Source of the DNA: Podospora anserina
Lineage: Eukaryota
NCBI GenBank assembly: GCA_017654855.1
Contig: CM030335.1
Span: 3,100,001-3,164,000, forward strand
Reading direction: 5' to 3'
Length of the DNA: 64,000 bases
In this document: positions 1-64,000 of the stretch, one piece after another
Numbering within the stretch: position 1 is the first letter of the stretch
Layout of the letters: every line of letters begins with the position of its first letter
Notes under the pieces: generated by a model
What the model saw: the letters and a program-made list of their open reading frames with translations, nothing else
Database searches by the model: none
What the model was told of the DNA's origin: nothing
Translations under genes and position numbers: made by a program

Positions 1-3000
1 GGCCGTAAAGTTAGGGCTAGGGTAAAAATAATTATAAATATTTTAATTATAGTAAAATAAAATATTTTAAAAAAGATTATCGGGTATTTAAGTAATTTAA
101 ATAGAAAAAAAAGATCGCCGTAATAACTATTATATCGAGGGGACCGAAGGTTATAAAGGTTATAATTATTGGGTATTAGTAAAGCGAAATAGTAAGCTTC
201 GAGGAAGATTTTAATTAATATATTAAATAAGAGGAAATAGAGTTTTAAGGGCTATAGAAAGTAATGGAAAAATTAAAGGCGGAATATAAAAAAGGAAACC
301 TTTAAATATTAATATTTTAGGATCGATTAATATAAGTTACTATAGAAATTACTACGGAGGTTATTAAAAATAATAACGCTATATAATAAAAAAAACCTAT
401 TAAGTAAATAATATTAAAGAAATAGTATAGTAAATATAAAATCGTTATTTTATAAAAAATATTATTATTTATAAAACTTATATATAAAAGCCGGGAAAAA
501 TATTAAAAAAATAAAAAAGTCGTTAATATTAAAATCGTAAAGTTATTAAAAGATATATTTATATTTATATAATATATACTTTATAAAGGAAATATAATAT
601 AATTTTATTTTAAATATCCGGAGTATCGGAAAATACTTTAGTTTTAATATATTATATATAAATATATAAAATATTATTAAAGTAAATTACTATATAATTA
701 TTAATTATTATTATTAAAGTATATAAAATATTATATCGAATATATAAATAGCTAAAATATAAATAATAATATATATTTTTAGGAAAAAATAATATTAGAT
801 TAATACTTAAGTTTAGATTACGTATTATATTTATAAAAAAAAAAAAAATAATATTATTAAATAAAAATATTTAGGTAAACGATTAAATAAAAGAACTATT
901 ATCGGATATATATATAGGAAAATACTAAATACGTAAAAGATAAAAAATAAAAGGAAGTTAAATAAATATAATTAAAAAACTTTATATTATTAAATAACCT
1001 AGAATAAAAAAATATTTTTAAATAATATAACCATTTAAAAAACGATTCGCGGCCCTTCGCGGGAACCGGTAACCTTTAACGGACTACGAACGGTATTTTC
1101 GGAAATATCGGTGTAAAGTAAAAGTATAGGATAACGACCCGGTATTCGTTAGCGAAATCGTTACTATATAGGGAGAAAGTAAAAAAAATAAATATTTTTA
1201 AATTATAATATATTAAAAAAATATTTAAGTAATAATATTAATAAATAAAAGTATAAAAATAAATTTAATTTTATTATAGTTTATATATTAAATTAAAATA
1301 TTATAAAAGAAAAAAAAAGAATAGATTATTATATAAAAATTATTTCTAACGTAAAAAGTTTATAAAAAAATATTACTTTTAAATATTATAATCGAAAGAA
1401 AAAATAATTTTAATTATATTTAATATTATAAATATAGGACCCTCGAAAAATATAATCCTAAGGTAATTATAATATAAAAATTATAATTTAAATATCGATT
1501 AAAGGGATAATAATTATTTATAATTAAAAGAACTTTAAAAGTATTTAATTAACGATAAAAAATTAAACGTACGTATAAAGTAAAGTATAAGATAAGTACC
1601 CTCTACGGTATTACCGTAAAAAGCTTAAAAAGTAATAATATATTTTATTAATATAAGTAATAAGATTGAAAAAATAAAGTTAATAACGTTAATAAAAATA
1701 TTAGAGGTTAATAAATATATTTATTATAATAATATAGAGAAAAGCGAAAAAAAAGTAATACCGATAGAATATTAAGGATATTTAGCTTTTACGGTTAAGT
1801 ATTTAAAAGGATTTTTAAAGCGAAGACCGTAGAACTATAAAATTAAGTTAAAAAAAGGAATTAAATTACGGTTATTTAAGGTTTATTATACTAACGATAA
1901 GTAAAGTAAAGAATTACGGAAATACTTAAACGAAAATTTAAAGAAAAGATATATTAAGGAGTCTATATTACTAATAAAATACTTTATATTTTTCGTACTA
2001 AAGAAGGACGGTGGTTTATAATTATATATAAATTACTATTAATTAAATAACGAAATAGTAAAAAATAATTATTTATTACCGTTAATATTTAAATTACGGA
2101 GTTAATTAATAGGGGTATAATACTTTATATATTTAAATATATTTATCGGGTACGCCTATATACGGATTAAAAAAGGAAATAAATAAAAAATAATATTTTA
2201 TATATTTTATAATTATTTTAAGTATTTTATAATATTATTTAAACTAATTAATATACTTATAATATTTTAATTTTTTATTAATTATACGATCCGGAAATAT
2301 TTCGATAAAATAATAATATATTATTTTAATAACGTTTTTATTTATTTACGTACTTTAGAAAAATATAAGCGATATATATGAAAAATATTTAATACGTTAT
2401 ATAGAGCCGGACTTTTAATTAATAAAAAGAAAAGTGAGTTTTATATATAAAAAATAATATATTTAAAATATTTAATATTGTTAAATAAAGTTTATATAGA
2501 ACTTAAAAAAATTATAGTAATTAAGGATTAACCTATACTATAATTATAAATATATATTAAAGAATTTTTAAAATTTATAAATTTTTATTAAATATTTATT
2601 TATAAATATATAAGTATTACGTAGCTATTTAACTATTTAACTAAAAAGGATATAAAATTTTAGTAGGGATAGGAAAAAAAGTAAGCTTTTTAGGAATTAA
2701 AAAAGGTTATTTTAAAGGACCCGGTATTTAAATTATTAAACTTTAATCGACTATTTAAAGTCGAGGCGGATATATTAAACTATATAATCGGTAAATAATT
2801 AAAGTAACGAAATAATAATAGTAAGCTATATCCGGTAATTTTTTTTTTAAAGAAGTTCGAAGGGGTACGTTAAAACTATTTAATTTATAATAAGGAGCTA
2901 CTCGCTATTATCGAAGCGTTCGAGGAATAGAGGCTATATTTTAATAATATTAAATATAAAATATAGGTCTATATGGATTATAAAAATCTATAGTACTTTA

Positions 3001-6000
3001 CTATTACGAAAGTCCTTAATATATAATAAATACGATAATTAAAGTTTTTTTTAAAATTTAATTTTTAAATTAATTATAAAAAGGGTTCGGAGAACGCTAA
3101 AGTAAATATATTTAGCCGGCGAGCTAACTACTATAAAGATATACTTAAGGAATTACTATTATTATTTAAGGAAGCGTTAGACGGTACTTTTAAATATTTA
3201 TTATAATTATAAATAAAATATTACGTAGTATATTATAAAAAAATTACTTTTAATAAATATTAAAGAAAATTAAATAATAATATTACGGAATAATATTAAT
3301 AAAAAAAGTTAGAGCTATAAAGTATTTAAAAGGATAATTAAGGAAAATTATAATATAAAAATCGAATATACGTAATATTAAATAATAAAATAATATTAGT
3401 AATAAAGATTTACGGATTAAAATTTAAAGGATATATAAGTATTGTAAAGACTATAGAAAAAATTAAATAGTACTTTAATTAATTAAAGATTAAAAATAAT
3501 GTTAAGGAAACTATTTAATTATACTATACGTATAAGAAAATAAGGGTTACGAAATATAAACTTTATAGATTTCTAAAGTTATTATTAATAGTAAAACGAT
3601 TATAAAGTTTAATTATAATAAACTTTATTACTAAATTACTAAAGTTTAAAAATATAGTAACCGGCGTTAAGTATAATAATATATTAACGGTAATTAATAA
3701 GTTTACTAAATAAATATACTTCTTACCTTATAAAGAAATTTAATTAATAAAGTAATTAACGAATATAATATTATAATATATTATATTAATATATATATAA
3801 TTAAAAAAATTTATTACGGACCGCGATATTAAATTTATATTAAAATTTTAAAAAATATTAATAACGAAGCTAAAAGTAATAAATAAAATATTTTCGGTTT
3901 ACTACCCTTAAATAAACGGTTAAACGGAACGGTTTAATTAAATTATAAAATAATATTTATAAAATTATATTAATTTCGAATAAAATAATTAAATTAAATT
4001 ATTATTTATAATATAATTAATATATAATATATTACTAACTAAAATAATTAAAGTTATACCGTTCTTCGTAAACTTTAAATATAAAATAGATTTATAGTAA
4101 AAACCTAACGTTAAAGTACTTAAAGTTAAGGTTAAAGTAAATAAATTATATATATTTTATAATAAACTTAAATAAAAATTAAAATTTATAAAGGAAAGGA
4201 TATAGAAATATTATAATATTAAAAAACTTAAAGGACTTTACTTTAAGGGGGGGAATATAATATTTTTTTCTATACGTAATTTATATATTAAAAAACTTAA
4301 TAAGAAGCTAGATTATAAGAAAGTAAGCCTATTTAAGGTTAAAAGGAAGATCTTAAAGACGGTATTCGAATTAAAGCTACCTAATATAATACGTTTACGA
4401 TTATATACTTTTTATATTTTACTTTTAAAACCTATACTACCGGTAAATAAAGTTAATATATAGATAGTAGCGGAAAATAAAGAAAAAAAATATAATATAA
4501 AAAAGATATTAGATTTACGGTTTAATAAAAATTAATTAAAATATTTAATTAATTAATTAAAATATCCGGTTATAAATAATTTATAGGAACTATAGGTATA
4601 CTTTAATTACTTAAATAAATAAAAAAAATTTTATTAACGATATTTAGACCGATTAAAACCTAAGTAAAAGAGACGAGTCTTTAGATTACTATTAAATAGT
4701 AATAATATAAAAATTAAAGAACTTTAATAAGAATCGAACCTATACCTTTAATGTAATAATTAATATATTATATATTATACTATAAAATTAAAAAGTATAA
4801 AGGAGATTAAATATAAATAATATTACGCGCCTTAATTACTTTAGAAAGTAAAAAGTATATTAGCGGCAATATTTTAAAAGGTTAAAAAGGAAGGACCGGC
4901 TACGCCCGGGTTTAAAAAAAAGTTAGGCGGTTAATCGAAGTCTAAAAAAAAATCTAAAAAGGAAAGATCGGAAAGAATAGCGGAAGCGTCCGCCGCTAGC
5001 GGGCTATATAAGGTAGTAGGCCGCGCGGAAAACTCTCTTTCTTCCTCCTTAAAGAGCCGAGATTCGCGACGGAAAGTAATAAAGGTTCGAGCCTTAAAAG
5101 TACGCAATTACACTTCGAAACGAAGAAACTTATTTAAAGTAACCTACTTTTCGGTATCTAAACGTTCTTTTTCCCTAATTAAAGAACGGACTATAGGGAT
5201 AATTAAAAAGGAAAAGGGAAAGCTAAAAAAGAAATTTATAATTTACATTATAAATATTATAATAAAAATAATTTAAATTAATATATAAAAGGTACCGGTC
5301 GTATCGAAGGAAAGTTATATATTAAAAATTATTTTTTTTATAATAAATATATTCGGGTATAATAAAATTAAACTTTTCGAAAAAATATATTTAATTATAA
5401 CGACGGTCGGTACTCGTATAAATCGATTTCCTTATACGATTAAATATAACGGTTAAAATAAAAAAGGAAAGGAACTTATAATAGAAATATAAAAAAAAAG
5501 GGGATCGGTAATTATTTTAAAAATATAATTACCGGAATATCGACTTAAAAAAAAGGGTATTATATTATAATTAACCTAATAGTAAATCGCGCTATATATA
5601 GGGCGTAAGTCGCCCTTAACTAATTATTTAAAAAGTTAGGAAATAAACTAATTAAAGCTAAATAAAAGTATTATAGTACTAAAGCTCACGAGTAGTTTAT
5701 AGGATATAAAATATTAGGGATAATTAAAGGTATAGTACAACGAGTATAATATAAATATAATATATTAAAAGTAATTAAAAGTATAGTACGACGAGTATAA
5801 TATAAAATATAATGTATTAAAAGTAATCGGGCCTATAGTAGGGCAAGTACCTTACGGCCCTAAGGTCTATATATACGGAGGAACTAACTAATATAAATAA
5901 ATAATTCCGTAGTATATAATTTAAGTTTATATTTACGGTAACTAGTATTTATATTAAAATATCTTATTATATATTATTTAGCTGCACCGAACTAATTATT

Positions 6001-6056
6001 AGAAATTACCTTTAACTAATATCCCTTTTAGAGGTTCTATATAGGGGTTCGTTATA
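1..6056 (+). mobile_element. RIP-degenerated Ty3/gypsy (chromovirus) LTR retrotransposon, 5' end outside window; probably crapaud/Yeti-like
   Basis: Extremely AT-rich, TpA-rich sequence. Back-mutated pol motifs occur in gypsy order: RT FV(P)KKDGGL ~1992, YxDD-like TATTTTAATAAC ~2322, RNase H VEAD ~2760 and (HD)KELLAIIEAFEE ~2890, integrase ITDRD ~3813 and YHPQTDGQTER-like ~3900, then GPF and chromodomain-like segments ~4320-4600. A polypurine tract at ~5547-5557 precedes the LTR. Confidence 0.92.
5563..6056 (+). repeat. 3' LTR of the gypsy element (~494 bp, RIP-mutated) with internal ~52-bp tandem repeats
   Basis: Starts TATTATA (RIP of TGTCACA) just after the PPT and ends GGGGTTCGTTATA. The 3' half aligns with the LTRs at 6347 and 60077. 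The unit GTATAGTAC.ACGAGTATAATATAAA... repeats about 3 times at ~5670-5840. Confidence 0.8.
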
Positions 6057-6346
6057 GGTAGCCGAATTTTCTTTATTTTGTATAGGCGTAAGCATGTCTT
6101 TTAGCGAAACGTAGCTAAATCGTTGTCTTTTAAGTTAAATTCTAGCTCATTTGCCTATTGTAATATACGAAGCCTTCGTGGGTATAAAGTAGCAGTCGAG
6201 TACGAACTCTACTATAGAGTTTTACGTTAGTATATAGCAATTTATTATTAAATTATAAAAGGTTACCCTTTTTTACTTTATTATCACAGCGTCTACAACG
6301 CTATAGCTCCAGTACACTTAATAGTGAGCCATAAGTCTTATATAAG

Positions 6347-6764
6347 TGTCACAGACCAACCATATAGCAAGATAGAGTGGGGACTGCAGCAAGCCGTGGT
6401 AACTAGTTAAGTAACAGATAACAGCGGGGCTATAGGACAGTGGGCGCTCACCTCTTAGCAGAGGTAAGCCGGCTCGCCAGGAGCGCTAGGTAAGCGAGGT
6501 GAGCCAGGATAGATCACCAGGAGCGCTTAATGATCGAGGTAATCCAAGTACGGAGGTACCTAAAGGATTAAGGTTTATATATACGGAGGAACTGGCCGGT
6601 ATAGATAGACAGTTCCGCAGTATGCAATTTAGCTTATATTCACGGTATTTAGTATTTACATTAAGACATCTTTGTTGTGCACTGTTTAGCTGCACCAAAC
6701 TAATCGTCAGAAGTTACCTTCAACCAGTATCCCTTTCAGAGGTTCTGTATAGGGGTTCGTTATA
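6347..6764 (+). mobile_element. Solo LTR (418 bp) of the same gypsy family
   Basis: TGTCACAGACC...GGGGTTCGTTATA, flanked by a perfect 5-bp TSD ATAAG (6342-6346 and 6765-6769); homologous to 60077-60432. Confidence 0.92.
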
Positions 6765-6769
6765 ATAAG

Positions 6770-7060
6770 TTATTTTCGCTGCACCATACAAACTGTAAGT
6801 GCATTCCGTTACAGGATTCTTAAGCCTATATATGGAACATAACCTTTAATAGTAATTATAAAGTAGCTTAATTATAAAGCTTAGTAACTAAAAAGCTTTT
6901 AAAAGTTATCGATTTAAAAAATCTAAAAATAAAGTATTTCTAAGCTGTTAATTTGAATGTGAGTAAGTTAAGATATTGCTGTATTTCTGGATATAAAATA
7001 GACTTATTTTTAGCTATAGTTTTAATATATTCTTATATTTTCAAATGTTTTACCTAGGAC
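6770..7060. repeat. AT-rich RIP-like relic
   Basis: High AT and TpA content next to the LTRs; no recognisable motif. Confidence 0.4.
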
Positions 7061-10000
7061 GGTTAGACTACGCTGCGTAAAAGCCGCTATGCCTTGCTCC
7101 CTAGCTAGACTCGACTGGAGATTTTAATTTAATGGCACTGGAAGTGACGCTATCTGCTAGTCCGTTTCAATGTCAACTGTGGCAGAGCACTAAAATAGAC
7201 GCCCAAAGCTGCGCTAATTTCACAATGTTCTCGTGCTGGTATCGCTAAACACAAGAGACGCGGGGAAACTGGGAGACGCTACGGAGCTTTGCGGGGACGA
7301 CACAGCCCTAAACTCGGTGCCTCAGGTGAGAAGCCGGGAAGCTGAGCTTCTCTTGCATTCAACACATGAACACTGGAACAGTCGGTGAGCATCCCGTTTT
7401 TCGAGCAGCGCTTACCTCCCGCTTGCCTGCATTATTCTCGGAAAGGGCGCAGATCTCAAGATCAGACAGATCTCGATGGAAGATGGGGGTCCCCGGCTCC
7501 GTGAGGACCACGTCAACACTATCATGACCAAGAGAGTTTGGTGTTGTAACCCCGTGATCGGAAGAGACTTGAGCTGAGGTGTCGTAAAAAGAGCCCCAAT
7601 GAGAATGAACGTCACGCCGTCACATCGACCAAACAGGGACTGCCGCTGGCGGCCTTGGTCTCGGTCTCATCCCACGTCTAAGACGCCTCGACGAGATTGT
7701 CGAAATACTTCGCATGATCGGGTGTTGTCCTCGGAGATGGATAGATAACGGTCCATCTTGAACAGTTTCAGAACGGGTTCCATGTGGATGGCGGGGATGA
7801 GATCCGCGAGAGACTCCAAAGGGAACAGGCAGGTTGTTGCAGGAGGCTTGCAGTGAGGTGGTATGTACATATTGATATCCCAGCAATCAGAAAACCGGAT
7901 TATTCTTTTAAAATTGATTTATTCAAAATAACCAAAAGAGCGAATGGAGACGGCAACAACGCATCAGGCCTTCGGTTGGATCGTAGCTTCCGCAGCAAGC
8001 ACGCCTTCCATGCACGACAGCAGCAAGCCCCGCGCGAAGCTGCATCGAGGCAGGAGCATTGCAGCAGCAATACAGGAGGCAGGAGGAGGCAGGAGGGGTA
8101 GCTTTGCGGGAAGGAGGTGTCGAGTTGCATCACTCCCGCTGATAAGCCTTATCGACCCTGTCGTTGACTTGTTGCTGCCCATCCCCGCCAGCCATCGTGT
8201 ACAAATCATCGTGGCCCATTTCTTACTGCCCGCTCACCGATTTTTTTTCTGACTGCAATGCTGCATTTTTTTCATGTCTTGCCCCTCCGCTCGGCCAACT
8301 CTTCTCCTCCCCGGGCCATTCCTAGCCAAACAATGCTCACTGCCACGGCCATGGCGATATCCCGCTGGCCTGTCCTCTGCGAGCCATCTCGGATGCCAGC
8401 GTGGGGGATTTGTCATCGCCATCCGGAACACATTCACGGCCAACAGAAGCTTCACGGTTTTGGGTCCGGTCCTCTGGTCCTCTCGTAGAGGAAGTTAAAG
8501 AAACTGCTGACAACAGGAATTGATCGACATCTTGCTTGCAGCATCTTCTTCGACGCCGTCTTGCAGCACATATGTATACTTGGCGCGCCTACTTCCGTGG
8601 TCTGGTCCCGGATGTTTTGAATACACACTGTTTTGTCGGGAGTCCGAACTAAACCCTCTCTTACACCTCATTGGTCAACTTTTCACTCTCACCTCGACAC
8701 ACAACGAACCTACGGCCGAGAGACAGCGATAATAGGTATTCGCTTCCACATGGTCTGAATAACCGTTACGTACTGGTTCATCAAGATTGGGTACGGTGAG
8801 CAGGTTGGGAGTCTCAAATCAATGTCCCAAACGTCGACACACAGATTGGGCATCGTCTAAAATGGATGATGCAATCAACAAGGATTCAATATGCTCTGTT
8901 TGTCAAAGTTAACGGCTTGAACTCGGCCGGTCTGATGGGTCGGCCCTTTGTCTGTCATCGGCGTATCAAGGTGTAGTCAGGATTGGATCTTCTCCCCGCT
9001 CCGGTCAGCGTTTCAAACCTCGGTTAGGTCTCCGGCATCCATCCTGGAATCGGAACGGTAACCGACTCCGTGTTAGGAAGGCTTCTAGAAGAACTCGCCG
9101 TCCACACCACGTTTCTGACTTGGATGGGATACTCTTGACACATGAACATGAATAGTAGTTGGCCACGAGCGCCGAGGCTACCGTTCCTTTTGACCCTGAA
9201 GCGTCTTCCGCTACCCGCCCGCCACTGAGGAGACTGACTCGATGACGGGGCCACAACGGGCACGAGTTTGGTATTGAGGAAGAAGCCGTTTCACCTAGAG
9301 TTGATGACCAGAGTTGGGATGGCGACTGACCCGGTTCTTCTTGCTGTTGGGCAAACGAGACGCTGGGCATTGAGTGTACATCTAGCGATGTACATGGTAC
9401 TTTGGGGCCCTCAGACGGGTTAATGGCGAGGTCAGGTCCACCGAAAGCACGACGTGGCGAGAGCTCAGAGCCCTTCTGAGACCACCAGTATCGCCCACGT
9501 GCTTGTCACAGTGGACGTTCGTCTGGACTCTTCCAGCCTCCATTTCTGTAAAGGATGGCAACCTGACAGCACACACACATCCTTTCTTCTGCCTCGGCCA
9601 AAGCTTGGCGAATGCCGGATGATAGAGCCAGGGCTGCACAGGGCCTGGGTTTACATCATGATTTTTGCAGTAAAGCTGTACACCCGGGAGTGTTAGGACA
9701 TGGAGAGAACAAACCGGGGATGGAAAGCACCGTGCCAGTCTGTGTGTCTTTGCAGATTCCAGAGTGAAGGGGTGGGTCACCACGTGGTGTGCTTGAAGTC
9801 AAGTTGTCAGAGAGGTATGCAAGATCGTGGCTTTTTGCGGGGAAAAGGTAAGCTCGTGGGCTCTGGCTTCGCATCTGTTGTCTTTTGATGTCTTTCCTCG
9901 GAAGGGTTGAGTGGCCTCTAAATTTGGCATGTGGTCCAATGACCCTGCGGTTGATGAGACATTTATGTGTTGGACCAACTGACAGCGAGGGCTAGCCTCA

Positions 10001-12155
10001 CTGGCACCTACAATCTGTTGTTTATTCTCATGTTGTTGCTGGATGAGGTTCACAAAGACCAGGTAATGAACTTGAAGCGTCTCTCCAGTGAGATATCTAA
10101 TGGTAGTCTCCGAGGAAAGCTGTTTCAAGCTCTCCGTTTCATAACTTTGACATTCCGTGTGAGAAAATAGGATGATATCATGACGGCTAGTAACTTTCAT
10201 CACCCGAGATCAATTCACTTTCAATTTATCGTTTTATGAACTTATCGCTTTATCTCTGACTTTATTGTTTTCTTGGTCAGAGCACTATGTCTTTTAATCG
10301 TGGAAACAGACACCAACGCAAGCCAACGGGACTCACGGCGGGCCGTAAGGGGTCTGGCTATCTATCTTCCTTCAGGCTTCTGGCCCTTGATGATGCGGAA
10401 ACTCACGTGCAAGCGTCGACATGAGTGAAAGACCGGAAGCATGTGCTTCAGGTTTGCGGGTAAACGGGCCATCCACGGTCGCGATGTTGAGGTAGGTAGC
10501 ATATTTCCCGGTAGTCTGGAGCATTTGTTGGCGTGTATTCATGTTGTTTCCTGACTGTTCATTCTTCGGTACCAGACACTCTTGTGGCTGACCACCGAGT
10601 TACCGGGAGTTGGGCTTTTGCTCCATGATGAAGTCATGCTCCTTCTTCACTCAGTTTGTGGTGGTGGCCCATCTTCACATGCCAAACTAGGCTGTGTTCT
10701 TCCATGGGGCGGCTTACGTACCTGAGCTGTCAACCTGGCGCTGAATTAGCTATGCATTTCTCTCGCCTGGCTGGCTATGCATGAGCGCACGGATGGGGAG
10801 AATCATGGGGCAGGGGGTGGAGGGGTAGATCGGAGAGGCACGGCCAGCGTAATGACGTGCAGGGTCTGGTGGACGGGAAGAGTCGGAGGGTGTGGTTGGA
10901 TGGGTGGTGCTCGGGCTTGTTTTGATGGAAGGAGTCGGCTTTTGCTGGGTTGGCTGGTGTTGGGAGAATGGGAGTGAAAGAAGTCGTCGGACTTGGATGA
11001 GGTTGGCATGTGGTTTACCTTGATGCCAATGGGAATGTTGTCTTCGCTTGAGAGTACCTCGCCTAAGAGCTGTTGCGCAAAAAGTGAGGGAGAGTTGTAA
11101 CAGACCATGTTATCTACTCTCGACCACATCATCTTCGCAAACCAGTGTTACGTCTCGGTGCTTCTAATCGTCACGCCCTAGCTTTGCCATGGTGTTGTCT
11201 TGACTTGCTTCAACATCGTCTCAGCTTGATCTAGATGTTATCCGAGACTGATCGCAAGCTTATTAAATTTACCTTCTGTGCAAGAGAACAGATATATACA
11301 ACCAAAGAGGGGAAAATATTGTGTACTTGTTCCAAGCCAATTTTATCTGAAAGGTTGTGGACAGATAATTCGCTGGTGCATTTGTTTTTGCCTCTTATGA
11401 AGAGACCGCTACCCCTATTTATGCCCCCTTTTCGACTAGGTCTTGGCAGGATACATACGATGGCCGACATCACAAGTTGTAATGGGAAATAAGGACAACA
11501 AAAGGCCTGACAGGTTGAAGAATGCGGAATATACGAGCTCTATTAACCTTCTTTCCCGTCATCGGGCGGAATACCTTAAGAGATGCTTAGTATCTTGGAG
11601 GCTCCTGCGCCGCACCAATACCGTGGTTGTTGACTCGCATTCCTCGCATTGGGAGAGCCGGGACACGCAAACCGTTCCCATGGGAGGTCACACAAGCTGT
11701 CAGCCAACCACCTCCGGTCTGATCGTCCAGCAATGTTCTACTGCTCCAATTGTTTGACGTTAACCATTAAAATGAGGCCGCCAAGGCTTGAAGGCAATAA
11801 GCTGAAAGATGAGAGTGTCGCCAAACCAATCGGATTAACCAAGGGAACCCGAGATTGGGCTGTGGCCAAGACTGAGTTGGTGGTTGAAGTCTGGCTGGAA
11901 GGATGTAAAGAGGCGTATGGGAGACTTGAACACCACATGCTGGTAGTCTAGGAGGGATTAGAGTGAGAATGATGATGATTCTGCTCGGGATGGATCCGAC
12001 GACAACGTTTACATCTCCTTGTATCGCCTTATACAACCAAAAGAACAATATGTCAACACACATGCCCGTGTATATAGCGCCCCCTTCTCTCAATGCATTG
12101 CCTGATCCTTTCCATCAACGCAAGTCTCCCCCTTTTCTCGTAGGGAGCCGTCAAA

Positions 12156-13204
12156 ATGGCCAAAATCCCCACCACCCAAGTCTTCCAAAAGGGCTCCGTC
12201 TGGATGTACTCACCTTCCCTGCCACCCGCCATCCTCTTTCTGATCCTCTATTTCTTCGCCTGTCTCTACATCACCTACCTCACCTTTTACCGGTACAAGA
12301 CCTGGTACATGACCGTCTTCCCTCTTGGTGCTTTGCTGGAAGTGGCAGGCTACGCGGTGAGGATATACTCGGTCAAGAACCAGGGGAACATTGTACGCCC
12401 CCCTCCTAGAGACCCCCTTCCTACCCCCGAACACAGCCCAACCCTCCCTCTCAACCCCACTCATCCCTTCTTCTTGTCTCTAATTTCTAACCCAAAAAAG
12501 GCCGCCTTCATAGCAACCCTCACCCTCCACGTCCTCGCCCCCCTCCTCTTTGCCGCAGGGAACTACCTCCTCCTCGGCCGGCTGATCTCTCACTCCCTCC
12601 CCACCCGGCACACCCTCCTCAAGATCCCCACCCGCTTCATAACCCGCCTCTTCGTCGGGTTCGACATCCTCGCCGCTGCGATCCAGGGGTCTGGGACCTC
12701 CATCGCCGCGTCGGCGAACTGGACTGGACTGAAGGCACTATCGGGAGTTGACGTGCTTGTTGCTGGGCTGGCGGTGCAGGTTGCGGGAGTGGGGGTTTTT
12801 CTTTTGGTTCTGGGGAGGTTTACTTTTCTGGTGAAACAGCTGGGGAGCAAGGGGGGAGGTTGGGGGGGGTTGCTGGTGGCGGTTTGGGTGTCGAGTGGGT
12901 TGATTTTCGTGAGTACTTCAATTGACTGGAGACGGTTGGTTGGGGAAAGGGAGGGAGGGTGCTAATCATGGATAATACCTAGGTGAGGTGCATTTACCGG
13001 CTGGTCGAGTTCGTGGAGGGGATTGACGGGTATGCCTTTCGGAATGAGTGGTTGTTTTGGGTGTTTGAGGGGACGGGGATGCTACTGGCGATAGGGCTGT
13101 TTTGTATTTGGCACCCGGGGGCTTGCTTGAAGAGGGGGGAGGTGACAGAGGGGGAGGTGACAGAGGGGGAGAAGAGTGAGGGGGGAAGTGACACTCAGGC
13201 GTGA
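12156..13204 (+). CDS. RTA1-like 7-TM lipid-translocating/resistance protein (3 exons; introns 12393-12500, 12909-12982)
   Basis: RTA1 motifs YSPSLPPAILF, EVAGYAVR, APLLFAAGNYLLLGRLI, FVGFDILAAAIQGSG, RCIYRLVEF, EWLFWVFE, HPG. GT..CTAAY..AG introns join the frames. Confidence 0.9.
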
Positions 13205-13231
13205 GGTTGTTGTCAAGAGATGGCCGTTCAC

Positions 13232-14656
13232 CTAGCGAGCAGCTAGCCTCCTGACATAATTCATCGGCCACTCTGCGTATTTTTCGTACTCGACAGGCAG
13301 CCCGGCAGCAAGCTTCTCCATCCAAGCAATGCAGGTTCTTTTTCGATAGGCAAAACGCCCACCTTTGTTGCACGTAGTGAGAGCAATGTGCCCGATGGCA
13401 AACTCGATGAGAACAAAGTGGATGAAGAGCAGTTGGGCTGGATGGTTGTTGGGGTCGATAAAGGGGGCGAACTCTTCATTGCTGGAGTGGTTGAATAAGG
13501 AATACAGGGCGGCAAACTGAGAAAAGGCTGTATAGGTAGCAAGTCAGCATTTGATCTCTCCCAGAAAGACCGGACTGGTACTGACCTTCTGACGCCGACG
13601 TCCTGGCAGCTTTTGCAATTGCCTCTGTTGAAGCCAAGAACTTGACCTCCAACGGGCTCTTACACAGAGGTCCGAGTGCCCTCAGAGACTTCAAAAAGTC
13701 ACCAATGAGAATCTCCTCATCCTCGCTCAAATCCAAAGGAACGATCCCAATGACTCGTCGAACGCTATCACAGTACCCTTCCTGTGTAAACTCACGGAAC
13801 AACGAGTTCTTCATGCTGCCCATAGCGGTATTTGCAATAATATGACACCCCCTAGACATGGCGAGAAACTCAGGCATACCCTCAGCCATACAGCTCGCTT
13901 GAAACGCCAAAGCCATCATAGCAGCAAACCTCGCATCCCCCTCAGCCTGTGAAGAGCAAGGCTTACTCAAACTGTCGTTAAGAGACTGTATCGCCTTGAC
14001 ACGGTGAGCCAGCGCTTGCGAAGAGCAATTCCCCCCATGCAAATCAAGATGTGACGCCGCCAGCCCAAGCATGGCATGCATAAGATAATCATACTGGTGC
14101 CCAGTCAGCGTAAGATACTCCCGAGGGTTCTCCAAGTTTGAGAGCTTACGCTATGCGACAAACACGCCGTCTGCATCCAAATCTGATCCCCCTGTATCGG
14201 CAAAGGCGGGTACGCAGTCACCAAAAAGTGATGAAAGTACCTCATATCCTCCTGCGTAAACACCGTAGCCGTCGATGACTGCAAGCTGTTCGTTGGGACC
14301 ACCGTCATCACCGAAGCCGAAAACGCCGACGCCATTCTCGGCCGCTCAGGGTACTCACACACCAGTCCGACCCTCGCGCAGTTCGAGCAGGAGGGGATCG
14401 TCTCCTGGCATTTGACCTTTCGCCTCTTGCAGTGGAAGCAACCCAGCCGGGACTTTGTGTGTCCCTTTCGCGGGATTGGCTTTCGGCGGGCTCGGGTTCC
14501 TGGTTCTTTGGTGTGGGGTGTGCCGGTATGTGGGGTTGATACCGGTGCTGTCTCTGGCCCGGATGAGTCTTTTGCTGATTCGGGGACACCTCCAGGGGAA
14601 CATGTCGAGCAGGGAACCCAGTGGTCAGAGATTGGTGATGGGTGGTGGTCGTCCAT
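13232..14656 (-). CDS. Zn(II)2Cys6 transcription factor, Upc2/Ecm22-like architecture (introns 14094-14149 and ~13529-13586)
   Basis: RKGHTKSRLGCFHCKRRKVKCQETIPSCSNCARVGLVCEYP Zn cluster; DMRYFHHF and YLMHAMLGLAASHL middle region; spliced frame ends ...WPMNYVRRLAAR*. The start codon is a best guess. Confidence 0.88.
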
Positions 14657-15170
14657 CCTTGTTTGATGATGCACAAGTGGCTCTTCGTCAAGGGTATATT
14701 CTCAAATTCTTTACATAAAAAGGGTGTTATAAAAAGTCGGCCTTGGACATTCTCCCCTTCTGATGATGCGGCTGGGGTTGTCGTGGACTCGACGCTCTTC
14801 AAGGGTTTGGTCAGCACGACCACATTAAAGGGATGGGGCCGAATGACGCGTGTTTTGGGCTGTGTAAAACTAGAGGAAGTGCCATACGCCACCGAACATT
14901 ATCAAATCCAGGGGCTGTGCAGAAAGATAAGTACGAATACTTCCACTTGCTTGCGCGTTGTTGGACGTTGGCGCTGATGGAAGGTAAGCAAGGGTTAGGG
15001 TTGCGATGGCAGGCTGAGAGAAGATGACGATGTATAAGGTGCCGTGAGTTTAAGCTGAGATGATTTAATAGATGATTTAATTAGAATCATGGGATATGAC
15101 TTGTAGATGCTCAGATAAAGCTGGGATCAGATGGTCCAGAAGCTCGGACACTAAGCTCTGGCGTTGTAGG

Positions 15171-15406
15171 TACCCTCGCCACAAAATAGTTTGACACACA
15201 AAAGTAGGTTAACCCATATTATACTATGAACTATACTTTGAAAGTAAATTAATAGGCCTTTAAACGATCTTTTAAAGCCTAGTAACTATCGTTAAAGGCC
15301 TACAAATTATCTTTAAAAGCCTATAAACTATCTTTTAAAGGCCTATAGACTATCCTTCAAGGCATGTTAACCTACTTTAGTATCTCATTATTTTGTGGTA
15401 AGGGTG
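15171..15406. mobile_element. MITE copy 1 (236 bp), ~42-bp TIRs, internal 21-22-bp tandem repeats
   Basis: Ends (T/C)ACCCTCGCCACAAAATA...TATTTTGTGGTAAGGGTG; 5-bp TSD GTAGG at 15166-15170 and 15407-15411; second copy at 29590. Confidence 0.9.
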
Positions 15407-15658
15407 GTAGGATATAGCTCAACTCACATGGGAACTTTAACAGGCCCCCATGCACTCAACCTCACTCCCTCACAAGATTCCTGCCGGAAGGACGCCCTGG
15501 TAGAAACGCACAACACCATAAAAGCCTCAAGGGTAAGCTTTTCCCAGACCTAATCCAGTACTACAAACCTATTAAGAGCAATCAACATAGTCATTACAAC
15601 CCTCTCAGCATTGTAGGTATCTCAGCATGTCTAAGCTTTTATATGTACTCCGCCCATC

Positions 15659-17574
15659 TTAAAAGTCATCCTCCCCTGAGCCCGAGATGATAACATTGTT
15701 CACCTTGAGCACCATGCGGCACAGCTGTGTCGCCAACATGAGCTGCTGCTTCTTTCCAATCAATGGGTCAATAACAAACGCCTCCTTCATGTTGTTGGAC
15801 CCGCGGCCCATGCAGTCCACACCCAGACGGCCACGGCCAGATGGGTCCTTGACCTGTTGAGACTTGACCTCGGCAAGAGTGGCAATAGGGTTGAGACCGC
15901 TGTTCTCGGCAAGGGCCATGGGGATGGCATCAAGAGCCTCGGCGAAGGCGCGCATGGCGTATTGCTCGAGACCGGGGGTCTTGACAGCCTCGTCCTCAAC
16001 GGCCAGAGAGCATGCAATTTCGGCGGAACCACCACCATAGACAACGCGGTTGTCACGGACAAGGTTCCTTACGACGCAAAGGGCATCGTGGAGGGAGCGC
16101 TTGGCCTCATCGATAATCTATGGGAGTGTTAGTTGAAATCCGGTTCTCGGTAAAGATCTCTAGAGAATGTACATACCATCTTGTTGCTGCCCCTAACAAA
16201 GACTGTTACCGCACGAGTGTTGGCACACTCCTCGATAACAAGCATCTTTTCCCTTGTAGTGCCAAAGGTCATTTCTCTGACGATACCAGCGGTGCCAAGC
16301 TTCTCTGGCTTAAGGTCCTCGAATCTGGGAACAATACGGCCGTTTGTCGCAATGGCAATCAGCTCAATCTCTGGGCCACCAACCCATCTTACGGCGGGGA
16401 GCTCGTTCTGGAGGAGGAGATGGTTGGCCTCGTCGTCGAAACCCCACTGGCAAATGGCCAGATTGGCACCGGCATCCTTTATTTGTTGAATCATCTCGAC
16501 GAACTTCTCGCGCTCGTAGCTTTGCAGCTTCTTGAACTCCTCGACGCTGCTGATCTCCAACTTGTGCTTGGTCTTGGGCTTGGGGGGCTCGAACGCGCAC
16601 GTCAGAATGGCGATCTTGGCGTCCCGGACCTCGGAGGGCATCTGTGGGTGTGAGAAGTCCTTGTCGACAATAACACCCTTGACGAGGAGTGTGTCCTCAA
16701 GAGAGCCGCCGACCTTGCCGTCCATCTTGATCAGCTCAAAGTCGACATCCTTCCGTTCCAGATCCGCCACAGACAAGACCGCATCTACGGCGATCTTGGC
16801 AAACTGATCGTGAGCCTTGGAAACAATCTTGCTGCCCAAACTTGTTCTCGCAACCTTGGTCAGGTTCTCTGTGTTCTCCTTGTCAAACTCAATAACATCG
16901 GAAATTCTGTCGAGTTCCGCTACGGCAATGTCGCAGGCCTGATCGTAACCATCGGCGATGCGGATGGGGTGGATACCCTTGTCGATGAGCTCGGCGGCCT
17001 GTTCGAGGAGAGCACCGGCGAGGACGACAACACCAGTGGTGCCGTCACCGATTTCGTCGTCCTGGGACTTGGAAAGCTCCACAAGCAGCTTGGCTACGTG
17101 GTTTGTAATCTCCATCTGCTGCAGGATGGTCGCGCCATCGTTCGTTACTGTGATATCGCCGTCGGGGGAGATGAGGATCTTGTCGAGACCACGGGGGCCT
17201 AACGAGGTCTTGACGATGTTCGCAACGGTGCGGGCAGCGAGGATGTGGGACTTGACGGCTTCGTTGCCATACTGGCGCTTCTTCTTGCCCTGACTGAAAA
17301 GGGGTATTAGCGGGGCAACGTGGGGGAGGATGTGTTGGACTTGAAAGAATCGAGGGCGGTACTGACTCTCTGACTACAATGAAAGGCCGTCCCTGTTCAT
17401 CTTTCATCACCGCCGCTGTGGTATGCATCCGTCAGTAACGCGGTGACCGTACCCCGGGGAAGGTGTCGTCGCATACCGTTCGACAAGTCCAAATCTATAA
17501 GCCGGGTAGTTAGCACGCTGGGGTCTGCTTAGGAATAAAGCGGCAAGGGTGCTTCTGGACATACTCATCGCCAT
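15659..17574 (-). CDS. CCT5: T-complex protein 1 subunit epsilon (chaperonin CCT5), 5 exons including 2 micro-exons
   Basis: [70 protein letters not shown]. The 5' exons ATGGCGATGA and ATTTGGACTTGTCGAACG are bounded by GTATG..AG introns. Confidence 0.96.
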
Positions 17575-18257
17575 CTTGAAGGATTGTTTGTTTGTCTCTT
17601 GTAGGAAGATGCGCCAAGGTCAGGGTCGTGGTGGTGCTGGCTTCCGAGACGGTTTCCAGAGGTTGGTCAATAAACAGGGCTCCTGGGCTTGCTCCTCCAC
17701 CGCTAGGCAGCTTTCGCTATCGCCAGAGCTCAGACGCAATCTCAAAAAATTGACCCTCCCAGTTGGCGGCCACGGCAGAATCTAAGTCCGACTCAGCCCT
17801 GTGGTTGGCTGTCAACAGCCCGGCCCCTAGGAGCCCCACGATTTGGGTGTTCACCGCCTTTGGGCACTGTGCCTGTGATGGTGGGGTTAACCTGGCAAAA
17901 CGGCAGGACAACCCCGCCATCGACATCACTTGTCCCCATCACAGTCCAGAGAAGCTTCCAAGCAAGGTCAACGCCAAACCAATGCGCCTGGGCAGAACTC
18001 AAAAGACTTTAATTGAGAGGTTCACTTTCTTCAAGATCAGGGACTGTATTGGCGTCAATTCAGAGTTCTTCACACCGCAACAGAGTTTTTCACACCACAA
18101 CTCAAAATTCACACTCGCCACTCAAACAACTACTTAAACAGAGGACTCGCTCGCTCCAGCCTCAGATTTCTTTCACCCTAGACCAAGTCATCAACACCTG
18201 AACCGCACTTCCCACCAACACTAGCCAGATACACACAGATCTACACCAACCGACAAG

Positions 18258-20761
18258 ATGTCGCGTCACAGAGCTATCCGCAACTTGGACTATGAGGAGG
18301 TGCTGGATGAGTACGAGGTGGATCTACAGGAAGAGGAGGAGAATCGACTTCTTATGGAACAGGGCGTGGTCGATGTTCGCAGTGCCCTCGACACGGAGGC
18401 GTCAAAGGTCACCAAAGAGCAAATCGAGGAGGCTCTCTGGCACTACTATTTTGACGTTGACAAATCGGTGACATATCTGACCAACAAATTCATCAACCGC
18501 CCAGCACCAAAGGCACCGAAGCCCGCCACTCAGAAGCCCACTGGTAAGTACCTAACCCCTGCAACAGCTACAATTTCCTGCGAGTTTGAAGACTCGTCAG
18601 ACTGGGCCGAGAACAACCGACACGGACTGGGCGGCCGATGTTCATCACAGACGGGGTCTCGACAAGACGATGTGGGCTTCTGGGTGTCGGGATCATGCCC
18701 TTCATATCCCCTGCCCCAGGCATCCCTGCCTGCCCTCTTTCACGACATGCCTTGGGGAAACATCCCAAAGGATAGAGAAAGTGTCTTGATTCCGCCCGTG
18801 GTACCGCGATCGCGGTGTGGGCTTCTTGGAGGCACAGGAGCGGCGCCAAAGATGACCAAGCTCCAAGCACTGGCTGCAGCGAGGAAGAAGAAGGCTCAGG
18901 AGAAATCGTCGGAGCAAGAGGTGGAACAAACTCGAGCTCAGATGACGGGCCTTTCTGTCAATAGCAGTTCGACAGAGAAGGAAAACATGCCCTTGTCAGG
19001 TGCATTCAGCAAGCGTCTCAAGACCTCTTCGTCAACTGCACAGGGGCGTGTGCCTATCATTCCTACAGAGCCGAGATCAGAGTCTGAGCAGCAGAGCGCC
19101 AATCCCATCACAAAAGAACCAGAGGTGGTCGAAGAGCCTGCTCAGGCCCGGCCTGTCAAGAAAGCTCAACCTTCCGCCTTTGCCCAGACGCTTTTTAGCA
19201 GCCATACCCCCACCATCACCATCCGACAGGATGTGGTTACATTGGGACTCGCGCCGTCTGTCCTTGAAGCATTTTCGAAGCCCAGTCCGGATGACATCGT
19301 TCTCGCGGCTCAAGCGAAAGGTTCGCTTTCGACAAAGAGCGGGTGCTAACATTGATGCTGATAGTTGATACAGCCGGAAAGAAGCCCCCAGCCGGCCAGA
19401 GCAAAAAGTCAAAATCAAGCAATACAGATTCACTATCCAGTTCGGTCTCGGAGCTGAAGATCGACGATACCCCTCTTCCAAAAAGCCGAAACATCAACGT
19501 TCTCTCCGAGTTTGAGAAGAGCACCAAAAAGAAGAGTGCCAGTTTTGTTGTGGTTGGCCATGTCGATGCTGGCAAGAGCACCATGATGGGTCGGCTACTG
19601 CTTGACCTTGGTGTTGTTGACCAGCGTACTGTCGAGAAACTCCGAAAAGAAGCCCATACGATAGGCAAATCATCATTCGCTCTTGCTTGGGTTTTGGATC
19701 AGGGGTCAGAAGAGCGGACCCGCGGTGTCACCATTGATATTGCCACGAACCGATTCGAGACAGAGACGACAGCTTTCACCATCCTTGACGCCCCAGGACA
19801 CAGAGACTTCATCCCCAACATGATAGCTGGGGCCAGCCAGGCTGATTTTGCCGTTCTTGTTATCGACGCCAGCACGGGTGCCTTTGAGTCCGGGCTCAAG
19901 GGTCAAACCAAGGAACACTCTCTCCTACTTCGAAGCATGGGCGTGGCGCGCATTATTGTGGCCGTCAACAAGCTTGACATGGTGAATTGGTCACAGGAGA
20001 GATTTGACGAGATCAAGAACCAAGTCTCCGGATTCTTGTCAGCCACCGGCTTTCAAAAAATGAATATCGCCTTCGTACCAGTATCCGGCCTGCACGGTGA
20101 CAACATGGTCAAAAGATCCGAGAACCCTGCTGTTGGGTGGTACACTGGACCCACCCTCATCGAAGAGCTTGAGCGTTCGGAACCAAGTGCTCGAGCTACG
20201 AAGAAGCCTCTCAGAGTCAACATTTCCGAGGTTTTCCGCACACAGCAAAGTCAGGCCACAGTTTCTGGACGTGTTGACGCCGGATCTTTGCAAATGGGAG
20301 ACGCCGTTCTGGTCCAGCCGGCCACGGAGAAGGCCTTCATCAAGTCCATCCTTGTGGACGAGGCCCCGGCTGACTGGGCTGTCGCCGGACAGAGCGTGGT
20401 ATTACATCTCAGCCACATCGACCCAATGCATGTCAAATCTGGCGACATTATCTGCGACCCCAACAAGCCAATCCCCAAAGATAAGACGTTCACGTTGAAG
20501 GCGCTGGCGTTTGACTTTTTGATGCCGATGCAAGTGGATGTCCACCGGGGACGACTACACTCGGCAGGGAAGATTATCGCGATGCCTGCGCTGCTGGACA
20601 AGACCACCGGTGGGGTGAAGAAGAAGAATCCAAGGCTGGTGAAGCCAGGGGAGGTTGCCAGAGTGCGAGTGGAGTTGGACGATCAGGTGCCGCTGGAGGC
20701 TGGTCAGAGGGTGGTTTTGAGAAGTGGTGGGGAGACTATTGCTGCTGGTTTGCTGGAGTGA
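18258..20761 (+). CDS. HBS1: HBS1 translational GTPase (ribosome rescue), with an alternatively spliced SKI7-like internal segment
   Basis: HBS1_N domain (IEEALWHYYFDVDKSV); G motifs GHVDAGKS, RGVTID, DAPGH, NKLD, SGL. Donors at 18544 and 19321 are both phase 1 to acceptors at 19364/19373. Confidence 0.93.
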
Positions 20762-20884
20762 TTATCAAGATATCGATAGAGGGACAAGATCGGGATGCTA
20801 TAGGGGTTAATCAGTTTTCTTTTGTCAAGGCAAGCTATACCAGATATCTCTCGGGAATCTTTAGATAGGAGGGGCATGTAATTT

Positions 20885-21850
20885 TTTTTGAGCTTTTGTG
20901 AAACAATCTCCGAGCTTTTCATGGCTAGTATCTGAGCTTTTGTTAGACGGTATCTGAGTTTTTATTAGAATTATCTGAGCTTCTCAAGAAACCTGGAAGT
21001 TATCCCATACTTACAATCTCGCCATCTTTATACTGAGTGCGTTATACTACATAAGTATATTGCATTAAATAGAGGTAGGAAAGGTAAGGCCTTGTAGTGG
21101 GAGTGGAAGAGGCCCATAGACGTATGTAGGCTAAATACATAAGGTAGCTTTCGCTACACACCGCAATCTTCCAGGTTTAATGGATAGAAACCCAGGTGGC
21201 ACTCCATATATGAGGTGCAAAGCTGATGGATCAAAAAGAGAGATATCGAGGAGAGCTAGTATGAAGAATGATATGCCAGTCCTCCACCAGTGCCAGTCCA
21301 CTTGACAGCCTTCTCCCAAATCAATTATCTTGCACCTATCATTTGGAGTGCCACACTGGCTTCGTCTAAAATAAAGTCTCTGTCCATCAAATAGTCTCTA
21401 AGCTTTTATTAGACAATCTCTCAGTTCTAATTAGACACTATCTGAGTTTTTATCAGAGTATCCAAGTTTCATTAAATACTATCTACTTTATAAATTGTAT
21501 GTCTAGGCGTTTAGTAACAATGATTTTGAGCTTTTACTAGCCAGTCTTTGGACTTATGTTAGATATTATCTGAGCTTTCATTGGACAGCAGCTCAGTTTT
21601 CATTAGATAGTATGAGTGTGAGTGTAAGTGATTTTAAAAAAAACCCCGAAGCCAACGCAAGATAGGTACGCTGAACAGTGGCCCTGCCCACTGCAAGAAG
21701 GCGAAACAATTCGCCCGTCGGAGGTTGCCGGAGGTATCTAGAAATTGGCAGGAAGACATCTTACAACCTCAAAAGACTTCTTCACCTTAAAGATTAGTCC
21801 CCACGAGCGGAGATTATTAGACACTATCTCAGCTTTTCAAGAAAACTATC
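20885..21850. repeat. Degenerate 22-bp tandem repeat array in three blocks (consensus TATCTGAGCTTTTATTAGACAC)
   Basis: GAG cores at 20890, 20912, 20934, 20956, 20977; about 10 more units at ~21395-21615; 1-2 units at ~21813-21850. Confidence 0.75.
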
Positions 21851-22912
21851 CTATGCTTCGAGCTGAGCAACGTTGTATTTCCTGAGTACAGAGAGATGTC
21901 GTTGGAATTGGCATGCCGCCTCATCAATCAATCCAGCTTGGTGTTGATACAAGTGGGGCGTCTTGGCGCTACCAAAAGCGGGAGGCGGATAGCCGTAAGC
22001 CGTAACTTTGGGAAAAGGCCACTCTGGCACTTGAGCAGGCAGGGATTGGTGCCGATGAATGGTCCGTGAGTTGCCAATATGTGGGGTTATTGAAACTCCA
22101 GTGAACAGCTTGCAGTTCCATGCCCCAAGCTTCTGTTGGACGACAGAATCGTGTAGAAGCTTCAGGTGGACGTTGAGCAATGCAGTGTCGGAGCAACACT
22201 TGGGTGAAGTGAATAGACAGAGGCAAACATGGGATATGGACAGCATTGGAGGAGCACATGAATCAAGTAGGGGAAGTAGTTGAGGACAGAGAGAGACAGA
22301 TCTGGAATCAGCTAGCGTATTGGATGATCTTGCAAGTGCTGATGAGAGCTTCGGAGCTCTAGGCGCGCTTCAGGTGCAGTTGAATGGATGGCAAAAAAGG
22401 AACAATCGGGGGAGGCTCAAGTAACAGTGACTCGTGGGAGAATATCAAGCTGCGGGGTAATTGGTGGGAGCAGCTCAAGGCTGCAAGTCACCGCTACCTT
22501 TTGTTCCCATGGAAGGTTGCAATAGCGGGGGCAAACCAACCAAGTGAATCGATTGGGCAGGCCCTGCAAGGCCCGGAAGGCGGGCGCGGGCTGCTGGCGG
22601 CCAGTGCTAAAGTGTGAGGTGGCTAGAGCCCAGAATAAGGACAGATTTCCCAATTCACCACCAGAAAATTTAAGGATACAAGTCAGCTTCTGCTCTCTTC
22701 CTTCTTCCTCTTCCTCTCCCCAATCTCAACGATTGATCCACCACTCCGGTACATCAACGTCCTCTCTTACCTGGTCAGCTGGTAGGATTGGTATTTGACG
22801 ACAAGCCCATAGTTGGCATTCATCCTTTTTCCATACTCTTTGTCACACCTGCTAGCAGGAGAGCGAGAGGTTTTCTTTTCTTTACACGTCAGTCACACAC
22901 ACAGCCTTCGGC

Positions 22913-25207
22913 ATGGAACGTCGATCGCGGAGCTGGGCCCTCGGCCTCAGCATCATTGGGTTTTTCGCCCTTCTCTTCTCTGCTGGCTTTGTCCAGCAAG
23001 TAAAAGCGGACGATGTCTCGGAATATGGCACTGTTATCGGTATTGTATGTTCTACCCCTCCACAGCCCTCCTTGGTTTGCGGTCAGGACAATTGCTAACG
23101 AGCATTCTCTACAGGATCTGGGAACCACCTACTCGTAAGTTCTACACAAACGACGGCGTCGTCGATTTCTCGAACCACCCCGCCGCTGCTGCTCTGGTCT
23201 TTGGCGCAACTGCGAGCACTTGTGACACGGTGTCAACTTTGACAGATCGGCAGTGCGGGGTGTGGGGGAGCAAAAGCAGACTTGGGAAGCAGGAAGCTAA
23301 CTAGACCCTAGTTGCGTTGGTGTGATGCAGAAGGGCAAGGTCGAGATTCTCGTCAACGACCAAGGAAACCGTATTACCCCGTCTTATGTCGCCTTCACCG
23401 ATGAGGAGAGATTAGTCGGAGACGCCGCCAAGAACCAGGCTCCCGCCAACCCCTACAACACTATCTACGATATCAAGCGCCTCATCGGCCGCAAGTTCTC
23501 TGAGAAGGAGCTCCAGACTGATATCAAGCACTTCCCCTTCAAGTATGTACCCAATGACTTTTGAGTCGCTCCTGACAACCACTAACTTGCGTTTGCAGGG
23601 TCGTCTCCAAGAATGACAAGCCGGCCGTCACCGTCAAGGTCAATGGTGAGGACAAGACCTTCACCCCCGAGGAGATTTCCGCCATGGTTCTCGGCAAGAT
23701 GAAGGAGACTGCTGAGAGCTATCTCGGCAAGAAGGTCACCCACGCCGTTGTTACCGTTCCCGCCTACTTCAACGACAACCAGCGCCAGGCCACCAAGGAT
23801 GCCGGTATGATTGCCGGTCTCAACGTCCTTCGCATTGTCAACGAGCCCACCGCCGCTGCCATCGCTTACGGTCTTGATAAGACCGATGGCGAGCGCCAGA
23901 TCATTGTCTACGACTTGGGTGGTGGCACTTTCGATGTTTCCCTCCTCTCCATCGACCAGGGTGTCTTTGAGGTTTTGGCTACTGCCGGTGATACTCATCT
24001 TGGTGGTGAGGATTTCGACCAGCGTGTCATTAACCACTTCGCCAAGACCTTCAACAAAAAGCACGGTGTTGATGTCACCACTGACGCCAAGGCCATGGGT
24101 AAGCTCAAGCGTGAGGCCGAGAAGGCCAAGCGTACCCTTTCCAGCCAGATGTCCACCCGTATTGAAATCGAGTCCCTTTTCGGCGGCAAGGACTTCTCTG
24201 AGACCCTTACCCGCGCCAAGTTCGAGGAGCTCAACAACGACCTCTTCCGCAAGACTCTCGAGCCTGTGAAACAGGTTCTCAAGGACGCCAAGGTTGCCAA
24301 GGGCGAGGTCGATGACATCGTTCTTGTTGGTGGTTCTACCCGTATCCCCAAGGTCCAGGCCCTCATTGAGGAGTTCTTTGGTGGCAAGAAGGCTTCCAAG
24401 GGCATCAACCCCGATGAGGCCGTCGCTTTCGGCGCTGCTGTCCAGGCTGGTGTTCTTTCCGGTGAGGAGGGTACTGAGGAAATCGTTCTCATGGATGTCA
24501 ACCCTCTTACTCTCGGCATTGAGACCACTGGTGGTGTCATGACCAAGCTCATCACCCGCAACACCCCTATCCCTACCCGCAAGAGCCAGATCTTCTCCAC
24601 CGCCGCTGATAACCAGCCCGTGGTCTTGATCCAGGTTTACGAGGGTGAGCGTTCCATGACCAAGGACAACAACCTCCTCGGCAAGTTCGAGCTTACTGGC
24701 ATCCCCCCCGCTCCCCGTGGCGTTCCCCAAATCGAGGTCTCTTTCGAGCTCGACGCCAACGGAATTCTCAAGGTTTCCGCCCACGACAAGGGCACTGGCA
24801 AGGCCGAGTCCATCACCATCACCAACGACAAGGGCCGCCTTACCCAGGAGGAGATTGACCGCATGGTTGCCGAGGCTGAGAAGTACGCCGAGGAGGATAA
24901 GGCCACCCGTGAGCGCATTGAGGCTCGCAACGGTCTTGAGAATTACGCCTTCTCCCTGAAGAACCAGGTCAACGATGAGGAGGGTATGGGCAAGAAGATC
25001 TCAGAGGAGGACAAGGAGACCATCCTCGACGCCGTCAAGGAGACCCAGGACTGGCTTGAGGAGAATGCCGCCACTGCCTCCACCGAGGACTTCGAGGAGC
25101 AGAAGGAGAAGCTGTCTGGCGTTGCTTACCCCATCACCAGCAAGCTTTACAGCGCCGGTGGTGCCGGTGGCGAGGACGACGAGCCCGCTGGCCATGACGA
25201 GCTTTAA
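22913..25207 (+). CDS. KAR2: ER Hsp70 chaperone BiP (introns 23045-23114, 23135-23311, 23543-23598)
   Basis: Signal peptide; spliced [44 protein letters not shown]-terminal HDEL. Confidence 0.98.
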
Positions 25208-26000
25208 AGGAGTAACGTAGCATCATAGATTCCCCAATGTTTTTTCGCGTTTTTTTGATGGCTCGATGAAAAAAGAGAGAATCATCATCACATAATGAAG
25301 GTCCTCGAAGAGATGATGTGTCATATGTTTGTGGATGTGGTCTTTTGTGATTTTCGGGTTGGGTGAAATGGGTATATTCATCATGGTCATAGGAAGGAAG
25401 CAAGGATGGGCATATATTCTGTGATTGTCTGGTGTGTGTCGGTTGTAGTAGGTGGCGGGCGCATCGCGGGCTTTTGTAAAGTATGTATGAAGTATAAAGA
25501 AAAAGAACCTACTTGAAACATTTGAATGTCCCAAGATGATGATGTGAATGTTGTCTGCTGAATCTTGGTTGAATGGAAGTTGGCAATGTTCGATGGGATG
25601 TGCTACGATGTCATCAAAGAGCATGATGGAGGCTATTTGGAACCGGACGTCTGACATTCGTAATTGCAGGAAAGAACAGTGGTTGGCCATGGCTTTGATG
25701 CAGGTAGCATCGTGGTGATGATGTGACAGCCTCGAAGATATCAACCGTTGTCGCTGCGTCTTTGGGTGCATCCTCACCAACACCGGCATATCGCTGATCT
25801 ATCACTTAATCCACTCATCACTTGCCTCACTTCTTCATTTGATTGTGAACTCTTGAAGATTTGGGCCAATTTTGCCACAAAATAGAGGCTATGTGTTGGT
25901 TGGAGTGTGGTGGGTTGGGACTTGGGAGTGTTTGATGTGACAAGGTGGTTTGGGGATTGATCAATCATGATGGCTATGTTTGTGTAAAGTAAACAACACA

Positions 26001-26114
26001 GGCTCAATGGTCTAGTGGTATGATTCGCGCTTCGGGTTTTCTTTACAAATCCAGAACTTGGGAAACCAGTTCAAGCCTTGTGCGAGGTCTCGGGTTCGAA
26101 TCCCGATTGAGCCC
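26001..26114 (+). tRNA. tRNA-Pro(CGG) with 42-nt intron (26037-26078)
   Basis: Acceptor stem GGCTCAA/TTGAGCC; D arm TGGTCTAGTGGTATGA; anticodon stem CGCGC/GTGCG with loop TT-CGG-G; T loop GGTTCGAATCC; 72 nt after splicing; T tracts downstream. Confidence 0.95.
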
Positions 26115-27332
26115 GTTCCTTTTGTTGTTTTTGGCTGTGGTGGTGCTGTTGGGTTGAGTAAGCACTTTCTTTTTGGCTGGGGTGGGACTTTGGGGAGTTG
26201 GCATGGTGTGAAGGAGGGAGAGGAAGCTGCGGTATGGATTGATGGTTGGTAGGTGATTGTTGGACTACGGGGGTCTTGGTGAGCTTTGTGAGGTTGAGGA
26301 GCTGAGAATGGAGACCTCAAGACACGAGACTCGGGGACTTGGGAGGCTCAACCAGTGAATTATGACGCTGAGATCAGCAGGTCTAAAGATTGGGCAAAGC
26401 CTATCACATTGGATATTCATTCACGGCACGAAACTGAGTTGGCTGGTTGGAATAGTGATTGTAGCCTGCAAGTGTGTTTTCATTGCACAAGTGAACTTGA
26501 ATCTGGCGAGCAAAAAGCATCTTGTGACAGACCTGATGTTAGAATAGGAGACTGAAGTTGGGGTTATGGTTGTGAACGAAATATCCTTTGCGAAGCCATG
26601 ATTCTGTTTCATATCAACTGACTGACGATAGTTCTCGGCGTCTGACTCACACGTGATGATGTTAGTAAGAAGGATGCAATTATGGTTTGCGCAGTCTTGG
26701 TCGTTGTCTTGGTGGGTGAGAGGTGTGTCACATATTCCTCACAGGTGGCCACATTAGGTAACCAACTGGCTCTGTAATGAGGAGAAAGCTAGCCGGTCAA
26801 CTAGGCGAGGCCCGTTTCAATCGAGTACTGAGCCAAAGGTCGAAACCACCTGTATGGGCCTCGTAAAAGACATCTTCATCTTGAGTAAACAAGTGACTTG
26901 ACCGGAGCAACTGGTGGTCACAGTTCACTTCTAGAAAACAAAGTGGGGCTCTTGGACCCAGGGCTTCCCGCATTGCCAGGAGTTGTGACGTCCACAGTTG
27001 CCCACACGACCACCCCCCACTATTGGGGACCGCCACCAGAAAATTGCGAGGAACTGTTCTGACGGGCCGCCTCTTATTAATACCCCTTTTGCCTGTGGTT
27101 GTGTATTATTCATCACTCGACCCTCAAACATCCTGAGAGAATCTTTGCTTTCTCTCACGCAGCACCTACAAATCGAAGTGCCCATTGCTCTTTTTTTCCC
27201 CGGACAGGTTTGGCCGAAGAAAGGAGACATCAAAACTCTGACTCGACCAGAACCCCGCCATCCGTCGAGCGCGACATCACCACCACCAACTTGCGATCAC
27301 CTCCGATTCGAGAAACGAGATATATTTCAGCT

Positions 27333-29145
27333 ATGGCGACCATTAGTGGTAGTCGTGCTGCTTCAGGCGCTGCTCCTGGCGCAGATATTGGATCTTCGCA
27401 TCCTTACACTTGCAATACCTGCCAGGTCGCCTTCCGCAATGGCGATTTGCAGAGGGGTCATATGCGCAGTGACTGGCAGTAAGTTATCTCCCTGTCATAT
27501 CATGTTGGCGCATGGAGTTCACAGGCTTACATTTACTTTCCACAGTCGCTACAACCTGAAGCGCCGTGTCGCCTCGCTGCCCCCCATCTCCTCGGAAATT
27601 TTCACCGAAAAGGTCCTCCAGGCCCGCGCTGCCACCACTGCGCAGGCGGACAAGGCCGGCTTCGAGAGAGCTTGCGAAGTTTGCCAGAAAAATTATTTCA
27701 GCGAGGGCGCATACAAGAACCATCTTACCAGCTCCAAGCACAAGGCCAAGGTCGCTGCTCTGGCGGCTCGCCCACAGGGCAAGATCCCTGACGATGCCAG
27801 CTCCATGACCTTCTCGCTTGGCGAGCCAGCCCCTACAGACTCTGTGGTTGATTCGGACGCGGAGGAGGAGTTTAACGAGGTGGTTGAGGGTATCAAGAAC
27901 ACCCAGCTGCAAGAGAACGAGAACGTCTCCCCACTTAGACGTCCCTCCAACCCTCACTTGTCAGCCGCTGCCCAGCACAAGACTGAGCACCCCGTGTCAG
28001 AGACACCCAGTGAAGAGGAGGAGGAATCCGCTACCCCTTCCTCTGCTACCCCAGTGGTTTCACAACAACAACAAGCTGGTCCTCCCCGGACAATCAATAC
28101 TTGTATTTTCTGCAATCTTGAGTCCGAGAATCCTCAGCTCAACGCCCAGCACATGGAAAAGACCCACGGCATGTTCATCCCGGAGAAGCAATACCTCGTT
28201 GATCTCGAGGGCTTGATAAACTACCTCCAAGAGCGCGTGTATGACCTCAACGAGTGCATCACCTGCTCCAAGATGAGAAACACCACCTACGCCGTCCAGA
28301 CTCACATGCGCGACAAAGCCCACGTCCAAATTCCTTTCACAACCGAAGATGAACAGCTCGAAATTGGTGAATTCTACGACTTCCGCGCCACTTATTCTGA
28401 TGACGAAGAGGGAGAGTGGGAGGATGAGGATGAGGAGATGGAGGATGCTGACACGAACGGTGGTGCCAAACTTGGTGGTCACCGCGCAACCAGGACAGTT
28501 ACAGTCGACGAGAATGGTGATGAGATCATGGAGGATGGGAATGGAGAAGGATGGGAGACGGATTCTGACGAGTCGTCTCTGAATTCTGATGATTTGCACG
28601 CCGTTCCCGCGGAGCTACATCTTCACCAGTATGAGAGGCTGTCAAAGAATCATCACCACTCGTCAAGCACACCAAGGACGCACCAGCAGGCAGATGGGTT
28701 CCATGCTCACAGCAAGAAGAGTCACGCGGTGTTCTATGATGATTATGAGTTACACCTCGGCAGTGGGAAGGCTGTTGGTCACAGATCGCTCAACAAGTAC
28801 TACAGGCAAAATCTGTATAAATACCCCACGCCAGAGGAGAGGGCCGAGAGGTTGTTGCTCAAGGCCAACGAGCAAGGTCAGGGTGTCATGGACGTGGACG
28901 AGGATGGGAATGGACAGACGGTTGTCCCGCTGCGGGATCCCAACCCCAAGGCCAGGGGGAGAGCGGTGGTGGGCAGAGACGTTGCCGGTCTGGGTGTCAG
29001 GTCTGCTGGCGAGCTGGAGAAGCACAGGGCTGTGGTGGTGAAGGGTAAGAAGCAAGAGTGGAAGGACCAGAAGGACAGAGGCATGCTTCAGGCGAGACTG
29101 GGCATCAAGGAGAAGGCGCCTCATCCGGCTACATACTTGCGTTAG
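27333..29145 (+). CDS. REI1: Pre-60S maturation factor Rei1/ZNF622 (intron 27479-27545)
   Basis: YTCNTC...HMRSDWH-RYNLKRRVASLPP, CEVC..HLTSSKH, CIFC..HMEKTHGMFIP, CITC..HMRDKAH, FYDF, GHRSLNKYYRQN. Confidence 0.94.
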
Positions 29146-29589
29146 AGCGCTTGATAGAGGGGGTGTGCCACTTTGTTTGTGCATTGGGGTTTTAGAACTG
29201 AGAAATGGTTACATGTTTGTTGCATGAGTTGGTCTTTTTGGTCTTCACATGATTGGGCATCTGTTGACAATATCTTTGTTGTTTGTGTAAGAGCATGTCT
29301 TCAGCAAGGCTGTCGCTGACGCAGCGCAAGCATTTCGCAAATTTTACCACGGCACTTCGTCGCCTTCCGTTTTAAGAGTTCGGCACTTTTTTTAGCCACT
29401 GTGCCACAACCTATCTTTGGCAGAAGACTTGAATCTCTCTTCAACCTCTTTGAGACCCATCATCACAACTCGCCTACCGTCGCTATGGCCCGTCACACTG
29501 GTGCCGTTGTTTATCATGAATAGGTATCACGCTCTGCGCCGAGAGCTGTAACCACGTCTCATTCTTCCACTGGTTGACCTTTAGTTTGG

Positions 29590-29833
29590 CACCCTTGCCA
29601 CAAAATAATCGAGACACAAAAGTAGGTTAACCCATACTATACCGGGAACTACCTTATACCTTAAAAGTTAATTAATAGGCCTTTAAACCATCTTCTAAGG
29701 CCTATTAACTATCCTTGAAGGTTTATCAACTATCTTGAAGTGCCTATAAACTACCTATCTTTAAAGGCCTATGGACTATCCTTCAAGGCATGTTAGCCTA
29801 CCTTAGTGTCTCAATTATTTTGTGACGAGGGTG
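29590..29833. mobile_element. MITE copy 2 (244 bp)
   Basis: CACCCTTGCCACAAAATAATCGAGACAC... and ...GTGTCTCAATTATTTTGTGACGAGGGTG; 42-bp TIR with 6 mismatches; 5-bp TSD TTTGG at 29585-29589 and 29834-29838. Confidence 0.92.
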
Positions 29834-30159
29834 TTTGGTTCGGTGTTGGGGGATAAGTAATGCAATAAGCAGCGCTATTGGCTTGGTCATTCATTCTGCT
29901 TCCAGTTGAGGGAAGCGATTCTCAGCCAGAGCCTGATCACGCGAGTTTTCAGCTTGGACACCCACCAGTCTGGAAGTTCAAGCGGGGAGTCCTCAGTTTT
30001 CTGCTTCTTTGAAATTCCGTTGGCTCTAACATCACGAGAAGCCGAGGGGTTCATCAGTTCCAGTTTTGTTATCAAATGTCAACATGTCGCGCCAACAAAC
30101 TCAGCCTGTCCCCCAGAGGATCACGCCCCGTCAAAAATATCGAGGGGGAATTCCCCATA

Positions 30160-31037
30160 GCATGATACCTTCCTTAGACGATGGAACATGCCCGGACCAC
30201 GCTCCGGTGGCGTGCAAGAAGAATTGGTCCCGAAGTGTCACTCAATGCTGTCCCTCGGGCGATACCTGCTACAGCACAAATAGCCTTAGCGTCAGATTCA
30301 ACTACTACTGCTGTCCAGGGGGTATGTGTTTAGAATCCTCAAGTCGGGGTAATGGAAAGCTTACCGACCATGTACCTAGAGAGCGACTGCAAAACGCCGT
30401 GGACAGCCTGACAACGTGCGCCAACTCGACTTGGGTTCTCTACAAGGACAGCCCTGGGCCATCGGGTATTTCTGCTGCCCTCCTGAGTATGTCGGCGTGC
30501 ACCGTACCACTGGTGTTGGAGATGGCGGCCTGTGTGAGGACCCTGAAATAGCCGCGTTGCTTCCCCAGTCCCGTATCGCAACTTCCCATTTCTCCTCCGA
30601 GGACTAGAACCACGGGTGGTGCTTCTGGTGCGACAACTTCCACCGCTGGAGGGGGAACTGCGGGAGCTGACACCACTCCAGACAGCACTCCAGGCATCTC
30701 GCGCAGTGGCAGCGACGGCGGCAGTGGCAACAACGAAATGGGATCATCGATATCCCCTGCCGCCATCGCCGACACCGTCATCGGCGGGATAGCTGCTCTC
30801 GGCCTCGGCCTCGCTCTGGTACTGTGGCTTCACCGCAAAAGCCAGCGCGATAGAAAGGCAGCGGCTTTGCCGGAGCCAAGGCCACAGGAACCTCCTGCGT
30901 CTGTTTTTAATCATACATCAACCGCCTTATCTCCCGCGCAGGCTATGATACCCAAGGAAACCGTGCCGCCTGCTACCTCTTCCGGCAATACACCAAACAT
31001 CACCCCTTCTCCTGCCGCGCAGATCACACAGCCCTAG
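30160..31037 (+). pseudogene. Frameshifted single-pass membrane protein (Cys-rich ectodomain, S/T/G linker, TM, basic stop-transfer)
   Basis: Coherent pieces lie in different frames: TQCCPSGDTC..YCCPG / TTCANSTWVLY / GYFCCPPEYVG..GLC / AAIADTVIGGIAALGLGLALVLWLHRK. Intron-like segment at ~30322-30378; no clear signal peptide. Confidence 0.65.
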
Positions 31038-31441
31038 CATGAGCTGATCAACATATGAAGGAGGTTTGTTTTGTTTTACTGACCAAGTGGGAGTGTAAAT
31101 GCGGGCTTCTCAGGGCTAGGTTCAAGGTTGCTGATGAGATGTCGGCTACGAACTGCGATACCCAAATGATCACACGTACTTAGACGGAGGCTAAGAGAGC
31201 CTTGGATACATTTTGCAGCAAGTTCAAATCACACCGACATCACCGCGTGGCTTTTCCTTACTGCAGTTTCAACCCGGAGCTGTATGTATAGCTATTCTTT
31301 TGTGCATAACTTCAGAGATATCCCGCCATCAATTAACTCAACAAACACCGCGATAACGCCCTCACGCTGTTTCTGCAACTATACCAAACGATTCATCAGC
31401 AAGAACGCTTCCATGTCCGTACAAATAGCCAGCCCTCCATG

Positions 31442-33040
31442 TTACTCCCCAGGTGCGATTGATCCGGAAGTCCCGGGCCTACTACTACCCAGCCTCTTCG
31501 ACAACTTCCCTCCCTTGGTATTAAACAAGCTTTTCACCCGCCTCAACCGGCTCATGACATCCTGGTCTTTCTTCTTTCTCGCCTCCTCATCCTCTTCCTG
31601 CACATCCCGGTCATCCTCCCCATCTGCCATCGGTGTGCCACCCGCAGTCGTCGGCCGTGGTCTCTCAGGTGTTTTTGACGTCCCAACAGCAGCAGCACTG
31701 CTCTTACTCCTCCCATGATGCCCTCCAGCCGTTCCCTCCACCCTTTCTCGGATAAAACTCTCATTCTTCAGGACCTCCAAAAGCACTTCCCAAGCTGGCT
31801 TCTCCTTGCTTCCTTTTGGTAGTAACTTGGCCCCTGGATTCCGTTGCACCTCGCCGTTCTTCCAAGGGCAAAAGAACCTGTGCTCTCTTACCGGATCTAA
31901 ATGATCCATTGGTGCCGGCTCCAATATCTCGTTCGTTTCAGGGTTGATCTGCCGCGACTTGAACATCCACAGCCCCAACCTCCGCAAACAAGTATGGCAA
32001 CTCGCACTGTTAGGAATCGGCGCGTTACCCAACCGTGGGTTCGTCAACCCCTGCCAGCCCATCAGCGCCAGCGCCAACGCCGGCCTATTCACCTCCCCCT
32101 CCCTCCGCTGTTCCCCTTCTGCCGCTGGTGCCGGTTCCGTAAAAAACGTCCTTGGTAAATATCCAACCACCACCTCCAAATCCAACCCCTCCGGCAGTCT
32201 CAAGTTGAACTCGTACGGCAAAAAGTCCTTCCTCTGACACAACTCATCATACCTTTCCCGCAAAGCCGTCAACGCCCACTTCGAGTTCGGCAACGGCAGC
32301 CTCAGCAGCGAATCGTCACACCCCGTTCCCCTCCACAAACACCCCTGCCCGTGCCCATCCCCCTGCATCAAACTCTCATACCTCTTCACAACCTCCGCCT
32401 CCATCTCCCTCCCCACCTCCCCTTCGACGTCCCTCCCCCTCCCAATCTTGACCGTCACCTCCCTCTCACAGAGCGTACACTTCACCCTCTCCTTGCCGAG
32501 ACAAACCCACCCCCTCTTCGCCCACTCAATCTCTGATATCCGCTCCGGTTTTGGGGTCCAATCCGTCAGCTCCTGAAACGTGGCCAGTCTCCTGAGTAAC
32601 TCCCCTCTGTCGGCGGGGCAGTATTTAGGCGGTTGTTTCTTTTCTCTAGTTGTGTCCCCTTTTGCTGAGGCCCCTCCTCGTGGAGCTGGGCTGAATTTCC
32701 TGAGCATGACGTTTGATATCATTGTTGGCCCTCCATTATTACTACTGCTCAAACGAATCGAACTTCCCGGGCTGGAATTCAGGATTGTCGAGCGCTGGGG
32801 TTGCGGTGTCGCGAATCGGGATGGGGGTGTGGGAGTTGACCCGCCGTTGACGCGTCGCTTTTTGGAGAGGATGTCTTCTGCTGTCATTGTTCGGGATAGT
32901 GACAGGCCGGGTGTTGAAAGAGGGGAATCAGGGTTGTTGTGATTGCTGTTGGTGTTGTCGGTGGGAGTGGAGGAAGGGGAGGAGGTGTTTCCTATGCCTT
33001 GGACTAGGGCGTTGAACTTGCGTTTGACTGTTGCGTTCAT
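31442..33040 (-). CDS. C3HC zinc finger / Rsm1-like (NIPA/Pml39 family) nuclear protein
   Basis: YCPADRGELLRRLATF, WAKRGWVC..RVKCTLC..HGQGCLW, second module CHTCLRRLGLW..EHRFFCPW; start MNATVKRKF. Confidence 0.85.
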   Translation of the reverse strand: MNATVKRKFNALVQGIGNTSSPSSTPTDNTNSNHNNPDSPLSTPGLSLSRTMTAEDILSKKRRVNGGSTPTPPSRFATPQPQRSTILNSSPGSSIRLSSSNNGGPTMISNVMLRKFSPAPRGGASAKGDTTREKKQPPKYCPADRGELLRRLATFQELTDWTPKPERISEIEWAKRGWVCLGKERVKCTLCEREVTVKIGRGRDVEGEVGREMEAEVVKRYESLMQGDGHGQGCLWRGTGCDDSLLRLPLPNSKWALTALRERYDELCQRKDFLPYEFNLRLPEGLDLEVVVGYLPRTFFTEPAPAAEGEQRREGEVNRPALALALMGWQGLTNPRLGNAPIPNSASCHTCLRRLGLWMFKSRQINPETNEILEPAPMDHLDPVREHRFFCPWKNGEVQRNPGAKLLPKGSKEKPAWEVLLEVLKNESFIRERVEGTAGGHHGRSKSSAAAVGTSKTPERPRPTTAGGTPMADGEDDRDVQEEDEEARKKKDQDVMSRLRRVKSLFNTKGGKLSKRLGSSRPGTSGSIAPGE

Positions 33041-34086
33041 GTTGAATGGAGGGGAATGGCTGGGCGCGTAGATTTTCCGGGAGTGGTGGGCAAAAAGTTG
33101 GTGTGGTAACCTGCAAAGTCGCGCGCGCCGCGGTGCTTCCCCACGCTTCGATTTGGTAGGTCCGGTGGGCTTCTGTCGCGGGCTGAAAAGTGATGAGCGC
33201 TGAGCTTCGGCAGTGTGAAATTGATAGCGGCGCAGGGTAACCTTGTTTCTAGGGCGACTGTTCAACCCCCACCACAGGCGTTAGGAAGATAAGATGGTGA
33301 TGGTGGTAGGATGGGAAAGACGGATGCAACGAGAAGAATCAAAAGTTGTCGAGCTCTGGGAAGAATCGAAATCAGATGGCCAGGGTCTCGTGTTTAGTTG
33401 CTGTTTGCAGTGTCAAAATAGCGGTTGAAGTCTGCAAGCACTTCCAGCAAACCTTGAACCCATGGATTCGGAACTCTAGCAGATTGAGCTAACCCCACCC
33501 GACCTGATCTTTGCAGCTTTCAACCTTGCAGCGACAACGCTCCAAACACAACGTTCAAATGAGTCCCAGATTGGAACTCTCTCGAAGCTCTCTGATGGTG
33601 GCAAGCAAGTCTGGCGTTTGCCGAGTCAGGCGTACTCTCACAGGTGCTGTTACTCAAACCGTGCGGTTGTTGCCAAGGCTCCAGGCTTGGCTTAGAGGTG
33701 GGACCGCTGCACGGGTTCCAGATTGCCAAGGCCGCATAGCGTAACGCTGCGAGCGAGCTGAGCGAGGGTCCAGTGCGAATGCCGCACCGCAGTCGCTGAC
33801 CGAGAGCCATTCACCATCCTCAACCCTCTAACGTCTTCTGTTTCCAGCATTCAAACTAGCTACCTGTTCACGTTGCTCAGAGAACATCCGCTGCCAAACT
33901 GATCGCTCAGGACTTGAGCCAACCCTTGCACCTCCTGCCGTGTCCCATCATCGCCTGTGTCTCGCCCTCCCCGCTGTCGCTTTGCCCACCGCACCACAAG
34001 CAGCCAGCCCTCTGCATCCTCCATCCCGATATCAACCCGACGTCCACTTCCTACCACCCAACTCTACAACCATCGATTTCCATGTC

Positions 34087-37000
34087 ATGACTCGAGATAC
34101 CATGCGGCCAGCGGCCGGAAGCAGCCACAGCTACAGCAGCACCGATGACCTCGACGTCTTGGCAGGGCTCTGGGAGGAGGCCCCCTTCGCGAGACTACCA
34201 TGCGATGCGCCCAGCGAGCTGAAGGACCTGGTGGAGGACATCGACAACCCGAAGCGTGTCTATGCCGTCCACAAAGCGAGTCGAAGACACAACTTTCAGC
34301 AAATAGTTCAGAGGTATGTCATGATAGGGTAATGGACCTAGATGTCTTGGCTGACGATTGTTGCTGCCCAGGTATATCGTCCAGCTCCGCGAAGGTTGCG
34401 GCGCCGAACATTGCGTAACGCCGACTTGCTTCACCTGCCGGAAGAGAGCCGCTGGCCAGGCCCCGATCAAACGATACAACACAACGAGCGCGAGAACGCT
34501 GGCTACTTACCTCGCTAGCCAAGATAACCCTGAGAATGGCCTGTGTCCCAACCTGCGAACCCCAAAGGCCCCGCCGGCTGCGCTCAACTCGCTCCTGTTT
34601 GTGCCCAAGCAGCGGTTGCACACCGATCGTGTTACGGGAACGTCTCCGAAACCACAGCTCAACAATTCTCGCCCGGTGTCATCACGGACGAATGGATATA
34701 ACGGCAGGCCATCAACGGGAGATGCGAGGGAAAAAGGCAGGTCACTGAATATTGCGAAAGATGTGGAAAGTCCAAAACAAAAATGGCAACCTGGGTTTGA
34801 GGTGGTGGAGGAGCCAGTGAGCAAAGACCACCGATCATTTGCGGCCAACGTCTTTGGTACTGTGGCTTTCAAGATGTTGGAGTGGCTCACGCCGGCTGCG
34901 CTAGAGGACATGACGCAAAGGACAAAAGCTTTCCAGGAGGAGTCGGCTCCAGACCGGCGTGATGCCGAAGCAGTAAAAGCAGAGGCTAACCGGGATAACG
35001 GGGGGAAGCCACGGACCAGGGAGTCGTGGGTCCAGCCCAACGGTGCGTCGGCTAACAGTCGACTGCTACCAAAGGGCAGACAACTTGGGAAAGACTCAGA
35101 TTCAAAAGATGATCGCCACTCTCGCGACCCGCCGGCCGTTTCTCGCTCTACACACCCCCGCCGCAACTCCAACGCCAAGTTGAGGACATCAAATCCTCCT
35201 GTGCCTAAGCGGCAGCTTTCCATTGACCCTTACACACAAGACTCTTTGGTCGATGACCCCTACCCTGGGCTACTCAGATCGCCACGCGGAAACTCTGGTA
35301 GCACAGATAGGGGGCCAAGGGGGCCGAAGCCAACAGGGTCGGCACTCTCCAGACCAATATCGCAGCTCTCATCGGCTGGCTACTTTGACCATGTTGCTTT
35401 GGAGAAGATGCCGCCGCCGAAAACCCTTGATTTGAAGAACTATCTTGGGCGAAGTCAGCTAGACGGGACGAGGACTTCTGATTCAAGTGGTCCAAAGCAG
35501 CTAGGCGTTCCCTCAGGGTGGTCCTCTGACAGATCGTGCAGCAGCGGATCCGGAGAGATGGTTCACCCAGAGCCAGAGTCTGGCGACGAAAGCGTTCTTC
35601 CGCAGGCACTATCGACGCTACATGCCGACGTTGTCGACTTCATCTGCGATGTCCTGCAAGACGATGGAACAGCAGAGGAACACATGCTTGAGCCGCCATC
35701 AGTCACCAAGTTTCACAACGGACACCCCGGCCGGGGCAAGATGCTCAAGCGCAAGAAGCTTGCCTCTGGGTGCCCAAACTTCAAACTAGAGTGGAAGTTG
35801 TTCATTGAACAGACTCTCTTCAACGTCCTCAGCGATCCACAACTCGCTGTTCAATCGTTCTCGAAACAAGGACAACTCTATGATTCTCACACACTATGGT
35901 ACTGCATGCTCAGGATGACCCGGGTTGCCCCAAGCCTGGTTTTCCACAGTCTCTGGATGGCGGCGGGAAGCCTATTTGCGCCTCCAGAGTCGCTATTAGC
36001 GCCCCGATCCCCGACGGCGAAGCTATTCAGGGACAAGGAATCTCTTTCAAACACACAGGCGGGTCGTCTCATGTCGATATGCCTCCACGCTTTGATTGCC
36101 GCTGCGCCACTCATAACACCGGATCCATCTGACCCAGAAAAGGCTACCCAACGGCTGTATGATATGTCGAGAATCCGGTCGCACGGTCTGAGCCTCACTC
36201 GTAGCGGTGCCATTGCCGACCAGCCCACGGAGCTGTGTCTTCAGTACGAGGACGCCTTCACGGACGACTTGGCCCTGAGGCTGGCTCGACGGCTGTTTAC
36301 CGCCATCAACACCAGGAGATATTTTGATGCCCTGTGCGAATCCAATGGAGACCTAGACGGTGATGACTCGCAGCCAGAGCCTGATGTGCTGGCGCCTCTC
36401 TTCTCTCAACTAAACTTTCTTCATGCCGGTGCGGTGTATTACGTCTTGGACTTTTCTTTCAATGAGCGGGCTCTGCATGAGACCCGTGTTCCGATCCTTT
36501 TGCTGGACTGGGCGAGGGCTGTCATGCTTAGCGACTGGAGTGGCTCCCCTGTGATCAAGGGGGATGGACCTTTTGGTGGCGCACTGGCGTTGATGCAGGC
36601 TATATGTGAGCACCTCTATTGTGAAGATTGACCTGGTCAAATGCTGACAGACCTGTAGACAACAAACGTCATGAGCTCTTGCTGGGCGATGCTCAGTTCC
36701 GCTCCGAGTACTTTGCCGAGAGGCTCGACACAGTCCAGATGCCCATCGCGTGGTTATCACACGTGTCAACAAGACAAAAGATCCACCTTCTCGACTATCC
36801 GTTTCTGTTCAACCCTTCTACTCTGGTTACCTATTTCCGGTCCATCAACTTTTCGCGCATGAGCAGGTCGTACGAGGAGTCGACATCGTTACAGGACAGG
36901 ATTGACGTGATTGCTTCACGCTCCAGCTTGACGCGGCATCACAAGGAGGTGCTGACGGAGCGGTTGCGTGCGGCGGCTACAAAGTACTTGGTTCTCGATA

Positions 37001-38217
37001 TCCGTAGGGAAGCTGTTATCGAGGACGCGTTTAACCAGTTGTGGAGGAGGGAGGAGAGGGAGTTGTTGAGGCCGCTCAAGGTCCGTCTTGGGGAGTCTAC
37101 GGGAGAGGAAGGGTTTGATTTGGGTGGTGTTCAGCAGGAGTTTTTCCGCTTGGCGCTGGCTGAGGCGCTGAACCCGGATTATGGTGCGTTTACGGTCGAT
37201 GAGAGAAGTCGGATGGCGTGGTTTGTGCCTGGGTCGCTGGAGGACGAGTGGAAGTTTGAGCTGATTGGGCTGCTTGTTTCTCTTGCGGTCTACAACGGGT
37301 TGACGTTGCCGGTGACGTTTCCAAAGGCTCTCTACCGCAAGCTACTTGGCAAGCCGGTAGACAAGCTCCGCCATATCGCCGACGGCTGGCCAGATATTGC
37401 AAGCTCGCTTACGGAAGTTGAGCAGTGGGATGACAATGGCTCGAAAGGAAAGCTCGAAGACCTTTGCATCACGTACGACTTTTCCACGTCGGCCTTTGGC
37501 CACCACGTCATCAGGGAGATGCGGCCGTCTGCTTCGGGGGGTGACGAAGAAGGCGGTGATTGGGACACCCACACCCCCTCGGAGGAGGAGTGGCCTCAGT
37601 TTTCCAAAACTGCCTCCCACGCCTCGTGGAATCCGGCTCCCCATGAGTACAACCCGGAAGAAGAGTCCAAGCCAGTCACTATCCACAACAGGGACGAGTA
37701 CATTGCTGATTACATTCGCTACCTGACTACGGTCTCTGTCCGCCCTCAGTTCGAAGCTTTCGCCCGTGGGTTCCGCACTTGCCTCCAGCCTAAATCCTTA
37801 TCCCTCCTCACACCCTCGCTCCTTCAGTCACTCGTCGAGGGTGTGCAGGAAATTGACATCTCTGAATTAAAACGCTACGCGAAATACACTGGTTATGATG
37901 AACACCACCGGACAATCAAAGATTTTTGGTCGATTGTGAAGAGGTATGACGAGGACATGAAGAGAAAGTTGCTCGAATTTGTGACGGCGAGCGATCGGGT
38001 TCCTGTCGGGGGGATGAAGTATGTGGTGTTTAATATTCAGAAGAACGGGGTGGAGAATGATGAGCTGGGACCGGGGGGGACGGGGAACAGGGGGAGGTTG
38101 CCGACGAGCTATACTTGTTATAGCACGTTGCTGTTGCCCGAGTATAAGGATAAGGAGACGTTGAGGGAGAGGTTGGGGATGGCGTTGGAGAATGCGAGGG
38201 GGTTTGGGTTTGCGTAG
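34087..38217 (+). CDS. HECT E3 ubiquitin ligase with N-terminal AZUL-like Zn finger (introns 34314-34371, 36606-36658)
   Basis: YIVQLREGCGAEHCVTPTCFTC; GEEGFDLGGVQQEFF; FWSIV; LLEFVTASDRVP; catalytic LPTSYTCYSTLLLP; ends GFGFA. Confidence 0.92.
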
Positions 38218-38802
38218 GGTCATGATTAGCGCGGGGGAAGGAGATGTTAAAAGTGGTGGTATTTTTAGCCAATTCTTGGATGGTTGTTTATTCAATGATG
38301 TATCTGTGACTGCCAGATGCTGTTACTATCACCGGTGTCGAAAAGCCTATTTCGAATGTTGCGGGAGCCTGAGGAGGAAGGAGAAAAACTAGCTGAACAG
38401 GGTGCTCTCAGGAGGTGAGTTCAAGGGCCACCGTTGAGAAACACCTTGGGGTCCCTGGCCTTCTTTCCTGCGCTGGTGTAATGGGGTGATGTTGGGGTTA
38501 GTGTTTATTTTCTGATTGACGTGCGAGGCGTGAAGTCAAATGGGATACGAGGCAGCGACGGAGAGACAGAGATTGCGATAACGTAGGTTTCAATCGATTA
38601 AACTTTTAGGCACCGCCTATCACGTTGTTAGCGGTTGCCACACAGAGAGCATCACGCGGGCCCTTAAAGCTCGCTCCATCCCAAACTTTCCGCTGTTAAA
38701 TATCCTCCTGCGTGGCTGCGAAGTGGGCTGCGAACTCGGCTGCGATTTTCAACTTTTCACTCTCCCACATCTTATCTCAAACAGCAAGCTCGACGGTTCA
38801 AC

Positions 38803-40938
38803 ATGGGGAGCGCTACGTTTGATGGGCTTCCCGTGGAGCTCAAGACTCTCATTTGTGAACACCTCCGAACTGATGACGACTTGGAGAGCCTTCGGAACTT
38901 GGCCCAGACCAGCAGAAGTTCCCATGCAGGCGCGAAGGACAGTCTATTTCATACCATCATATTTTACGTCTCAACTCCATCTCGACTCGCTCGACAAGTA
39001 TCAGAATGTGAAGCCCTTCTCCTCCGTCATGAGGCTTGGGGTAAGGTTCGCAACATCTCCCTGATTCAAAATTCAAAGCGTCGTTACAGTCTTGTGCCGC
39101 TTGTTCAAACACCCCACGATTTTCCGACAGACCAAGCCCTGCCTAAGATCTGGAGTCTCTTCGAAAGGCAACTTCCTGCCAAGCTGAGAGACGACACCGA
39201 ATGGGAGCTCGAGCAGAGCAAGATTATGGGTGCCGATTTCGAATTCGGACACGACGTTCGCGACATCCCGAGCACAAGTTCTCTTGACTACATGTACCAA
39301 ACAGATCACGTTTGGACACCGGTCGTCGAGCTGGTTCGACGGCTCTCGGGTCTAACGGATCTCGTGTTTCAGTGTCTTAGCCAGTTCCCACCCTCCCTTT
39401 TGCTGGTAGTGCACGAGAAGCGAATTGCACGCCTCCATTTGCGAACCTGGCATCTGCGAAGTCTCGACAATTGGACGGTGAAAGACCCCCACGAGCTCGC
39501 GCTCATCAGGTCATCAAGTCTTTACAGCATCTGGTTGTCTCCCGCCGAGTGCCTGGAACCATACGCACGGCCAGTTGAACGATGCCCCCAGGTGGAGGCA
39601 GTTTATCAGATGTTAACGACGAAAGGGTTGGCACCCAACCTGCGCGACCTTCGCAAGTGTCACTATCCCGAACCAGTCCCACGAGACCATCCCTTCATTT
39701 TCAGGGCAGAACAAAGTTGTGAGAATGCGCTTGGGAAAGAAACTCGGCTTCTTCCCCTTCGAAACCTTCAACTTTCGCGGCCCTGCAGTTCGAGAAGTGA
39801 CATGAAAAGAGGTGAACCTTTTGAAAAGAGACATGTTGCCGAATGGCGAGCTCGCATCGATATGTCTGCGCTTGAAAGCCTGACGTTGTTGGCGCCTCTT
39901 CGCCAAGACGCAATCGAGAGCCTCTCGGCACCGAGCTTCCCTTTGCTGACGTCGCTATCCCTCCATCTCAGAGCACTAAGGGAGGAAGACTTGGAGGCAG
40001 TCGACTATTACAAAGCGGCCAGACATTTTCTAAGCACCCTGGCGCAGCTGAAAAGGTTGCATCTGCTTGGATGGAACCACGGGGTCGTCTCACTAGCCGG
40101 GCATGACGGCAACATCTCGGGGCTTCCGAATCACAGACTCAAAAGGTTGTGGCTTGCACCTGTATCGCACGAATATGCCGCGGATGGACATAACTTGGGC
40201 CCGCCCCCAGCAAAGCAACAGATCATCGAGCTGGGCAACCGCTACCCTGCTGTTGAGGACCTGTCAATTTCGGTGAAGCGGTCGATAGGCGATAGGGATG
40301 AGGTTGATCGATATAGAGCTATCGGTGGTAGCTTCAAGATGCTAAAGAGGCTGTCGTTGGAGTTGGATGCCTCGCCCTCGAGATCCGTGATTCGCAATAG
40401 ACCACCATCAGGCCCTGCGTTTGCCACGTCCCATTTTCAGAACAGTTTCGGCCGAAAGCTTGCGCCTGGTAAGTTGGGGCGCTACTACACCAATGGCCAC
40501 ATTATGGAAGCTATGGTGAATGCCGCCGTGGATTCTGATTTGGCCAAAGCCATCTTTCACACCATCATCCAAGCCAGCTGCGCCAGCGGTAGCACCTGCC
40601 AACTGAAAACAATGCTACTAAGAGCCCGGGGCTTTGAATTGTTCTGGATACCCCATCTCCTGTGGGACGGGTCGTTCTGGCTAGCTGGTTCTCGAAGCAA
40701 TCTCGAGCTCGATCGATGGGGGCGTGGACTTCAGAGGACGTATTTTCTTGACAACAGGGGGCTGGGAGGCACGACCATCCGGGAGTTGGACATTGCTTTC
40801 AATCGGGACCGGGTGGGGGGGATCGAATCTGACAACTTGTTTTGGAAGATTTTTGCAAAGTTGTGGCCGCAGGCCGTGACGGTTGGGAGTGACGGGTGGG
40901 CTACGAAGTGGAAGAGCTGGCCGCTGAAGACTGGGTAG
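38803..40938 (+). CDS. Hypothetical 711-aa protein with N-terminal F-box-like motif and LRR/RNI-like repeats
   Basis: Long intronless ORF; FDGLPVELKTLICEHL at the N-terminus; LxxLxL units (LRNLQL, LESLTL, LTSLSL, LKRLHL, LKRLWL, LKRLSL). Confidence 0.72.
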   Translation: MGSATFDGLPVELKTLICEHLRTDDDLESLRNLAQTSRSSHAGAKDSLFHTIIFYVSTPSRLARQVSECEALLLRHEAWGKVRNISLIQNSKRRYSLVPLVQTPHDFPTDQALPKIWSLFERQLPAKLRDDTEWELEQSKIMGADFEFGHDVRDIPSTSSLDYMYQTDHVWTPVVELVRRLSGLTDLVFQCLSQFPPSLLLVVHEKRIARLHLRTWHLRSLDNWTVKDPHELALIRSSSLYSIWLSPAECLEPYARPVERCPQVEAVYQMLTTKGLAPNLRDLRKCHYPEPVPRDHPFIFRAEQSCENALGKETRLLPLRNLQLSRPCSSRSDMKRGEPFEKRHVAEWRARIDMSALESLTLLAPLRQDAIESLSAPSFPLLTSLSLHLRALREEDLEAVDYYKAARHFLSTLAQLKRLHLLGWNHGVVSLAGHDGNISGLPNHRLKRLWLAPVSHEYAADGHNLGPPPAKQQIIELGNRYPAVEDLSISVKRSIGDRDEVDRYRAIGGSFKMLKRLSLELDASPSRSVIRNRPPSGPAFATSHFQNSFGRKLAPGKLGRYYTNGHIMEAMVNAAVDSDLAKAIFHTIIQASCASGSTCQLKTMLLRARGFELFWIPHLLWDGSFWLAGSRSNLELDRWGRGLQRTYFLDNRGLGGTTIRELDIAFNRDRVGGIESDNLFWKIFAKLWPQAVTVGSDGWATKWKSWPLKTG

Positions 40939-41206
40939 AAGGAGAGTGTGTTTGGTCCATTTTGGAGCGGTTGATGGGAAGGGATTCTTGACTAGAGACG
41001 CGGTAGATGGGGGTTACATAGTGTGATATATATATGACGTGGAAAATACTGTCGGATGGAGAATGTCAAGAAGAGATGCGGTAGTTGGTATCAAACCGGC
41101 GACTCTGTGATGTTGTTTCAAGTTCCATGATTCGATTGCATAAATCATCTCAAGATCCCACTTGCTTCACCTACTTGCCCAATTCACATTTCCATTTTCC
41201 CCTGCC

Positions 41207-42835
41207 CTAATGCTTCAAGCTCTCCTCAAACAGCTGCCCCAACTCCTCCCTCTCCTGTTCCAACTCTTTCGCCAACCCGGGAGCCAAAACCAGCACCCTA
41301 GCCTGCGGTATCGTCCCCTCGACCAACCCCTCAATATCCTTCCTCTCAAACCCCAGCTCGCCCAACCCCCTGGGCTGATCCCCCAGCTCCTCCAAAAACT
41401 TTTTAATCGCCTCGCCCAACACCTCTCCCGCGCTCTCCCTCTTGACATTGCTCACATCAACCCCAAACGCCTCCGCCGCCTGGAGATGTCGATCAGGGTT
41501 ACTCGCCGCCGTAAACTTGAACACCGCAGGCGCAGTCACCGCCACGCTGACCCCATGGGGAATAATCGGATCGCTGACGTCATAACCGGCGTGTTTATAC
41601 CCCTTGTTCTGCCCCGAGATAGGATACGACATCCCATGACAGAGGTGAACACCTGCATTGCCAAACCCGACACCGGCAAGGGTGGCAGCGAGGAGCATCT
41701 CCGACTGTGCCTCCGTGTCTTCCGGATCTCTGACCGCGCGGGGGAGGTATTTGACCGTTGACCTCAGCGCGGACAAACTAAAAATATCGGAAATGGGGTT
41801 CGAGCCTTGGTATGCCGGCCGTAAAATGGGGTTTGTAGGGCGGGGTGTGCGTTCATAATAGGGGATTGCGGTCCATGATTCTAGGGAGTGACATAACACG
41901 TCCAGACCGGAAGCGGCCTTAACAGCCGAGGGCATGGTTGCCGTGTTGAGGGGGTCGCAGATCCCAAGCGTGGGTTTGAGGTTTCTGTGGGCGATGCCTG
42001 TTTTCGCCTTGCGGGATGCGAGGTCGAAGATGGCGGTGCCGGTTGTTTCGGAGCCGGTTCCGGCCGTGGTTGGAATGGCGATTAGGGGTTTTAGCTTGCG
42101 GTCTATCGGGCGGCCGAGGCCGAGCGGGGCGTTGACAAAGTCCATGAAGTTGGCTTCGGGGTAGGAGGAGTAGAGGTTCATTAGCTTAGCGGTGTCGATT
42201 ACGGAGCCGCCGCCGACGGCGAGGAAGGCGTCCGGGTTGTAGGGGAGGGTCCAGGCGATGGCTTCTTTGATGCTGGGAGGGGGTTAGTGAGGGAAGGCGG
42301 GGAGAAAAGGGGAGGGACGTGCGAATAATCTTTGGGCTCGATCTTGACTTGGTTAAAGACTTTGTACTCGATCCCTGGCTGGCTGTCGAGTGCCTCCCGA
42401 ACCGCTCTCATCGCCTGCAGCTGGTCCACTGTCTTGTCTGTCACGACGGCGACCTTTCTGACCCCCATGTTGCTCAGATCCATGCCTACTTCCCTCGTCA
42501 CCCCGGGACCGAACCGGATGGAAGAGGCAGCCATTTCGAAGGCGTACTCCTTCAGCTTGGAAGGGTCCTGAGACGGGGTGGCATATCCCCTCTTGCTGCC
42601 ATTCTGAACCCTATCCGCGAAGCGGGTGACCTGGGTTCTTTGTTGGTGCTGGGTGTGGTGGTGATGGCCGGGGTTGGAGTGGCATGGGCAATTTGGGGGA
42701 TGAGTATATTGAATTGTGCGGAGGAGGGAGGCGGCTTTGGTTGCCCGCTGTTCATCTCATCAGTTCTCCTTCCATGATTCATGACCTTGACGATAAAGAA
42801 CTCACGTTGGGCAGGGCTCGGATAGCGCCGGACAT
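41207..42835 (-). CDS. Mitochondrial hydroxyacid-oxoacid transhydrogenase (Fe-ADH family, ADHFE1-like); introns ~42749-42805 and 42273-42322 (GC-AG)
   Basis: CPCHS leader motif, EYAFEMAASSIRFGPG, VGGGSVIDTAK, PTTAGTGSE, DVLCHSLES, GVHLCHGMSYP, PHG. Confidence 0.92.
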
Positions 42836-43321
42836 GGTGATGGTTCCAAAAGCTTACCTATTCAAAGGCACGCGTGAGTAAACGGTCACAAAAGGCGACA
42901 AATACATCCAATGGCCAACCAAGACAAGACCTATTTAAATGGGAGACAAAATAAGTGATGATGTAGGTTCCAGTTCCTGCATGCGATGCAAAGCGGCGAG
43001 GCCCGAGGTCGTCCCAAGTCCACCCCTCCACCCCCCCCTCTCCCTCCTCCAAACAAGCCCGGTTTACCCCACACTCCGGCTGGCGTCTTCCGCGTCTTCT
43101 TTGTGTAATACCATTGGCCACCAATTATCCGGGGTTGGGGTAGCTGCAGATCATGGCCCACCGAGTGGAGATTCCCCCGCACCGTTCAACAGCAACAACA
43201 CCATCCATCATCAATTCAGGGGGGAAAGATATCCCAAGATGAAGCAAACCAAAAATAAACAACGCCTTTTTGTATCTACCAAAACTACCCTCGCTAAAAT
43301 GACATGTCCAAAAACGGCAAC

Positions 43322-46300
43322 TTAGTACACCTCCAACACATACCTTCCGTCCTCTTTCAGCCTCTCAATCTCCTTCCTGGGATCAACCTTCCGCCCGCTC
43401 TGCTTAGCCTCAGTAGCAATCGCCTCCTCCAACACAGCAGTAACATCCGGCACCGGCCAAGTGGGACCGCACAGGTAGAAAGATCCCTCCTCCTCAATAT
43501 AAGCCTTGACAATATCACTCATCGTCTGCCTCATGCGATCCTGAATGTAGATCTTTTCAGGCTGGTCACGAGAGAAGGCAGCGCCGAGGAGGGTGAGCAC
43601 GCCGGCGTCCATGTACGCCTCCCACTCCTCGCCATAGAGGTACTCCTCTCTGCGGTGACGGGAACCGAGATACAAGAGAATGGAACCAATCTCCTTGCCC
43701 TGAGCCTTCTGCATAGCGCGGTACTGGACAAAGGCACGGAAGGGAGCAAGACCGGTACCGAGACCGGCCATGATCAAGGGAGCCGTGTCCTTGGGCGGCA
43801 GCTTCATGACCGAGGGCTTGACGGAGGCGATGACGGGGGTGCCGGGCTTGAGACCAGAGAGGTAGCGCGTGGCTTGACCCTGGCGGGTGCGGCCCTGGCT
43901 GTCAACCCAGTCGACGACGACAATCATCAGAGCAACGGAAGTGGGAGTGACGGCCTGAGCAGACGCGATGGAGTACTCTCTGCGCTTGAGAGGGGAGACG
44001 ATGCGGACAAGGTCAGGGAAGGATGGGTGAGCCGACTTGAAGGTCTGGAAGACATCAACGTAGGTGGCGGTGTCAACCTCGGAGAGCTTCTTGAACTCTT
44101 CGGCACCCTCCTTGCTGCCGAGGAACTCGATCTTCTTCTTCTCAGCCTCATCGGTGGCGAACTCGGCGAGGGACTCGAAGAAGCGCTTGGGAGGCTTGCC
44201 GAGAATGTCGATGTTCTGGAGGAGAGACTGGTAGATGGTACGAGTCTCGAAGACGGCCGGGTTCTCGCGCGAGGGGACCTGGACAAGGTCATCACCGTTA
44301 AGACCGTACCACTCAATGAAGTCCTGGACCTGCTTGGGGTCGTTATCGGCGTGGATGCCGAGCGCCTCGCCGATGTTGTAGGTGAGGCCAGAGGTGCCGA
44401 GATCGAACTCGATGTGGAAGATGTTGCGATCGTAGGTGAGGGGAGTGAGTCTGCGGTTCTCCTTGACGTGGATGGTGTGAGTCTTCACGGTGAGATCAGG
44501 GCGAAGCTCAGTCTTGAGGCTGTAAGCCTCCTGGAAAGCAAGACCCTTGGCAATCTCCTGCCAGGTGCTGACCTGCAGAGCCGACTCAGCCTCCCTCTTG
44601 TCAAAGGCAACAAAGCTGGTGGGCTTGAGCTCCTCTACAAGAGAGATGGCAGCGGCGTCCTCCTCAGCCCAGGTAGCGGGAACCTCAACCTTGTGAAGGG
44701 CTTGGGCGAGGGCATCGGCAACCTCAACGAGAGTGACCTGGTCGCCAGAGAGGCCACCAAGCTTGACGAGCTTCTCAGCCTCAAGGTCAGGGCGAGCGAC
44801 CTGCAAGAAGGCAAGCTCGGCAAGAAGCTGCGCGCGGTTCTCCAAAGCGGGGGAGAAGGAAGAGTCAAGAGCAAAGAGCTGGAGGCTCTTCTCCTGGATC
44901 TCCTTTCTGACGGAGGCAGGGATGCGCTTCTCGATCTCCTCAGCCTTGAAGTTGGGCAGACGAACGGCCAACTTGCCGCCAGCCTTTACACTCTTGACGA
45001 TAGCAACCTCCTTGAGAAGCTTCTCCTCGCCAACGAAAACAACATCCGCCTCCTCGACAGCGAAAGGAGCATCGACTGGCTTCTCGGAACTCCTGATCTC
45101 AGTGCGGACAACACCACCCTGGATGAGGCTGTTGTAAGTCTCGTGAACCGAGATGTTGTTGAACGACTCGCGAGAGAGGAGCCTGCCAAGGACGGAAGCC
45201 GAGGCAACGGCCTCGGAGTTGTCGACATCCCAGAAGATGTACTGCTGGGCCTGCTCAAGGGAGCTCAAGGTCAAGGAGACCTCGGCGTGATCGTCTTTGC
45301 TGGTGATCTTGCTGAGAACAGTGGCGATGGAGCTGGGGGTGTGGACGGCGGAGGCAGGGTACTTGAAATCAACGACAGCAGGCTCTTGCGACCATCTATC
45401 GGCAAAGGTGACCGCAGTCAGGACATCAGAGTAGAGGGCAGACTGGACAGAGGCATCCTCCACAGCCGAAGCATCACGGACTTGGCCAAGAACGGCAATC
45501 TGGCGAACCGAATCCGGGAGGGCCTCGAGGAAAGCCTCTTCGATGAATGGGCGGTAGATGCGGACATTGAGAGCACCAACCTTCTGGCCCTGAGCAGCCA
45601 AAGTATCAACGACCTGCTTGGCAAGCTGAGCCTCGGCGCTGCCAAAGACAACAAGGACAGTCTCAGCGGCCTCGTGACCGTGGTACTCAAAAGGAGCATA
45701 CGAAGTGCCGAGCTGGCTGTTGAACAGGCGCAAAAGCTCGACAACCTTGCCAGCGGTGTCCAACCTCTTGTTCAGGGCACCAGCCTCCTGGGAGATGCAC
45801 TTGTAGACCTCGGCAATGCTGGACTCGCTGAGCGCATCCACCACCCTCAAAGTCTCCCTGGCGGTGCGGAGACCGTCGTAGACGTGGAGGGTAGGCAGAA
45901 GGGAAGCCAGAAGAGTGGCGAAGAGAGCCATGTGCTGGACCTCCTGAGCCGAGGAGGTCGAGACGAGACCGAGACCAAGGTCCTCAGCCAGCTGAAGGGC
46001 GCTCTCGTACTCGGTGATGAGGCCATCGCTATTGGAGTAGTCGGCAGCGGCGACGTGGGCAACGAAGGGGCTCGAGACGCCATAGAGGAGAGACAGTTGG
46101 TCCAAGGCCGCGCGCAAGTGCCGGAGGCTCAGAGAGGGGGCAAGGAGGGTCTGGGGAATGCGCCTCTTGCTGAGGTCAAAGTCCTTGGAGAAGATGTAAC
46201 CAAGCGCAAAGGTGCCGGCACCGGCTCTGGTCTGGAGAGGGACAACAGTGGTGGTCTCGCCATGGATGTTCTTCTCCTGGGCTTGCGACCAGTCCTTGAC

Positions 46301-46510
46301 GGCCGCATCGAGGTCGAAGGTCTCGGGGGAGAAGGAGAAGATCTTGTCGGAAAGCTTGTAAGCAGCCTGCTGGACGAGGAGCTGGCTCGTCACGTAGGTT
46401 GGGCCGGAGATGGAGCTGAGGGGCACGGTCTTCTCGAAGCCGGAGGAGACGGTGCTAGTCTCGACGACCGGGGCAACGCCTCCGGTGGTCTCTTCGTGCT
46501 TCAGCTGCAT
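43322..46510 (-). CDS. MET10: Sulfite reductase [NADPH] flavoprotein alpha subunit
   Basis: PFOR-like N-terminal region plus FNR module: RNIFHIEFD, RREYSIAS, GLGTGLAPFR, AFSRDQ, FYLCGP; ends GRYVLEVY. The probable ATG is at 46510, but the frame stays open upstream to 47101. Confidence 0.94.
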   Translation of the reverse strand: MQLKHEETTGGVAPVVETSTVSSGFEKTVPLSSISGPTYVTSQLLVQQAAYKLSDKIFSFSPETFDLDAAVKDWSQAQEKNIHGETTTVVPLQTRAGAGTFALGYIFSKDFDLSKRRIPQTLLAPSLSLRHLRAALDQLSLLYGVSSPFVAHVAAADYSNSDGLITEYESALQLAEDLGLGLVSTSSAQEVQHMALFATLLASLLPTLHVYDGLRTARETLRVVDALSESSIAEVYKCISQEAGALNKRLDTAGKVVELLRLFNSQLGTSYAPFEYHGHEAAETVLVVFGSAEAQLAKQVVDTLAAQGQKVGALNVRIYRPFIEEAFLEALPDSVRQIAVLGQVRDASAVEDASVQSALYSDVLTAVTFADRWSQEPAVVDFKYPASAVHTPSSIATVLSKITSKDDHAEVSLTLSSLEQAQQYIFWDVDNSEAVASASVLGRLLSRESFNNISVHETYNSLIQGGVVRTEIRSSEKPVDAPFAVEEADVVFVGEEKLLKEVAIVKSVKAGGKLAVRLPNFKAEEIEKRIPASVRKEIQEKSLQLFALDSSFSPALENRAQLLAELAFLQVARPDLEAEKLVKLGGLSGDQVTLVEVADALAQALHKVEVPATWAEEDAAAISLVEELKPTSFVAFDKREAESALQVSTWQEIAKGLAFQEAYSLKTELRPDLTVKTHTIHVKENRRLTPLTYDRNIFHIEFDLGTSGLTYNIGEALGIHADNDPKQVQDFIEWYGLNGDDLVQVPSRENPAVFETRTIYQSLLQNIDILGKPPKRFFESLAEFATDEAEKKKIEFLGSKEGAEEFKKLSEVDTATYVDVFQTFKSAHPSFPDLVRIVSPLKRREYSIASAQAVTPTSVALMIVVVDWVDSQGRTRQGQATRYLSGLKPGTPVIASVKPSVMKLPPKDTAPLIMAGLGTGLAPFRAFVQYRAMQKAQGKEIGSILLYLGSRHRREEYLYGEEWEAYMDAGVLTLLGAAFSRDQPEKIYIQDRMRQTMSDIVKAYIEEEGSFYLCGPTWPVPDVTAVLEEAIATEAKQSGRKVDPRKEIERLKEDGRYVLEVY

Positions 46511-48931
46511 GTTAATGTCGGTTTCGGGGGGTTCAATGGCAAGAAGGGAGGGAGAAGAAGGAGGGGTACTCTTGAAGGCGTCTTCAAGAGCAAAGACTCG
46601 GCCGCTCGCGAAATATCGAGGCAATAGCGTAGTAAGGGGCCCAGGGGTTGCCTCGAAGCGCTCACGAACTGAGTAGACAGAAAGAAGAGACGGCGCCAGC
46701 GGGAACAGCTGGTTTTGAAGAAGGCGAAAAGGAGAAAAATTGGAGATGAGTCTTGGGAAAAAAATAAAAACAAAAAATAACAACCTACCGTTCTCCTCGG
46801 CCGGAGCAACTTCCCCATAAGTGCCGCATCTCACAGCCAAAATCTTTGGTAAAAGCAGTCTTTGGGGCGTTGGACCCTTGCTGCGATTCGAGGCTCGCGT
46901 TGATGGATGTCGATTGCGTGATTGTGAGCTAACCGCATTTGGTGGAAATGTGGGGGGACTTGGAGGTTTGGGGATGTTGGTTTGTAATGCAGCACAGTCA
47001 GGGTTGGGGTTATGCCTGACAAGATGTCTGTATCTCGTGGCGATGTCGGCTGTCGGTGCTGGTGATTGTTCGGCTTCTTTGACCGACAGCCGACCAGGCA
47101 TAATTTGCTATTGTTAGGACGATTTCTTTGTAGCCCACGAGATAGGATTAACAACGGCCTGTCTTGAACAGATCAAACGATCCATGTTCAACTGGTTGGA
47201 GACCTTGCGATGTCGCACTCTAGCGGCAATGACGTGATCTCGGCGGCGAATGTGAGGTCTCGTGTGACTGTACTGGGGTGGAAATCCAAGAGACGTGTTG
47301 ATCTCGACGAAGAGAGTTTCAATTCTGTCCTTTGTGGCCTCAATCATCTGTTGCTGCTTCAGATGGAGATGCCTTCATGGCGATGTGTCGTTGACAGGAA
47401 ATGTGTGCCAGACAGGATGTCCCTGGCCCCTCCATCTCTTGGCATGCGGGTTGTCCACTGTCAGGCAGGGCACGTTTTTGATGTGGGGTAATGCCATTCT
47501 GCGGGGGAGTGGGCATCATCTGCTCTCCTCACTATCGCAGCACAGCATGATGGTGATGGTAAGACAATATGGAAACAATCTACCTGGATGCTGTGCCTGT
47601 GAAATAGAAACAGTCTGATATTCCACCACAACCATCGCCGGGAACACCATCGCCTTCCAGATGCATTTCCGTCCAACCTGATGTCTCATCCCATCACCAC
47701 ATGGCAATCGTAAAGATAGCTCGGAAGAATGCAGAAATAGGTATCTTGCGGGACCGGGAAGGTAGCACACCACCGCAGCTTCGGATATGGCACCCGGCTT
47801 GGAAATGGAAACATGAGTTCAAGACGTCGAGGCCCGGTGAGCCATATGCTTATCGGGACGGCAAACAATCCCATGCGTCACTGATTCCGATTTCACACTT
47901 CCCGGTTCGGCAGCAAAGCCTGCGAGTTTTGTGCGGCGCGCTGTGCCAATCAACTGCATAAGGCCCCGGCTGCCGCAAGAACGTCTCTGTCAAAATGCAA
48001 GCCACAAACAGCGCCCATCAATTGTAGATGGCCTTGGCATTGTCAGCACCCGACGACATGTCTTCCAACTTCGAGACTCTTCCGAGAAGATGTGCCCGGG
48101 TCCCATTCAATGACTAATTCTGCCGCGAGAATGACAGGACCAGACTGACGGAAGATGGGGAACAAAGACAGCCATGATGATGAACACGGTCGGTAGGTGC
48201 CGGACAGGGGCCGTGTCTCCGGTGATGCTCTCTGACCTCGATCCGATGCCTACAAAGATAAACTTCAACATGTTGGACAGGTATCTCGGTTGCCAATGGC
48301 TACTGTGGAGCCGGCTGGTTGGGTGGTGCATCAGATCGAAGATGGAAGGCGTGGTCGACTGCAGTCCCGCGAGTCCCCAAAGTCTTGCGCAAAAGCGTGC
48401 CGCCACAACGACAGGTTGCAGGGTGACTCTATCGACTGCGTCAATTGTGCGGAAAGTCAGCCAGTTGATAAATCTGATGGCTGCATCATCGCCCGCCACT
48501 CGACCCCTTTGCTCAGGTTTTTATCTTTGCAATCTGCTCATATCTGCTTGAGCTTGCCTCTCACAGCTCATCTCGTCGCCCAGCGTACACCACCAGGCGC
48601 AAGCACTCCGAACTACTTATACTGGGTACATTCCAGCCTGACGACGACCTGTTTCCGGCATCTTCTCGGCCACAGCCCGAACAGGACACTTGTGTGCAGG
48701 TTTTGACAACCTTGGCGAGTTCAGGCTATATCGCGCTTCTGCTCGCCAGAGGTCCGCACTTCCTATAACGGCAAGTATTAATATACCGCCGTTGCCCATC
48801 ACCACTCACATCGCTACTGGCCGTTGCCCAAGGCTCGGCATCAGGTAGCCGACGGACGACAGCCTACCGTTGATACATCATCGAGTCACCCACCGTCGTT
48901 GTACCCGGCAGACAAGCCCAATCTATCCGCC

Positions 48932-51900
48932 ATGGCACCCACCAGCGGCACGCCTGCGCCCGCCTTGCCGACTGAGACTGCCACGACCTCGTTCCTCCTC
49001 GCAAACCTGCACTGTCCCACCTGTGTCTCGACTATAAAGACTGTCTTACAAGAGTATGGCAGCAACATCGTCAAATGGGTTTCACCGAACATCGTTACGT
49101 CCGTGGTCACTGTTGAGCACAGTCCAGCCGCCTCCCTCCAGCACATGCATAAGCTGCTCGAGGAGAACGGCTTCGAGGTATGCGGTGTCACAACATCGTC
49201 TGGTAGCATCTCGGATATCGACATGGGCATGGAAATGGGAGACCTCAACCCCTACGGAGAGGGAAGCTCCTCTCAGAATGAGCCGTCCGGTTCCGCACTG
49301 GCCCGATGGATGAACCCTTTTCGACCCCTTGCCTCGAAACCCGAGAAAGTAAAGGCCCATCTTCAAAACTGCGCGCACTGCCAAAACTCGAAGGAGCATG
49401 AACTGGAAGAAATGCACCATATCGAGAGCCTTGTTCCCGTGCAGACAAACACGAATCGTACCAGCTTGTCTGTCATTCAGGAAAAGAATCCACACACCTT
49501 TGTCGCGATCGAAAGTGCCGACGCCTTGTCACCACAGCCAATATGGAGAGCCACCCTTGCCGTTGGAGGTATGACCTGTGGAGCTTGCGTCAACATGATA
49601 TCGGAAGGGCTGAAGCAATACGACTGGATCTCCAAGACCACTGTCAATCTTCTCAACAACAGCGCCATTGTTGATTTGACAGAACCAAATCGAACAGACA
49701 ACCTGGTCCGAGTTATCGAAGAACTGGGATACGAGGCCACACTCAGCCAAGTAGTTGTTGTCCAACCAAACAAGCGGAAAAACAAGTCGGACACATGGCA
49801 AGCTACAGTGGCCATCGGCGGGATGACTTGTGCATCCTGCACCAACGGGATCACGGAGGGCTTGAAGAAGCTGGATTGGATCGATGATGTTGCGGTCAAC
49901 CTGCTCTCCAACAGCGCCACGGTTAAGTTCCATGGTCAGCACAACGCGTCGAGGATCGTTGAGGCTATCGAAGAGCTAGGGTTTGACGCAGTTGCTGACA
50001 GCGTGATCAGCTTGGATGAGAAGGAGACAGAACACAACGAAAGAGCGGTGGAGATCAGGATAGATGGTTTACATTGCGATCTTTGTCCAGCACGGGTGGT
50101 AAACTGTCTTGGTGGATTTCGACGTCAGCTTGAGATCAACAACCCCCCCACTCGTTCTCGGCCTGTCATTAGGGTCACCTACGTCCCTGACGCCCCTTTT
50201 TTCACAGTCCGACAAATCCTCGCGGCCATCGACGCCAGCGACCCCGGCTTCAGGGCATCCATTTACCATCCTCCCTCCTTGGAAGAAAGATCCAAGCTCA
50301 TCCAACGAAAGCACCAGAGGGCCATCTTATACCGGGTGATCTTCACCGGCCTCGTCTGCATCCCCACCTTTGTCATTGGCATCGTCTACATGATGCTGAT
50401 TCCCCACGAAAAGGCGCACACTCTCATGAAACCCTGGACCTCCGGTATCAACCGGGCCCAAATCGCGCTCTTCATCCTCGCCACCCCAGTCTACTTTGGC
50501 GCCGCCGATGTCTTCCACAGGAGCGCCGTCAAGGAAATCGCCACGCTATGGCGCCGCGGCAGCAGAGTGCCGATTCTGAAGCGCTTCTACAAATTTGGCA
50601 GCATGAATACGCTCATGTCGCTTGGCACGTCGGTGGCCTACTTTGCGTCGGTTGCTCAGATGATTGCTGCTGCAGCAAGCCGTGCTACCGAGACGCATGA
50701 TGGGAACTTTTACTTTGATACTGTGGTGTTTTTGACTTTCTTCTTGCTGCTGGGGAGGTACATTGAGAGTTATAGCAAGAAGAGGACGGGAGACGCGGTG
50801 GAGCTGCTGGGGAGGCTGAGGCCTACTACGGCGATATTAGTCAGTGGGTTTGGGTCCGAGAAGGAAGGGGATGAGGTTGTCAAGGCGGATTTGCTTGACT
50901 TTGGGGATGTGGTCAGGGTGCCACATGGGGCGTCCCCGCCGAGCGATGGCGTGGTGATTGGTGGGGAGAGTAGCTTTGATGAGTCGAGTTTGACGGGGGA
51001 GTCGAGGCTGGTGAAGAAGGGGGCGGGGGATCGGGTCTTTTCGGGGACGGTCAATAAGGGGTCGTCGATTCTGGTGAGGATTACAGGGGTGGCGGGCAAG
51101 TCGTTGCTGGATCAGATTGTCAATGTGGTGAGGGAGGGGCAGACGAAGCAGGCCAAGATTGAGAGAGTGGCGGATTATCTGACTTCGTACTTCGTGCCCG
51201 CCATCACGGCTTTTGCGATTTTGACGTGGATTGTCTGGTTTTCGTTGGGGTATGGGGGTAGGCTGCCGGAGCACTTTCTGAGCAAGACTACAGGAGGGTG
51301 GATTGCGTTCAGCCTCCAGTTTGCAATTGCTGTGTTTGTGGTGGCTTGTCCTTGTGGTCTTGGGCTTGCGGCTCCGACGGCAATTTTCGTTGGGAGTGGA
51401 TTGGCGGCGAATCATGGCATTTTGGCCAAGGGAGGTGGTGAGGCTTTTGAGAAGGCGAGTCGGATCGACTGTGTGGTTTTTGACAAGACGGGAACCTTGA
51501 CGACGGGAGGGGAGCCCAAGATAACCGACGCTGAGATCCACGGTGAGGGAACACCGGAGGAGAGTACCTTTTTGGCTGCTTTGAAGGGTGTCGAGGAGAA
51601 TAGCAGCCATCCGATTGCCAAGGCGATTATCACATTCTGCACCATCAACAAGGAGCTGCCCCAGGTCACAGCCGACAATCTACAGGAGCTTCCTGGGAAG
51701 GGCATGAAGGCGATGTGCCAGGCTGCTACTCCTGAGGCTTCATTTGAGCTGATCGTTGGCAACGAGGCTCTGATGAAGGACTTTGGTGTCGTGATCTCAC
51801 CCGAAACTTCACAGAGTCTTGAGAGGTGGAAGACGGAGGCCAAGTCTATCGCTCTGGCTGCCACCAAGTTGCCCTCTTCCGGTTGGACACTCGCTGCCGC

Positions 51901-52561
51901 TCTCTCCATCTCGGATCCCGTTCGCCCGGAAGCCAAGGTTGTCATCGCCGCTCTTCAAGAGTCTGGCACACGCGTCTGGATGCTGTCCGGTGACAATCCT
52001 ACCACCGCCACCGCCGTCGCCCGACAACTCGGGATCCCCGCAGACCAAGTCATCGCCGGCGTCCTCCCAGCGGGAAAAGCCGACCAGATCAGGTACCTCC
52101 AGTCCACCGTCAAGGCCCGCAGGGGTACAAACTCCGAGTCCTCCACTGAACGCGCCATGATCGCCATGGTAGGAGATGGCATCAACGACAGCCCCGCCCT
52201 CGCCACAGCCGACGTGGGCATCGCCATCGGCTCAGGCTCAGACGTAGCCATCAGCAGCGCCGACTTTGTCCTTGTCAAGTCGGACCTCAAGACGGTGGTG
52301 ACGCTGCTGGATCTGTCGAGGGTGGTGTTTAGGAGGATCAAGTTCAATTTTGGGTGGGCGATTGTGTACAACACGGTCATGATCCCGGTGGCGGCGGGGG
52401 TGTTTTATCCGATTGTGAGCCAGGGGAAGCATGTTAGTCTGGACCCTGCGTGGGCGGCGTTGGCGATGGCGTTGAGTAGTATCAGTGTCGTGTTGAGTTC
52501 TTTGGCGTTGAGGTGGAGGTGGTTGGGGTTTAGGGAGAGGAGGTTTGTTGTTGGGGAGTAG
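48932..52561 (+). CDS. Copper-transporting P1B-type ATPase with 4 HMA-like domains
   Basis: LHCPTC, MTCGAC, MTCASC, LHCDLC; TGES, CPC, DKTGT, SSHP, GDGINDSP; TM YN and MxxSS motifs of Cu(I) P1B-1 pumps. Confidence 0.95.
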   Translation: MAPTSGTPAPALPTETATTSFLLANLHCPTCVSTIKTVLQEYGSNIVKWVSPNIVTSVVTVEHSPAASLQHMHKLLEENGFEVCGVTTSSGSISDIDMGMEMGDLNPYGEGSSSQNEPSGSALARWMNPFRPLASKPEKVKAHLQNCAHCQNSKEHELEEMHHIESLVPVQTNTNRTSLSVIQEKNPHTFVAIESADALSPQPIWRATLAVGGMTCGACVNMISEGLKQYDWISKTTVNLLNNSAIVDLTEPNRTDNLVRVIEELGYEATLSQVVVVQPNKRKNKSDTWQATVAIGGMTCASCTNGITEGLKKLDWIDDVAVNLLSNSATVKFHGQHNASRIVEAIEELGFDAVADSVISLDEKETEHNERAVEIRIDGLHCDLCPARVVNCLGGFRRQLEINNPPTRSRPVIRVTYVPDAPFFTVRQILAAIDASDPGFRASIYHPPSLEERSKLIQRKHQRAILYRVIFTGLVCIPTFVIGIVYMMLIPHEKAHTLMKPWTSGINRAQIALFILATPVYFGAADVFHRSAVKEIATLWRRGSRVPILKRFYKFGSMNTLMSLGTSVAYFASVAQMIAAAASRATETHDGNFYFDTVVFLTFFLLLGRYIESYSKKRTGDAVELLGRLRPTTAILVSGFGSEKEGDEVVKADLLDFGDVVRVPHGASPPSDGVVIGGESSFDESSLTGESRLVKKGAGDRVFSGTVNKGSSILVRITGVAGKSLLDQIVNVVREGQTKQAKIERVADYLTSYFVPAITAFAILTWIVWFSLGYGGRLPEHFLSKTTGGWIAFSLQFAIAVFVVACPCGLGLAAPTAIFVGSGLAANHGILAKGGGEAFEKASRIDCVVFDKTGTLTTGGEPKITDAEIHGEGTPEESTFLAALKGVEENSSHPIAKAIITFCTINKELPQVTADNLQELPGKGMKAMCQAATPEASFELIVGNEALMKDFGVVISPETSQSLERWKTEAKSIALAATKLPSSGWTLAAALSISDPVRPEAKVVIAALQESGTRVWMLSGDNPTTATAVARQLGIPADQVIAGVLPAGKADQIRYLQSTVKARRGTNSESSTERAMIAMVGDGINDSPALATADVGIAIGSGSDVAISSADFVLVKSDLKTVVTLLDLSRVVFRRIKFNFGWAIVYNTVMIPVAAGVFYPIVSQGKHVSLDPAWAALAMALSSISVVLSSLALRWRWLGFRERRFVVGE

Positions 52562-54531
52562 AGGAATGGTGTAAGAAGGGGGGAGAAAGAGAAGAGAAAG
52601 AGAAAATTACACATAGGTGGAATGATACCCTTGGTACAAATGGAGAGTTTTAATTTCTTATGGGCTAGGTTCTGGGTTTGGGAAGGGGTTTGGAGGCTTT
52701 AAACGAGCGGATTGTAGTCGGATAGCGTGAAATTGCGATGTTTTTTAATGTTTCTGCAGGTGATGTAGGTCTTGGTAGCAAATTGGACTTGGATTTTACT
52801 CGGCAGTTCAGAATGGATAATGGGGGTTATATTGCGCTGCGTGTGGTATAGATCTGGAGTCTGTTGGGCTCAACCTTTTCCTTGACAAGGTCGGATCTCG
52901 ATATATTCGACTTAATTTCCTTTTCTATCAGTCTAAGCGTCTTGAAATATCAGGCCCAATGTCTTTTCTATGAATCCCAACTTGTCTCGTTATCTGTCCG
53001 AGATTGCATACCTGGGTATGTGCATTAACCGTAAAGCCAGACAGCCTCAGGCAGGTACAGAAGAGTATACCCAACAAGCCTAGAGACATTGCACATAACC
53101 CAGCCATCCCTCTGCTTGACCACTTTCTCTTCTCTCTCTCTCAGCCTTCCCAACTCCTTCGACCGGTCTCACCCACACAGGCGCTCCGGTTGGTCATTAA
53201 CAGCGCTCGGGAGCGGGCGCGGGCAAGACCAGACCAGACCAGAACATGCGACGAGCCTGAGGACCTTTTACTACCTAGGTACTTGTTGCCTACCTGAGGT
53301 CAGAAAGAACCATCAGCTCGCAGGCGTCCAACTAGTCAGTTGTTGCTGCCCCAGCATGGCGCTGTTCCCTGGAATGGGCTGGGCACAACTGCATCTGTTT
53401 CCCCCAGTTAATATATGTGTGGAGCGGCTGCTCTCCATCCCTCTGCTGTGCTCCGGAAGCGATTGGCCGAGCCTAGGTAGGGAGGACGAGACAGGCCCAT
53501 GCCGGAGGTACAGTGCACGGCTCCCAGCCCATTTCAACACTGACCGCAACGACTGCGTTGCTTTGATGATTCCCCAAGGCGAGAGAACTACTACTATCAG
53601 CCATGGAGAAGTCTACGCTCGCAGTGTCTGTTCCCCCTCTCCTTCATAGCTCACCTGCTGATATATTATTCGACGCGCGAGTGTGGGGTGGGGAAACTGG
53701 AAACACGATAACTTTTGGCTGGTCTCGAATGGAGGTTGAACCCATTTTGAAGGGGTGGGGGCAGGAAGGGTTTAGTTTGATTCGATGAGGATTAATTAGT
53801 GCTGGGGGAGATGAGCGGGGAGGGAGGGGGGTGATGTCGTTCTGGCTGTGTTGGTTTAGAGCCAGAGTAGGTGTTTAGGGTCGGGAGAGAGGGGGAGAGA
53901 TGGTTTACGTGTCCAGAAACTGGATGGGGGTTGTATTTGATGGGGATAGGTGGGGTTTGGGCAATGGAGAGTTAATGTTGTGGAGTTGGACGGTGGTGGT
54001 ATTTGATATAACTGTGTAAAGTCTGGGTGATGGGAAGTTTGGCGTCTTGGGGGAATCAGGGTTGTGACTATTGTATAACGGCAGATGTCTATATGGTACT
54101 TGTCGTGTTAATAGTCTTGGTTATGTGAATAGAAGGGATGTTAAATAGGGTGTATGAGCTAGGGACGTAAGGAGGTTTTAAGTTTGATTCTAGACTTCGA
54201 ACGATGAACTGTGTCAAGTGGTAGGTGTCAGGAATGGACATGTAGGAGATTTCGAAATCTTTAAGACAGCTACTTCCATGTTTGCAAAGTCTCGGCCAGT
54301 GAAATTTGGAGACGAAAGCCCGATTTACATTTGAATTATATATGAAATATCAGCAGCTTATAGGTCGGACACTTATTTCATTGCATGCCAGCATGGGCAT
54401 AGCGCGAAGCAGAGCTTAAAGAACACACCCAACATCTAGGTTTAACTACAACTGCGCATAAATGCGTCAGCTCCTCCCGCTTCATTATGTTTCCAGCGCC
54501 ATAAGCATAGGTGGACTCCGACATCCGCCCC

Positions 54532-55185
54532 TCAAGCCCAGAAATCCCCCTTCTCCTCATCCGAATCAACATCAGACTCCGCATCAACCACAAACCCCCC
54601 CTCCCCATCATCCGCACCCATAATCTCGTCAAACTTCCTCAACCAATTTCTAGCTGTCAAATCCGCCGTGGCATCCCTGACACGCACGATAGACGATCTG
54701 ATGTCCGACCTACGGACCTGGTCCTCGAATACAGCTGTCCAGCGGTCCCAGATCTCATTTACACGTCGTAAACACGCTTCTCTCTCTTTGGGGAACGCTT
54801 CTGCTCGTTCCCTCCACGCGCGCGCCTCATGCCTGATGCCTGATCGTAGGTACTCGTCGTACTCGGCCCAGTCTGTCCTTCGTGGCCAGCGACCTGTATA
54901 TTTTCTGGTTTGTTGGGGTGCTGGGCCAGGGATTTGTGTCCTTGGTCGGGTGCTTCTGGTAACAGTGCGTCGGGGGGCTGCGAATGAAGACTGCCGATGC
55001 TGCTGCTGAGAGAGACTATTCTGGGCGTTGTCTGCCCGGTTGGATGAGTATGTATGGTGGGAGACGGTGCTGACTGTCACGGTAGATGGTGGTGGGGGAA
55101 TGACACCACCAGAGAGTGCGGTGGCTTGGTTTAGAGGGTTGGTGGTGGGCGAACCCGCGACGGTGTTGACGGTTGATGAAGACAT
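54532..55185 (-). CDS. Hypothetical protein (S/T/P-rich N-terminus, helical C-terminus, acidic tail)
   Basis: 217-codon ORF from AACATGT context with protein-like composition; no family recognised. Confidence 0.5.
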   Translation of the reverse strand: MSSSTVNTVAGSPTTNPLNQATALSGGVIPPPPSTVTVSTVSHHTYSSNRADNAQNSLSQQQHRQSSFAAPRRTVTRSTRPRTQIPGPAPQQTRKYTGRWPRRTDWAEYDEYLRSGIRHEARAWRERAEAFPKEREACLRRVNEIWDRWTAVFEDQVRRSDIRSSIVRVRDATADLTARNWLRKFDEIMGADDGEGGFVVDAESDVDSDEEKGDFWA

Positions 55186-56499
55186 GTTGAAGACCTTTTG
55201 TGGGAGACAACGATGGAGATGTTCCGGATGCTGAACTGGAGGTGTCAACGTTTTTGATCTTTTAGAGGGAATGAAGCATTGTTCCATGTATTTCTCTTAA
55301 GCTTAGACATGAATTTAGGTTGTGAGTCTGTGACGAAGTTTTTGCAAGCCTCTGAACCTTATTATCTGAAGGTCCGGCCAAGATGTGCTCCAGTTTTCTG
55401 ACCTTTCTGACGATTGGGCTTGTGGCTATTCGGTAGGCTCACAGACACTCCTTTCCACAACAAATTCCATGCAGAGAGTTCCGGAGCTGCAAAACTTTGT
55501 CACGAAAGCCATGTCTATTACTCTATTGATGTCACTCCAATCCTTGGCGCTTTCCCAACATGGTGAGATTGCTCTATCATGAATCAAATCGCTCCTGCCC
55601 TCCTCCTAAAGCCCCAAAAAGCGATTAGCAAATGGCTTTGCTTATTTATCAAGTAAACTCCGGCATACGTCTGGAAGTCTTAACTCCAAACTCGACGCAA
55701 GACTTCATGCTCCTCATCATCTGTTTCAGACTCCTGATACCAAGCAACAAGCACAAAAGATACTATCGTCCAATATGAACTGGACTCCCGGCGAACGTCC
55801 AATGGAGTCCGCGACTGAGGAGGTCTTGACATTTCGGCCATACGACTAGAAACAACGATTAAATCAGAAAAGGAGCGGACCATTGGGATCGGTTTCTGGG
55901 GGGGAACTCACCGTTGATGATGAATGTACGCCGCGTCGATAAGAATGTTGATACTCGTCGCTAGCACTGTGTTTGAGTCTGGCTGATTCACCACGCGCTG
56001 CCAAGCGATGGCCGAACCCGGACGATGCTGGGAGGGCATTATTGGACGGGACGGTATCATGTGACCGAAGGGCATTATGTAACTGGAGGGCTCCGTGATA
56101 GAATGTTTTTTTTGCCTGATTTGGGATTTGAAGTGAGAGAGAAAACAATGGAGAGGGGAGGTCGCGTGATGCAAGAGTAGGTGGGAGAACAAAGGTCTGG
56201 TCAAACAAAGGGTAGACCGACTTGCGCGCAAACCAGGAATTGATTGCTCCGCGTGGCCACGACCACTTGCGGTGTGATGCGTGGCGGGCAGCAGGGTAGT
56301 TTGTTATGGAAAATACGGCGCACGTGATTTCTGAATCGATGTTTGGTTCCAAATCAGAGTAAAAGCATCAACAGACGACCTCGAAGTGGCATTTCATGTG
56401 GCGTTTAAAGTTTTTGTTTCCAGTCAAGTGGCGCTCAAAGCCTAATATCAGGACCAAAGATACCTACATATTTATATGCTTCATCAGCACCAATTTTAT

Positions 56500-57970
56500 G
56501 TCTGACAGTCAGTCCAACAGACAATACATATGTGCAGGAAGGACTGCGCTGGCGTCAGCTCATCTTTATGTGAGTCTTGGGTCAAGCTGCGTCTCCTTCC
56601 TCAGAAAATCCCGGCCATTCAACCTGCGTGACAGACTGAGCGAGCTCATGAGTGCTAACCAGATTCGAACGGGCACAAGGGGGAGTCTGAATCTGGGTGT
56701 GTCGCGAATTGCACTGTATCCTGTAATCATAATCTCAATGTTCGAATATGCCGCATCAGTATAGCTTTTGATGTCAAGCAATGCGCTGGCTCCTTTTATT
56801 TCCCTCTACTCCTGCAGATTTCTCCCTATATATACCCTTGTAGTCGAGTAGTCGCTGTGGCTCTGATGACCTTCTATGACTCTCGGGATTCTCGCATGGT
56901 ATGCTAACTTGGTCAGAAACTTAATCGCTCTATCCGGCATATATGCAAGGTTTCAACTTTCAAAGAATTAGAAGCGGTGTCTGAAAACATGTTTCATCAA
57001 CCGAATATTCTTCTCCGACTCAATATCGGTATCAGACTCGTCGAAGCTCTGGGTAAACATGAGGTCTAAGGATATGTGAGGCTCTATCTTTGAACCCAAA
57101 GTAGGTTCGAGACCTATCGGTGCTGACCTGTGGGGATACGGTGGATAGTGTGTTCGTCACAGATGCGATCTTTCATACCATAGAACTGGTTTGTAAGTGT
57201 GTTTCGTACGTGAAATCAAAATGTGATCTTTTGACATGCTACCTGATATCTTTTTCTCGTGGAAACCTACCCCTGAACTGGCAAGGTAACGCTGGCCCTG
57301 CAGAATTGATTCTGATTAATTTGATAAGGTTTACACACCCCTGAACTGGAGGTCCAGAGGTTTCTGTCCGTAATGCTTCCTTTTCCCAAACGGACTTCCA
57401 CAGGGGTTGATCTGCTCTATAAGAACACACAATACACTTTTGCCCCTCCTGAATCTAGCCGTATTCCGCGCCTTTTGAGAATCCAAGTGACCAAGATACC
57501 ACAGCCTCGTAACCATTTCCAGGAGTAAACAGATGGATCGCGGCCTAGGTTGAAGAATTAGCGACGACATGGAACGTAATGGTTGGCAAGCTTTGACTAA
57601 CTCCTGTTCATGGCGCTCTAAAACACAGACTCAGCCTCCGAGTCAGAGGAGTCGGCATAGGGATCCTCTTCTCCAATCATCAGGGGGTTGAACAGTGAGT
57701 GCTCCATGGTATTGATTTCCACCGCAACGATCCTTATTGAGCACTGACGGCCAAAAACCTTAGAACATCGAAATCAACTACTGGTTAGAATTGATACACG
57801 ACTTGTAGAAAAGATCGCGCGGCCACGCGCTCAGGTGAAGGGTATGTACCGGCGCCGGAAGGCAGCCTCAGCAGTAGGAGCGAAGAATTGGATGGGGTTG
57901 CTTGAGGGAGCGCGTTGGGGTTCGCGGAGGTGGCGATTTGTTGCCAGGCTGCAGAGGCGAGGGTGGCCAT
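56500..57970 (-). pseudogene. Possible decayed gene of unknown family
   Basis: Protein-like minus-strand fragments (MATLASAAWQQ.., EEDPYADSSDSEAESVF*, SFDESDTDIESEKNIRLMKHVF, LLDIKSYTDAAYSNIE) separated by stops and frameshifts. Confidence 0.3.
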
Positions 57971-59103
57971 CTTGGAATTCAGTTGTAGATGGTACCTTAG
58001 GTCTGATGACAATGTAGGTGTCGGGTTTGATGATGATGTACCTGACAGGTCTGATTTGGTGGTAATGTGAGTGTCAGATATTTGGAGATGTGTGCGCTTG
58101 CGAGGCGGGAGAAATGAAGCCAGAAGAGGAAATAAAAGCCAACTTCTTCATGGAGGCCGGCAGAGAGTTGACCAGTAGCCTGGCGCGTCCTGACGCGAGA
58201 TGGCCACCTCGACGCGGTTGTTCTTTGGGGCTCTCTTGGGTGGTTGCTCTAAATGCAAAGCTTGACCCCGACTTCGTTATATATTGCGAGCCTATGCTAT
58301 CATTCGCTCCTTCCGTCCAAAGTTTGATGTAGAATTGACTCATCCCCTAAGATTACCCTGGTTTACCTTGTGGAAAAGAAGCAAGTTGAAACTCCTAACC
58401 CGGACTCCGAATCTCTCTTTCCCTCTGGCCTAATCGCGCTTATCAACAAATATTTATAGAAAAACTATATAAATTGATAAAGATAGGAACGGATTTTGAT
58501 CACGAGTCAATAAGAGGTACCCAAATGCCTGATTCTGAATTGATCTACATTTCGTTAATCCCAAATTTACGGATGGAGCGATTGCAAACTCCAGCACTTT
58601 CCAAAAATTGTCACCAACAAGGAGTTAACATAAAGGATTATATATCCGAAGGCTCTCCAATCGTGTGCAATCATGTGTGGCTGAATCTTGGATGGTGAGC
58701 CTTGCAAATGGGTGGTGGTTCAAGTACCCTAACCCCGGTCGCTTTGAAGGTGTGTGATTGGTCAGCACGCAGAAACCAATTACAAAGGCTAAGGGTTTCA
58801 AATAAGGTAACTCCAGGAGGATGGGCTCACATCTTTGCGCCGTGGCTCCATGACGTGCCAGTAGAGCACGGGTCCTGCCAAACTTGTAGCCACTTTCAAA
58901 GTTTAGTTAAGCCTTCAATCAAGTTAAGCGTTTGCTATTCCAGTTAAAACCAGGTGGTCAATGTGCCAAGCCAAGTCATGCCGGCCTTCGGCTTGTTTAA
59001 ATCACCTGCAAAATGCGACCTGTCAGGTATCTTTTCTCTCCCACAAACTTCCAAAATACAGGTCCACTATTTACACCAACATCTCAAAGTTTTGAAGCTC
59101 AGC

Positions 59104-59619
59104 ATGGAACCCTCACGTTCGCCTTTCCCTTATTTTTAAGAGCTCTTCGACGCTGAACAGCAAAAGCTCAATGTCATCGAAAAGAAAAGCAAAAAGCTCA
59201 GGGAGATAGCACTCTGAATCGATGAGATGGGTACGAAAGTCCTTGTTCAAACCTATAATATCCGATAGGAGTACTTGTCCGAATTCTCTCCCCGATATGA
59301 CAGTCTCGATAAGCTTAAGGAGGGTGCCATGGTGTTTTTTCATGCCGTCTGCGACAGCATGGAACTTGTGGCTAGAGTAACATCAACCGTGGCACAAGCC
59401 ACGTCCGTTTTGCCTGAGAAGGTTGCCAAGTCAAGACAGTGCATCGACTCGCTGTGTGAAAACGGATGGTCTAATAGAATAGATAAAGCACTGGAGATAA
59501 TGTGGGATGGCTTAACCGATACCTATGTAAGGGGGGAGGTGCTTAGAAACATATTGGACGATATGGATAGACGGTTACGCCTGTGGAGGAGTGTTGCCAT
59601 GCGCGACGCTATTTATTAG
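59104..59619 (+). pseudogene. 171-codon helical/coiled-coil ORF interrupted by three in-frame stops
   Basis: Single frame from ATG 59104 to TAG 59619 with TAA 59137, TGA 59215 and TAG 59266. Each stop is one C>T change from CAA/CGA/CAG. The ORF abuts a RIP-like AT tract. Confidence 0.6.
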
Positions 59620-60076
59620 ATCGTACTGTTTTACTTTAGTTATTTCCGCGAAGAAAATATACGGAATATACCTAAGGTAAATCAGGGTTTAGTAACGGGC
59701 CGGTAGAGATGAAGTACACCGGAATTCTTTTTATTTTCTGGCTTTACCTTACAGCTATATTATTACTAAAGTAAATATAAGACTCTTATTTTGGTTAGGT
59801 AATGTATAAATATCGAGAAGGAAGGGGGTAGGTTGAATAGTAATACGTATCTAATTTATTAAGGGATTTTAAAAAAAGTTAAAAAATAAAAAGGAAATAC
59901 TAAATTTTATGATTAATTAATGATACTAAGCTAAAATGATAATATAATATTCGATAACTGTAACTTATATAATCAACCCCGGTAATTAACATTATTAATA
60001 GTTATAACTTTTCTTTATAAAGTCGAATAACCGATATTATTAAGTAAGTTAAATAAATATATATAAGCAATCAAAT
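59620..60076. repeat. AT-rich RIP-mutated repeat relic
   Basis: Abrupt AT/TpA enrichment adjacent to the LTR. Confidence 0.55.
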
Positions 60077-60432
60077 TGTGACGAACCCCTATCCAGAACC
60101 TCTGAAAGGGATACTGGTTGAAGGCACTTCTGAACAATCCTGGTTCGGTACAGCTAAACAGTGTACAACAAATGGCTTGTCTCAATCACAACAGTCCAGA
60201 TACCAACGATTGTGACTTGTATTGCATACTGCGGAACTGTCTATCTACACCAGCCAGTTCCTCCGTATATATAGACCTTGATCCCCCAGGTACCTCCGTA
60301 CCTGGCTCACCTCTGCCAAGAGGTGAGCCTCGCATTACCCTGCAGCCCCGCCGTTGTGCCTTTCTTCCCTGGTTGGCTACCCCGGCTCACTGCAGTCTCC
60401 GCTCGGTCTTGCTATATGGTTGGTCTGTGACA
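60077..60432 (-). mobile_element. LTR (356 bp) of the same gypsy family, little RIP, no matching TSD
   Basis: Reverse complement reads TGTCACAGACCAACCATATAGCAAG...GGGGTTCGTCACA and aligns to 6347-6764. Flanks CAAAT and GCGAT differ. Confidence 0.9.
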
Positions 60433-60497
60433 GCGATAAATTAATAAATCGCTTACGGCTTCCTATAAAGGATTACTAAAATACTATTATTACTTAA

Positions 60498-61907
60498 TTA
60501 CTTTCTCTTCTCTAACCACTCTAGAGTTTGGCCTCGCGAGAGGGCTTGCGGTAACTCCATCAAAAGCTTCCTCATGGACACTGTTCCCAACATAGTGAAT
60601 TTCAGCGTCTGTCCTACCTCTTCCAGCTTCCGGGCGAATGTTTGTAGCTCATAATCACAAACAACCGTAAGGTTTACCCCAACCATCGATGAAGCGAGCC
60701 ACAGCAATAACATCTTGACTTCCGGGTCGCCACCAAAAGCTCCACAGCCCCATGGACCGGTTTTGATCTTGGATATGGTACCGTCCAAGCTTGAAGAAAA
60801 CGCCGTATACGCTTTTGCTATTTCCCGTTCCATATTACCCGGGTCCAAATCGGCAAGTCTCCCATCATTCACCAGATCCAGTTCTAGAGCATCCATAAAA
60901 AGCATCGTCCGGAACTTCCAAGTTGCATCACCACCCTGTGGAGGATCCAACATACTTCCAACAATGATATCTCTTCCCTTGCCAACAACATTGACCATAG
61001 CCTGTGCCCCACGCACCTTTAGCACCTGTTCATCTCCAAGTGGCGGGGTAAACAAGACAATAGGACACGCCTCAGGCGATATCCCAACATGAACCTCCTC
61101 CTGAGTAGCAGACTGCCCAAACCCAACGACCCTGTTTGCCGAGATCACCACAGCTTGTCCGTCGCCATCACCCACTCCTAGGCTACCCGGCAAAGTGTCA
61201 TATGTCTCCACCACCACGACCTTCAGTTCACTAAGTGGTCGATCTTGCGCAGATATCTCGTCGTAGTTCTCTGGCAGGGAATGCAATGAATATTCCACAA
61301 CCCAACCGTCCATTGTCTTCTCGTCACAAAGAACATCCCCAAAGTACAGCATCAAGGCCCGGAGATACCCCCTCACGGCAACAGGATGCCTCTGCTGAGA
61401 AGAATACCATATCCCAAAGTCGTGCGTCCCGTCGTCGTCCCGAAATGGTGGTAAACTCAGTGTGCGGAGGAATTGGTGCACAACCAAGCAAGCTATTTGC
61501 CTGCGGGAGAATGGCAAGCTGTAATTCTCCCTACTGAGCACAGGGATTCGGCCGTTCTGAAACAGAACTGGCATTTGTAGCGCTATATCCACGATACGAG
61601 ACCATACTTTCGCGAAGAAGACCTCGGCAGTGTCGAACGACGTGGCGATTGCATCTATTAGAAGCTCATAATCCCCCGCTGGCTGTGATGTCTCCCGCAG
61701 AATGACAGATATTGTGTCCAGAATGTCGACTAATCCAGTAGTAGAGTTGACAGGCCGGCAGAGGATTGCCTCGAGGACGGGCCAGAATGGGACTTGTCCA
61801 TTCTCGTCCTCGGCTTGGTCACCTGTTGGGTGGAGGCTGAAGCGGTCGGTGCATTTGTATTCGGGGGAGAAAGGGAGGAGGTAGAATTTGGGGTGTGGTG
61901 GCGACAT
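60498..61907 (-). CDS. Poly(ADP-ribose) glycohydrolase, canonical (metazoan/plant-type) catalytic domain, ~469 aa
   Basis: SRRQIACLVVHQFL, SANRVVGFGQSATQEEVHVGISPE (PARG QEE loop), MDAL, REIAKAYTAF, TGPWGCGAFGGD. Confidence 0.88.
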   Translation of the reverse strand: MSPPHPKFYLLPFSPEYKCTDRFSLHPTGDQAEDENGQVPFWPVLEAILCRPVNSTTGLVDILDTISVILRETSQPAGDYELLIDAIATSFDTAEVFFAKVWSRIVDIALQMPVLFQNGRIPVLSRENYSLPFSRRQIACLVVHQFLRTLSLPPFRDDDGTHDFGIWYSSQQRHPVAVRGYLRALMLYFGDVLCDEKTMDGWVVEYSLHSLPENYDEISAQDRPLSELKVVVVETYDTLPGSLGVGDGDGQAVVISANRVVGFGQSATQEEVHVGISPEACPIVLFTPPLGDEQVLKVRGAQAMVNVVGKGRDIIVGSMLDPPQGGDATWKFRTMLFMDALELDLVNDGRLADLDPGNMEREIAKAYTAFSSSLDGTISKIKTGPWGCGAFGGDPEVKMLLLWLASSMVGVNLTVVCDYELQTFARKLEEVGQTLKFTMLGTVSMRKLLMELPQALSRGQTLEWLEKRK

Positions 61908-62698
61908 TTCGGGGCTTCTAAACTGACGGCGATCTGCCAGTGTTTGGGTAGACAATCTAGACCCAGGCGCAGAGGGAAGGAAGCTTGTCGACACCCGCGC
62001 GGGGGAGCCGCTGATTGCACAGCCACGACCCTTAACCCGAGTGTGAGTCACAGAACGCACAGAACAGTCCAGGAAGTCAATGGCGTTTGTTACGGAGAAA
62101 ATAATAGCTCAAGAAGGAGTTTTCCTCATTGGAAGCCAAATATACAATGGTCTAAGATGATGCTGGAGAGTTCGAGCTACGTCTCTGGTCATAGGGTAGG
62201 CAGGGGTTAGGGTTGTATATTGAGTTGATATCTGCTTGTGCCCAATGCAATTTCCCACAATATCTGTACACTCAGTTTCTTTGCAAAAGGTATCACTGGC
62301 TAATTCAACTGCTACTATCAGTTTCAGCACTGGTGAGCTCCCTTGCGATGATTTCCTCCTCAACTGGTGTGAACTGGTGATGCTTCGAATTCATGATGAA
62401 TCATTTCCATTGTGCAGCCCTTTCATTGGTCAGAAGCATAACTCGGCGGCGATGCAGTATGCCGCTTCACCACATTTGGTTAGCGCCATCCCGGTGTAAG
62501 CCGCTTGGACAACTGATTCACACGATCATGGTCCATCTCTCAAGCAAGTCTAGGGATATAAAACAAGTAGAGCATCACTTCAGGCAGAAACTCGGTCTAT
62601 CATCTTCACAAGGCATCAACACTTTGCCATCACCAGCAGCTGCACCCAGCGGACCACACCACCCTAATCACTCCAGCACCAACACCTCCCTGATACTC

Positions 62699-63688
62699 AT
62701 GCCAGACACTGCAACTGCCACAACCACCACAGCGACTACCACCAACATGGCTCTATCAAGCTCACCGAACAGTCGGTCATCAACCCCTGAGAGTAATCTC
62801 TCCCATTCCACCATACCACCATTCATCCCGGGCCAATGTCTCTTTTGTCTCCATCTATCATCATCCTTCCTCGACGGCATAGAGCACATGCAAAAGTCCC
62901 ACGGGCTATTCATCCCACATCGACAACTATTTTCTACCGAAAACCTCGAGGCTCTCTTTGAACAGCTCCATCTCATCATCTTCGAATACCACGAATGCAT
63001 CAAATGCGGGACAACAAGATCCTCAGTGCAAGCGATGCAGCAGCACATGACCGGCAAGCCAGGGCACTGCACATTTGACATCTCGGACCCAGAATCCGAG
63101 TTTGCCGAACTCTATCGCGGGATATTGGAGGGACGAGAAACAGACGGCCAGAAAGGTGACCAAGAGAGCACTTCCAATCCTTGGAATCAGGCTCGGGCAG
63201 TTCAAGTTGATGAAGATTCACTTCGGTTACCCTCGGGGAGGATAATATCAAAGAAATCATCCGTGATGCCACCATCACCTTCAGCGACGAATGCTTCTCG
63301 GTTGCGACATAACCGGACTCGGGTATCAGCTGCTGCCGCGGAGATAGGATACGCCATGGGAGAAGAGTCTAGCGATAACGAGGAGGAGCCGGTCCAGCCA
63401 AGCAACTCGGAGACAACACCAGGCGCGCAAGTGGTTTTGTCAAAGAGGGAAAAGAAGCGGGCAAGGGACATGGAGGCATATCAATTGACGCGGATGAGCG
63501 CGAATGATCGGACAAGCTTGATGCACCTGCCTGTGTCTCAGCAACGGGCCTTGCTGGCAACCCAGCAGAGACACCAGGAAAAGATGCAGACTGAGGAAAG
63601 AAGACAGCGGGCAAAGATTGATCGGAAGGGCAACAAGAATTTGTATACGTACTGGAATACCGAGACGCCGGTTTATCTGTGTGGATAG
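62699..63688 (+). CDS. Rei1-like C2H2 zinc-finger paralog lacking the N-terminal fingers (TRI15-like)
   Basis: CLFC..HMQKSHGLFIP, ECIKC..QQHMTGKPGHC, LRLPSGRII. A TATAAAA at ~62557 supports a start at 62699 rather than 62393. Confidence 0.78.
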   Translation: MPDTATATTTTATTTNMALSSSPNSRSSTPESNLSHSTIPPFIPGQCLFCLHLSSSFLDGIEHMQKSHGLFIPHRQLFSTENLEALFEQLHLIIFEYHECIKCGTTRSSVQAMQQHMTGKPGHCTFDISDPESEFAELYRGILEGRETDGQKGDQESTSNPWNQARAVQVDEDSLRLPSGRIISKKSSVMPPSPSATNASRLRHNRTRVSAAAAEIGYAMGEESSDNEEEPVQPSNSETTPGAQVVLSKREKKRARDMEAYQLTRMSANDRTSLMHLPVSQQRALLATQQRHQEKMQTEERRQRAKIDRKGNKNLYTYWNTETPVYLCG

Positions 63689-63807
63689 GGGCTTGGGTAT
63701 ATCATGCAGCACCACGTAGCAGATAGTAATTCGCCCTCCAGTGTCCGAAGCCATATGCAACCAAGTTCATTCCCCGGCCGCATAAACTCCCACGGCTTGT
63801 CCACACC

Positions 63808-64000
63808 TCAAAACACCCCCGGAACAAACCTCGCCGTCCTCGAATGCCACCCCTCCCACTCCCCCCCAAACTTTGTTCTCAACATCTCCTCCTCCTGCCT
63901 AACCCTAGTCCAAACCGCCCCGAGCACAACCGACACCCCCACCGGCGCCAACGACCACCCCAAATCCCTCAACCACTTGTACCACCTCTCCGACGCCCAG
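63808..64000 (-). CDS. 3' end of an isoprenylcysteine carboxyl methyltransferase / PEMT-family membrane protein (partial)
   Basis: TM segment, then RVRQEEEMLRTKFGGEWEGWHSRTARFVPGVF*, typical of the ICMT-family C-terminus. Confidence 0.75.
   Translation of the reverse strand, partial: WASERWYKWLRDLGWSLAPVGVSVVLGAVWTRVRQEEEMLRTKFGGEWEGWHSRTARFVPGVF

Follow-up and report, generated by a model that had tools for sequence, protein, structure and literature searches.

Two small elements in the window, i.e., the whole 64-kb stretch of DNA that was analysed, are old, fixed copies of discodeles, a MITE family that has already been annotated in Podospora anserina. As objects they are ordinary, being aged copies of an annotated family in a model fungus. 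Their CAC..GTG ends and 5-bp duplications of the target site (TSDs) are at odds with every class II superfamily that the searched Podospora table names, and this signature points towards the clade of Transib and RAG1, reported missing from fungi save for a rust. The explanation that we favour, at a probability of roughly 0.55, is that discodeles is a MITE whose movement depends on a transposase from the CACTA/Mirage/Chapaev/Transib (CMCT) clade, and much the same figure applies to the CMCT clade as a whole.

A preliminary description of this DNA had claimed two insertions with TIRs of about 42 bp and with perfect 5-bp TSDs that are unlike each other. This was confirmed by alignment, by the chance rate of such flank repeats (0.14%) and by shuffles. 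The features of the two copies, both of which lie within the 64-kb window, are as follows.

15166..15170, no strand: left TSD of copy 1, GTAGG, identical to 15407-15411
15171..15406, plus strand: MITE copy 1, 236 bp, GC 32%; published row Chr4 MITE_discodeles 3004515-3004746
15171..15214, plus strand: left TIR of copy 1, TACCCTCGCCACAAAATAGTTTGACACACAAAAGTAGGTTAACC
15256..15354, plus strand: inner tandem array of copy 1, period 21, 4.7 copies, consensus GCCTATAAACTATCTTTAAAA
15363..15406, minus strand: right TIR of copy 1, in minus-strand reading CACCCTTACCACAAAATAATGAGATACTAAAGTAGGTTAACATG
15407..15411, no strand: right TSD of copy 1, GTAGG
29585..29589, no strand: left TSD of copy 2, TTTGG
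29590..29833, plus strand: MITE copy 2, 244 bp, GC 38%; published row Chr4 MITE_discodeles 3018932-3019176
29590..29631, plus strand: left TIR of copy 2, 42 nt, 86% complementary pair
29697..29789, plus strand: inner tandem array of copy 2, period 21, 4.2 copies, consensus AAGGCCTATTAACTATCCTTG
29792..29833, minus strand: right TIR of copy 2, 42 nt, 86% complementary pair; read clipping behind 29833
29834..29838, no strand: right TSD of copy 2, TTTGG

When the two copies were aligned they were 85.5% identical, with 201 matches, 25 transitions, 9 transversions and 10 gap columns, and the divergence of 14.5% indicates that the activity of the family is old. Copy 1 is the more AT-rich of the two (GC 32% vs 38%) and carries the A or T in 18 of the 25 transitions. 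With 20 bp of flank added on each side, the limits of homology coincide exactly with the claimed ends. The TIRs are about 42 bp long, with CACCCT at the start and AGGGTG at the end, and the four terminal arms begin TACCCTCGCCACAAAATAGTTTGACAC..., CACCCTTACCACAAAATAATGAGATAC..., CACCCTTGCCACAAAATAATCGAGACAC... and CACCCTCGTCACAAAATAATTGAGACAC... CACCC is present at three of the four ends, the 5' end of copy 1 reading TACCC instead. The other ends all carry CAC, so the ancestral termini are CAC...GTG in both copies, position 15171 having changed from C to T. The TIR of copy 1 is broken by a 1-nt indel into arms of 26 nt (77%) and 22 nt (86%). Both copies are predicted to fold into hairpins, a long one for copy 1 at -40.9 kcal/mol (z -7.7 vs shuffles) and one for copy 2 at -44.9 kcal/mol (z -8.4 vs shuffles). 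No stop-to-stop ORF of at least 70 aa was found inside copy 1 or copy 2, and a search of the rest of the 64-kb window gave no further copies or fragments of the element. The claim of a non-autonomous TIR family with CAC...GTG ends and 5-bp TSDs thus stands, its members being small, multi-copy and free of any ORF of that size.

The flanking repeats are perfect over 5 bp in both copies, GTAGG in the one and TTTGG in the other, and this difference between the copies marks the 5-mers as target sequence lying outside the element. At copy 1 the direct repeat cannot be extended past 5 bp; at copy 2 a sixth base (G) matches only if the final G of the element is assigned to the target. Perfect 5-bp flank repeats around a segment of 236 or 244 bp occur at 167 of 115,500 window positions (0.14%), and chance would give two such repeats with a probability of about 2e-6. 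Allowing up to 3 mismatches, the first 20 nt of the TIR consensus were matched four times in the window and not at all in 100 shuffles. G+C amounts to 3 of 5 bases (60%) in the TSD of copy 1 and 2 of 5 (40%) in that of copy 2, figures that come from two sites (n = 2), as does the NNNGG target preference that had been proposed.

Reads and contigs were compared with positions 14500-30500 at 80% likeness, using one DNA run (X23, raw Hi-C) and three sets of RNA contigs (X15, X17 and X19), the latter being RNA by their behaviour, i.e., GT..AG joints and a poly-A end. In X23, 126 reads of other copies stop aligning exactly behind 29833 (among the loose ends listed), and their flanks are mixed, with an agreement of 0.52. 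The right end of copy 2 at 29833 is therefore confirmed by clipped reads of other copies. A variant TIR arm, CACCCTGCCCACAAAGTAACTGACACAG, was present in 90 reads and again starts with CACCCT, so a subfamily with the same terminus exists. Other members of the family part from copy 2 internally, 134 reads leaving it behind 29636 and 90 behind 29721. None of the 15 joints listed, out of 34, skips either element, and at copy 1 all 14 of the 14 DNA or undetermined runs with a share of 1.00 carry every sampled word of 13000-17500. As no empty site was found among these, the ends are set by copy-to-copy homology and read clipping and not by an empty allele.

The same DNA run suggests that the family is larger than the pair seen here. 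The depth of the bins holding the MITEs was 108.7 and 193.0, compared with a median of 31.4 for the 28 other bins, and TIR-proximal positions were covered by 285-532 reads, compared with 12-36 at four unique SNP positions. Scaled to the length of the element, this depth corresponds to about 17 extra and about 19 total full-length equivalents genome-wide, a count to be taken as an order of magnitude only since Hi-C depth is uneven.

The family and both insertions have been annotated previously and are not a new object. PODANS_4_6410 of P. anserina S mat+ includes the complete translation of the exon at 27547-29142 (532 aa) without a single mismatch, and the named counterparts examined in sibling species are 1-4 residues or more away from that translation; this exact identity places the window on Chr4. 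The consulted part of supplementary file 2 of PMC8105982 has, on that chromosome, MITE_discodeles rows at 3004515-3004746 (231 bp) and at 3018932-3019176 (244 bp). The annotated rows start 14,417 bp apart and the window copies 14,419 bp apart, and the annotated lengths of 231 and 244 bp compare with 236 and 244 bp in the window. We noted no difference between the published rows and the window copies, which agree in chromosome, spacing and lengths, and both insertions are, by place, spacing and length, already annotated as members of discodeles. The comparison with the transposable element annotation of the species, which the preliminary description had suggested, thus gave a positional match for both insertions. 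In the same part of the file, solo LTR rows stand just upstream of the discodeles rows, in keeping with the AT-rich block with which the window opens. That block, at 1-6600, holds 259 stop codons in its first frame.

Considered as a whole, discodeles is a real MITE family, with TIRs, copy-specific TSDs and small, non-coding members in multiple copies. On Chr4 between 0.74 and 3.80 Mb the consulted part of the file has at least 8 discodeles rows of 97-244 bp, and in supplementary file 2 of PMC8105982 the name appears 162 times, pooled over however many sheets the searched file holds. A second MITE family, mantella, appears in that table as well, and the class II families named in its consulted portion are the Tc1/mariner-like discoglosse, rainette, pelobate and scaphiopus and the mutator-like dendrobates. 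The word 'unclassified' occurs 912 times in the searched supplementary files, and the word hAT has 0 occurrences in them. In the main texts searched we found no account of the ends, TSD or superfamily of discodeles, the term being found for frogs only; a literature search on Podospora and mantella found no paper, and the term MITE is absent from the main text of PMC2441463.

Both copies sit among genes. Copy 1 occupies a spacer of about 1 kb between two minus-strand genes, i.e., a TCP-1/cpn60 chaperonin gene with its stop at 15659-15661 (Pfam Cpn60_TCP1, E 4e-116 and 2e-42) and a Zn(2)-Cys(6) transcription factor gene (Zn_clus, E 1e-10), upstream of which the element lies. Copy 2 is found between a REI1-like zinc-finger gene, which ends at 29145, and the next plus-strand gene. 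A mismatch-free RNA contig of X17 covers the TCP-1/cpn60 gene down to 15284, i.e., 123 nt into copy 1, and so the element supplies part of the 3' UTR, at least in that assembly; contigs cannot reveal the true end of an RNA. According to PMC8105982, the annotated TE families of P. anserina are H3K9me3-marked and silent, MITEs excepted, and MITEs shorter than 500 bp undergo RIP less readily and are without H3K9me3 silencing. Both discodeles rows are without histone-mark peaks in the consulted part of the table of that study. Copy 1 can be seen as a concrete case: a MITE that evades RIP and heterochromatin and provides a stretch of the 3' UTR of a housekeeping gene.

From these structures we infer the following course of events. 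Discodeles would be a non-coding, cut-and-paste DNA transposon of about 240 bp, whose 42-bp TIRs, and probably its 21-bp internal repeats too, would be bound by a DDE transposase supplied in trans. The element would be cut out by this transposase and joined into a target opened with a stagger of 5 bp, the repair of which would give the 5-bp duplications. Copies under about 500 bp would then largely escape RIP and H3K9me3 silencing and, as a result, persist in gene-rich DNA, where one of them appears to have turned into part of a gene's 3' UTR. The source of the transposase is most likely a member of the CMCT clade, rather than one of the class II families that the Podospora annotation names. 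Searches for an autonomous partner gave 0 matches in metagenome contigs for a degenerate TIR pattern and 0 for a 22-nt subterminal word common to both copies, and a TIR pattern also had 0 matches in viral contigs and in prokaryote genome contigs.

The common fungal superfamilies, with TA, 3-bp, 8-bp or 9-11-bp duplications, had been described as a misfit, and we agree, the TSD being 5 bp long and not TA. Tc1/mariner/pogo was rejected as the copies with their flanks read GG/CA..TG/GT and GG/CA..TG/TT, with no TA duplication; the TA at the left end of copy 1 is CA after the C>T change, and the right end is TG. A Mutator-like origin was rejected on a TSD of 5 bp and not 8-11 bp, the repeat at copy 1 not being extendable. 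CACTA/EnSpm was likewise rejected, the TSD being 5 bp and not 3, and the termini CACCC and not CACTA. The elements of PMC1636069, which are CCC-ended with 2-bp repeats, gave no fit either.

What favours a CMCT transposase is the combination of the ends with the length of the duplication. In the consulted part of PMC12730594, CMCT lineages are stated to share mostly 5'-CA..TG-3' termini and TSDs of 2-5 bp, and both copies have the two. With CA..TG (in fact CAC..GTG) ends and a 5-bp duplication, the CMCT clade would be the most likely source, an assignment read from two insertions by a rule of thumb on ends and TSD length. Further features that discodeles has in common with CACTA/EnSpm and the CMCT elements are its CAC..GTG termini, the repetition of motifs in its interior and a TSD in the 2-5 bp range, although EnSpm differs by its 3-bp TSDs and CACTA ends. 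Furthermore, the clade is present in close relatives of Podospora, as the consulted passages of PMC4592977 describe Sly1-1, a CMC transposon of Neurospora crassa that has homologues in Chaetomium globosum, both species being related Sordariales. The lineages of the clade differ in the duplications that they make. TSDs are 3 bp in EnSpm, 2 bp in Mirage and 4 bp in Chapaev. Only Transib within the CMCT clade is described with a 5-bp TSD, yet the TIR of discodeles is without the Transib layout, so that no single described CMCT lineage fits. Discodeles may belong to a fungal lineage that is already known, perhaps one akin to the CMC element Sly of Neurospora, or to a new one.

A narrower case of the same explanation is that a true Transib-superfamily, i.e., RAG1-like, transposase mobilises the family, and this we regard as quite improbable. 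In its favour are the 5-bp TSDs and the CAC termini: the sections of PMC1131882 used here list 5-bp TSDs, a 38-bp TIR, GC-rich targets and a RAG1-like transposase as Transib features, and name Transib as the sole eukaryotic DNA transposon superfamily with 5-bp TSDs, its CAC being perfectly conserved. In discodeles, CAC is found at TIR positions 1-3 in three of the four ends, the fourth having TAC, and the TSD is 5 bp in both copies. The same sections describe the Transib TIR as a CACAATG heptamer, a spacer of 23 bp (12 bp in some families) and an A-rich nonamer with positions 5-6 conserved. That heptamer-spacer-nonamer layout is missing from discodeles, whose heptamer CACCCTC shares 4 of its 7 bases with CACAATG. 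In the left TIR of copy 2, the 9-mers that follow a spacer of 11, 12, 13, 22, 23 or 24 bp show AG, GA, AC, TA, AG and GG, respectively, at positions 5-6, and thus no nonamer with AA there was found at a spacing of 11-13 or 22-24 bp; A-rich blocks occur at TIR positions 11-19 and 27-32. The TSDs, at 60% and 40% GC, are not clearly GC-rich, and discodeles further differs from Transib and ProtoRAG, which it resembles in its 5-bp TSD and CAC start, by having no A-rich nonamer at 12 or 23 bp and by its internal 21-bp tandem repeats. The distribution of Transib also argues against this case, as the consulted part of PMC5751038 reports 0 Transib (RAG1 Pfam domain) in its set of fungal genomes and states that it is missing from fungi, and that of PMC1131882 places Transib in soybean rust only among fungi; moreover, hAT5 families make 5-bp TSDs too, as a passage of PMC12730594 shows. 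Of the preliminary view that discodeles is Transib-like, the CAC start and the 5-bp TSD have held, while the heptamer (4/7), the missing nonamer and the reported absence from fungi in that part of PMC5751038 speak against the rest. The Transib reading may be treated as a fair lead, but it has two of the defining features and fails one. A somewhat wider proposal sees in discodeles the footprint of a CMCT branch with a 5-bp stagger, either Transib-related (RAG1-like) or undescribed in some other way, that was once active in Sordariales; it is rather unlikely too. If true, it would be the first such lineage in Pezizomycotina, where a large survey found no Transib.

The transposase could also belong to an undescribed or unclassified lineage outside CMCT and hAT, or the partner could be extinct and untraceable, which we consider possible although on balance unlikely. 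The ends and the TSD match no single described lineage fully, many Podospora families are unclassified (the 912 occurrences given above for the searched files), and the activity is old, the copies being 14.5% diverged. A parallel is offered by the MITE families of Epichloe, where, among the rows of PMC3227409 listed, most have no parent entered, and where relics of putative parents were found for only 3 of the 13 families. Against this, CA..TG termini with a 2-5 bp TSD are the stated CMCT signature in the consulted part of PMC12730594, and with a CMC element in related Sordariales a simpler reading is available. A hAT lineage with short TSDs, similar to hAT5, is very unlikely. Of the hAT duplications, 8 bp in length or 5 bp in hAT5, the 5 bp seen here fit hAT5 only, and this is where the likeness stops, because all four ends of discodeles have C as their third terminal nucleotide, where hAT always has G according to the Figure S7 legend of PMC1131882. 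In addition, hAT5 and hAT6 cluster with animal hAT families in the relevant part of PMC12730594, and the searched supplementary files of PMC8105982 are those in which the word hAT occurs 0 times. That there is no transposon at all, and that we are dealing with a chance inverted repeat or a local duplication, is barely conceivable. The small sample of two copies in the window is the one point for it, and it is opposed by a distance of 14.4 kb between the copies, by their unrelated intergenic contexts and distinct perfect flank repeats (~2e-6), by the ~17 further copy equivalents in the DNA reads, by the 0 matches of the TIR consensus in 100 shuffles, and by the publication of the family as a MITE.

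Of the elements compared with discodeles, the MITEs of Epichloe in the consulted part of PMC3227409 are similar in being small, degenerate fungal MITEs near genes, and its authors left them unclassified, with CACTA elements as the closest resemblance. They differ from discodeles in their TSDs, which are AT or 2 bp, and in their ends, which read CTCC or CCC, and no 5-bp TSD occurs among the rows listed.

A derivation of discodeles from the Tc1/mariner element discoglosse, as the likeness of the two names might imply, was rejected, there being no TA duplication. The family names in the consulted rows are those of frog genera (adenomus, amolops, ansonia, dendrobates and discodeles among them), and we suggest that they carry no meaning.

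Copy 1 of discodeles, the annotated P. anserina MITE family to which the 236 bp element at 15171-15406 belongs, is partly contained in a host message in one of the RNA assemblies. A contig of X17, one of three runs behaving as RNA, spans 15284-16117 on the minus strand and runs from a TCP-1/cpn60 chaperonin gene to 123 nt inside the element, and because of this reach copy 1 forms part of the 3′ UTR of that gene in the X17 assembly. The corresponding contigs of the other two RNA runs end earlier, at 15727 (X15) and 15588 (X19).

A second MITE family, mantella (253-382 bp), is annotated in the same genome according to the published TE table (supplementary file 2 of PMC8105982), whose rows include the following copies, all outside the window.

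Copies of mantella in the published table (PMC8105982)
Chr4 935315-935568, mantella MITE
Chr4 962928-963270, mantella MITE
Chr4 1956635-1957017, mantella MITE

Internal variants in reads carrying the discodeles TIR might be members of mantella.

Arrays of repeats of about 21-22 bp (unit length read by eye) were observed at 20880-21640 and 21800-21850, the typical unit of which, also read by eye, contains TTAGACAGTATCTGAGCTTTT. The core they flank holds a 34-nt inverted repeat with arms at 21187-21220 and 21330-21363 that are 76% complementary. Across 20908-21441, DNA reads reached a depth of 62, roughly double the baseline of 31, and depth from the RNA contigs was almost zero. No row in the published table (PMC8105982) covers the array region, which may represent a further unannotated non-autonomous repeat.

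The first 6000 nt of the window form an extremely AT-rich block, with a GC content of 17-23% in 2-kb windows compared with 49-58% across most of the window. Directly behind it, crapaud and grenouille solo LTRs are annotated (approximately 5812-7357 by coordinate offset), and the block itself, approximately Chr4 2,989,342 to 2,995,154, has no row in the same table (PMC8105982). The block is probably the relic of a TE that RIP has degraded past recognition.

The gene at 22510-25713 has several GT..AG introns and is very highly expressed, with an RNA word depth of up to ~2247, and it shows many loose ends resembling paralogous transcripts. Majority differences in the DNA reads were clustered at 23785-23836, which suggests that a close paralogue lies elsewhere in the genome. 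Further along, a joint from 26233 to 28424 was supported by 38 DNA reads from X23, the raw Hi-C run, and by one contig in each RNA run; this may be the effect of a short repeated word or of a paralogue. The joint omits 2190 bases, and 8 letters of other sequence separate its two sides, the shorter of which is just 21 letters long.
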